64,000 nt of DNA from Mobula hypostoma (taxonomy: Eukaryota), in contig NC_086097.1 of the NCBI RefSeq assembly GCF_963921235.1, positions 62,684,001 to 62,748,000 on the forward strand, written 5' to 3'. Positions 1-64,000 of the stretch are shown piece after piece; position 1 is the stretch's first letter, and every line of letters begins with the position of its first letter. The position numbers and the translations under genes were made by a program. Below the pieces are notes generated by a model that was given only the letters and a program-made list of their open reading frames with translations, searched no databases and had not been told where the DNA came from.

Positions 1-684
1 TCCCCCCTTTGAGCCCTGAACTGTTTGAAGTGATGGACAGGCGATACCCCAGCAGGGGGATAAAAAGGGACAGGTTCGCTAAGACAGACACACACGCCAC
101 CCGAGGTAACGAGACCCTGGAAGCGGTGCGCTTCTCACGAGTGGGTGAGAAGTCCCAGACAACGACAAGGGTGGAAAGGTACGATCAGCGGGAACCCGGT
201 GTGTGTCCGCCCTTGCCTGGGTGCCGGGTTCACTGCAGAGGATCGACCGCATCTGGAGGAGGGGTCACAGTCGGTGACCTCAGGTGACATCACCAAGGAC
301 CTGCCCAAAAGCTGTTTGTGAGCCATCCCGCTGGTCTGTGAGTGAAGCTGCGCTGAATGATGAGTTGTTCTCTCTGTCTCTCTTCCCCCACCTTGTCCAT
401 CGCCATGGCAACGATTACTGCGAACTGAACTGCAAACTGGACTGAACTTTGAGTCATTTTGAAATTGGTCATTTACCCCTAGACAACGATAGAGCTTGAT
501 TGATGCTGTTATCTTAATTCTGTGCACATGTGTGGTTATCATTGTTGAATTGTTGCATTTATTATCCTTTCGATTACTGTGTTGCTTGTTTCTTTAATAA
601 AACTTTCTTAGTTCTAGTACTCCAGACTCCAACTGAGTGATCCATTTCTGCTGGTTTGGCAACCCAGTTACGGGGTACGTAACA
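1..684 (+). repeat. 5' LTR (partial)
   Basis: No mismatch seen by eye against 4061-4744; ends CGTAACA; AATAAA at 596-601. Confidence 0.97.
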
Positions 685-688
685 TAAG

Positions 689-714
689 TGGGGTTCTCGT
701 CCGCGATTTTGAAC
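689..714 (+). promoter_or_regulatory. Primer binding site, tRNA-Pro-like
   Basis: TGGGGTTCTCGTCCGCGATTTTGAAC 4 nt after the LTR, resembling tRNA-Pro complement TGGGGGCTCGTCCGGGATTTGAAC. Confidence 0.8.
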
Positions 715-783
715 GCTAAATTTGGGACGGAGTAAATTGATTGGGTTAAAATTCCCGAAAGAAAGAAAAGACAAACAGCAGAA

Positions 784-3717
784 ATGGAGGTTGAGGAATT
801 TATAAAGGCGCCGACCTTGGAGGCATTAGAGGATGCCAGGAAATCGGAATTGATAGCTGTGGCAAAACGGGTGAATCTTGCTAAGGTGAAGTCGACAATG
901 AGGAGAGAGGAGATACACAGAGCTATTGTAGAGCACTATGTATCTAAAGGTGTGTTTCCCCAAGGTGAGCTGGGGGAGGTGTCTATTGAAAAACCTGCTG
1001 GAGACGCGGTACAGGTACAGCTTGAAAAACTGAGACTCGAGCACGAGTTCCGGGTACGGCAGTTAGAAAGGCAGGAGAAAGAGAGAGAGTTAGAAAGGCA
1101 GGAGAAAGAGAGAGAGTTAGAAAGGCAGGAGAAAGAGAGAGAGTTAGAAAGGCGGGAGAGAGAGAAAGAGGTAGAAAGGCAAGAGAGAGAAAGACAGTTG
1201 GAGAGAGAAGAGAGAGAGAGGGACAGACAGTTGGAGAGAGAAGAGAGAGAGAGGGACAGACAGTTGGAGAGAGAGGAGAAACAGAGGGAAAGGGAATTTG
1301 AGCTGGAGAAGTTAAAGATAAGGGCCGAGCAGGGGCTCGTGCCGAACCAAGGTGGAGGGTTCCGGGCGACCCAGGAGGTTAGGCTGGTTCCCCCTTTTGA
1401 CGATACCGATGTGGATCGGTACTTTCTCCACTTCGAAAAAGTAGCTATAAGTCAGGACTGGCCGAGGGATAAGTGGGTTGTTTTACTTCAGAGTGTACTG
1501 AAAGGGAAAGCCCAACAAGCTTACTCCGCTTTATCCCCGGAAGATGCCCAGAAGTATGAGGTGGTGAAGGAGGCCATCCTCAGGACTTATGAGTTGGTCC
1601 CGGAGGCATACCGGCAGAGGTTCCGGAATGCGAGGAAGCGGTGGGACCGCACGTATTTGGAGTTTGCTCGTGAGATGCAAACATATTGTGAGCGTTGGTG
1701 CGCCTCGTAAGGGGTAGAGGGGGATTACGACAGACTGCTGCAACTGGTTCTGATTGAGCAGTTTAAAGGTTGTGTCCCTGAGGGTATGAGACCCTACCTC
1801 GATGAGAAAGAGGCAGCCACGTTAGCCGCAACTGCTAAGTTAGCGGATGAGTATGCGTTGACGCATAAAATGAAGGTTGCCCCGAGTAAAGGCTACCAGA
1901 AGGGTAGTCAGGACGGCGGGGAGAGTCCGCCGGAAAAGTCAGAAAGTAAGCCGGGGACTAGTGAAAAGGATAAGGTAGACCGGGAGCAATCTGGTAGGAA
2001 GTCTCCTGGGGTCGTCTGTTATAATTGTGGGAAAGCCGGACACTTTGCGTCCAGGTGCTTTGCCCCAAGGAAGGAGACGGGGAAAGGAAAAGCGGAAATT
2101 TTGAATGGCTGTATCGAGCTGTTAAGCGAACCGCTAGGGAAGGACAGGTCTGAAAAAGTCCAGGAAGGGCGCGAGAGGTTTATCTCGGCCGGACTGGTGT
2201 CAGTGAAAAAGAGGTTAAAACCAGTTCCAGTGCGGATCTGGAGAGACACGGGAGCGTGTCAGTCACTAATACTGAAGAGTGTATTAGAGTTTAGCTCAGA
2301 GACCCAGACTGGGGAGGTAGAGGTCAAAGGTGTTGGGGAAGGGACAGAGTCAGTCCCTTTGCACCAGATACATTTGCAGAGCAACCTGGTCTCTGGACTA
2401 GTCACGATTGGGGTGAGGTCCGAATTACCGATGAAAGACGTGGAAGTCTTGCTCGGTAATGACATCGCCGGAGGAATGGTGTTCCCAGTCGTGAGATTGA
2501 CGGGTCAGCCTGCCAGCATGGAGGCCCCGCCCGCGATGGTGAATTTGGCTGAAACATTTCTGCCAGCCTTGTATGAGACAGGGTGTAGTGAGATAAGAGG
2601 TAGTGAGGGAGCTGGGACGGACGTAGCAGTAGCCAGGAAAGAATTTGTGCAGACGCAGGAGCGAGACGAGGGGCTGATGGTTTTGGCCGAGACAGCTCTC
2701 TCTGACACAGCCTTGACAAGCTATTGTGCGGATGAGGAAGTGCTAAGGAAGAAAGGGAAATCAAGTACAGCATCCGCAGATGAGGAGTGGGGGGTGGTGC
2801 AAAAGAGTTATGGGGATGAGGTTTTTAACATGGCCCACGAGGTACCCCCCGGTGGACATTTTGCGGTGCTGGAGGAAACAGTTGGTGGAATCATGAAAGA
2901 GAGTTACCGGCTGCCCAGGGGGAAAAATGTTATTGATCATGACCGACGCGAACTGAGACGGTCACCGGCTTTTGATATGCTAACAAACCTAGTCGGTGTT
3001 AGCGTGGAAATCAATGAAGCTAGGGGCCCCTTGATAAGAGGAAAAAACCATTTTGAAAAGATTAGGATGGGATCGGTCAGATGGGAGAAGGCTATTGTTT
3101 TGGCCAGGTCTACTGATAAGGTCTCTCCCTTAATCCCCGAAGGAGTAATTAAACGACTCGCACCCATGTGTTTGATTGTCCCGAGGAAATGCAAAGAACT
3201 GGGACGTTGGGTTATGTCGGTTACAATAGGGCAGCCAAGTAAACAACACCCATATTTTTTGAGTAATTCAGTGACTAAAGGGCTGATGAACACAGAGGTG
3301 TGTATTGGCAATTTAACACGGCTGTCTGAAGCCAGCTTGATAGTGAACCTTGGAAAAAATGAATTCGGCCACGCGAATGTCACTTACCTGGGAATTGTGG
3401 TGACACAGGGGCAGCTGGCAGTGATGCAAGCTACAGTGCAGGCTATCGCTGACCTCCCAACCCCGACAGACAAGAGGGCCCTCAGAAGGCTTTTGGAGAT
3501 GGTGGGGTACTGCAGGAAGTTTTGCAATAACTCTGCGGTCAATACCCGTCCCCCTCCTACTAAGCCCTTGCGAGGGAAAATTGAGTCGGAATGGGACGAC
3601 CCTTGTTGTTGTGGTCCGGGACAAAACCAAATGAGAGGTTACATTGGTCGCAATTCATCAGTGTTTTTGGCCACTATGAAGTTTGCTGAGTTGGAGCCTG
3701 GTCTAAGGGATTATTAA
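784..3717 (+). pseudogene. gag-pol: gag-protease-vestigial pol polyprotein with one in-frame TAA at 1708-1710
   Basis: ORFs 784..1710 and 1786..3717 share a frame; SCAN-like capsid (YELVPEAYRQRFR...LIEQFK), CYNCGKAGHFASRC at 2017-2058, protease DTG at 2245-2253, integrase His pair at 2836-2859, RT C-terminal motifs (NLGKNEFGHANVTYLG, LRRLLEMVGYCRKF). Confidence 0.9.
1060..1290 (+). repeat. In-frame 27-bp and 33-bp tandem repeats encoding an E/R-rich coiled coil in Gag
   Basis: GAGAGAGAGTTAGAAAGGCAGGAGAAA x3 (ERELERQEK), then RQLEREERERD units. Confidence 0.9.
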
Positions 3718-3877
3718 TAACACGTGTAAAAGGAACAGAAAATGTGATGACTGTCTGTCAAGGTGTTGACAATTTCAAATTCTCTGTATTAGCTAAATAA
3801 CTGTTAAAGATGTATATTGTGTATGTATCAGATAATGTAGTCATGTTTGTAATTTTTACCTCCCGGTAAAAATCCTT

Positions 3878-3889
3878 AAAGGGGGGAAG
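3878..3889 (+). promoter_or_regulatory. Polypurine tract
   Basis: AAAGGGGGGAAG directly before the LTR start TGTTACG. Confidence 0.9.
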
Positions 3890-4744
3890 TGTTACGAGAA
3901 TACACATAAAATTAAGATGTTTGCTGGCCTGGGCTAGCATCAGTGGCATCAGCAGTTGGTCTGCCACCTGCCCTCAGGGGAAGGAGAGATAAGGAACAAT
4001 GGAGCAGCGTCTGGAGATGTGTAATGAAGGGATGTGGGAGGAAGAGCTGTCTGGAGCGGCTCCCCCCTTTGAGCCCTGAACTGTTTGAAGTGATGGACAG
4101 GCGATACCCCAGCAGGGGGATAAAAAGGGACAGGTTCGCTAAGACAGACACACACGCCACCCGAGGTAACGAGACCCTGGAAGCGGTGCGCTTCTCACGA
4201 GTGGGTGAGAAGTCCCAGACAACGACAAGGGTGGAAAGGTACGATCAGCGGGAACCCGGTGTGTGTCCGCCCTTGCCTGGGTGCCGGGTTCACTGCAGAG
4301 GATCGACCGCATCTGGAGGAGGGGTCACAGTCGGTGACCTCAGGTGACATCACCAAGGACCTGCCCAAAAGCTGTTTGTGAGCCATCCCGCTGGTCTGTG
4401 AGTGAAGCTGCGCTGAATGATGAGTTGTTCTCTCTGTCTCTCTTCCCCCACCTTGTCCATCGCCATGGCAACGATTACTGCGAACTGAACTGCAAACTGG
4501 ACTGAACTTTGAGTCATTTTGAAATTGGTCATTTACCCCTAGACAACGATAGAGCTTGATTGATGCTGTTATCTTAATTCTGTGCACATGTGTGGTTATC
4601 ATTGTTGAATTGTTGCATTTATTATCCTTTCGATTACTGTGTTGCTTGTTTCTTTAATAAAACTTTCTTAGTTCTAGTACTCCAGACTCCAACTGAGTGA
4701 TCCATTTCTGCTGGTTTGGCAACCCAGTTACGGGGTACGTAACA
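3890..4744 (+). repeat. 3' LTR, 855 bp
   Basis: TGTTACG...CGTAACA 7-bp terminal inverted repeat; AATAAA at 4656-4661. Confidence 0.97.
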
Positions 4745-4825
4745 CTAGCCACACAGTCATGTGTATATGGAGAGTAGAGCAGTGGGCTAAGCACACACCC
4801 TTGAGGTGAGCCCTGAGGTGGGCAT
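4745..4825 (-). mobile_element. Rex1/Babar LINE RT fragment (insertion site of the LTR element)
   Basis: Minus-strand translation [21 protein letters not shown]. Confidence 0.8.
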
Positions 4826-4939
4826 ATTGAAAGAATAGATAATAAAGAATTACACAATGGAAGTATAGAACACAAAAACGGGTAAACTATGTAGAACCAG
4901 TAAAAAAGGCTAGCTGGAAAATTCTGGTATCTAACTTCA

Positions 4940-5270
4940 GGGTATAAAGATGCAAGAGGGGATGCAGAAATGAGTTTACAAAAATGGTTCCATAAGAATT
5001 TTGATTGTAAGGTCAGCCTGAAGAGTCTGCATTCATTCTTAATGAAAGAAAAATAATTTGAGTGAGCTTCAGAAAATCACGACTGACTTAGATGGAGTAA
5101 GTAGAGAGAAGTGGTTCACAGCAGGACAGGAACACAGATTTAAGATTTTGGAAAGGCACAAACGATTTGAGAGTAGTTATAATTTGGAGGGATGTTGAGA
5201 ATTGAATGTTCACTTGAAAGAGGTTAAGTTGGCTGACTTTAAGGGAAATGAGACTATTGGGTTATTGTTC
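4940..5270 (+). mobile_element. Very decayed CR1 LINE 3' fragment
   Basis: Resembles the CR1 ORF2 end seen more clearly at 6655-7005 and 36770-37200. Confidence 0.5.
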
Positions 5271-6654
5271 AACTTGAGATTACTTTATGATATACAGAGG
5301 GAGTCTCAAGCTACCAGACTGTTAAGAAGGGAATTGCCAGTAATTTCTTGAGAAGCTACCAGTCTTTCTTAGGAAAACTGAGAACAGTAACATGAATACC
5401 ATTTTTTTTTACTGGCTATGCATTCAGCCCAATGATTTGTGTGAGTTTGTTTAACAACTCTTAGACAAACAGAAACTTCCCTGGATTCACTTCACTTGCC
5501 AAAGTTCGTGATTTATTGAGCAACTCTACCCACAGCCAGGATTAGAATTATGATTCTCGCAGCATGGAAGGACAATTAGTGTCATTGCTAGGCAAATACT
5601 CAGACTGTGAATAATCTCAGTCGAAGAATGGATATTCAATTTCATTGCCCTCAGATAGGCTTTGATCTTCTGAGTAATGATACTCACTGATCTAAAGTAG
5701 GAGAGCTGCTGATGGAATTCAATGATATAGATGCTGTGAGGATGGATAGTAACTGCTGATCAATAACCAAAGGGATGTTTTAAACCTAAAGAAATGTTTG
5801 TTCACCAAGTTGAGCTGCTGTTTCAGAGTAGAGGATGCTTTACACTGCCTCCTACACAACTAAATATAATTTGCTTGAAAGTATGTGGCAGGAGTAGCAA
5901 CTTCAATATAAAAGGAGGATAGTATATGATATAATGCAATATGCCGAATGAAGGAAATGCAATAGGTATAATTATTTAAATTAGGGTAATATTGTTTGTT
6001 ACTGACTTAATGTATTTATAAAATTAAATATCAAGAAAATTAAGCAGTTAAAACTGAACACTCCCTCCGGTCTACATTTCTGATGATGGATATGGCATGA
6101 CTCAAAGCTGTATTCATCCTCTGTTTATTCACTAAATAGAGACTTTTCATTCTATAAAATATCAGTTCCACACATTCCCTTTTCAGTGTAATTCACCCCA
6201 AAAAAAATTAAATAGATCTTTATTTCTTATATGTTTCCCATTGATGATCCCTGACTTATATTACACTAACTGAGAACACTTAATATTCCTCTTCATCAGT
6301 CTGAAGATGGGCAGTGGTGGTGTTGGTGGGTTGTGGCAGGGGGGTACCGTGGAAGAGAAGTTTGTCCCATTGGTCTGGATTTACAGAGCTATGAACTTAT
6401 CCCATACTTACTTGATGTATGGTTACAAAATGGACTGCAGGAATAAAGCCTCCTCCATCTAGACAGTGAGACCTACCATCATGTCCTTGCCTCATTGTAA
6501 TTGGGTTTGAACAAGCTCCACCCATGGAACTGCACAAAAACCTTTGGCAGGTTCAAAGCCCAGGCCCTGGTTCACCGTCTGTCAAAATTATCAGTGCTTC
6601 TTTTAGTATTTGATATTCAGAAGTACCCAAAAACCATTCATAGTGAAGTAACCA

Positions 6655-7005
6655 ACACTTCTCTTTGGAGCGAAGGAGGATGAGAGGTGACTTGATCGAA
6701 ATGAGAGTCATAGATTGAGGGGACAGCCAGAGACTTTTTCAAAGGGTGGAAATGGGGAATAGGAGGGGGCATTGGAGGAAAATATGGGGGATGTCGGAGG
6801 TAATATTTTTTCAGAGAGTAGTGGGTGCATGGAACGCCCTGCCAGGGGTGGTGATAGAGGCAGATACATTATGGCCATTTAAGAGACTCTTTGCTAGGCA
6901 CTTAGGTAAAAGCAAAATGGAGGGCTATGTGGGAGGGAAGAGTTACAGTGAGCTTAGAGAGGGTTAAAAGGTTGTCATGGGTCAAAGTGCCTGCACTGTG
7001 CTGTA
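6655..7005 (+). mobile_element. CR1 LINE 3' end
   Basis: SLERRRMRGDLIE...FFQRVVGAWNALPGVVIEA and CR1-type tail. Confidence 0.85.
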
Positions 7006-7009
7006 GACA

Positions 7010-9055
7010 CCAATGGGGGGACGACTTGTTGTGTGCAACTCCAAAGGGAATCATCAAATATTCCTATTTACGGATATTACAACTGAAATCCACAGTCACA
7101 GTCATGGGTACTTCATGAAGCAAAATTATTTTTAAATGTTTAAAAAATCTATCAATACTCAAAATTAACAGATCCCAGACCCGGATGGCTGACTCAAGTC
7201 ACCAGTGCAGTTCTCCTTTAAGAAAGAGGAAGTGAGGAAAGCATGCTGGGTTACAGGTACAATTAAAATGCAAAGGCTTTACACCCCATCTCCTGACTAT
7301 CCTTCTGACGAATGTACAGACTGTGGAAAATAAAACTGAAAACCTCAGAGCAAGTTTACAGTACCAGAGGGACATCAGGGACTGCTGTATACATGGCTTC
7401 ACAGAAACATGGCTATCTTCTGCCATTTCGGACACAGCACTGCAATTCGATGGTTTCACTGTTCACTATGTAAAGACAGGACAGCCTCAGACTTTTAAAG
7501 GTAGAAGAAATAGAGTATGCTTTATAACCAACTCATCATAGTGCACAGATAGAGTGGTTCTGTCTCAGTCCTGCTCACCTGACTTTGAACATCAAATATC
7601 ATCCATTTTATCTTCTGAGGGAGTTTCCTGCCTTCATCCTGGTAACAGTGTACATTCCACCTCAGTCCAGCATCAGGCAGGCACTGGAGGAGCTAAGCTC
7701 AATAATCAGCTCAGTAATGATGCCTTCCCTGTCATTGCAGGGGAGTTCAACCAGGCCAGCTTGAAGAAGTTTCTGAGCAACTACCACCAACACCTGTGGA
7801 ACCAGAGAAGCCAACACACTTGGCCAATGTTACACCACCATCAAGAATGTTTACCGTGCCATCCCATGCCCTGATTTTGGAAAGTTCGATTACGTGGCTG
7901 CATTTCTACTCCCAGCGTGTAGGCAGAGACTAAAGACTGCACACCAGTGGCGAATCACTAAGAAGGTATGGTCAAGGGAGGAGGAGGAGGAGTGTTTAGA
8001 TGATTGCTTTGAGTCGGTGGACTGGACAATATTCAGGGATTCGTCTTTGAGTTTAAGTGAGTATGTCACAGTTATCACTAACTTCATCAAAACCTGTGTG
8101 GATGAATGTACCTTCAAGGCATACCCAAAAACAACCAATGTATGAACCAGGAGATTGATAGTCTGCTGAAGGCTAGATCTATGGCATTAAATACTGTTGA
8201 TCTAGAACTACACAAAAAGTTCATGTATGGCCTACAGAAGGCTATCTTAAGGCAAAAAAACAATTCTGATTGAGGCTGGAGATGGAATCAGAAGCACATC
8301 AGCTCTGGCAGGGTTTCCAGACTGTGGCTTTCTACAAAGTAAAGCATAGCATCATCAATGGCAGTGATGCTTCACTCCGAGATGATTTCAACACCTTTTA
8401 TGTATGCTTTGAAAGGGAAAACACAACTACATCAATGCAAATCCCTGCAGCATCTGATAAGCCTGTAACCTCTGTTTCAGAGACCAACGGTAGACCATTG
8501 TTCAAGAGGGCACGGCATCAGGCCGTGATGGTGTACCTGGTAGTGCCTGATGGTGTACCTGATAGTGCTATTAAGGACCTGTGCCAACCAACTGACCAAT
8601 GTGTTCAAGGACATATTCAATTGTTCACTGCTGCAGTCAGAGGTTCCCACTTGCTTCAATACGGTGACAATCATTCCAGTGCCCAAGAAGAGCAGGATGA
8701 GCTGCCTCATGACCTAGCGTCCAGTGGAACTCACATCTACCTTGTTGAAGTGCTTTGAGAGGTTAGCCATGGCTAGAATCAACTCCTGCTTCAGCAAGGA
8801 CCTGGCCCCACTGCATTTTGCCTGCTGCTACAATAGGTGTATGGCAGATGCAATCTCACTGGCTCTCCACTCAGCTTTGGATCATCTGGACAATGCTTCA
8901 TGCTGGTGTTTATTGACTACAGATTAGTGTTCAACACAATCATATGCTCAGTTCTAATCAAGAAGATCCAAAACCTGAGCCTCTGTATCTCCCTCTGCCA
9001 CCGGATTCTTGTCTTTCTCACTTGGAGACCACAGTCTGTGCAGATGGGAAATATC
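7010..9055 (+). mobile_element. Rex1/Babar LINE, APE endonuclease plus RT N-terminal half, decayed
   Basis: YQRDIRDCCIHGFTETWL, IAGEFNQ, CFESVDW, LKCFERL, LVFIDY; many frameshifts. Confidence 0.9.
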
Positions 9056-9149
9056 ACTAAAAATTTTGGGAGATATAGGAGCAATCCTACCCCACTAATT
9101 TTCCCCATTATCAATTCTCTCCCCAAATTCTACTGCCCACCTACATTAG

Positions 9150-9348
9150 GGGTAACTTACAGTAATCAGTAACTTACAGTAACCTATCAACAGCTCATCT
9201 TGGAAATGTGTGGTGGAAACTGGAGCACCCATAGGAACTCACACCATCATAGGAAGAATGAATTAACTTCACATAGACATTGAAGTTTAGAATTCAATCC
9301 GAGTCATTGGAGTTGTAGTCAACAGCTTTAATAACTACACACAATGCC
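9150..9348 (-). mobile_element. tRNA-derived V-domain (HE1-like) SINE, decayed
   Basis: Reverse complement shows a tRNA-like head and a GGGTGCTCCAGTTTCCACCACACA central domain. Confidence 0.7.
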
Positions 9349-10109
9349 AGCACTAATTCTAAAAATGCATCACTTTTCCTGTTTTTGTCAGGAATATGTG
9401 TGGTTTTCCTTGATGTTGCTGCGTCCCATCATTCAGATCAAAAAGAACTTGCAACAAAAAACTAGCCTTTCTCAAAGTAATCCATAGTATCTAATTGAAC
9501 AATGTATCAAAATCATTCCATGTGGTGCACTCAGGTTTTAAAGGTACTCATGTTCATTTAAATTACACTCCAAATATACAACACTCTCCATTAAAGAGAA
9601 AATAAACCAACCAAACCATTGACTTTATACAGACAAATATTTAATTTGTCAAATTTTACAAGTAACTTATTATTTGCAAATATTTTATAAATTTAATCAA
9701 AAGGCTGACTCCTTGTTTCCATAACTCTTTATTCCAATCTGTACTTAACATTCCTGAAGTATCTTTTTCAAGCACCAGTAATTCCAATAAACCACCTTTT
9801 CATATATAACTCAATTGTCCCACATCCTTCTTTATAAATGGTGTGTTAACATAATTATCTTCATACTGTAATATTCAGCACAATTTATGTAAAACATATT
9901 AACATATCAATATTAACAGAAGCATATAATAACTTCAATTAATAAATATCACAGATGGAATCATTCGATACATTTGACAGACTACTAAATATCATGCTTA
10001 GAAACAATCTTTTCCTTGGATGCCTTTTAACATCTCCATTTTCTTGTCCTTGTTTTTCTACTGACTTATATCCTGACTTAACATCTTCTCTTCCAATTCC
10101 TTGATCCCT

Positions 10110-10590
10110 CACAAACAAGGGAAAATCTGCAGATGCTGGAAATCCAAGCAACACACGCAAAATGCTGCAGGAACTCAGCAGGCCAGGCAGCATCAATGGA
10201 AAAGAGTACAGTTGATGTTTTGGGCTGAGACCCTTCATGAGGACTGGAAAAAAAGATGGGGAGTCTGGGTTAGAAAGTAGGGGGAGGGAAGAAAGAACCG
10301 CAAGATAATCGATGAAACTGGGAGGGAGGGAGGGAGGGAGGGGTGAAGTAAAGAGCTGGGAAGTTGATTGGTGAAAGAGGTACAGGGCTGGAGAAGGGGA
10401 AATCTGATAGGAGAGGACAGAGTCCTTGGAACAAAGAAAAGGGGGAGGAGCAACAGAGGGAGGTGATAGGCAGAAAAGGGGACAAGGAGAGAGGGTAAAA
10501 AGGGGAATGGTGAAGTGGGTGGGTGCTTTACCGGAAGTTTGAGAAATCAATGTACATGCCATCAGGTTGGAGGCTACCCAGATGGAATAT
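10110..10590 (-). mobile_element. Penelope-like element (Neptune type) 3' fragment with decayed hammerhead
   Basis: Homologous to 20340-20800; hammerhead core mutated (CTCATGA...AAAA). Confidence 0.85.
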
Positions 10591-10861
10591 TTCCATCCTC
10601 TGAATCCATTCCATGTGCATGCCCATCCCAATTACTAGCCCTCTAGTCTCTGAGGCATACAGGTCTACCTTCTCTATTGGCCACTCACTTCTTCAAGGAC
10701 TTGCACCTTTGGGGCATACATCCTATCCTGTACCATTCATCAGTCTGAGGCTGGATCTATTGCATTGTCTTCATCTATTGCATCTTTTCCTCCATGTGAC
10801 CCATAGGTAACTTGCATGTTTCCCACCCTGTCTTTTTCCAGCATCCATGTAACTCAGCATG

Positions 10862-11135
10862 AATAGGATCATAGAGTCAGATGGCATAGAAGCAGGCCCT
10901 TTGGTTCAACAAGTTGGCACTGATCATCTACCATCTTCTTGCACTAATTTACATCAAAACTATATTAAACCTATTTTATTCTCCACAATTTCTCACCCAG
11001 ATTCCCACATCACCTACACACCTGGAGCAATTTTACAGTGGTCAATTAATTTATCACACTGTGTCTCCTTGAGATGTGGGAGGAAAGCAGAATGCCGGGC
11101 AAAGCCAAGGATCCACAGAGAGAAATTGCAAACTC
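10862..11135 (-). mobile_element. HE1-like SINE fragment with CR1-type tail
   Basis: V-domain at about 11030-11135; CR1-like tail at 10868-10910. Confidence 0.65.
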
Positions 11136-11296
11136 AGTTCTGCTCCATACACATGCAGATCAGAATCATGCATTGAGCAAATCTACCACACAAGAAGTAA
11201 ACAACAGGAATTCTGCAGATGCTGGAAATTCAAGCAACACACATCAAAGTTGCTGGTGAACGCAGCAGGCCAGGCAGCATCTATAGGAAGAGGCGC

Positions 11297-11332
11297 AGTC
11301 GACGTTTCAGGCCGAGACCCTTCGTCAGGACT
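11297..11332 (-). ncRNA. Minimal type I hammerhead ribozyme
   Basis: AGTC CTGACGA AGG-gtctcgg-CCT GAAA CG TC GACT: stem I AGTC/GACT, CUGANGA and GAAA cores, GUC cleavage triplet. Confidence 0.85.
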
Positions 11333-11842
11333 AACTGAAGGAAGAGTGAGTAAGGGATTTGAAAGCTGGAGGGGGAGGGGGAGATGCAAAATGATAGGAG
11401 AAGACAGGAGGGGGAGGGATAGAGCCGAGAGCTGGACAGGTGATAGGCAAAAGGGGATACGAGAGGATCATGGGACAGGAGGTCCGGGAAGAAAGACGGG
11501 GGGGGGAGTGACCCAGAGGATGGGCAAGAGGTATATTCAGAGGGACAGAGGGAGAAAAAGGAGAGTGAGAGAAAGAATGTGTGCATAAAAATGAGTAACA
11601 GCTGGGGTACGAGGGGGAGGTGGGGCCTAGCGGAAGTTAGAGAAGTCAATGTTCATGCCATCAGGTTGGAGGCTACCCAGACGGAATATAAGGTGTTGTT
11701 CCTCCAACCTGAGTGTGGCTTCATCACCTGTCACCTGTCCAGCTCTCAGCTCCATCCCTCCCCCTCCTGTCTTCTCCTATCATTTTGCATCTCCCCCCTC
11801 CCCCTCCAGCTTTCAAATCCCTTACTCACTCTTCCTTCAGTT

Positions 11843-11878
11843 AGTCCTGACGAAGGGTCTCGGCCTGAAACGTTGACT
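11843..11878 (+). ncRNA. Minimal type I hammerhead ribozyme
   Basis: AGTC CTGACGA AGGGTCTCGGCCT GAAA CG TT GACT; GUU triplet. Confidence 0.8.
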
Positions 11879-11951
11879 GCGCCTCTTCCTATAGATGCTG
11901 CCTGGCCTGCTGCGTTCACCAGCAACTTTGATGTGTGTCACAAGAAGTAAA

Positions 11952-12345
11952 GACCTTTTGCAGGATTTTCTGTTCTGGGCATTGATGTTTCCATACTGGG
12001 TCATGATTCAACCAGTCATGATACTCTCCACTGTGCATGTACAGAAGTCTGTCAAAGTTTTAAATGGCATGCCAAATTAGCACAGACAAAGTAGAGGGAC
12101 TGGCTTCCCTTCTTTGTAATGGCACTTACGTGTTGATCGCAAGAGAGTTCGTTTGAAATGTTAATGCAAAATGTTAATGTAAAGTTGCTAATTCTCTCCA
12201 TCTCTGATCCCCTGATGATGACTGGCTAATGGACCTCCAGTTTCCTCCTCCTGTAGTCAATAATCAGCTCTTTGGTTTTGCTAATGTTGAATGAGAGGTT
12301 ATTTTTATGGCACCATTCAGTCAGATTTTCAGTCTCCTTCCTATA
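11952..12345 (-). mobile_element. Rex1 LINE fragment, decayed
   Basis: Minus-strand CTVESIMTG...YGN motif as in other Rex1 copies. Confidence 0.7.
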
Positions 12346-12898
12346 CGTCCAATTGTCCAAATCATTCTTCACACATTAGTCCTATCTTCTTAACCAGTAT
12401 CTGGTGAAATTTCAATTCATTTCCTCCACTGTATGAATACCACAAGAACATCTTGACTCAGATAAGTAAGTCAGAACTACACGTAAGTAAATCATAACAG
12501 TGTGGTCTTACTATTGCAGTAACGTATGTATCTCTGTTGTTGTATTCAATTCAGTTTACTATGAAGGGAAGCACAGCAGCTTTCTGCTTGACCACTTGCT
12601 GTATCTGTGTGATTATTTTCATCAAATTCCACAAAAACACCAGTTCATTGCACTTCCTTTTTTCTAATCTGTCACCTTTCAGATAATGATTTGCCTTCTA
12701 GTTTGACACCAAAGTAAATAATTCTACAGCCACCTATATTATTCAACATAGGTCATGTAATAGCCCCCTCACTCAACCTGTCCAATTCACTCTGGAGCCC
12801 CTCAGTCTTCACCTTACAACTCACATTTCCACCTAGCTTTGGGTTATCTGCAAACTTGGAGATACTACATTTAATTTCCTCATCAAAATATTAATATA

Positions 12899-13702
12899 CA
12901 GTGGATTCTGGTTACTTGGGCCATCCATTAATTGGAGCAGCTGCTTATTTGTGACACTCTTAAAGAACAAACACAAGTCAAGAAAAAAGCTGAGATTTCC
13001 TCCATTAATTTAGGAAATTATGATACTTAAATGGGGGAGACTTTTGCTGAACAGTTTCTAACAGTCAATCATGTGCACTTGTGTGGCTATTAGACACTAC
13101 ACTGTGCTTAGAGCAAGCAGCTTTTAAATAGTGTGTGCTTGTGTTCAAAAAGCAGTAATATCTGTCAAGAAATAAGCAGAAAGACAATTCAGAACTGTTT
13201 TGCTCACTGCAGTTTCAAGCATTCCGGCTTGGAGATGCCAGAAATAGGCAGAAGTAACAATGAAATGATTTCTCCATTTAAGTAAGTTAGAAACTATGAA
13301 GAATTGGACGTATTGACAATCATCTTGAATGTTACAATGAAAATGAAGATTTAGAAGCCACAGTTATCGAAAGCATTGTGTGAAGGTAATCTATTACACT
13401 GCACTAATTTTGCACTAACCACTACACTAATTTTGTTAATTTACAGTCAATCAAAAGAACACATCAGCATACACTGGACGAATTCCTCTGTCAATAGCTA
13501 TTAGGAACTAATACACAGTTTTATGATGCTGTAGTAGCACTTTAGAGTTCTAATTTATTCTGCATTTCATTTAAATACAGTATTTGTTACTCAGTTAAAT
13601 GGTAATTTGTATTTTTATACTTTTTTAACTATTTCCATGAAACTTCAGCTAATTGAGGCAAATTCCTGATTCCAATGTGTCCCAATTAACTGGAATTTAA
13701 TA
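12899..13702. mobile_element. Non-autonomous Tigger/pogo-like DNA transposon
   Basis: TA|CAGTGGATTCTGGTTACTTGGG ... CCCAATTAACTGGAATTTAATA|TA: imperfect 22-bp TIRs, TA flanks. Confidence 0.75.
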
Positions 13703-14753
13703 TATATAGTGAGTCTGCAGGCCACCTGGAGAAGGATACATTTAATCCAACTCTTTGTTTCCTGTCTTGTGCTTTAATCTTCCATATTAACCTCTTCAAT
13801 GAGAGTTTGCTGAAATCTCTCTTAACATTCGTACCCACATTCCCTCCATCCAATTTAAAGAAAATCTAGTACCTTTATCAAGCATGAATTTTCTTTCACT
13901 TATCCAAATCATATTAAACTGATCTTGTTACTGTTTTCTAAAATGCTCCACTGTTACTTTTTTAAATAATTGACTCAGCATTTCTCTCTCTACCGATGTC
14001 TGGTTAAGCGAACTATAATTCCCTGTTTTCTCTCTTCTTCCTTTTCTTAAATAGCAAGACTGCATTAGCTACTCTGATCCGTGGGAAAGTATCTGTAGTA
14101 TAAAAGAATGCTGGAGAATTACCAACTATGTGGCATGGTAGCATAGTGGTTGGCATAATGCTATTACAGCACTCGATGAAAAATTGGAGGCTTGAATCCC
14201 ACCACTGTCTGTAAGGAGTTTCTATATTAACTCTTCTCAGGCTTCCAGCTGGATGCAGGTATTAGTTTTAACCTACATTTTAATGACAATCCCTGCCATC
14301 TTCATCAAGGATGATGCCTGGGCATGTCTAGTCTGATACTATATATACTCCCATCATCCGTCCTTCCTGATTAGTTAGTCCTCACCCAATCAACTTTCCA
14401 CTGTCACACCTCGTTTACAATTGAGTGTCAGTTCTTACTTACAGTGAGACCTTCGTGTTTGTTAAAATTCTTTTCCTCTAGTTTTATTCCAATACATCCA
14501 CATGGCATCTATTAGAAACCCATTTACACAGACTTACACCTCAACAATAACAGCCACTATCATGCCTCCCAAAGTAAAGTGGTTCTTTCTATTGTGTTTA
14601 ACTGTGAAAACTATTTCAGTCCTGGAGGGTCTCCACAGGAAATAAGACGATTATGCACAACGTTCCTACCAAATGACTACAAGATGAAAGAGATCAATTG
14701 GGCCCTTAAAAAGGTCAACAGACAAATCAGGAAACCTAACAACAAGGAGGAGC

Positions 14754-15310
14754 AACACACATCAAAGTTGCTGGTGAACGCAGCAGGCCAGGCAGCATCT
14801 ATAGGAAGAGGCGCAGTCGACGTTTCAGGCCGAGACCCTTCGTCAGGACTAACTGAAGGAAGAGTGAGTAAATGAGTAAGGGATTTGAAAGCTGGAGGGG
14901 GAGGAGGAGATGCAAAATGATAGGAGAAGACAGGAGGGGGAGGGATAGAGCCGAGAGCTGGACAGGTGATAGGCAGAAGGGGATACGAGAGGATCATGGG
15001 ACAGGAGGTCCGGGAAGAAAGACGGGGGGGGGGGTGACCCAGACGATGGGCAAGAGGTATATTCAGAGGGACAGAGGGAGAAAAAGGAGAGTGAGAGAAA
15101 GAATGTGTGCATAAAAAAGAGTAACAGATGGGGTACGAGGGGGAGGTGGGGCCTAGCGGAAGTTAGAGAAGTCAATGTTCATGCCATCAGGTTGGAGGCT
15201 ACCCATACGGAATATAAGGTGTTGTTCCTCCAACCTGAGTGTGGCTTCATCTTTACAGTAGAGGAGGCCGTGGATAGACATGTCAGAATGGGAATGGGAT
15301 GTGGAATTAA
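14754..15310 (-). mobile_element. Young Neptune-type Penelope-like fragment
   Basis: Nearly identical to 11235-11725; TSD AACAAGGAGGAGC at 14741-14753 and 15311-15323. Confidence 0.92.
14815..14850 (-). ncRNA. Minimal type I hammerhead ribozyme
   Basis: Identical to 11297-11332. Confidence 0.85.
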
Positions 15311-16000
15311 AACAAGGAGGAGCCTGACACTGCTGCCTGTCTTCCCTATATTTCCATGGTTTCTGGCAGGATCACCAGGTTCCTGAAGAGATACCAAATT
15401 AATACCATCCACAAACCCATAAGGAAGCTGAAATCACAGCTTATGCGGGTCAAAGATGACCTGGGACTCAAGACAGCTGGCGTTTACAGGATTCCCTGTG
15501 AATGTGGAGCAGTGTATATTGGCCGGATGGGATGCACGTTGGAAACCCACATCAAGGAGCACAGGAGGTTTAGCCAGTTGATTTACCCAGAGCAATCAGT
15601 GGTAGCAGGACATTACATTTGCAATTGCCACTGTATTGACTTCACAGCACAAAACCACTGTACCGCGCTAATGACTTTTGGGATCGCCTGGCAAAGGAAG
15701 CCATTGGAATAAAACTAGAGGAAAAGAATTTTAACAAAGACAAAGGTCTTGCTCTAAGTAAGAATTTGAACTCGATTGTAAACAAGATGGAGGAGCGGAA
15801 ACCTGATTGGATGAGAACTAATCAATCAAGAGGGACGGACTATGGGGTGGGGGGGGGTGCGGGTGTGTAAATACCACCAGAGTAGACATGCCTTAGGTAT
15901 CATCTCTCATCAAAGTGGTGGAGATTGTCATTGAAATGTCAGTAAAAGTCAAAACCTGTACCCACTGGAAGCCCATGGAGAGTTTATTCAGTATATACTC

Positions 16001-17489
16001 TCAATCTGGAGAGTATGTTCATTATATACATTTTCAATCTGTCCCTGGCCCAGGCAGCTGTCCCCACAAGCTTCAAGATCACCACCATCGTGCCAGTGCT
16101 GAAGCATTTCACTGCCACCGGCCTGAATGACTTCCGCCCAGTTGCACTCACCCTCATAATTGCAAAGTGCTTTGAGAGACTGGTTCTGTCACATCTGAAA
16201 TCCTGTCTGCCCACTACCCTGAAGCACTATCAATCTGCCTATCACACCAACAGGTCAACAAAGGACACCATCTCCACGGCATTTCACTCTGCCCTGACCC
16301 ACCTGGACAGCCCCAACTCTTACGTCAGAATGCTGTTCATTGACTTTAGTTCGGCATTCTATACTATAATCCCCTCCAAGCTGATCGCCAAACTTCACCA
16401 GCTTGGTATCAGCTCATCCCTCTGCAACTGGACCTTGGACCTTCTGACTAACAGAACTCAATCAGTTAAATAGACAACCTCTCCTCCTCCACTCTCACCC
16501 TGAACACCGCCGTGCCTCAAGGCTGTGTGCTGAGCCCTCTTCTTTACTCCCTTTTCACCTATGACTGTGTTCCCGTACATGGTTCTAACTCCATAATCAA
16601 GTTCGCAGACGACACTACAGTGGTTGGCCTGATCAGAGGGGATGACAAGACGGACTACAGGGAAGAGGTCCAGCACCTGGCCACGTGGTGTGCCAACAAC
16701 AACCTGGTCCTTAACACCCAGAAGTCCAAGGAGATCATTGTGGACTTCAGGCATGCTAGGAGCTACACTCACGTCCCCATCTACATCAACGGAGCTGTAG
16801 TGGAGCGTGTATCAAGCTTCAAATTCCTTGGTGTCCACATTTCTGAGGATCTCACCTGGTCCCTGAACTCCTCTATCCTGATCAAAAAGACACAACAGCG
16901 CCTTTATTTCCTGCGGAGAATGAAGAAAGCTCACCTCTGTCCCAGGATACTGACGGAATTTTACCACTGTACGATTGAGAGCATACTCACCAACTGCATC
17001 TCAGTGTGGTATGGCAATTGTCCTATATCGGACAGCAAAGCACTCCAGCGTGTGGTGAAAACGGCCCAGCAGATTACTGGCACCCAATTGCCCATCATTG
17101 AGAACATCTACCATAAACGCTGCCTGGGCAGGGCGAAAAGCATTATCAAGGATGCATCTCACCCTAACCATGGACTTTTTTACTCTCCTCTCATTCGGTA
17201 GGCACTACAGGAGCCTCCGCTCCCGCACCAGCAGGCACAGGAAGAGCTTCTTCCCTGAGGCTGTGACCCTGCTGAATCTCACATCACAGCGCTCGCAGTA
17301 TTGCACCCATATTGTACTGTCTCAGTACTTTTATATTTGTGTGCTGTAGCACTTACTTTTTATTTTCTGTTATTTTGTAAATAACAGTATTCTTCGCATT
17401 TCTGGTTAGATGCTAACTGCATTTCATTGGCTTTGAATCTGTACTCAGCACAATGACAATAAAGTTGAATCTATCTAATCTAATCTAAT
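16001..17489 (+). mobile_element. Rex1/Babar LINE, 5'-truncated (RT and 3' UTR)
   Basis: [41 protein letters not shown] then (CTAAT)n tail. Confidence 0.95.
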
Positions 17490-18161
17490 TTATGCTGGGA
17501 AAGCATTAGGTTTGAGTTTATACATTTTTCCTGTGACAACATTGGTTTCCTCTGAGTGCCATGGTTTCTTCCGACATTCCAAAGATGTACAGCTAAGGTT
17601 AGTGTTATGTGGGCATGCTATATCGCACCAGAGGCATGGAGATACTTGTTAGCAACCCAGTACAATCCTCACTGATCTGATTTGATGCAAATGATGCATT
17701 TCACTGTATGCCCAGGTGTACCTGTGACAAATAAAACTAATTTTTATCTTTATGCAACTATGTATTTACTGTTTCGGGGACCTCTTCCTAGAGACCTGAG
17801 GGATACAGACTTCCAAGTCTGTAATGCAGTAGGTTCTGCGTTTAAGCTCCACTCTGTTCTGGAGAGTATGACCTAGGCTGTCACTCCACTGATGGAATGT
17901 CTTTTCTATCAGAGATGCTTTTTCATGGCTGAGGTACAGAATCATGGCCTGCAACTGCCATCTCAGCTGATCATATTTGGAAAAGACTAGGACAAATACT
18001 TTGTCCTGGTTTCCACCTAACCTTTATTTCATATCAGTACACAAATATGTATAGAAATTAACATGATGTTTCTGCAAGCTAATTGATCCTGTTTCTAAGA
18101 AAAGTTATGGAACTTATTGCACTATTTGCAAAAATCTGTTACTTTCATTCCTGGTTTCTAC

Positions 18162-18779
18162 TGTGAGTACACTCTAAATCACCGGAAAGCCACTGAAGCT
18201 GGTGGTAGAGAAATCTTTGTTCATCGAAATAAACTGGCATTCTTCCGGAGGCTCTCTAGGTAGAGTCTCAATGAAATTGTTTACTTCAATACCTTGGGTT
18301 GACAAATGGTTTCTTTGATGCACATATTTACAGTGAAAGCATGTTGCAATTGATACACTTCTGAAGGTTCAAACACTTTTGCTGGGAGAAACTAATTAAC
18401 AGAGATATTCTAAAACCTTCTGAGGACAGAGGCCCTGATAGATATATCAGCTATTTGATGTGCTAAGTGATAGTGTGGGTCTGGTCTGCAAATTACTTAA
18501 ACCCTGGATTGATGCAGGACAATTAACATAACCATGGAGTCTTAACATTTGGCCAATGTATATGCAAACGTCTCCTGGTTACCATTTTGCAAAAAATATC
18601 TCTTAGTCTGTGGGAATACCTGTGTCCCACAGACAGTAATGTTTATTTGCAAATGTAAACTTTTAATTTCATTTTACTGCTTGCAATTTACAATCCATCT
18701 TAGGAACTGAAGACTTGAATTAATATCTTACCTGAATTAATATCTGCTATTTCACATAATTACAGAATACTCCCTAACA
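18162..18779 (-). repeat. 3' LTR of the provirus
   Basis: TG...CA ends; aligns along its length with 22962-23702, with an internal deletion. Confidence 0.85.
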
Positions 18780-18916
18780 TATCCCATCTTGTTGCATGGA
18801 CAAAAATCTATCCCAGAAAGTCCAAACTTTAAGAAAGATCTAATTAAGTAGGGCAGCAAAAATGCCGTTCACTTTGGATTACTTTCCGATTTACTAACCT
18901 ATCATGTCCCTAAGTA

Positions 18917-19050
18917 ACAGGAATTCTGCAGATGCTGGAAATTCAAGCAACACACATCAAAGTTGCTGGTGAACGCAGCAGGCCAGGCAGCATCTCTAGG
19001 AAGAGGTACAGTCGACGTTTCAGGCCGAGACCCTTCAGCAACTTTGATGT
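18917..19050. mobile_element. 134-bp Neptune-type mini insertion with a 15-bp inverted end
   Basis: TSD ATGTCCCTAAGTA at 18904-18916 and 19051-19063; CAGCAACTTTGATGT inverts ACATCAAAGTTGCTG. Confidence 0.85.
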
Positions 19051-19989
19051 ATGTCCCTAAGTATATACATCTATATTATCTATCATCCCTAACTGGCTAC
19101 CTACAAGACTAAGCAACGATAACAAATAAACATTCCAGAAATTTGATCGTATCCTCTTCTTGGACACGTTTGTCTTATCGATCTTAATCTGTCTTTAAAA
19201 TGAAGTTTTGTCGTCTGTGTGCTTGTTGCCTCCTTCCTTGCTGGCCCATTGCACTTTAATCACATCCTTATCTTCACCCCTTCAATCACTGATCACTGAA
19301 AATATCAGCAGTGGCTATCTGTAGTTACTCTATGGGCAGGGTTCATCAACAATATAACTTTGTTTCAAGTTCACATCCCATGCCTTGACAGAAGATTAAT
19401 CAGAATACTCTGACAACCAGTCTCACTGCCCCTTTGATTGATCTAAAGGAGAGTTTGGGGTGGTCTCTATATGAATAGCTACAAGGCTTCACCCCAGTGG
19501 CACCCCCTCCTGCACTGTCCTTTACATCACTGGCTCAACCACTGAAAGAGCCCCATTTGTGTTCATTCTTCTTCCGGCTGGGGTGGCTGTGTTCAGACAC
19601 TGTGCACAATGTCTTCTCTCTTTCTCGGTCTGCTTGCCATTGAGGTTGTGGAACTTGATGTATCTGCCATAACTTCAATCCTTTCCCATCTATTTTCCGA
19701 ATATATTTCCATTCCGATCTATATAACTGACCATCTACCTCCCAAAACCAGCCTTTATCAACAAGTATCAATACCGTTATTCTTTAACACTATGTTTGCA
19801 GCTTGCTGACACACTCTCTCTGTGCCTTCTGTGTTCACATTCCCGCTGCTTTTCATCCACAGGTCTACTTCCATTAGGAGCATCTACATCTGAAGCAACA
19901 GGCTGGTGTTCCTCACTTAGATTCTCTACAATGACAGGTTACTGGGTGGACCTGATCCCTTGTTCTGCCAGAAAGAGCGACAAGAAGGT

Positions 19990-20802
19990 GCAATTATCCT
20001 TGTAAGCGGAACAAGTGCTACACATGCCCTTACACAACCTCCCTCACCACCATTCAGGGCCCCAGACAGTCCTTCCAGGTGAGGCGAGACTTCACCTGTG
20101 AGTCGGCTGGGGTGATATACTACATCCGGTGCTCCTGATGTGGCCTTCTATATATTGGCGAGACCCGACGCAGACTGGGAGATAATTTCGCTGAACACCT
20201 ACGCTCTGTCCGCCAGAGAAAGTGGGATCTTCCAGTGGCCACACATTTTAATTCCACGTCCCATTCCCATTCTGATATGTCTATTCACGGCCTCCCCTAC
20301 TGTAAAGATGAAGCCACACTCAGGTTGGAAGAACAACACCTTATATTCTGTTTGGGTAGCGTCCAACCTGATGGCATGAACATTAACCTCTCAAACTTCC
20401 GCTAATGCCCCACCTCCCCCTCATACCCCATCTGTAATTTATTTATATACATACATTCTTTTTCTCTCTCTCTCCTTTTTCTCCCTCTGTCCCCCTCACT
20501 AAACCTGTTGCCCACCCTCTGGTTTTCCCCCCCTCCCCCTTCTCTTTCTCCCTAGGCCTCCTGTCCCATGATCCTCTCATATCCCTTTTACCAATCACCT
20601 GTCCAGCTCTTGGCTCCATCCCTCCCCCTCCTGTCTTCTCCTATCATTTCAAATCTCCCCCTCCCCTTCCCACTTTCAAATCTCTTGCTAGCTCTTCTTT
20701 TAGTTAGTCCTGACGAAGAGTCTCAGCCCGAAACGTCAACTGTACCTCTTCCTAGAGATGCTGCCTGGCCTGCTGCATTCACCGGCAACTTTTGTGTGTG
20801 TT
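19990..20802 (+). mobile_element. Neptune-type Penelope-like 3' fragment encoding the GIY-YIG endonuclease
   Basis: Frame 19995-20405: YPCKRNKCYTC...GVIYYIRCS*CGLLYIGETRRRL...EQHLIF...PDGMN; TSD ACAAGAAGGT at 19980-19989 and 20803-20812. Confidence 0.92.
20706..20741 (+). ncRNA. Hammerhead ribozyme with intact core and mismatched stems
   Basis: AGTC CTGACGA AGAGTCTCAGCCC GAAA CG TC AACT. Confidence 0.6.
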
Positions 20803-20829
20803 ACAAGAAGGTAGGTAACACCTTTCAAT

Positions 20830-21060
20830 CGGAGTCCAGTGTTTCTACTCGCTGTACATAGGTCTCTGTAAATAGGTCTCATTTGTCCAGAGCACCATCC
20901 ATGGACCTGTCCACCTGGGAGCAAACCCTGCTTTATCAGGGAGCTCTCTTACCATGACTTAATAACAAGACTGTGGGAGAACTATCTTCTCTCTCTATCG
21001 CTCTCTCAGATCAGCAATGTGTTGTTGCTGCTTTGCTTGGTCCTTCAACACTGTAAGCTG
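20830..21060 (-). pseudogene. pol: Retroviral-type integrase C-terminal relic
   Basis: VMVRELPDKAGFAPRWTGPWMVLWTNET at 20875-20958, resembling the PRWKGPY-V-L-T motif of retroviral integrase C-terminal domains. Confidence 0.75.
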
Positions 21061-21129
21061 ATTACAGGTATAGTGAGGGGGACAGAGGGAGAAAATGGGA
21101 GGCCGTGGATAGACATATCAGAATGGTTC

Positions 21130-22300
21130 TTTTGTGGTCTCCACCTGCCTTGGTAGGCGACTCTCATGTATCCTTCTCCTGTTAGGACGCTATCTCCAAC
21201 CCTGGCCTGGGAGACCACAGCTGTCACATATTATCTCCTCTGCCCTTCTCTGTATACTGTGGCAGTCCCCTGCTAAGTGCCCTGCGCAGTTGCAAACAAA
21301 GAAAAATTCAAGCATCTTCACTGCAGCTACGTCTGCTACAGCTGCCTTATAACCACTTTTTCCCTCCCTTTCGATCTATTTCCTCAGCCCATGAAACTTT
21401 AGTGGAGTAGGTGGATCCCAACGTCATCCCCAAATCTAAAAACTCCTGGCTTGCTGAGCTCAGCCCTTCCTTGAGCATTTTCAAGAAGGCTAGTTCATCC
21501 CTCCCTGGATTGTCCTGCTCTCAGAGACATAGTATTTTCACTCTGCATAGTCCAAGGAAGGTTCATCAGCCTTCTGAATGACTGGCATTACCATTCCCCA
21601 GTTACTCTCTCCTCTCCCAAGTCGCTGCCTCTCTCCATCCTTAAAATTCCAATATCCTTCTTCATTGCTGTCATCCCCACTCGTTGCCCATGTTCCATCC
21701 TGCAGCCCTGGTGTCATATTGTCCCACATATTTCTCGGGCTTGTGTATGTCTTTGGGATGCATCTGGTGGAATTTGATCATTTCTTCTAACTTACGCTAA
21801 AATTCAGCACTGCCACGTGCAACTCTAAGTGAGGGCAGTTCGGATAGAATGGTCTCCTTTTCCTCTGGGACAAAGGGCTAGTGGATGGTGGTGATGAGTG
21901 TGAGCGGCTGGCTGGTATCATCAGGGTTCTGAACCTGCCATTGCCCGGTCGCTATAGGTACCATCCCAACAGGCAGTACAGGGCATAATCTCTCCTCTTT
22001 GTGGACACTTCCTGGTCTAACACTTCCCATTTTCCTCTCTGCCTGCCCAGATTCCTGACTAATTCTTTCGTATATTGTTCTTACTGTTCTACCTGTTTTC
22101 CACCCATCTTTCTCTCTGTAAATATTCCTTCAGTCAGTCCAGCTCTGCTTGTACACTGTCTCATTGCTTTCTGTATTCATCCCTTTCCTCTGTAGCTCTG
22201 CTATTTGTACACTGTGTAATTCCTGACACATTGTTCTCTCTTATAAATATACATGACCGAATGACTACAGCTTTGTCTCTCCTCTTCTTTGATTGGCATT
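21130..22300 (-). pseudogene. gag: gag relic: coiled coil, capsid, zinc knuckle
   Basis: TEERDEYRKQ*DSVQAELD*LKEYLQRER near 22110-22193; PFVPEEKETILSELP; MHR-like IQKADEPSLDYAE at 21541-21580; CDSCGLPGQGWR*RP (decayed CX2CX4HX4C) at 21184-21228. Confidence 0.75.
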
Positions 22301-22939
22301 CCACCACTGCCAATGTTCCTCTGTGTTTCAGGTATTAACCCACCCAGCTTTATCCATTCCCTGTTCCACCTTCTTAAGTGTATGGAGCATATACTCTTGG
22401 AGTTCTCCCCTCTTCATAATTGAGCCAATGATGTTGCCGAATCTCTTTTATGTTGAAAATTAAGTATTTCTGCCCTATGCTCCCCTCCCCGAGCTTTGAT
22501 TCTAACAAACATACAGTCAATCACACACACAAATATTGCACTGCTATATGGCTTCCGGAATGAGTATACGTTCACCTCTCTGGCATCCCGAACAGTGTCC
22601 TCAAGTGTTCTCAGTAGTCACAGTACACTTACATCATTGTCTACCGAGCGGGAATTGTTGTCCATGCACCCCTCTGGCATCCCAAATAATCAGTAACCAC
22701 ATTTCACAACTGGTGGCCCTGTCTTGACAAACTACTCAGCGCTAACTGATAGCAAGTTCATTACACAAAACACACATACACACACCACACTTTTATATCT
22801 ACCGATTCAGCTCTGTCATGCTCTTTGATACTTCCTGGTTTTTGACCCAAGCGGATCTAAACATTGGTGCTACTTTTAAAATAAATATTCACCACTTTAG
22901 ACTGCTGAAGTCACTGACCACACAGTGGATCTTGAACAT

Positions 22940-22957
22940 ATCCTGGATGAGTCCCCA
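22940..22957 (-). promoter_or_regulatory. Primer binding site, tRNA-Pro-like
   Basis: TGGGGACTCATCCAGGAT, 15/18 match to TGGGGGCTCGTCCGGGAT, 4 nt from the LTR. Confidence 0.85.
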
Positions 22958-22961
22958 AAGA

Positions 22962-23702
22962 TGTTGACTATGATCTAAGTCACCAGAGAGACACTGAAGC
23001 TGAGGATATAGAAGTCTTTATTCGTTGAAACAAGCAGGCGTTCTTCTGGAAACCCTTTAGGTAGAGTCTCACAAACTCAGAAGTGCACAATATTTTTATA
23101 CCTTTAAGATCAAAAGTAACAGTTGGTGATTCATTACAATTTCAATAGTTACAATGACATTGTTTACTTTAATACATTGGGTGTCAAATGGTCCCTTTGA
23201 TGTACTTATTTCCAGTGAAAGTATATTGTGATTGAAAAGATACCTCTGAGTGTTCAAACACCTTTGCTGGGAGTAAAACATATATTCTAAAAGCTTCTGG
23301 GGAAAGAGAGCCAAATGCCCAGCTATTGATAGATCAGCTATTTGATGTGCTAATTGATAGTATGAGTCTGATCTGCAAGTTTCCTTGAATTTGTTTACAA
23401 TGGTGAAAATAACTTAAACCCATAGTTTCCTGGATTAGTGCTGGCCAATTAACACAACCCATTGTCTTAACATTTGGCTGATGCACATGCGAATATCTCA
23501 TGGTCACCATTTTTCAAACCATATCTATTAATCTGTGGGAAGGCCTGTGTTCAACAGACAGTAAGGTTTATTTGAAAAAAAAAATGTGCTTTTAAGTTCA
23601 ATTTGCTAGTTCCATTTTAGAATTTATATTAAGAACTGAAGTCTGGCTCTTGCTTGAATTACTATTTTCTAAATTCACATAACTCCAGAATACTCTCTAA
23701 CA
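22962..23702 (-). repeat. 5' LTR of the provirus
   Basis: Minus strand TGTTAG...TCAACA, with TATAAAA near 23094-23100 and AATAAA near 23017-23022. Confidence 0.85.
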
Positions 23703-26033
23703 GTTCCTTTATATTTCTGCCTTGAAAGACAAAAAGGAGCTCAGACATGCATGATAATAACCAATGCATGTCTGAATACTACATCCAGGGATTTTAGACA
23801 TGTAAAAGAGACCCATGCCATTCACAGTTTGGGGCACTGCCAGACTCTGCAGGTACCCAGATACTTCTGAGCAGCAATCCACAAGGATGAGTGCAGGAGC
23901 TTAGTATATGCAATTTAATATTTCCCTATATTACAAATGTGTTTCTACATTTCAAAGGGAACAACATAAGTTAGTAATTAAAAAGCCCAATCATTTTCCT
24001 GAATGAACTGACCACACTGGAAGTTAAACATTAGCAAATCTATGTATTTCCCATCGGAGGGTTGACATTCTACTACAGACCTACCTTAAAGTCCATGTGC
24101 CAACTGATGTCCATTCAGACTCCACAACTTTCAACATTTTCACTGCCTTACAAAATTGTGGTAAACATTAATTTTTGGATTCCATCTCGGATCTGTAAAT
24201 ATAATGCCTCTGTACAAATATGTGAAATGGTGCTAGGCAACGTGTATTCTGTGGGAAATTTGAACTAATTAATGGATATGACCTAGGGGTGATTTAGAAT
24301 CCTGAATCATACAAAAATACAGAAAATAAATGGTGCCAATGAATATTGTTTTTCAAAAGGTGAACACAACTAATTGCTTTGCTGAATAATTTTAACCACA
24401 ACGTTTATAAATAAGCTATTTTGTTTACAGTTATCCTTTATGAGCATTTAAGAAATAAGAAAAGAATCTGCAGCTTCCAGATGATCATTTTTAAAACAAA
24501 TGCCAATTCCATCAAAAGTTTATTTCTTGGTTAAATTAAAGAATATATTTAATTACAGGACTTTAATTAATATAAACAAAAAGCAATTAGTCTGAAAAGC
24601 GTAATTAAAAACAATAAATTAAATTTAAATTAAAAGTTTAATTTCAAATGTATCCTTGTCACCAAATCATTGCTAAATTAGATAAAAACACTGACAAATT
24701 AAACTAGTAATCTAAATCCATAGGGAATGAAACAATATGGTTCTGCATCTGTAAAATAATATTATTCCACATTCACTGGATCACAAATTTAATTGGCTGT
24801 TATCACCAGCTCTGAACAAGACAGCTTATCAATAATTTGTAAGTGCGAACCACACTGCAAAGCACTCTGCAGATTTTGTTTTGTTAATTGATGTGTTTCC
24901 TTATTGTGTAACTCCGTTACATCTGCACAGTCCCTGCATTTTTCACAGGAAATAAGAAACATCAAAGGTGAGAAAAATAATTCAATTTATTTTGCTTTCA
25001 TTTCCTTGTACCTAATCCCACTAATTCTACATTGTCTGGAACCTCTTAACAGACTGTGGTCTGGAAATTGAATCATGCTGAGAAAAATGTCAGTTGCTGA
25101 TACTTATGTTGCTATATTTTATGTCAAAATTTCTTTTTTCTTTCTTTCTTTCATTACAAGTTCATTTAATTTTATTCTTCTTTTCTTGAAGCAGTGGTTT
25201 CAGGTTGTTCTTTTGTTCCAGTATTATTTTGCTCACTGTGGATGCAAGAATTGAAAAGAAGTGGTGCTACTGAGAACAATAAAACCATATTTGAAATGGA
25301 AATTATTGTAAGCCATTCTTGCTGCCAGACATAAATTGTAATTTTCATCAGACTTTATTGAACTGCATGCAAATCCATCAATCTCAGTAACAATCAACAG
25401 CAGACAATTTTATGGTAACTTTAGCTGTGCTGGATGTAGAAGGTGATTAGCATTAAATGCAAATCATATTAACGTAGTTACACCAACCTTAGAATATATT
25501 CCTGAAAAGATACAAAAGCACTGAGGTAAATGCAAGCAAGATTAATGAAGGTGATTTTTGAGATTCTAAGATACTGCACTGATCTGGGAAGACAGATAAT
25601 GATGGGGAATTTTTATTCAAAAAATAAAAATGCTTGCGAACATGAAAGAGCTCAGGATGATGCATCCACTTGTGGAGAGCTATTTGATGCTTGGAGATAT
25701 AAATATAATGTAGCCACCAATGATTTCAGAAAGGAATGGAAAAGAAAAATTCTTTACCTTGAGCAAAATTAGAAGACGGAACTTTGTGCCATTTGGTGTA
25801 TTTGGGCAACTATTACAGATGATTTACGGAAATCTGGGGAATTAAAACAGGGAGAAGAGAAAAGCAGAAGGATATATCTTCAAAATTACAGAACCGTTAA
25901 CAGGGAAAGACCAGTAGTGACCCTGTAACATCAGATAGTTGCTCCTGTGCTGCAGCAGAATATCTATCATAAATGAAAATTTTCATGGATATCATAGATG
26001 AGAGCTTTAGTGAGAGTGTCACACCTCAGGTGC

Positions 26034-26908
26034 TGTCATGGTCCAGATCGGGTTCCCTTTAAATTTACTTTGTGTTACAATCCAGACCATTGACTCCCTG
26101 TTTCCCTTTGGTTCCCTGTTTTCCCGTGTCCTTTGGGCTTGGAGATTGGAGGCAATTTACTCTCGGCTGAATTGGCAGTTTATAGTCTCCAGCTTTCAGC
26201 CGTTCGGCGCGAGAGCATTAACGAAGTCACCGAAGCCAGTTGCGAGCCAATGTCATCTGGCCAGAGCCAACTAAGTTCTTGTCGGAGCAAGCCTAGTCTC
26301 CACCCAAAGCAAGTGCCAGCAAGCCGCCTTCCTTTGCCAGAGCAGGTCAGTCAAAGTTAATCCACCGGGGTTAGTCAAGAGCTCGCTGCTGTTTAAAGCA
26401 TACTTGGGGCCCAGTTATAGTACTGTCCATCATTGTGTGGTCTCCGTATCCATGTCCTGCGTCTAAAAGGGGTTCCAGCCCTGTACCCTGGAAGGGTCCT
26501 GACCCTGTGTCAGGTAGAGTCCTGACTCAGTCCTGTGTCTAAGGAGGATTCCTGGCTCAGTGTTTTACGTCCTGTGTCTGAGTCAGTCCAATGAATAAGA
26601 AGAGTCCCGACTCCATCCTGTGTTTAAGGAGGATTCCCGGCTCAGTGTTTTATGTTCTGTGTCTGAGTCTGTCCCGTGAATAAGAAGAGTCCTGACTCCA
26701 TCCTGTGTCTAAGGAGGATTCCCGGCTCAATATTTAATGTCCTGTGTCTGAGTCTGTCCCGTGAATAAGAGGAGTCCCTGGCTGGCTCTGGAACTTCCAA
26801 GTATCAAGTCCTGGTGCTGGAGGTTCCAAGTATCAAGTCCTGGTGCTGGAGGTTCCAGGTATCAAGTCCTGGCGCTGGAGGTTCCAAGTATCAAGTCCTG
26901 GCCCTGGA
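26034..26908 (+). mobile_element. Truncated LTR (TGTCATGGTCC family) with internal tandem arrays
   Basis: Same start as the solo LTRs at 29966-30311 and 52719-53832; 85-bp unit x3 (26517-26771) and 29-bp unit x4 (26788-26908). Confidence 0.7.
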
Positions 26909-29027
26909 AACAAAAAGTCTGCAACTGCTCTGAGGGGATTACACTATGAGCCCCCTAACAGCCACCACAGGTAGATGAATAGGTATGTAAACAGATCATA
27001 GACAGCTGTAGAAATGACAGGACTGTCATAGTGAGTCTTTACCTTCTGCAGTGTTGATATGAATTTCCTTAATACAAGAGGTTTAGATAAGGCAGAGTCT
27101 CATTCAGTACATCCAAGAAGGGTTCTAGAAAATGTATGTGGGGATTCCAACCAGCAGAGAGAACAAACTAGATCTGATTCTGAGAAATGAATCAGACCAG
27201 GTGACTGACTTGTTATTGCATGACTATTTTGGGAATAGTAATCATACTCATGTTTTAAGGTGCTTATGAATAAAGACAAAATTGTATCATGTGGGAGGTA
27301 CTAAATTGGTGGAGGGAGCTAAGGGGTGCTGACTGGGAGCATCTGTCGTCTGACAAGCCCATGTCTGGCATGTGGGATTTGTTTAAAGACCAGCTGAGCA
27401 GAGCTCAGGATTGGCATTTTCCATTAACAAGTAAGGACAAGGAAAGTCAATTAAGTGCATATTGGGTGACCCAAAAGAAGAGAAGAAAAAAGAAAGAGAA
27501 GTGGAGAGTAGCAAATGTCAAGAAGAGAAAGGAAACATATGTAAGGTTTAGGATGCAAAATCAGGCTTGGTCCATTTAGAATATAAAAACAAGAGGGAAG
27601 TGCTCAAGCAGGTGAATAGGAAGGCCAAGAAAGGGCATGAAATGTCCTTGGTGAGCAGAGTCAAAGATTTTGTACATACTGTACATTAAGAAAAAAGAAG
27701 ATAGCAAGGGTGAGGATAGGTTTACTTAAGGATAAAAGAGGACTTTGTTCTTGGAGTCAGAGCAATTGGCTGAGCTACTAAATGAATAGTTTGTGTTATT
27801 TACTGAGGAGAAGGATTTGGAGGATAGTGAAAGCACAGCTGTGCATGCTAACCTGCTGGGATACTTTGAGATTAAGGAAGAGGTTGTGCTGGGTCTTCTG
27901 AAAAGTATTAGAGGATAAATCCCAAGGCCTAATGGCATATAAAAAAGAAAGCGAGGAGACTGCTGAGGTTTTGACAATAATCTTGGTGTCCTCAGTAGAA
28001 ACAGGTGAGATCCCAGAGGACTGGAGAGTAGCAAATATTGTGTGTTTGTTCAAGAAAGGAAATGAAGATAATCCAAGTAATTATAGGCTAGTAGACATCA
28101 CATCAGTGGTAGAGAAACTATCAGAGAGGATATTGAGAGATAGAATTTATGCATGTAAGGTTTCACTGCTGATGTAATGGCTTTATTTTTGCAATGTTCG
28201 CTGCTGAAATAACGGTTTTTCTGTAGCAGCAATGTTTGGGTTGTGGTTGGAGATAACAGGACTAGGGCTGCATGTTTAGCCAATCAGGATTTTGTTGCCC
28301 TGTCTTATGATTCTGGAAGCAGTTGATTTCACGGGCTTTTGCCGGAAGGGGAGAGAGAGAGATGAAGAGAGAAGATGCGAATAGAGAAATTTGGTAGACT
28401 GCCGGACAGGGTGAACTCAGAGCGAGGGTCCGAAGGGTAGCAACGATCAGCCTACTCATGAGCTCCAACTTTGTGCACAGACTGTTTAATACGATTTAAG
28501 CCCTTTTTAAAAAAAAATTTTGTTTCTTCACTAACCATTTAGTCAAAGTAAGAGTTATAAAGCTTAATCGTTTAATCACATATTGTGTACTGTTTATTTC
28601 GCGGTACTGATTTGTAACAGGGGACACATGGTGCAGCATCCACCCAAACGAAATTTCTTCAGTTTGGTCAGACAGAGGGTTATCGCCCCTTATATTAAGC
28701 TGCTCGGCGAAGTGAGTGTTACAATTATGGGGGCTACATTCAGGACTGATTCCATTGGATGCTGTGTGATTACCCCGAGCAATGAATCAGTGGGACAGAT
28801 AATTGTCAATTCCACTGTTAAGTACTGTTAAAGTTGTGATTGTGAGCAGAGGTTTTAGAAAATGGCAGGGGCAGCTCTTGTTTTGATGCAGACCAGCGCA
28901 GAGGTAACGGTTGCTGGGGGCAAAGATTTCAAAGACAGGTTTCTATTATTTCTGAGGAGTGAGGGGAAATAGTGGTCAGATTTGGAATGGCTAATTAGTC
29001 CACGTCCCCCAGTGAAGAGTGAGAATT

Positions 29028-29965
29028 ATAGTCATAGTCATAGTCATTATCATACTTTATTGATCCCGAGGGAAATTGACTTTCGTTACAGTTGCACCTT
29101 AAATAATTAAATAGTAATAAAACCATAAATAATTAAATAGTAATATGTAAATTATGCCAGGAAATAAGTCCAGGACCAGCCTATTGGCTCAGGGTGTCTG
29201 ACCCTCCAAGGGAGGAGTTGTAAAGTTTGATGGCCACAGGTAGGAATGACTTCCTATGACGCTCTGTGTTGCGTCTCGGTGGAATGAATCTCTGGCTGAA
29301 TGTACTCCCGTGTCCACCCAGTATATTATGTAGTGGATGGGAGACATTATTCAAGATGGCATGCAACTTGGACAGCATGCTCTTTTCAGACACCAACGTA
29401 AGAGAATCCAGTTCCATCCCCACAACATCACTGGCCTTACGAATGAGTTTGTTGATTCTGTTGGTGTCTGCTACCCTCAGCCTGCTGCCCCAGCACACGA
29501 CAGCAAACATGATAGCACTGGCCACCACAGACTCGTAGAACATCCTCAGCGTCATCCGGCAGATGTTAAAGGACCTCAGTCTCCTCAGGAAATAGAGATG
29601 GCTCTGACCCTTCTTGTAGACAGCCTCAGTGTCCTTTGACCAGTCCAGTTTATTGTCAACTCGTATCCCTAGGTATTTATAATCCTCCACCATGTCCACA
29701 TTGACCCCCTGGATGGAAACAGGGGTCGCCGGTACCTTAGCTCTCCTCAGGTCTACCACCAGCTCCTTAGTCTTTTTCACATTAAGCTGCAGATAATTCT
29801 GCTCACACCATGTGACAAAGTTTCCTACCGTAGCCCTGTACTCAGCCTCATCTCCCTTGCTGATGTATCCAACTATGGCAGAGTCATCAGAAAACTTCTG
29901 AAGATGACAAGACTCTGTGGAGTAGTTGAAGTCCGAGGTGTAAATGGTGAAGAGAAAGGAAGACA
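29028..29965 (-). mobile_element. Rex1 LINE 3' portion inserted in gag
   Basis: ORF 29181..30008: LQKFSDD, YKYLG; (ATGACT)n tail; probable TSD AGAATT at 29022-29027 and 30317-30322. Confidence 0.93.
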
Positions 29966-30311
29966 TGTTGCAAGAACATGGCTGGGGACGAACCCAAGTG
30001 CAGGACACAGATGCTGAGGCAGAGTCGTTAGGCGTAGCCCCTCCGCGAACGGGGAGTCAAATCCAGGAGACGATGCGAAGCTTAGAACTAACAGTTTTCA
30101 GGAATAGGAAACAGGGTATGCTCTCACAAGAGTCGACCAACGAACTGGTGGCTTCTTGCTGTGGTCACAGGGTTTTTATCCTACCATTTGATGGGAAGCA
30201 GGTGCGTGTAGTTACTGGTACTTGGGAATGATTGGAATCTAAATGAGGTGATCGAGGCCCAAATCTTGAGGCAAATGGCAAGGTGGGGGATTGCTAGACG
30301 GGACCATGACA
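29966..30311 (-). mobile_element. Solo LTR, 346 bp
   Basis: Minus strand TGTCATGGTCC...CAACA; TSD AGACA at 29961-29965 and 30312-30316. Confidence 0.85.
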
Positions 30312-33300
30312 AGACAAGAATTCTAAGGTAGTATCCGACCTTACTTCTCTGGTGAATAAATGGAAAAATCAGATTCCAAGTCCCAGCTATAGCAGGCTCT
30401 GCCTATTCTCTGGAATAACGCCCACCCCTAAAGAGAAGGAGGAGTATGAGACGTGGGCAGAACGGACCTGTCAATTGTTAGATAAGTGGCAGTGCTCGGA
30501 TGTTGAAAAGCGACAGAGATTAGTGGAAAGTTTGAATGGACGTGCCGCTGACGTCAGAACTGTCAGGTTAAATTATCCCATAGCGACAGCTGTCAATTAT
30601 CTGCAAGCACTGGACAATGTTTTTGGTCTGACTGGAAGTCCAATGGAGCTTTGACATTTGGTGGGGTTTCAGAACATGCGTCAGGAGAAGGGGGAGAAGC
30701 TTTCTGCTTTTATTTTTCGGCTAGAGAGGCAGCTAAATTGCTTGCGGCACAGAGGGGTCATTCAGGCAGCTGAGGTGGATCAGTTAAGAATGGACCAGAT
30801 AGCCAGAGGGGCCCAGTCCCATGACTGGATTGCGTGGGGTCTCTGACAGTCTTGTAAGACACGCCCCCCTCCATCTTTTGTTGAGCTGATCAGAGAGGTA
30901 CGGGAAGAGGAGGACTCGGAGAAGGTGTGGAAGGACTCAGTCAGCAGGGTACAATGCTCGGTAGTGGAGCCCTGTGGTGAAGTGACCACAGATAGCTTAC
31001 CCCAGGGAGCAGTATAGGAGATAGTGGCAGAGTTGAGAACAAAGATACATCAGCTGTTATCAGCGGGTGTGACCCCCCCCACATGATGGTGCTGATGGGG
31101 GGGCAGATTCCCCAAGGGGACGGACAATGTGGAGGGCTGCTGGAAGAAGGTGTCACACCAGAAGGAGAGTGAGCCCCTGGATACCTCAGCAGGGAGAGTC
31201 GCTGGGAAAACTTAAAGGAGACCCAGTGAGGGAACAGCCTGGTGTCTCTGGGGGAACACGTTCCCAGCAATGTACCAAGGAACTCTCGAAAGCAAAAGAC
31301 CCTATTCCTGAAGGCTTAGTGGGACCACGCTCCAGTGTGTCACTACGATAGAGGGTATTTACGCTAAAGCCATACTCGACACCGGGTCACAGGTCACGTT
31401 ACTGTACCGTTTGTTTTACAACCAGTATCTGAAGCATTTACCCTTGATGCCATTCAATGCACTGGAGATTTGGGGTCTCAGTGCTGCTGATTATCCATAT
31501 GATGGTTATTTGTCAGTGAAACTGGAATTCTTGGAGGCCGATGTGGGAGTGTCTGAGGTTCTTGATACAGTGGTACTGGTTTGTCCAGACCCTGATGAGA
31601 CGGGAGGCATTTCAATTCTGGAAGGGACTAACACCCCTCTTGTGAGGAGGCTCATGGGGGCCTGCAAGGTGAAGATGGGTGAGAGCTTTTTGGGGACATT
31701 GTCCGTGCACCCAGTGTTTTGAGCTGCTTTTGAGGAAGTGCATGGCAGCATTGGACCAGGTACCAAATTTAAACGAGGGACTGTGTGGTTCACCCAGTCG
31801 AAGCCAATGGTCATACGGCCCAGGGAAGTAGCGAGAGTGATGGGGACCTCCAAATTTCCTGGCGTGCCTTAGGGTAAAGCCCTCTTAGTGGACGCTCCGG
31901 AAGGCCACGAGGGAGAGTCAGGATTTCCTGCTGAGGTACTGGTGAGGTCCGAATTGCAGAAGCCCTCAGTTGTACAGATGAGCAGGATGGCAGTGATCGT
32001 CAGGAACACCATGAAGAGGAAGGGCACCTTCAAGCAGGGGATGCCCCTGGCGCATTTGTTCCCAGTGACAGTAATGTCCAGTGCCCCTATGAGGCACGCC
32101 AGGGAGAAACTATTGGAAAAGTGGGGAAAGTTGACCACTGAGTCTTCAACTTCGGGGACTCCCCGGTGCCACTGGGTTGGAAAAGGAGACTGGTAGAGAA
32201 GATATTGAAGCCGGAAGGTGTCTTTTCCATTGGCGAGTTTGATGTGGGTTGTTTCAAGAGCACTCGTCACACTCTCTGGGTGACAGAGGACACCCCGTTT
32301 AGAGAGAGGTCGCGGCGACTGGCCCTTGCAGACGTGGAAAATGTGTGGCAGCATTTGTGTAAGTTGACGGAAGCTGGGATCATCACTGAGTCCCGAAGCC
32401 CCTATGTGTCCCCGATAGTAGTGGTCCAGAAGAATGGGAAGGTACACATGTGTGTGGACTATAGGACTCTGAACAGGCACACCGTCCCTGACCGGTATAC
32501 GGTCCTGAGGGTCGAAGACGCGCTGGCCTGTCTGAGTGGTGCAAGGTGGTTCAGTGTGCTGGATTTGAGGAGTGGATATTACCAGATCCCCATGAGTGAG
32601 GCCGACAAAGAGAAGACAGTATTTATGTTTCCTGGGATTCTTCCAGTTTGAAAGGAAGCCCCAGGGCTTATTGGGAGCCCCTGCAACATTCCAGCAGGTC
32701 ATGGAGAAGACGGTGGGGGATATGAATTTGCTTGAGGTGTTGGTGTATTTGGATCCACCTTGGAGGAACGTGAAGCGAGGCTGCTGAAGGTGCTCAGCCA
32801 CCTGAAAGCTGAAGGGTTAAAACTTTCTCTGGGCTAGTGCCACTTCTGCAAAACATCTGTTAGCTATGTCGGCACATAACCTCATGGATGGAGTAGCAAC
32901 AGACCCGGCTAAGATAGAAGTGGTAACCACTTGGCCAAGGCCTCAGACTGTGAGCACTCTGCGCTTGTTCCTCGGGTTCTGTGGTTATTATCGCAGATTC
33001 GTGAAGGGCTACACCGAAATGAATGACCCCTTGAATCAGCTTCTGTGTAGTTACCCTCCCCTGGGGAGAAAAGGACAGGAGGGTGGAGAATACCTAAACC
33101 TGTCAGAGCCCTTTGGACAGAGGTGGGATGTAAAATGTGAGGAGGCCTTTCAGTCACTGAAGGAACTGCTGAGCCAGTTCTGGTGCTGGCTTTTGTGGAC
33201 CCCGATTGCTGTATGTACTGCACATAGATCCAGCCGAGAGGGTTTAGGGGGTGTCCTGTATCAGGATTAGGGCACCAGGTTGAGGCCTGTGGCATTTGTC

Positions 33301-36300
33301 AGCCAGAGTTTGTCGCCCTCCGAGAGAAACTATCCCACGCACAAGTTGGAATTTCTGGCGTTGAAATGGGTGGTGGTGGATAAGCTGAGTGACTATCTCT
33401 ACGGGGCCAAGTTTGAGGTGAGGACGGACAACAACCCCCTAACTTATATCCTGACGTCAGTGAAACAGGATGCCACAGGCCTTCGGTGGCTGACAGCATT
33501 GTCTGCCTGATTTCAGCCTGAAGTACCGGCCAGGCCGCCGGAATATTGATGCGGATGCTTTGTCCCGACAGGTGCAAGAGGGAGTGGGTAGGGACGAGGA
33601 GTGGGGGAGTGTTCCTGCCCCTGGGGTGAAGGCCATGTGTCACTTTGCCATCACCATGAAGTCAGATCGAGCAGTGGATCAACTGGGGGCTTCTGATGAC
33701 ACCATTCCCCCAGTTTACTGTAACCTGACTGCTCTGAAGACAAATCAGCTGCCGGAATTCAGTTCTGGGGAAGTGGCAGCTGCTCAGCGAGCTGATCTGG
33801 GCATTGGCACTATTTGGTCCACGGCTGAATAGGGAGACATGGCTCAGGCGGAGAAGACGAAACATGCTTCAGTGCCTCCATTACTGAAAGAATGGCCTCC
33901 GTTGGAGTTGAAGAACCAGATCTTATACCGGGTCACGTCACCCCCGGACCGACCTCGGTGCTGCCAGCTGGTTCTGCCCGAGAAGTATCGGAGGATTGCG
34001 TTGAAGTCACTTCATGATGATTCTGGACATTTGGGGGTGGAAAAGACCTATGGATTGCTCAGAGACCGGTTTTACTGGCTCCGAATGAAGTCGGAGGTTG
34101 AAGAATACTGCAAGTCGTGCATTCGCTGCATACAGCGGAAGACACTGCCTACACAGGCAGCTTCTTTGTCCCACTTGCAGAGTGCAGGACCCCTAGACCT
34201 GGTGTGTATGGATTTCCTGTCCATAAAACCCGATGCCAGCAACACGGCGAATGTCTTAGTCATCACGGACCACTACACCAGATATGCTCAGACCTTTCCT
34301 ACCAAGGACTAGAGAGCGACTACGGTGGCAAAAGTGTTATGGGAGAAGTATTTTGTTTATTATGGCCTTCGCAGGTGGATACATAGTGACCAGGGACAGA
34401 ACTTCGAGAGCAGACTCATCTATCAGTTACTGGGCATGCTTGGAGCTGAGAAGTCGAGGACTATGCCCCATCACCCGCAGGGTGATCCCCGGCCTGAGAG
34501 ATTTAATCGGACCTTGCTAGACATGCTCGGGACCCTGAAGATCAGCAAGAAGAGCAGGTGGAGTGAACATATTGGGCATCTGGTTCACTGTTACAACTGT
34601 ACACAAAATGAAGCTACTGAGTACTCGCCATATTATCTGATGTTTGGGCGCGAGGTGAGGTTGCCCATTGACCTTTGTTTTGGGACTGACGAGGTGACTT
34701 ACCTCCGAAAACTTATCTGAAGTATGTGTCTGATATGAAGAGAGAGCTGAAAGGGCTTATGAATTGGTTGAGGTCACGGCCACCAAGCAGAATCGAGGAA
34801 ATAAGAGGAGGTATGATCAAAAAGTGAGGTTCTCTCAACTCTTGCTGGGAGACTGAGTCCTCATAAGGAATTTGGGGCTACCTGGAAAGCACAAGTTGGC
34901 TGACCGCTGGGTGGCCACACGCTACGTACTGGAGAGTCAGATGCCAAACCTATCAGTTTTCCGGGTGAAACCAAAGGATGGAAATGGGCCTGTCAAGATT
35001 CTCCATCACAGCCACCTGTTGCCCCTGGGACAAGAGGTGCAGGTAGATCCAGGGCCCGACTTGGAGCCTACACCAAGTAAGAGGACTCTGCGAAAACACA
35101 GGGCGACTGCAGGGCCCACAGCAGGAGAGTCTGGGCCCAGCCCTACCCATAAGAGGGATACTGATTCGGAGGATGATGATCTGGATGTCTGGTATATGCT
35201 GCCGTTTACTAACTCCCCACTGATTGAGGAAGAGACTCCTGACCCTTCTCCCACCGAGGTGGAGGGCGGCGGAGGAGTACTATCTGCGGGCGGCCTGGGT
35301 TACAGCAGGACCCTGAAGGAGAGGAAGCGGGGCCTGGACACGGGATAGGGGGCTCCGAGTTGCAGGGGGACACGAGTGTCAGGTCAGGGGAGGACTCGGC
35401 AAGCAGACCGGAAGTATCCCCAGTAGCGTCGGAGCCTGAAGAGTTAGGTGAGGAGGTACGGAGGTCTCAAAGAATTAGGAGACCACCAGGTAGGTTGTCC
35501 TATGTAGCACCTGGGGAACAGGGCATGATCTCTTCTGTTTTGAGGAGTTATGTCACTGCCTTTTGCGCCTGGATTGGGCTTTGTATTTTGTAGGAAGGGC
35601 TGATGAATTATCTCAACGTCATGAGGTACAACGCGCTGTAAGGTTTCACTGCTAATGTAATGGCTTTTTTTTTTGTAATGTTCACTGCTGAAGTAATGGT
35701 TTCTCTGTAGCAGCAACGTTTGGGTTATGGCTGGAGATAACAGGACTGTGGATGCATGGTAGCCAATCAGGATTTTGTTGCCCTGTCTTGTGATTCTGGA
35801 AGCAGTTGATTTCATGGGCTTTTGCCGGAGGGAGAGGGAGAGGGAGGGGGTGAGAGAGAGAGGAAGGGGGAGAGAGAGAAGACGTGAATGGAGAGACTTG
35901 GTGGATCGCCAGACAGGGTGGACTCGGAGCAAGGGTGAAGGGCAGCGACGATTGGCCTTTGTTATCACCCCCTATATTATGCTGCTAGGGGAAGCGAGTG
36001 TTACATGCATATTTGAAAAGGCATGGTCTGCTGAGGGACAGTCAGCATAGCTTTGCATAGGGCAAGTCATGCTTTACAAACTTGATCGTCTTTTTCAGGT
36101 GGTGATAAGGGTGAGGCTGTGAATACTATCTATATGGGCTTTAATAAAGGCCACTTGTGGTAGATAGATTCAGCAGATAAAGATGATGATATCCAAGGTG
36201 AATCGCAAGTTTTGATTCGGAACTAGCTTGCACACAGAAGACAGAGTAGGGGTGGAAAGCTGTTTCCATGGTTAGAGGCCTGAGGCTGGTGGTTTTCCAC

Positions 36301-38544
36301 AAGGATCAATGCTGAGTCCTTTGTTATTTGTGATATATCTCAATAACCGAATGGAGATTGGCAGGCTTGTGAATCACAACAAGACTGGTGGAAATGTGGA
36401 CAGTGTAAAGGACTGTCAAAGATACATATCAACTACAGCTATGGGAAGAGAAGTGGCGGAAGGAGTTTAAACTGGTCAAATGAGAGGTAATGAACTTTAT
36501 GAAGTCAAATGAAAGGAGAACGTGCACAGCGTCCTGTAGAGCCTCTCATAGATCTGAAGTACAGAGAGATCATAGAGTGCAAGTCCATAGTTCACTAGGA
36601 GTGGCTACATGTGGATGTGGTAAATAAGTCATATGTCACACTTGCTTTTATTGGTAGGGGTACTGAGTACAAGAGGAAGGAAGTCATGCTGCTGCTTTAT
36701 AAAATTTTAGCCAGATTTGGAGTATTGTGTGCTGTTCGGGTCGCCACATTACAGGAAGGATATCCAGACTGTGAAGAGTGTGCAGAAGAAGTTTACCAGG
36801 ATACTGCCTGGATTAGAGGGTATGAGCTATAAGAGAAGCTTGGACAAACTTGTGTTATTCTTCCTAGAATATTGGAGGCTGAGGGGATACCTCATATATA
36901 TATAACATATATACACAGAAAAACATATATACATAGAATAGGTAGTCAGAATCTTTTTCCCAGTGTGAAATTTCTAACATCAAAGTACATGCTTTTAAGG
37001 CTAGATGGGAGAAGTTTAAAGACAATGTGAGGGGCAAGATTTTAACACAAAGAGAGTTAGGTACCTGGAATGTGTTACAAGGGGCACGAGTGGAAGCAGA
37101 CAGTTTGATAATGATAACAGGCTTTTAGATTGGCATGTGAATATGAGGAACAGAGGGATGTGAATGATACTCAGGAGAAGGGCATTTAGTAGAAATTAAC
37201 ATCAAAATTGGTGCAACGTAAATTGGAGACATAACGTAAAGATTTTTACTCATGCATGTAAGAAATAAAGTTAATTCAACTTCATGGGCCAAATGGCTGT
37301 CTAGTGCAGTACCTTTCTATATTTTACAGAATTTTTAAATAGAAATACTGTATAGAAAAAGCCATCCAATGACTTAACATGAAATTTGGGTCATCTCACT
37401 GAAGCATTATTGTTGCATTTATATTATGGGCTCATTTTTCACCTAATTCAGTCACCAGTTTTCAATCTGCATCATGTCCCAAAATAAGCTGTGGTAGGAA
37501 TGCAAAAACTGTCTGCGATTTTCTTCATTTCTCTCTGAAATTGACTGTTGCTCAAATGCAGTTAAACACAGAAATTCAGAAGCTGGAGTCAAAGATGCCC
37601 TGCTCCTCGATAAGGTCCACCATTGCAGTCTTTTCAAAAGTATAGAGTTACTCATTTGCGATTACCTTACATTTTTAATATACAGTTCCTACTATCACAC
37701 TGTTATCCCTTTTTGGATAGGGGCAATATTATATAGGCAGATATACTCACTCCTAGTCTGAAAAAAATGTCATACTAAATGCAATTAACAAACAAGGAAG
37801 ATCTGAACCTAAAAAAGACTATTATTTGTGACACTCATGTAATTTAGAACACTGAAAGAAATCTACTGATGCCTTTTTTCCCCAAAAGCTTAAATCATTT
37901 TTAACTGTTCCTGTATTTTTTATTTAAATCAGTCTATTTTTTAGTCTACTTTACATATGAACAAGTGTGAAAACAGTATTTCTCTATGTAAAATGATGCA
38001 GTTAATGCTCATGACAAATCAGGGAATAGTAAGAGATGTAAATGTTGTTATAATGTTGCAAATGACAGGGAAATGTCATCGTTAAAATCAATCAATCAAA
38101 GGAATAAATTAGATTCTCTTGGGATATGACTTCATCCTCTCTTTTTAATGTTCCTGTAACAAAGTTGCAAAACATGATTATTATTTAATAACAAGTTTTC
38201 ATATACTTTCTGAAAAATTGCAGTGTCAATTAAAAAATATCTGTGTCACAGTAGCACCGAGACACCTCTAGCACACAGCGGGGATGCTCTACCAACTCGC
38301 AACCTGTTTCCTTGCAGTAAACTGATCTAGTCTAATATTTTTGTGTGTTTAAAAATGAGTAGCCATCCTTTTTAGTGACATTGGCATCAACAAAAAAAGC
38401 TTGCATTCATTGCCCATTCCTGCAATGCCTTTCAGAATGCTACCATCTTGAACAAGTACAATCTTTCTGATGATGATATTTTCACAATGAAGTTAGATGA
38501 GGGAGAGAGTGTGAAGGATTTAGGCCTAATAAAATGATAGGAAG

Positions 38545-38855
38545 ATGCACATCACAGTGGTGCAAGTAGAGCTTCAGAGATCCAGGTGTAATCCTGATAT
38601 CCGGTGCTGTGTGTGTGAAGCTTACACATTTTGTCCTTTTCTATGCGGGGTTCCTCCCACATCCTAAAAATGTGTTGGTTGGTAAGACAATGGCCGCACC
38701 ATTGTGTCGATATTTTCTGTAGTCATGGAGTTGCTGGTGGGTATGTAGAGAGAATAAAATAAGATAGAATGGAATTAACGTTCCGCTGATGCTTTATGAT
38801 TGTTGTGAATTTGGTGAGTCATGGGTCCAGTTTCCATACTGTTTTTCTCTCTCTG
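38545..38855 (+). mobile_element. HE1-like SINE, decayed
   Basis: tRNA-like head, GGGGTTCCTCCCACATCCTAAA V-domain, CR1-like tail. Confidence 0.6.
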
Positions 38856-39149
38856 TGACTCTGTGATCCATTCCCAGTCCAGGGCAATGTGTTACTTGGA
38901 GGGAACCTGCAAAAGGTAATGTTCCCATCCCCCTTGCTACCCTTAATGGCAAAAGCTATGCACTTGTGATGTAGCAAGGCAAGCGATGGCCCTGCATTTA
39001 GTTGATCACAACAAAACACAGGACCCTTACTTGCCTATGTGCATCCCAAGCCCATGACTGATGCACATGTGGGAAGGGAATGAACGTTAGTGTAGTCAGT
39101 CAGGTGCCAATCAAGGCAACTACATTGTTTTGGATATGTTTGATGTTCT

Positions 39150-40337
39150 TACATTTTATACTTTATACTATATTGTCGCCAAACAATTGGTACTAGAACG
39201 TACAATCATCACAGCAACACTTGATTCTGTGCTTCACACTCCCTGGATTACAAATATTAAATATTAAAGATATTAAAAAGTTAAAATTAGTAAATATTAA
39301 AAATTTAAATTATAAATCATAAATAGAAAATAGAAAAATGGGAAGTAAGGTAGTGCAAAAAAACCGAGAGTCAGGTCCAGATATTTGGAGGGTACGGCCC
39401 AGATCCAGGTCAGGATCTGTTCAGCAGTTGAAAAGAAGTTGTTCCCAAATCTGGCCGTACGAGTCTTCTAGCTACTGAACCTTCTCCCGGAGGGAAGAGG
39501 GACGAAAAGTGTGTTGGCTGGGTGGGTCGTGTCCTTGATTATCCTGGCAGCACTGCTCTGACAGCTTGCAGTGTAAAGTGAGTCCACGGACGGAAGATTG
39601 GTTGGTGTGATGTGCTGCGCCATGTTCACGATCTTCTGCAGCTTCTTTTGGTCTTGGAGAGGACAACTTCCATACCAGGTTGTGATGCACCCTAGAAGAA
39701 TGCTTTCTACAGTGCATCTATAAAAATTAGTGAGGGTTTTAGGGGACAGGCCAAATTTCTTTAGTTTTCTCAGGAAGTAAAGGCGCTGGTAGGTCTTCTT
39801 GGCAGTGAACTCTGCTTGGTTGGACCAAGTCAGGTCATTTGTGATATTAACCCCAAGGAACTTAAAGCTTTTGACCTGTTCCACTTGCGCACCACCGATG
39901 TAAATTGGGTTGTGCGGTCCGCTACTCCTTCTAAAGTCAACAACCAATTCCTTCGTCTTGCTGACGTTGAGGGATAGGTTATTGTCTTCACACCATGCCA
40001 CCAGGTTCTTAATTTCCTCTCTGTACTCAAACTCATCATTACCCGAGATACGGCCTACAATTGTTGTGTCATCAACAAACTTGTATATTGAGTTTGACGG
40101 AAACTTGGCTACACAATCATGGGTGTACAGTGAGCACAGCAGGGGGCTGAGTACACAGCCTTGTGGGGCACCGGTGCTCAGTGATTGTAGAGGAGAGCTT
40201 GTCCCCTATTTTTACAGCCTGGGTCCTGTCTGTGAGGAAGTTGAAGATCCAGCTGCAGATCTGAGTACTAAGGCCCAGGTTCTGGAGCTTAGGAATCAGT
40301 TTATTTGGAACGATGGTATTAAAGGCAGAGCTGTAGT
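39150..40337 (-). mobile_element. Rex1 LINE RT and 3' end
   Basis: [36 protein letters not shown]. Confidence 0.93.
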
Positions 40338-40923
40338 GAATTTGTTAGTGTTACACTAATCTAAGCAAGTGAAGAGTATCTCATTGCATAGGTGTTTCAG
40401 AGTTGAGTCACCCACCTCTGGATTTCCAACCTCTGACCTGTCCTTTTGGCTGTGCTTATGTGGCTATTGCAACTGAGTTCCCAGTTGTGGTGACCTCTGG
40501 GATGTTTATGGAGAGTTGATCTCTTTTTGGAGATGGCTTTAATCTGGCCTTTTGGTTGTGTGAGTGTTATTTTCCACTTGTAACCTCATGCTGAACATTG
40601 TCAAGCCCTTGCTACATGAAGGCATGGTGTATTTGTGAGTGGAACTGACATTGCCATCATCAGCTTCTGACCTTACGACATACTGTATATGAGTGCAAGT
40701 GTACATCTAAGAACTGAGTATACGAAATGAAATGGCTTTTGATTCATCCTACCAGCCAGCACTGTTGACTGCCTTTCACAGAGGGTGTTTTGTTGGTGAG
40801 TCTATTTTTGTTACTTGCCTTAGTCAGCAGCAATACTATAGAAACTAATGATACTACATGATAGAAGAGGTCATTGATGAAGCAGCTCAAGGTGTTTTGG
40901 TCCAGGATATTGCCCTGCAGAGC

Positions 40924-42440
40924 TCATAGTCATGGTCATATTTTATTGATCCTGGGGGAAATTGGTTTTTGTTACAGTTGCACCATAAATAATAAATAGT
41001 AATAAACCATAAATAGTTAAATAGTAAAAAGTAAATTATGCCAGGAAATAAGTCCAGGACCAGCCTGTTGGCTCAGGGTGTCTGACCCTCCAAGGGAGGA
41101 GTTGTAAAGTTTGATGGCCACAGGTAGGAATGACTTTCTATGACGCTGTGTTGCATCTCGGTGGAATGAGTCTCTGGCTGAATGTACTCCCGTGTCCACC
41201 CATTACGTAGTGGATGGGAGACATTATTCAAGATGGCATGCAACTTGGACAGCATGCTCTTTTCAGACACAACCGTCAGAGAGTCCAGTTCCATCCCCAC
41301 AACATCACTGGCCTTACGAATGAGTTTGTTGATTCTGTTGGTGTCTGCTACCCTCAGCCTGCTGCCCCAGCACACAACAGCAAACATGATAGCGCTGGCC
41401 ACCACAGACTCGTAGAACATCCTCAGTATCATCCAGCAGATGTTAAAGGACCTCAGTCTCCTCAGGAAATAGAGATGGCTCTGACCCTTCTTGTAGTCAG
41501 CCTCAGTGTCCTTTGACCAGTCCAGTTTATTGTCAACTCGTATCCCTAGGTATTTATAATCCTCCACCATGTCCACACTGATCCCCTGCATGGAAACAGG
41601 GGTCGCCGGTACCTTAGCTCTCCTCAGGTCTACCACCAGCTCCTTAGTCTTTTTCACATTAAGCTACAGTTAATTCTGCTCACACCATGCAACAAAGTTT
41701 CCTACCATAGCCCTGTACTCAGCCTCATCTGCCTTGCTGATGCATCCAACTATGGCAGAGTCATCAGAAAACAAGACTTAGTGCAGTAGTTGAAGTCCGA
41801 GGTGTAAAAGCGAAGAGAAAGGGAGGCAAGACAGTCCCCTGTGGAGCCCCAGTGCTGCTGATCACTCTGTCGGACACAGTGTTGCAAGCACACGTACTGT
41901 GGTCTGCCAGTCAGGTAATCAAGAATCCATGACACCAGGGAAGCATCCACCTGCATCGCTGTCAGCTTCTCCCCCAGCAGAGCAGGGCGGATAGTGTTGA
42001 ATGCACTGGAGAAGTCAAAAAACATGACCCGTCACAGTGCTCGCTGGCTTGTCCTGGTGGGCGTAGACACGGTTCAGCAGGTAGACGACGGCATCCTCAA
42101 CTCCTAGTCAGAGCTGGTAGATGAACTGGAGGGGATCTAAGTGTGGCCTGACCATAGGCAGAAGCAGGTCCAGAACAAGTCTCTCCAGGGTCTTCATGAT
42201 ATGGGAGGTCAAAGCCACCGGTCTGTAGTCATTGAGGCCGCTGGGGCGCGGCGTCTTCGGCACAGGGATGAGGCAGGACATCTTCCACAGTACAGGAACC
42301 CTCCGGAGCCTCAGGCTCAGATTGAATACATGGCGAAGTACTCTACATAGCTGAGGGGCACAGGCTTTGAGCACCCTGGTACTGACACCATCCGGTCCTG
42401 CAGCCTTGCTTGGGTTGAGACGTTTCAGCTGTCTTCTCAC
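40924..42440 (-). mobile_element. Rex1 LINE, same subfamily as 29028-29965
   Basis: [32 protein letters not shown]; highly similar DNA to 29028-29965. Confidence 0.93.
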
Positions 42441-42832
42441 ATGTAGTGATGTCCTGGGACTTGGTTCAGTAACCACCTATGACCATTACTATCTTTCATT
42501 GTGTAAGATATGACCAACCACTAACGTTTTCCCTATGATGCCCACTGGCTTCAGAATGACCAGGGTTTCATAATGCCACATTCAGTCAAATGGTGCCTTA
42601 ATGTCAAGGACAATAACATTCAACCCACCTAGTGTTATTCTATTCTCAGATCTACGTTTGGACAAAGGCTGTGATGAGATCTAGAGCTGAGTGATCCTAG
42701 CAAAGCTCAGTGGGCTGCTATAAACACCCCTTTGATGTTCAATGTTTTAGGATCAGCTTCTTCCTCACTGCCTCTCTGAATGGACAATGAACTAACCCAT
42801 GAACACTACCTTACTATGTTTTTGCTTTCTTT

Positions 42833-43688
42833 TCAAATGGTTCCATTTATTATCAGAAATGTATACAGTATTCAACCTGAAATACTTGTTTTCGTAGATG
42901 TCCATGACAAACAGAACTCCAAAAGAATGAATGACAGAAAAATGTCAGAACCCCAAAGCCCCTCTCCCTCATGCAGGCAGCAGCAAACATCAATGCATCA
43001 ACCTCTCCCCTTCCCCTCCCACCTGTTTCAGCAAAAACATCAGTGCCCACCACCAACCAAGCAAAAGCAGAGCACCCAGAGAGAGGCCATGATCTGCAGT
43101 CAACAAAAACTGCTGTTTACCTGGCAGTTCGTACACACTCACACACTCACACACTCAGAAAAAAAGGGCTGAGAGATACCACTCATTTCACAACAAAAGC
43201 AGAAACAGTCGCTGTTTCGGTGCTGCAGTCTACTGTGCTGCTTTTTTATTCCGAGATTCCTGACTCGAGAATCGGCAGCACACTGTCCCCTCCATCAAGA
43301 GAAAGAGAGAGAGAATACAACTGCTCATCTGCAGAGACCTCTATCCATACAGCCGCCACAGCAAAATCCTGATGTTCCTTCCCCCGCGACGCCTCAGCCA
43401 GCAACACCTGCCTGGAATCAGTTGTCCACAGGCTCACACATGCCGCATCCCAGAGGCACCATCTTCCAAGCCATGCCTGGAAAATGTTGGAATATGGTCG
43501 GCCGATGAGCTTCAGGAACAGGAACTCATCTGAGGCAAGAAAACTGTAGTTTGAGTGCCACTTGCAGATCAGGACCTCGATAAACCCTAATCACCTTTAA
43601 AAGGGAAAAAAAATGAAACATTGAAGAGAGGAATTTGAGCTGTTTCTGCAGATGAATTTGAAGAGCCAGCCACTTGGTGCCCGTCTAA
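42833..43688 (-). mobile_element. Non-coding retroposon with a Rex1-like 3' tail
   Basis: Tail resembles the Rex1 3' UTR at 51030-51130; no coding remnant seen. Confidence 0.45.
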
Positions 43689-44578
43689 TGAATATTCTTT
43701 TTATATTGTATATGGCTTTTTGCTCTTATTTAAATTAATTCCTCTATATTATTGTACTTTATAGTATTTTGTTACTGTAACTGCTGTAAATTATCAAATT
43801 TCATGACATATAGCAATGATATTAAACCTGATTCTGATGATTAAGTGAACTGTTAAAAGCAGCTTCCATTCCTTTGCTGATTTATGAAAGTAGGTAACTA
43901 GCCAAAACAATTGTTCTGCTGGCGCAGTTTACCATGGATACTAATGTTTCAATGTACTGGCAAGAGGCACAGAATTCCCTGCATTGCAGGTCTCCAGTAT
44001 TGCATCTGGGATGTGTCCAGTCCCACCACCTTTGCTGCATTCAGCACACAGCTGGTTTTTGATATCGTGTGGAATGAATCAACTTGTTGAAGACTGGTGT
44101 CTGTGATGGGGGGATTCTCAGGAGGAAATCGAGACAGATGAACATGACCATCCATTCTATACCACTGACTCAACAAGGTTGCCATTGCTTCGTGTTTCTG
44201 GTGCTCACGTACCAGACCAGGTCACGTCATTAGGTGAGGATGACTCTGTACTGAACTTAGTGCCTCCCCCACCTCCCGATATCTGCTTATTTTTCATCAC
44301 TATTTGTGAATTGATATGGCAATATTATAATGCTTTAATCTGATCATTTGTGTGAGAGTGCTTGCTGTGTCTAATGAAAACTGTTTTTGCTGTTTAGTAT
44401 TGCTGATTGATCAAGCTGGAATCTCACTTCCAAGTCTGTTTTTGAACACAAATGACCATTGCTGAATTATGTAGTTCTCTCATCTATGGATTAGAGATTT
44501 TGGGTAACTTTGAGAGGCATGAACGAGAAAAAAACAATGATGGTGTTTAAATCTAATTTTGAGGGAATGGGCTATAGC

Positions 44579-44650
44579 AGGAGTTCCTAACCTGGGAACC
44601 ACTGACCCCTTGCTTAATGGTATTGGTCCACGGCATAAAAAGATTGGGAG
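44579..44650. mobile_element. hAT-like MITE remnant
   Basis: CAGGAGTTCCTAACCT ... AGATTGGGA partial inverted ends. Confidence 0.5.
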
Positions 44651-44724
44651 GAGAGAGTGACTTCATGATAAAGCAATAAACAAAGCAGAGGTCTACTTTC
44701 TCAGATGTAAAGTATCACCTTGTA

Positions 44725-45625
44725 TTCTATGCATGGTTTGAAAGGGAAAATAAAACTGCACCTGTGCGGATCCCTGCAGCTTCCCATGACCCTGTGATCT
44801 CTGTCTCAGAGGCCGAGGACAGAACATCTGTCAAGGCATCAGGCTTTGATAGTGTATCTGGAGGGGCTCTGAAAAACTGTGCCAACCAACAGGCGGGAGT
44901 GTTCAAGGACATTTTCACTGCTGCAGTCAGAGGTTCCCACCTGCTTCAGAAGGGTGACAATCACACCAATGCCCAAGAGCAGGGTAAGCAACTTCAACAA
45001 CTATTGCCCAGTGGCACTCACATCTAATGTGATGTAGTGCTTTGAGAGGTTGATCATGGCTAGAATCAACTCCTGCCTGTGCAAGGACCTGGACGCACTG
45101 CAATTTGCCAATCGCGACAATAGGTCCATAGCAGATGTAATCTCTCTGGTTCTCCAGTCGGCCTTGGATCACCTGGACCATAGCAATACTTATGCCAAGC
45201 TGCTGTTTATTGAGTGCAGCTCAGCATACAGCAGAATCATACCTTCAGTTCTGATCAACCAGCTCCAAAACCTGGGCCTCTGTGCCTCCCTCTGCAACTG
45301 GATCCTTGAATTCCTCACTGGGAGATCACAGTCTGAGTACATTGGAAAAAGCATCTCCTCCTCGCTGACAATCAACACTGGCATATCTCAGCAATGTGCA
45401 CTTAGCCTACTGCTCTACCCTCTCTACACCCACAATTGTGCTGCTAGGCACAACTCAAATGCCACCACTAAATAATCCAATGACAGAACTCCTGTTGGCA
45501 TAATTTCAGCTGGTGTTGAGGAGGCGTGCAGGAGCGAGACAGATCAGCTGGTTGAGTGGTGTCACAGCAGCAATGTTGCACTCATCAGTAAGACCAAGAC
45601 ATTGATTGTGGACTTCAGGAAGGGA
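44725..45625 (+). mobile_element. Rex1 LINE RT fragment, decayed
   Basis: LDALQFA, LLFIECSSAY, LCNWILEFLTGR. Confidence 0.88.
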
Positions 45626-45689
45626 TCTTCTCAAACTCACTGGAGCTCTTGTCTCCATCAGTCAGGAGTCACTGAGGAACATCCTCCTC

Positions 45690-46690
45690 ATGGAAATATG
45701 TCACCATTTTGCCTCCTGACAGCACGTGGCATGACACGCATCAGCAAGTCCACAGCAGCACCAATCTCGGCGAAGATTGGTATCAAACATGGCTGCATTA
45801 TTATCTTGACACATCTCTTAATCTTTCCCACTGCAATATTGGTCCTTTCCTCCAGGAAGTATCATGCAAAAGTGAAGCCAATCTTGAAAACAAGTGTAAA
45901 ATTGCTCAACATGCAGTGATGGCATTCCAGAGCCAAGACCACTCAAATCTCTGAAGGGGAGTTGCAGCTTGCAGACAACCTTGGATTGCATGTGCTTGGA
46001 GGGTGAAATTCAAATTGTCACTGACTCATTGACAGACACCAAAGGATGAGGCAACATCCACAAATCAAAGTTACTGTCCTAATCTGTCTCCGAAGTTCTA
46101 GACTGCCCTCTTGCATTAAAAGGTTCATAGCAACACAGACCACTTTCTATTTCTCTGAAACCACCTCCCTGAGAAGGCAAGACATGGAATTCTACATTAT
46201 GTTCAGTGCACCAGAGCAGCTTTTAGTCAATTAAGGAAAAAGATTTTTGAAGATCAACATCCTGAACATTGAAATGCTAGGTACACTCAGTCGGCAGCTT
46301 TGAGAAGGCTATGTTGTTCATATGTCTGATATCAGACTTCAGAAGTAAATACTTTAATCTGAGCACTGTCATGGGACGATGTTACCAAGTAAGAAGTAGA
46401 AAAGATTCAAGGATATGTTTAAAGCCACTTTTATAAAGACCCAGCATCCCCAGTGACTTTTGGGAATCCCTGGCCATGCAGTTTAAACTGTGTAAGCAAC
46501 TTTCAGGATGGCATTGAAAACCTCAGTTCTGTGACTTGGAAGGGAAAAGATGCACGATACCTCAGAAACTACCCACCCAATCACTCAGGCATCTCTTAAC
46601 CCTTCTGCCTATCTATGCAAGAGTCTGCATTTTCCAGGCTGAGCTTGTCAACAGCGTCAGAAACCTCACAAGAAGTGTAAAAGTAGGTTA
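45690..46690 (+). mobile_element. RTE-clade LINE remnant
   Basis: IGIKHGCII resembles the RTE GVKQGCV motif; WESLA near 46460. Confidence 0.55.
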
Positions 46691-49130
46691 TCCTCGAGCA
46701 CAAAGAGGGGGAGGAGAAGGAAGAAGAAGAATTAGAAGATGAAGAATAGGAAAGAAGACTGGGGGTAAGAGAAGAAATATGTGTATATAAGCAACGCCTT
46801 TCATCTCCTTCACAAGGAATCACAAAGCATTTCATGGTAATTAAGAACTTCTGAGATACATTTGTAGTACAGTAAGCACAGCATCAATTCAGCATCATCC
46901 TTCAAGCAGTGATCTGATCATGTAATAGTAACCTGCCTTAGTCAACATCTGAGTGAAAATATGTGTGTTTTCTGCTGTTTATCCTTTAAATCTAGAACAA
47001 TTACTTTTCACAAACTTAATTTATTTTATCAGTGGAAAAGGTCAGAGAGCTAGGAATCTTTTGCTGAGTGCCTTTTGTAAATTAGTTTAAGTTGAGAGGG
47101 AAGATTGTTTTATTAATAGGCCTGGCTTTGATGTCATGCCAAAACATTCTCATCTGCGGATATTACTTGTAACTAACTCCACCCAAGCTCCTCCAAAGTT
47201 TGCCATTGATTTATTTAAAGCTGTATGATATAATTGTATGGAGATGTTAATGTGGGGGAAAAATGATCACCAGCAGGTGGTATTGCTTCCCCTAACTCCA
47301 GTGAGCCAATTCAATCCTAAACTTGGGGGTTCTTTGTCTGGAGTTTGCAAGTTGTTCCTGTAAATGTTTTGGTGTTTAGATTCCCTATCACATCAGAAAG
47401 ATTTACTGGTAGATTAAGTGACTGCTGTTAATTACCCCTTCGTGTACATAAAAGGCAAAACAAAATAAAAGGCTTGTTAGGGATTGTTAGGCATGTGACA
47501 TTCTTCAGGAATTATGGAGGTGGCAGCCAGTTAATACAAGTGAGTACCAATCTTTATTCCAGGACAAGGATAACTTCTAGAATAAGCACCATTGTCTGCT
47601 GAGGAAACCATTTGTCAACAGAGTGGTAAAAGAAAGCTGCTTTGAATGTCTGGGTTCCCAACAATGATGTTTTAAATTGCAGATATTCTTGCCAATTGAA
47701 ATGTATTCCCACTGTAAGCATGCAATTCTATAGTACCACTTCCCTAACTCTGAATATTGAAGTGAACTGAAAAATTGTAACTTCTCAAACTTAATGTAAT
47801 CAGCTGGTGTTATCTTTGTACCCGAAGGATATTTAACTTTGATCTACTTTGAGATTGCTCAGATAGAAGCTCGAGAACAACTTTTGCTGTGCTGAATAAA
47901 AAACTTTTACAGCTATAGATCTGGTCTCCTTGGGTTCATTCATTGGCATGTGAGTGAGAATACACAGTTGGGACTCAAAGGGGTAATGATTCTGATGGAT
48001 TTATTCTGCTGTGAACTAGCATGCATCTGATAGGCAGATTAGCCTCCTTTGCACTTAAAATAAAAGTGTAAGGTAGAAAGACAGGAAAATCTGAGCAGGG
48101 AAATCCAAAGCATAAAATTAGGGCACAGAAGATAGAATGAAATGACTGGAAATCTATAGGACTTCTATCCCTAGAAATGCATCTCTGGTTACTGCTGGAC
48201 ACATTATGTATTCACATCAATGCTTTGTATTATGAGGTAGAGTGGCTATAGTATCTCATCAGTTTAGCTAAATTGATTATTTGCAAACTTTACTCCCTTG
48301 TGATCAAATATAAAGACAAATTAGTATATGGGAAATTCGTTAATGTTCCAACCTATAACTAAATAACCTGTGAGCTATTTACCTAAGATAATTACATTCT
48401 TCAGGAAATTTTAAGATGTTCTTAGCATCATAATGAAGTTTTGCAGCCAAGATTACAAAACAGCAAGTCTTGCAAAACTTAGCTTTGCAACTATAATCAT
48501 TTTGCATTCAAAAGAAATAATGGTCAATATGAATTTAGGAAGTGAATATATGAGATGAACTTTAAGTAAAGATAACACTGAGACATTTTCTGACATATGT
48601 CAATTGACATGGAAGTGTACATATTAAATGAAATAGGATCAGATTTCTTCATGATTCTAGAACTTTAATGAGGAAAAAGTAGAACAATGAAAAATAAATT
48701 GTCATTGCATGCAAGATTCACTCTGCTTTTGATAAGCTACATTATTCCTGCTGAATATTTTTGCATGTGATTGACACGTCAAATTTGAAATTTCTTCCTG
48801 GAACCACTCAAACTGGTAGACAAGCACAAAATCTGCTCTACTTTCAGCATTCACATTTAAACCAACACAGTTGACAAAGAATGGCAATTTCTAAACATCT
48901 AACCAAATTATGTATTTAACCCAATTCATGGATGAATTCTGACAAATATTTTATTTAGTGGAGGTTTTGGGGTTGTTAGAAGGAGTGGGAACAGAAGTCT
49001 GTGATCACCATGGCTAGGGGAAAGGAACTAGGAGAGCTAATAGCACCAAAGCTTGACAAGCCCCCTGGCCCTGATTATTTGTGTGTTTTAGTCTTGAAAG
49101 ACTTAAGGGACAAGAGTTTTCCTCCTTCTT

Positions 49131-49245
49131 AGACAATAGGTGCAGGAGTAGGCCATTCGGCCCTTCGAGCCAGCACCGCCATTCACTGTGATCATGGCTG
49201 ATCATCCACAATCAGTATCCAGTTTCTGCCTTATCCCCATAACCT
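49131..49245 (-). mobile_element. CR1 LINE 3' tail
   Basis: Reverse complement ...GCTCGAAGGGCCGAATGGCCTACTCCTGCACCTATTGTCT. Confidence 0.85.
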
Positions 49246-51010
49246 TCTTCTCTCCATTTCCATTCCCATTCTGGCTCCACTCTTACTCTTTCTCTTCTCC
49301 TCAGCTACCTGTCACCCTAAACTGGTGCCTCTCCTCCTACCCTTTCTCCCATGGTTCACTCTCCTCTCCCATCATCCCACTCTGACCTCCATGCTTCTCG
49401 CTTCATCCTCCCTCTCCCATCCATGTACCTGCTTCTTCACCTGCCTTCACCTATCACCTTCCATTTTATACTCCTTCCACTTACTCACCTTTTTATTCTG
49501 GCTTCTTCTCCCTTACTGTACATTCCCAAACCAAAAGTCATGGATGAACAAGGAGGTATGACATCTGCTGAAGGCTACATCTGTGGCATTTAAGTCTGAC
49601 GACCCAGGTCTGTACCAGAAAACCAGGTGTGATTTGCAGAGGGCTAGTTCAAGGACAAAGACAATTTCAAACAAGGTTGGAGGCGACATTGGATGTACGA
49701 CAACTCTGGCAGGGTTTGCAAGATATTACTTTCCTACAAAGCAAAACCCAATAGCATGAATAGCAGCGATGTTCAACTACCAGATGAACTCAACGCCTTC
49801 TATGCTCACTTTGAAAGGGAGAATATAACTACAGCTGTGAAGATCCCTGCTGCACCTGATGACCATGTGATCTCCATCTCAGAAGCTGACGTTAGACTGT
49901 CTTTAAAGAGAACGAACCTTCATAAGGCCCAAGCTCCCGATGGAGTACCTGGTAAGGATCTGAAAACCTGTGCCAACCAACTAGCGGGAGTATTCAAGGA
50001 CATTATCAAACTCTCACCGCTATGGGTGGAAGTTCCCACTTGCTTCAAAAAGGCAGCAACTATACCAGTGCCTAAGAAGAATAATGTGAGCTGAGCTTAA
50101 AGACTATCGCCCAGTAGCACTCACACCTGCAGTGATGAAATGCTTTGAGAGGTTAGTCAGGACTAGACTGAACTCCCGCCTCAGCAAGGACCTGGACCCA
50201 TTGCAATTTACCTATTGCCACAATAGGTCAACAGTAGATGCAATCTTGTTGGTTCTTCACATAGCTTTCGACCATCTGGACAATACAAACACCTATGTCA
50301 GGATGCTGTTCATTGACTATAGCTCAGCACTAACACCATCATTCCTACAATCCTGATTGAGAAGTTACAGAACCTGGTCCTCTGTACCTCCCCCTGCAAT
50401 TGGATCCTTGACTTCTTAACAAGACCATAAACTGTGCAGATTGGTGATAGTATCTCCTCCTTGCTGATGATCAGTGCTGGTGTAGCTCAGGGGTGTGTGC
50501 TTAGCCCACGGCTCTACTCTCTCTCTACACAGAGCATGCTCTTTTCTCGCTGTTACCATCAGGTAGGAGGTACAGAAGCCTGAAGGCACACACTCGGTGA
50601 CTCAGGAACAGCTTCTTCCCCTCTGCCATCTGATTCCTAAATGAACATAGAACCCTTGGACACTACCTCACTTTTTAATATATATTATTTCTGTTTTTGC
50701 ACAATTTTTTAATCTATTCGATATAGCTATACTGTAATCGATTTACATATTATTATTACTATTATTATTATTTATGTGTTCTTCTTCTACATTATGTATT
50801 GCATTGAATTGCTGCTGCGGTTAACAAATTTCACGATACATGCAGGTGATAATAAACCTGATTCTGATTTTGATTCTTACTTTCCAATCCTGACAAAGGG
50901 TCTTGGCCTGAAACATCTACTCTTTATTCCCTTCCATAGATGATGCATCAATGGCATTTTGTGTGTGTGCTACTTTGGATTTCCAGAATCTGCAGAATTT
51001 CTTGTGTTTA
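49246..51010 (+). mobile_element. Old Neptune-type fragment (49246-49517 and 50876-51010) split by Rex1
   Basis: Pyrimidine-rich tract, then decayed hammerhead CTGACAA...GAAA at about 50890-50913. Confidence 0.7.
49518..50875 (+). mobile_element. Rex1 LINE, internally deleted
   Basis: [33 protein letters not shown]-type tail; TSD CTTACT. Confidence 0.9.
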
Positions 51011-52360
51011 AGAGATTGTGCTTGTGATCAAAGGTCAAAGTTCAAAGTAAATTTATTGTCAAAGTACATATATGTTACCACATACTATGCTGAGGTTCAT
51101 TTTTTTGTGGCCATTCACAGTGAATATGAAGAAACACAATAGGGTCATTGACAACGCGCAAAACAAAGACAGACAAATGATCAATGTGCAAAGGACAACA
51201 AATTGTGTAAGTACAAGAAAATATACAAAGTAATAATAAATAAATAATGAATATTGAGAGCATGAGTTGTAGAGTGATTGAAAGTGAGTCCATAAGTTGT
51301 GGAATCAGCTTGGTGTTGGAGTGGGTGAAGTTATCCACAATAGTTCAAGAGTTTGATGGCTGAGGGGTAGTAACTGTTTCCAAACCTGTGGCATGAGACC
51401 TACAGCTCCAATACCTCCTTCCTGATGGCAGCAGTGAGAAAAGAGCATGGCCTGGAAAGTAGGGGTCCCTGATGATGGATGCTACTTTCCTGCAACAGTG
51501 GTCCTTATAGATGTGCTCAATGGTGAGGAGGGCTTCACCTGTGATGGACTGGGCTGCATCTACTACTTTTTGTAGGCCTTTTGGGTCAAGAGCATCTGTG
51601 CTTCCATACCAGGTCATAATACAACCAGTTAGTATACTCTCCACTCTATGTCTATAAAAATTTGTCAAAGCTTTAGGTGACATGCTGAATCTTGGGAAAC
51701 TTCTCAGAAAGTAGAGACACCTTCTTTATAATGACACTTACATGCATTACCCAGGACAAGTTCTCTGAAATGATAGTGCTGGATATTGAAAGTTAATGAC
51801 CCTCTACGCCTCTGATCCCACAGTGAGAACTGGCTCATGGATCTCCAGATTCATCCTCCTGTAGTTAATAATCGGTTCTTTGGTTCTGCTGATGTTAAAT
51901 GAGAGATTAATGTTGTGGCACGATTCATCCAGATTCTATCTCCTTCCTTTGATTGGCCAACAACAGTGGTGTCATCAGCAAGCATAAGTATGGTATTGGA
52001 CCTGTACTTGGCCTCACAGTCATAAATAAAGTGAGTAGAGTAAGGAGTTAAGCACAGACGAGGTCTGCAAGTGAGGAAATTGAGGATCCGGTTGCACAGC
52101 AAGGTATTGAGGCCTCGGTCTTAGAGCTTATTGATTATCTTTGAGGAGACGATAGGGTTGAAAGCTGAGCTGTAACCAAGGAAGAGCCTCCTGATGTATG
52201 CATCTTCACTGGCCTGATATTTCAGGGTTGAGTGAAGAGCCAATGAAATGGCATCTGCTGCTGACCTGTTGTGACGGTAGGCAAATTGGAGCAGAGCCGA
52301 GTCACTCCTCAGGCAGGAGTTGATAGGCTTCATCGCCAAGCTCTCAAAGCACTTCATCAC

Positions 52361-52713
52361 TATGGACATTTACAAAGACAGGTGTGTAAAAAGGGCCCGA
52401 AGGATCTTTGGGGACCCAAGTCACCCCAATCACAAACTGTTCCAGGTGTTACCATCTGGGAAACAGTACCGTAGCATAAAAGTCAGGACCAACAGGATCT
52501 GGGACATCTTCCACCAGGCCATCAGATGGCTTAATTCATGCTGATGCAACTGTATTCCTGGGTTATATTGACTATCCTGTTGTACATAATATTTATTATA
52601 AATTACTATAAATTGCACATTGCACATTTGGATGGAGACTTCTAATGTAAAGATTTTTACTCCTCATGTAAATGAAGGATGTAAACAATGATGTCAATTC
52701 AATTCAATTCAAT
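52361..52713 (+). mobile_element. Rex1 LINE 3' end
   Basis: DPSHPNHKLFQVLPSGK; (CAATT)n tail. Confidence 0.88.
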
Positions 52714-52718
52714 GTAAG

Positions 52719-53832
52719 TGTCACAAGGTGGTGGCTGGGAAATGGACCCAAGTGCAAGACACAGACACTGAAGTACTAGGGACAGGGCTAGGATACAGGC
52801 CAATGACAAGGACATAGACAGGAAAACCAGGAACCTGGAACAGGATTGAACAAGAGAGCTAGGAGCCTGGGCTTGGACTCTGAGCCAGAGACTGGACAAG
52901 GACCCAATACCTGGGTCTTTCCTCTGGCTCAGACCCCAGAACTAGGTAAGGACGAGGCTTGGCAGGCAGGCAAGATGAGGCTGGAGTCTTCAGGCTCGAG
53001 GCTAGACAAGAGACGAGGCGAGGCTTGGCAGGAGGCTGGAGACTTGAGACTTGAGGCGAGGCTGGAGGTTTGAGACTTGAGGCGGGGCGAGGCTGGAGGC
53101 AGGAGATTTGAGGCAGGGTGAGGTTGGAGGCAGGAGAAATGAGGCAGGGCTGGAGGCAGGAGACTTGAGGCAAGGCTGGAGGCAGGAGACTTGAGGCAAG
53201 GCTTGGCTCGGCTCCTCCTGGGCAGGGAGCAGTACTCCTGGGCAGGAAGCGGTTCACCACCCGACAGAGGCACAGGACAGGGAGGGACAGAACCAACCGC
53301 AGGTAACGGCGAGATGGCCTGACTTACCCAACGGAGGCAAGGGACAGGAAGGGACAGAACCGACCCCAGGTAACGGCAAGACGGCCTGATTTACCTGGGC
53401 AGAGGCAAGGGACAGGAAGGGAGCTAGGTACAGGGTGGCTCCAGGACAAGACTGCAGGTGAGACGAGGCGAGACTTACCGGAAAAACAAGGCAAGGCTTC
53501 TGGCAAAGCAAGGCGAGACGAGAACTTCAGGCGGGGCGAGAGTTACCGGCGAGACGAGAACTTCAGGCGAGGCGAGAGTTACCGGCAAGACAAGGCAGGG
53601 CTTCAGGTGAGGAAACAGAAGGCAGAGCAAGGAATACAAGGAGTAAGGACAAGAACAATCCAGCAACCACACCCTGGTCTCTGGAGGTATTTATGCAGTC
53701 AGCCCCAACGAGCATCAGCTGCCTCAATTAACTCAACAAGGACAGAAACAGGGTAGACAGGAAAACCTGGAGCAAGGGTCAATGGACCGGACCATGAACC
53801 AGAATACGGACTTCACGGACCGGACCATGACA
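52719..53832 (-). mobile_element. Solo LTR, 1114 bp, with internal tandem repeats
   Basis: Minus strand TGTCATGG...TGTGACA; TSD GTAAG at 52714-52718 and 53833-53837; GGCTGGAGGCAGGAGACTTGAGGC-type repeats at about 53000-53200. Confidence 0.9.
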
Positions 53833-54129
53833 GTAAGTGCTATTGGATGATAGTCATTGAGAGATGCTACCACATTCTTCCTGGGCATCGGTAAAATTAA
53901 AACCTGCTGAAGCAGGTGGGTATCTTAGACTGCTGAAGCAGAAAGATTAAGATATCTATAAACAGTCCAGCCAGTTGATTAGTACAGGTGTTTACTATTT
54001 GGCGTGGTACACCATCTGGGCCCAATACCTTCTTGAAGAATGCTCTCATATCCCCCCCAGAGACTGAAATCACAGGTTTGTCATGGATTGTGGGAGTGAA
54101 GGTTCCTCTATCTTCTATACTTATCGAAT

Positions 54130-55100
54130 TCTCTAGAACCCACTTCCCTAGAGTTCCCAGATTCTGGAAAGATTGAACCCATAATGGAGAGCAGTAAATG
54201 CAATGCCCCTATTCAGGAAAGGAGGGAAGCAGAATGGAGGAAACAGTAAGCCAGTTAGCCCAGCATCTGTTACTGGAAAATGTGTGCAACAATTAATAAG
54301 GTACTAGTGACAAGATATACAGAAAATTGTAATAAAATTAAGAATGTTTGCATTGATTTATGAAGGGTTCATGCCAGTTCATTTGACAAATTCAGAAGAG
54401 TATTTTTGAGAATATACTTGGCAGTGAATAGAGGAACCAGCAATGAATTTAGATTTCTACTAGCTATTCAATAAGGTGCCTCATAAAAATTACTGCACAT
54501 TTTAAAAAAAAATTGTCATTATGATTAATGTATTGGCATGGATAGTGGACACAGGAGATCACTCCTGCTGGAATATGGAACCACAAAGTTCTGGAAGAAC
54601 TCAAAAGGTCAGGCTGCATCTAAGGAGGGAAATGGCGGGGGGTGTTGCTGGGAGAGGGTCAACGCTTCATGTGAAGACCCTTCATCCAGACTGGATAGGG
54701 GATAGGTTATCTCACAATAAACAGGATATGAGTTAAGTGGGTTATCACCATACTGACAAGCTATGGGTGGCATAAAAATCAATGCCGTGCCTTCAAATCA
54801 TGAAAATCTATGTGAATAATATAGATGAAAGGAACTCTGAGTTTATTGTAGCCAGATTTGCTAATGATGTAAGATAAATGAGAAAGTAAGCTGTGATGTA
54901 GATGCAAGGTGTCTAAGAAGGAATGGAGGGAGGTTTAGTAGCAAACATAAATTTGGAGGACAGAGTGGGGAAATTGGGGGAATCTCTAGTTTAGCAGAAA
55001 GGAGAGAAAAGCATTTATTTTTGTAAATGGAGAGAAAGTACTAAAGGTTGCTACAGTATACAGATCTGGATATCCCAAATGAATGTTAGGATGCAGGACA
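54130..55100 (+). mobile_element. Decayed CR1 RT region with a Neptune-type fragment at about 54548-54695
   Basis: AIQ-KVPH-like and FANDV (FADD-like) relics. Confidence 0.7.
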
Positions 55101-55104
55101 GCAG

Positions 55105-55380
55105 ATAGAATCACAAGAGACTGCAGTTGCTGGAATCAGGAGCAGAAAAGCAAACTGCTGGAGGCTTTCAGGAGTTCAGGCAGGAAGCAAAGAGATGGTA
55201 GATGCTTCTGGTGGAGATCTGCATCAGGACGGAGAGTTTAGAGCCAGGTTTCGCATCCTGGTGTTTCATGGTTAATGGTAGGGGTCCACAAGATAGAAAA
55301 GGTTGGGAAGCCCTGGTGGAGAGGGAGGATAGACAATATAAAGAGGGGTTGAGGTGGGAGCTAGTAAATGAGAGATGTTG
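55105..55380 (-). mobile_element. Old Neptune-type terminal fragment
   Basis: ACAAGAGACTGCAGTTGCTGGAATC start as in other copies. Confidence 0.6.
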
Positions 55381-55899
55381 TGGTAATAATTTACTTATTT
55401 TTACTCTGCTATGAAGCTTTGAATGAATAGTGGTGTCGTTACACTTTTCTAATGGGAATGATCAGCTTGCCCATCAGTCATTCATAGAAGTCTAACTTTT
55501 TTGTTTTTGTGCCCTTATCCTCCCATGAAATCCAACTGGAAGCACCAGAAGATAAGACTTTAATTGGACTTGTGCCAAGTATAAATCAATAAAAAAATTG
55601 CATACTGTAGCGGTGTGCTACACACAGCGCTAGAATAACCACACGGAGTCGGTGAGTTGGAGTTGCGATGAAAGAGGTTTATTCAAACTTCGCGGCCTGC
55701 TTTAAAGCCTTCCCATTCCTGCCCTCCCTGGGCGGAACTGCTGTGGGGAAAGCATATTCCCAGACCCTTTCCGTGCACGGGATTTTCCCCCTGCTGGTGA
55801 AGATGGCCTGGTGCCCTTTTTGGGGCCGGCCTCTCTGCCGGCGCGCTGGTTCATATGTGCTAGAAAGTGGGTCGCCACATAATGCCCCCGCCCCCATAA

Positions 55900-58800
55900 C
55901 CGGCGATACCTTCCCCCAATGTCCACAGTCTGGATTGGCCTCTGTTTGGGAGGGCTGTCCCTGTGCCGCGGTGCCTGAGCCTGGACCGGCTGCGCCAAGT
56001 CCACATGGGCCGGTTTGAGTCGGTCCACCGTGAAATCCTTTTCTCTCCCCCCAATGTCCAGCACGAACATGGACCCGTTGTTCCTGATCACCTTAAATGG
56101 CCCCTCGTAGGGCCGCTGTAGCGGTGCCCGGTGTCCGCCCCGTCGTACAAAAAGAAACTTACAGTTCTGCAGGTCTTTGGGTACGCAGGTCGGGCTCTGT
56201 CCGTGCTGTAAAGTGGGTACGCGGGCCAGGTTACCGAGCCTCTCCCGTAGTCTGTCCAGGACTGCTGTGGGTTCTTCCTCTTGCCCCCTTGGGGCTGGTA
56301 TGAACTCTCCTGGGACTACCAGGGGTGTGCCGTACACCAACTCAGCCGACAAGGTGTGCAGATCTTCCTTGGGCGCCGTGCGGATTCCGAGCAGGACCCA
56401 GGGAAGCTCGTCCTCCCAGTTAGGCCCCTCCAGGCGGGCCATGAGAGCCAGCTTCAGATGATGGTGGAAACACTCCACTAGTCCGTTCGATTGTGGGTGG
56501 TAGGCAGTTGTGTGGTGTAGCTGCGATCCTAAAAGGCTGGCCATAGCTGACCACAGGCTGGAGGTGAACTGGGCACCCCTGTCGGAGGTAATGTGGGCCG
56601 GTACCCCGAAGCGTGCTACCCAGGTTGTGATCAGCGCTCGGGCGCAGGATTCAGAGGTGGTGTCGATGAGCAGGACTGCCTCTGGCCATCTGGTGAACTG
56701 GTCTATCATAGTTAGGAGGTACCGCGCTCCTCGTGACACTGGCAGGGGCCCCACGATATTCACATGAATGTGGTCGAACCTCCGGCGGGTGGGTTCGAAC
56801 TGCTGCGGCGGAGCCTTGGTGTGCTGCACCTTGGCCGTTTGGCACGGCATGCACGTTTTGGCCCATTCACTGACCTGTTTACGCAGCCCATGCCACACGA
56901 ACCTGTTGACGACTAGCCGGACGGTTGTCCTGATGGAGGGGTGCACTAAGTTGTGAATGGAGTCGAAAACCCGCCGGCGCCAGGCTGCTGGGACAACGGG
57001 GCGGGGTTGGCCGGTAGCTACGTCACATAGTAGGGTCCTCTCACCTGGGCCTACGGGGAGGTCTTGGAGCTGCAAACTGGAGACTGCAGTCCTGTAACTG
57101 GGGATCTCAGCGTCTGCCTGCTGTGCCTCTGCCAGCGCTGCATAGTCCACCCCCTGGGACAGGGCCTGTATGGTAGGTCTGGATAGTGCATCCGCCACGA
57201 CGTTGTCCTTTCCCGAGACATGCCGGATGTCCGTCATGTACTAGGAGATGTAGGACAGATGTCGCTGCTGGCGGGACGACCAGAAGTCGGACACCTTTGT
57301 GAACTCAAAGGTAAGCGGTTTGTGGCCTGTAAATGTGGTGAAGGGCCTACCTTCTAAGAAGTACCTGAAATGCCGGATTGCCAGGTATAGTGCCAATAGC
57401 TCCTGGTCGAAAGCACTGTATTTGAGTTCGGGTGGTCGTAGGTGTTTGCTGAAGAACGCCAGGGGTTGCCAGGGACCCTCGATGAGTTGTTCCAGTACTC
57501 CACTGACTGCTGTGTTGGATGCGTCCACCATGAGGGCAGTAGGAACGTCCGTTCTGGGGTGCACTAGCATCGCGGTGTTTGCCAAAGCTTCTTTGGTTTT
57601 ACCGAAAGCGGCTGCAGCCTCTTCGTTCCAGGTAATGTCCTTGCCCTTACCCGACATCAGAGTGAACAGTGGGTGCATGGTTCGGGCTGCTGAGGGGAGG
57701 AAACGGTGGTAGAAATTCACCATACCCACAAATTCCTGCAGGCCTTTGATTGTGTTGGGTCTGGGGAAGTGGCAGACCACATCTACCTTGGTGGGCAGAG
57801 GGGTTGCCCCGTCTTTAGTAATCCTGTGGCCCAGGAAGTCGATGGTGTTGAGTCCGAACTGGCATTTGGCTGGGTTGATTGTAAGGCCAAATTCGCTCAG
57901 GTGAGAGTAGAGCTGGCGGAGGTGGGACAGATGCTCTTGACGACTACTGCTGGCTATGAGGATGTCGTCCAAGTAGATGAATGCAAAGTCCAGGTCGCGT
58001 CCCACCACGTCCTTTAGCCGCTGGAACGTCTGTGCGGCATTCTTTAGACCGAACGGCATTCGGACGAATTTGAAAAGTCCAAACGGGGTGATGAGTGCTG
58101 TTTTAGGGATGTCATGAGGATGTACGGGATTTGATGGTATCCCCGGACGAGGTCTACCTTGGAAAAGATCCTTGCGCCGTGTAGGTTTGCTGCAAAGTCT
58201 TGAATGTGCAGCACAGGGTAGCGGTCTGACGTTGTATCCTCGTTCAGTCTGCGTTGTCACTGCATGGTCTCCAGCCCCACCGTTGCCTTGGGCACCATGT
58301 GCAGAGGGGAGGCCCATGGGCTGTCGGACCGTCGTATGATCCCCAATTCCTCCATCTTCTTGAACTCCTCCTTCGCCAGTCGGAGCTTGTCCGGGGGAAG
58401 CCTTCAAGCACGGGCGTAGAGGGGTGGTCCCTGGGTCGGGATGTGGTGCTGTACTCCGTGTCTGGGCATGGCTGCCATGAACTGCGGTATCAGTACTGAT
58501 GGGAAATCCGCCAGGACCCTGGTGAATTTGTCGTCGGACAGCGTGATGGAGTCCAGGTGTGGGGCTGGCAACTTTGCTTCACCCAGGGAGAACATTTAAA
58601 AAGTCTTGGCGTGGACTAATCGCTTCCCTTGCAGGTCGACCAGCAGGCTGTGGGCTCGCAGAAAATCCGCCCCCAGGAGTGGTTGGGCCACTGCGGCCAG
58701 TGTGAAGTCCCACGTGAACCGGCTGGAGCTGAACTGTAGCCGCACCGTGCGGGTGCCGTAGGTCCGTATTATACTGCCATTTGCGGCCCTCAGGGTGGGT

Positions 58801-59617
58801 CCGGGTTCTCTGTTGCAGGTGTTGTAACTCGTTGGAGGTAAAACGTTGATCTCTGCTCCGGTGTCGACCAAAAATCAGCGTCCTGACTGCTTGTCCCAGA
58901 TGTACAGGAGGCTGTCTTGATGGCCAGCCGCAGTAGCGATCGGCGGCGGCTGGGCCTTGGCGTTTCCCGGGAATTTACAGGGTGGTCTACAGCGGCGGGC
59001 CTCTGTGCCCCACCCCCCTGGTGGTAGAAGCACCATTGTTCACTGGGCTCTGCTGCCGGGCCTGGTCTGGTCTGTCGTTGGGCACGCGGCTTGCTGATCT
59101 GTTCGACGGATGCCCCTCTCTCCTTCTTGGCATTCCACAGCACATCTGCCCGGGCTGCCACCTCCCAGGGGTCACTTAAATCTGTGTCGGACAGCAGCAG
59201 GCATATGTCCTCGGGCAGTTGCTCTAGGAACGCCTGCTCAAACATGAGGCAGGGTTTATGTCCTTCAGCCAGGGCCAGCATCTCGTTCATTAGTGCTGAC
59301 GGTGGCCTGTCTCCCAAACCAACCAGGTGCATTAAGCGGCGTGCTCATTCACGCCGTGAGAGTCCGAAGGTCCTTATGAGCAGGGCTTTGAATGCTGTGT
59401 ATTTGCCGTTCTCCGGGGGCGACTGTATAAACTCCTCAACTTGTGCAGCAGTCTCCTGGTCGAGGGAGCTCAGCACGTAGTAGTAGCGAGTGGACTCCGA
59501 GGTTATCTGCCGAATGTGGAATTGTGCTTCTAACTGTTCCAACCACAGACGGGGTAGCAGCAGCCGAAAGCTTGGAAGTTGTAATGAAACTGCGTAAACA
59601 GATGCGGCGTCGGTCAT
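55900..59617 (-). pseudogene. gag-pol: gag-pol (protease, RT, RNase H, integrase) with a few stops and frameshifts
   Basis: VDTGAE, MPFGLKNAAQTFQR, YLDD, DAS...ELLA, HNLVHP...CMPC, TSDRG, PYEGPF. Confidence 0.93.
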
Positions 59618-59641
59618 CTCTGGCCCAAATATCGTTTGGGC

Positions 59642-59655
59642 CGTCAGGGTCACCA
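59642..59655 (-). promoter_or_regulatory. Primer binding site, tRNA-Trp-like
   Basis: TGGTGACCCTGACG versus tRNA-Trp complement TGGTGACCCCGACG. Confidence 0.85.
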
Positions 59656-61126
59656 AATGTAGCGGTGCGCTACACACAGCGCTCGAATAATCACACGGAG
59701 TTGGTGAGTTGGAGTTGCGATGAAAGAGGTTTATTCAAACTTCGTGGCCTGCTTTAAAGCCTTCCCATTCCCGGCCTCCCTGGGGCGGGACTGCTGTGGG
59801 GAATGCATATTCCCAGACCCTTTCTGCGCGCGGGATTTTCCCCATACTGGTGAAGATGGCCTGGCGCCCTTTTTGGGGCCGGCCTCTCTGCCGGCACTCG
59901 CCGGTTCATGTGTGCTAGAAAGTGGGTCGCCACAATACAAAGAAATAACCTGTAAAAGTTGTTATGGTTAAACCTGATACGAATACCATGATCTCAATAA
60001 AATGTATGGAGAAAGAGGCTGCTGGTAGTAAGTGGAATGTAACTTCTTATTTGACTTAACTTGGCTTGCATGTTCTAAATTATTTTAATGTATGTATGTG
60101 TTTTAAAACAAAACTTGACTACATTTTTAATTCTATAGTTTTGAAGACACTTCCAAAATTTTAGTAGTATACTGAGATAAATTAAACAGGAATCCGGATG
60201 AGATTAGTTGTTGATTCATTATCCTCTACTTCGCACAACTACCAAGACAAATTTCGTTCCATCTTGTCAAAAATTCCAAGGCTTGACCTGTAATGGATTG
60301 TTGTATTAGTGAGGGAGCTCAGAATGATTCAGGTCAGTCAAGACGGGAAATATACGTGTGGCAACTACGCACTTCTCAGAGAGACATATGCATGAATTCT
60401 CTGATAAGTAGTTTGTTGTAGACCCACTTGGAAAGGAACATGTAGCAAAGCCTACAACCTGTGATTACATCAAAATTATTGGCATTGCTTGTTGAAACCT
60501 GGCCAAGCTTGCATAGAATCACTCGCAAAAATATATGGTGCAATCATGTGTGGAAGGTCTTACCTGTAATATTTTGATAGCTGTTATATTTTGATGGAAA
60601 TGCGCAACCGTCTGAAATACAGAAAACTGCAAATCAACCCTTTAGGTCACTCAGTTTAATACGTCACAGAAACAGAAAGTTTATAAGTATCAGAAAGGAA
60701 TATTTATATATCCAGAAAAGCTTTGCATGGCACTGACACTGAGCTTTCACAACAACTAACAAGTTAAGTTTCATATACTGAGTTTGATCATTATCATTCT
60801 GGAGGAAAATGAATTCCTTGTCGATGGTCCATTAAATATTAAATGAGGATTGAAATTAGTGGAAATAGAATCCACGAAGAGGCAGAGGCCAGTGTCACAT
60901 GGAGGACTGCGGCTATGCCAGTCAGTCACAGCTTTTTCATCCCTGGAGTCTTGAAAAGGGTCCCAAGGCATTCAGTCCAAAAAAGATACAGCCTGCCACT
61001 TTGAGGCCATCAGTATCCAGATCTGCTCAGAATTGCTTGATTACAATGCAAACCGGCATTGGCAGTGGCCTGCACGTTCATTTTACATGGCAGAAACACC
61101 CAGGAGGAATCTCAGTTGATGGGAGA

Positions 61127-62558
61127 TGTTGTATATTTCATATTTCAGTAATATTTGAGTAATATTGTAAATATATTGTATGATTAAGCATCCTTTGTTG
61201 AAGGATGTCGTTATATGTTGAAGTACATGAATCGCACACATCATCATCCTAACATGTCATAAGTGTGCACCTCATTAAAGTAAAATGGAACGTATGTAGT
61301 TACTTCCTGCCCAATGTTTTCTCTTTCAATTTTTGCTTTGTAGTTACAAAACAAAGCAATAGGGAAAAGGAAATTTTAAACAAGCTCAAAACAACTAACT
61401 TCCTGCTGAAGCTTAGCATGGCATGAGAGTTTCTTTGAAAAGCACAGCTAAAAATAGTCAAGTTAAAAATAAAACAGCATAGCATGTCTCCTCAGAAGGG
61501 AGAGGGAGAACATGGTTGGGATAAAAAAAGGCAGACAACAAACAAATTTATGAGCTCAAAGACAGTGAGAACTGGGTGTTAATTATAAATAAAAAAAAGT
61601 CTGGTTATATCAGAAAGATAGAAGTGTTTGATTGCACAAGAGAAAACTGGATATTGCATATTGAGCAAATTGAACGGTATTTTGAAGCAAATGAAATAGC
61701 CAGGAGAAGCAAGTGTCAATTTTGCTGAGTACACTGTGTTTAAAGGTATGCAGTTCGTTTAAAGATTTGACTATTGCAGCCAAACCAGCCAAACTGAGCT
61801 TTGCTGGTGTTGTGAAAGTAATGCAGGAAGATTTACAACCAAAGCCATTGTCAATTGCAGAACACTTCTGGTTTCATCAGTGGAATTAAAAGGAAGGGGA
61901 GCCTATTTCAGTGTACATGGCTCAATTGAAGAGATTGTCTGAGAATTGTCAGTTCAGTGATGGGGTTAATGAAGTACTTAGAAATCGTTTAGTTTATGGA
62001 ATCGTATAAGAAAGCATTCATAAACAGCTCCTAACTGAGGGACAACTTGCATTTAAAAGAGCAGTTCAAATAGCTGTATCAATGAAAACAGCAGCCAGAG
62101 ATGCAACTGAGTGTGAACAAAATTGTAGTGCCTAAACAGAAACCAGCCAGGCAGGGACTCACATATAACACACCAATGCATGTTTAAAGCAAATCTTACA
62201 GAAAATGCCACAAAATAGAATATCGACAAAGAGTGTGTCAGGCAGACAAAAATAAATGGACTGCACAGAGAAGAGAAAAAGATAAAAAGTCAAGTTGCAG
62301 TCCAAAAAGAGGACTAATCTGCATGCTGTTGATGAAAATATGATAATGATGACAGTGACACAGGACTACGTAGCTTTGAGAGTTACAATGTGGAAACTAT
62401 CAATAGACAAGCATTATGGCTTACACTAGAAGTGAACAGCAAATTAGTAAAAATGGAACTGGACAGTGGTTCGGCTCTTTCAGGGATTCCACAAAATGAA
62501 TTTGAATGGCAACTCAAAGATACTGAACTGAAGCCTGCAGATATCTAACTCAGAACTT
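61127..62558 (+). mobile_element. Mag-clade Gypsy fragment: LTR (about 61127-61353), gag and protease start
   Basis: YFEANEI, PKPLSIAEHFWFHQ, LKRLSENCQF, LRNRLVYGI, MELDSGSALS. Confidence 0.8.
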
Positions 62559-63742
62559 AATTTGATGCCTCATTTAAATCCAAGTTTCCTGGAGGCCCAA
62601 ATCTATAGTCTGCTGGTATTGGCAAAGACATAAACTGAAACCAAAGTGTCTGCATTATATCCAGCATGCTAATATTGTTACTTTATTTTTTAAATTTACA
62701 TTAAAAGAAAATAAAACCTAGGTTTTTTTTAAAGTCTCAAGGAAAGGACAAATGACAAAGCTTACATATTATGTATTCTTACTTTATTCTAAAATTTATG
62801 CAAATCAAAAAAGCAACAAAAACAATAATTTAAGAACTCAGAGGGAGGCATATTTGTCCTGCTTGAAGTGATTTGTAAAAATCTATCTGTTGAAATAACC
62901 ACTTCTCACATCATTGATTCAGCTGTTCTTTATCATGTTGACAGAGCCCTGGCATTGATTAAAGACCTGATAATAAAGGATAGCCTCAGTTAACACAGTG
63001 AAAGATTATCTGCTGATCAACAGAAGTAAGAAGACTGAATTAAAAATATCATCAGATTACATGCACTTTGATTAAATTAATTGATATGTTTTCCTTAGTC
63101 TTGAGGTTGCTTGTCCTTTACTTATGGTTCAAAGCACCATTAAGGGAGACAGAATGGATTACACACTTTATCACTGACATTTATTTTGACTTTTCAAGTA
63201 ATAGACATCTTATTTCGCAGGGCTTTTTTTTGCTGTTAAGCAGAAACATTTGAAGAGCAGACAAGTGAAATGAACGGTTGTCCAAAAAACTATAGTGATT
63301 TAGAAGCCAGTTTTAAAGCCACCTGGTTTTCTCTGTTTTGAAATTCAGAGAATACCGGAGTCTAAAATGACTGCAATTTCACTGCGTCCATGGTTTATTG
63401 CTGTCCATAGATGCTGCCTCACTACTCCATAAATACACAGCACATACAGTGTAGAGATTGTGCAAAGAGGGGGAAGTAGATAAGGAACAGTATAAGAATA
63501 ATACAAGTTTTGGATCAAGGAGCATTCATTCCAAGATGCCCCATTGAAATCATCTTGTTATAAAGGGAAAGTTTCTTCTGAAGGTCAAACCCTGATTCCA
63601 TATGAATTCTTTCTGTCTACACAACTCTCATCAAGCAGTCTGATCTCACTTGTGTTACCTACCTGGCATCTGTCATATATGGTCCTTGCTCTGCCCTATT
63701 TCACTGATTTTCTCTTGGTCATATAGGGAGATCTGTTTTTAT

Positions 63743-64000
63743 AAACACAAGGAAGCCTGTAGATGCTGGAAATCCAGAGCAGCACACACCAGATGCTGGA
63801 GGAAATCAGCCTGTCAGGCAGCATCTATGGAAATGAATAGATAGTGAATGGTTTGGGCTGAGATTGAAAAGGAAGGGGGATATTGCCAGAATAAAAGGTG
63901 GGAGGGGGGGTGAGGGGAACGAGTCTAGCTGGAAAGTGATACGTGAAACCAAGCGCGTGGGAGAGGTCAAGGGCTGGAGAAGAATGAATCTGATAGGAGA
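63743..64000 (-). mobile_element. Neptune-type terminal fragment running off the window
   Basis: Homologous to 10110-10410. Confidence 0.8.

Follow-up and report, generated by a model that had tools for sequence, protein, structure and literature searches.

The window analysed here, a 64,000-nucleotide stretch of the Mobula hypostoma genome (contig NC_086097.1), opens within an LTR retrotransposon that raises a simple question: why does an element with a heavily deleted and catalytically dead pol region keep a single reading frame open for some 400 codons beyond its protease? As judged from sequence comparison, the best reading of this element is a copy of a non-autonomous Gmr1-type Ty3/Gypsy LTR retrotransposon family in devil rays (Mobula), and all of its homologues are of the Gmr1 type. 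Below we describe the element and its relatives, separate the selection acting on its residues from that acting on its frame, and weigh the possible explanations of the open tail.

Structure of the element

The following features were delineated in the window.

1..684, + strand: 5' LTR, 3' part only, identical to 4061-4744; its 5' end lies beyond the window start
689..707, + strand: probable primer-binding site, assigned from sequence, 4 nt past the LTR
784..1710, + strand: gag N-terminal part with most of the capsid, closed by a premature TAA (1708-1710)
1050-1300, + strand: E/R/K coiled-coil repeat in gag, built of 27- and 33-nt units
1711..1870, + strand: SCAN-like capsid C-terminal domain, second half (Pfam SCAN, E 0.0014)
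2017..2058, + strand: CCHC zinc knuckle (Pfam zf-CCHC, E 2.4e-5)
2171..2480, + strand: aspartic protease with its DTG at 2245-2253; none of 15 conserved sites has changed
2481..2949, + strand: spacer, then the N-terminal relic of integrase with the His pair at 2836-2859; junction of a ~294-codon integrase deletion at 2949
2950..3260, + strand: relic of the integrase C-terminal end and the RT N-terminus; junction of a ~129-codon RT deletion near 3260
3261..3606, + strand: RT palm-thumb relic holding the dead YxDD (CIGN, 3301-3312); a deletion of 18 codons comes next
3607..3717, + strand: RNase H relic past an 87-codon deletion, in frame up to 3681 and shifted after it; family stop at 3715-3717
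3682..3769, + strand: remains of the RNase H C-terminus, out of frame and broken by three frame-shifting deletions; the old stop is at 3767-3769
3878..3889, + strand: polypurine tract, assigned from sequence
3890..4744, + strand: 3' LTR of 855 bp with TG...CA, 7-bp inverted ends and AATAAA at 4656
4745..4810, + strand: 3' flank, a LINE RT fragment that was the insertion target of the element

The element sequence thus has LTR ends of the form TG...CA, a primer-binding site and a polypurine tract. The primer-binding site, with mismatches, presumably resembles a tRNA-Pro site; a tRNA gene search found none. The internal region (685-3889, 3205 bp) has the 3.2-kb size given in the original prediction, and the whole element amounts to ~4.9 kb (855 + 3205 + 855). 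The target-site duplication is not visible, since the 5' flank falls outside the window. The zinc knuckle and the protease DTG lie where they had been placed, and a Pfam search of the element gave no integrase, RT or RNase H match.

The window copy itself is broken. Gag had been described as intact; an in-frame TAA at 1708-1710, within the capsid, leaves one piece of 308 aa (784-1710) and another of 668 aa (1711-3717). Because of this stop, the capsid C-terminus, zinc knuckle, protease and tail are lost to translation from the copy's own start codon. The TAA is missing from unbroken sibling models, and the window copy is a dead end or a passenger. The predicted non-autonomous family supplying its own Gag and protease therefore stands at the level of the family and does not hold for the window copy, with its gag stop.

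The LTRs were correctly said to show no mismatch over 684 bp (1-684 compared with 4061-4744). The further claim of a very young insertion was overstated: 0/684 bounds the LTR divergence at 0.44%, which corresponds to ~2-22 My if the yearly rate is assumed to lie between 1e-9 and 1e-10. A mutation rate of 7e-10 per generation, i.e. a slow one, has been reported for a shark (PMC10587355), and because of this slow rate and the 0.44% bound, great youth is not established in years.

The Mobula family

The best protein matches of the element are Mobula hypostoma RefSeq models, up to 98% identical across the whole 668 aa, followed by matches from M. birostris, Hypanus and Hemitrygon. The sibling models are 95-98% alike and lie on different chromosomes, with the same deletions and the same family stop. 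The copy is not unique, as the original prediction required: the integrase-deletion junction was found in 20 of the 40 Mobula models examined, and these sit on contigs that differ widely in length. The outcome for random frameshifts among siblings was mixed, in a family that is known from RefSeq protein models and public runs and whose annotated models favour open frames: 11 of the 20 junction-bearing models reach the stop of the window copy and nine end early. Fifteen of the 20 are not full length, and five run unbroken from the Gag start to the stop (939-1004 aa); in one of the unbroken siblings, P0001, the Pfam SCAN match reaches E 3e-11. Two models, P0003 and P0004, have a common early end ~90 codons short of the family stop, and their frameshift was either copied or recurrent. 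The same stop is present in both Mobula species and in subfamilies that are 24% apart.

In public sequencing runs, contigs from two organisms cover the element. In run X1, its summed contig depth exceeds that of the single-copy flank by four orders of magnitude, a figure that is not a copy number. Contigs of run X5 span the integrase and RNase H junctions (2720-3017 and 3385-3892) with 1 and 5 differences, respectively, and a net 42-nt in-frame deletion at 2686-2730 was seen in three runs. Runs X7 and X5, which may be RNA runs, gave no cover of the flank 4920-5800, and a search of viral and metagenome contigs gave no related loci.

The Gag-protease tree of the retrieved proteins (38 rows, none left out) is ladder-like, and the window copy falls in its youngest group. 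The full-length relatives P0056 and P0061 encode a SCAN-like capsid, protease, integrase, RT and RNase H in a single frame, and a SCAN-like capsid with the order protease, integrase, RT, RNase H is given as the Gmr1-like organisation (bioRxiv 10.1101/2025.03.03.638093). No intact helper was found among the proteins retrieved: of the near-intact relatives, P0011 breaks in the integrase, and P0233 is without the first catalytic RT Asp. A search for a long Mobula partner matched no Mobula protein of at least 1170 aa and gave four non-ray matches, which is weak evidence. An earlier account of a non-autonomous Gmr1 family in rays was absent from the literature searched, which was mostly open-access and without Repbase/Dfam.

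Several RefSeq ray models carried under host-gene names are this element.

Stepwise decay of the pol region

Beyond the protease 415 codons are open, in line with the ~400 predicted, and the same 1230 nt contain 32 stops in each of the two other forward frames. The relics follow the order IN-N, IN-C, RT and RH (mapped on P0011, P0234, P0233 and P0061). The integrase relic retains its His pair, with neither CxxC nor core, exactly as first noticed. The RT thumb relic is 61% identical to P0233. The assignment of CIGN to the RT YxDD register proved right, since it aligns with YIDD of the Mobula RT model P0233 and YIGD of the intermediate P0059. RNase H had been reported missing; 87 aa of it are indeed deleted, whereas part of its C-terminus is still there, readable in frame over 3640-3681 and out of frame as far as 3769. 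Today's stop precedes the old one by 50 nt.

Across the models the YxDD position reads YIDD (n = 1), YIGD (n = 1), CIGD (n = 2) and CIGN (n = 13), and the deletions were added stepwise along this series, with the less-deleted relatives preserved. Aligned with the near-intact ray proteins P0011, P0017, P0233 and P0234, all alignable blocks of 2481-3681 stand in one frame and are separated by 13 gaps (in codons: -21, -7, -4, -5, +1, ~-294, -7, -6, +1, ~-129, -18, +1 and -87). The three largest correspond to the integrase core (~-294, sized on P0061), RT (~-129) and RNase H (-87); two further gaps, of 3 residues in the IN-RT linker and of 1 residue within the protease, stand outside the count of 13. 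Since several of these gaps are retained by older subfamilies, the relic deletions arose one after another. About 410 of ~1030 post-protease codons remain, ~600 having been eroded so far. P0234 also gave a weak Pfam score for TcdB_N (E 0.005), which fell short of the cut-off and was taken as chance.

Selection on residues and on the frame

Comparison of residues set Gag-protease apart from the pol relic. At conserved sites, defined across long intact homologues, 1 of 47 had changed in Gag-protease versus 14 of 42 in the integrase and RT relics (p 9e-5); intact controls gave 1/26 and 1/18. Lineage-specific changes in the window copy and a near-intact relative stood at 3:4 in CA and 14:10 in PR, and at 48:6 in IN-N and 28:5 in RT; NC showed an excess too with one outgroup (13:3), and a second outgroup gave 3:5. 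Within the two relics, conserved sites were changed about as often as variable ones (7/26 versus 27/69, and 7/16 versus 41/89). Among 16 common coding variants, which were drawn from 40 listed of 366 rows by the tool's own choice, 7 of 10 were synonymous in Gag-protease and 0 of 6 in the tail (p 0.011), the neutral expectation being 29%. This pattern shows purifying selection on the predicted Gag and protease. Because of the losses at conserved sites in the relics, the skewed lineage-specific changes and the absence of synonymous tail variants, the tail residues appear free of constraint. The similar rate of change at conserved and variable relic sites disfavours a repurposed tail, one of the roles originally suggested. 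An AlphaFold2 model of the protease with the tail (mean pLDDT 29.9) failed on the protease too and is uninformative on the tail.

The frame behaves differently from the residues. Every one of the 13 alignable gaps in 2481-3681 spans a whole number of codons, for which the chance expectation is (1/3)^13 = 6e-7, or 1.7e-5 when the three one-codon gaps are set aside; these gaps were read at the protein level, where hidden compensating pairs are possible. In the last 90 nt, all three gaps shift the frame (p 0.002), and the second and third of these may be later than the first. The 76-130 neutral replacements in the tail would be expected to create 3-6 stops, and none is present (P 0.03-0.003). Indels in the LTRs measure 1, 2 or 4 nt, and local indels are therefore without bias to threes. 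The claim that the frame is kept open beyond chance is borne out, and statistically only those changes that let the ribosome reach ~50 nt from the old stop appear to have been passed on.

Selection can thus be split by sequence alone into three parts: (i) residues of Gag and protease are kept, (ii) residues of the tail are free, and (iii) the frame of the tail is kept. The family is, by all appearances, a clean natural case of a frame selected apart from the protein sequence, and a reminder that a long open frame alone is no proof of a functional protein.

A parallel tail in stingrays

The stingray models, which come from this Gag-protease stock, group in a separate clade with support 100/100. 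In 11 of 12 cases the distal tail matches the capsid C-terminus and protease of the stingray element itself, in none of the 12 does it match pol, and the zinc knuckle and catalytic motif of this duplicate are gone. In four stingray models, 407-433 codons are open beyond the protease up to a common end, compared with 415 in Mobula. The two tails are a convergence, unlike in content and similar in open length. Together with the preserved intermediates, this independent lineage backs up the split of selection described above.

We tentatively suggest a rule for non-autonomous Ty3/Gypsy elements of rays, which we hold to be quite possible though short of probable: ~400 post-protease codons may hold anything, provided that translation runs on to the vicinity of the old stop. 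The contents would be worn-down pol in Mobula, a duplicated and dead Gag-protease in stingrays, and perhaps captured host exons in other families. If true, the rule would constitute a natural, replicated case of selection in cis for translation itself, by way of RNA surveillance or translation-coupled packaging, in vertebrate LTR retrotransposons. It would also account for elements that build in-frame chimeric genes.

Possible explanations of the open tail

On balance we lean towards selection for termination close to the old stop, irrespective of the tail's coding content, likely acting through survival of the RNA. The proposed sequence of events is as follows: (i) the lineage would have lost its integrase, RT and RNase H activity early and gone on making its own Gag and protease; (ii) the enzymes of a related element would copy the family in trans; (iii) the unspliced RNA would double as Gag message and genome; (iv) an early stop would extend the 3' UTR from ~1 kb to 2-3 kb, with long-3'UTR nonsense-mediated decay or failed translation-coupled packaging as the probable result; (v) the remainder of pol, whose folding would no longer be needed, could be worn down stepwise; and (vi) the tail protein would be a by-product, probably cleaved off by the protease. 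Some 0.95 kb separate the stop and the poly(A) signal (4656), a distance that would be ~2.2 kb were translation to end past the protease. Unspliced retroviral RNAs with early stops are described as subject to nonsense-mediated decay unless insulated (PMC2925335; PMC5580461). The RNA fold of 3700-3900, after the stop, is no better than that of shuffled sequences (z -0.37). Counting against termination as the selected property, nine of the 20 junction-bearing models end early and the window copy, with its identical LTRs, is gag-broken. The early-ending siblings fit decay after insertion, and tolerated propagation fits equally. All this suggests that what the element may need is being translated to the end, and not the protein made.

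A Gag-protease-tail fusion could instead work in cis, through the spacer, IN-N or RT thumb remains of its tail or through sheer bulk, by co-assembly with a helper Pol, by protease activation or by capture of its own RNA; we regard this explanation as unlikely, yet worth serious attention. The fusion made by mouse IAP 1Δ1 is reported to aid retrotransposition in cis (PMC7411935, PMC6466679), the RT thumb relic retains its 61% identity, and tail lengths of 415 and 407-433 codons fit a requirement for protein size as well as one for RNA size. Such a function is hard to reconcile with the loss of conserved relic sites about as often as variable ones, with the unrelated stingray tail, and with P0003 and P0004, which are without the thumb end.

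It is improbable that the pol relic owes its retention to RNA signals (for packaging, dimerisation or minimal genome length) that ribosomes need to unfold or clear, no decay being involved. The cutting back of the tail in many small steps, not in one, agrees with this idea, and defective-interfering RNAs are reportedly translated with no need of the sequence; the stingray lineage, however, swapped most of the same region.

We give slightly less credence still to an unselected frame, a product of chance, of a bias to whole-codon deletions or of picking cases with open frames. The early ends in nine of 20 models and the broken gag of the window copy speak for it, and small indels are visible through proteins only. 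Against this, in the raw window DNA 13 of 13 gaps are in frame versus three of three shifting at the end, 76-130 replacements have left no stop, the stop is common to subfamilies 24% apart and to both Mobula species, and the LTR indels show no preference for threes.

Finally, a domesticated Gag-protease gene under host selection, in place of a mobile family, would explain the purifying selection on Gag-protease and the existence of RefSeq models, but it is extremely improbable and was rejected in view of the dispersed, near-identical and LTR-bounded copies (15 of 20 not full length), the ladder-like tree and the insertion into a LINE.

Comparison with known systems

With Gmr1-like elements the Mobula element shares the SCAN-like capsid, CCHC knuckle, protease, integrase-before-RT relics, single frame and LTR/PBS/PPT layout, and it is 39% identical over capsid-protease to a full-length polyprotein of the tilapia cluster. 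It differs in the in-frame loss of the integrase core, most of RT and RNase H, and in its dead YxDD. Autonomous Gmr1 membership fails on these deletions, on CIGN and on the lack of integrase, RT and RNase H Pfam matches.

Among LTR elements, non-autonomous ones are common, and a precedent for a translated, deleted gag-pol that can matter in cis is IAP 1Δ1. Like the Mobula family, it is non-autonomous, very successful and equipped with an in-frame deleted gag-pol fusion (in Mobula, the fusion is that of the siblings); translation of this fusion is reported to matter in cis (PMC7411935, PMC6466679). IAP 1Δ1 belongs to the class II ERVs, has lost parts of gag and pol through a single 1.9-kb deletion and depends on Gag supplied in trans, whereas the Mobula family, with homologues that are all Gmr1-type Ty3/Gypsy, has selected Gag and protease, 13 gaps and tail residues that look unconstrained. 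By analogy, IAP 1Δ1 would be a closer parallel than either of the two originally drawn, TR-GAG and MaLR, and a cis effect may operate here as well.

The comparison with plant TR-GAG elements was fair in that both are non-autonomous LTR elements with a Gag frame and a zinc knuckle. TR-GAG elements are characterized in PMC4350172 as being <4 kb and without protease, integrase, RT or RNase H similarity; the defining features, size and Gag only, are absent from our element, which was excluded from the group by its ~4.9 kb, intact protease, 415-codon pol relic and RT thumb with 61% identity to P0233. The MaLR comparison turned out to be weak. Both are LTR elements of vertebrates that depend on an autonomous relative for movement (in Mobula, presumably so), and MaLRs are described as ERV-L related, with mere traces of retroviral homology (PMC6466679, PMC5131818). 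MaLR membership was rejected, as the Mobula element has no ERV-L ancestry and possesses a protease and a pol relic, which MaLRs are without.

A more distant parallel comes from RNA viruses. Defective-interfering RNAs of coronaviruses and arteriviruses are said to require an open frame and not its particular sequence. They too are helper-dependent genomes in which deletions keep a frame open whatever the product, and they differ in belonging to cytoplasmic RNA viruses in culture, while the Mobula family is a retrotransposon that evolves in the germ line over millions of years.

The presence of open and early-stop copies in one genome makes RNA surveillance testable as a filter on retrotransposon genomes. 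The same material bears on whether surveillance biases gene capture to in-frame fusions; LTR-borne retrocopies are reported to be often in frame, which has been put down to their youth (PMC5131818).

Gag repeat, insertion site and divergent positions of the main element

Three features in and around the main element, a non-autonomous Gmr1-type copy, were delineated:
689-707, probable primer-binding site (from the sequence)
1050-1300, E/R/K coiled-coil repeat of Gag, in 27- and 33-nt units
4745-4810, LINE RT fragment, host of the main element insertion (from contig alignments)

The E/R/K repeat differs in length between the Mobula siblings in whole units, giving protein sizes of 939-1004 aa. 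The primer-binding site looks like an imperfect match to a tRNA-Pro site. Among the contigs from public sequencing runs around the insertion, hundreds continue the LINE on both sides. At five positions (1728, 1989, 2376, 3575, and 4073), nearly all aligned contigs disagree with the window copy; the change at 4073 is older than the insertion, because this position sits in both of the identical LTRs.

Models under host-gene names and the stingray lineage

Six of the retrieved proteins, the unbroken Mobula sibling P0001, P0014, P0043, P0048, and the near-intact ray relatives P0233 and P0234, are retrotransposon frames, though their RefSeq names come from host genes (MACC1, PISD, UBE2G2, PPM1L, HSPBAP1, and TRIC channel). 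These models are probably intronic element copies mis-called as isoforms.

Proteins P0019-P0030, P0035, and P0036 of Hypanus sabinus and Hemitrygon akajei form a second non-autonomous Gmr1 lineage. In place of pol, they carry a dead in-frame duplicate of their own capsid C-terminus and protease, and the frame stays open for 407-433 codons past the protease. Their tails diverge faster than Gag-PR, with identities of 71-76% versus 78-88%.

Other elements of the window

The second Ty3/Gypsy element has the standard order, with LTRs of ~277 bp that are 92% alike and a stop that separates RT-RH from integrase. The remaining repeats and frames are listed with it:
11237-11938, tail-to-tail inverted repeat pair, arms of 145 nt at 99% and 77 nt at 94%
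14751-15251, 18916-19036, 20246-20810, copies related to the 11237-11938 repeat
16470-17198, 29184-30056, 39471-40205, LINE RT fragments, then a domain called ALKBH8_N by Pfam
31872-32816, minus strand, open reading frame of 315 codons within GC-rich DNA, without a match in the Pfam search
55606-59934, minus strand, second Ty3/Gypsy element
55705-57240, minus strand, its integrase
57244-58578, minus strand, its RT-RH
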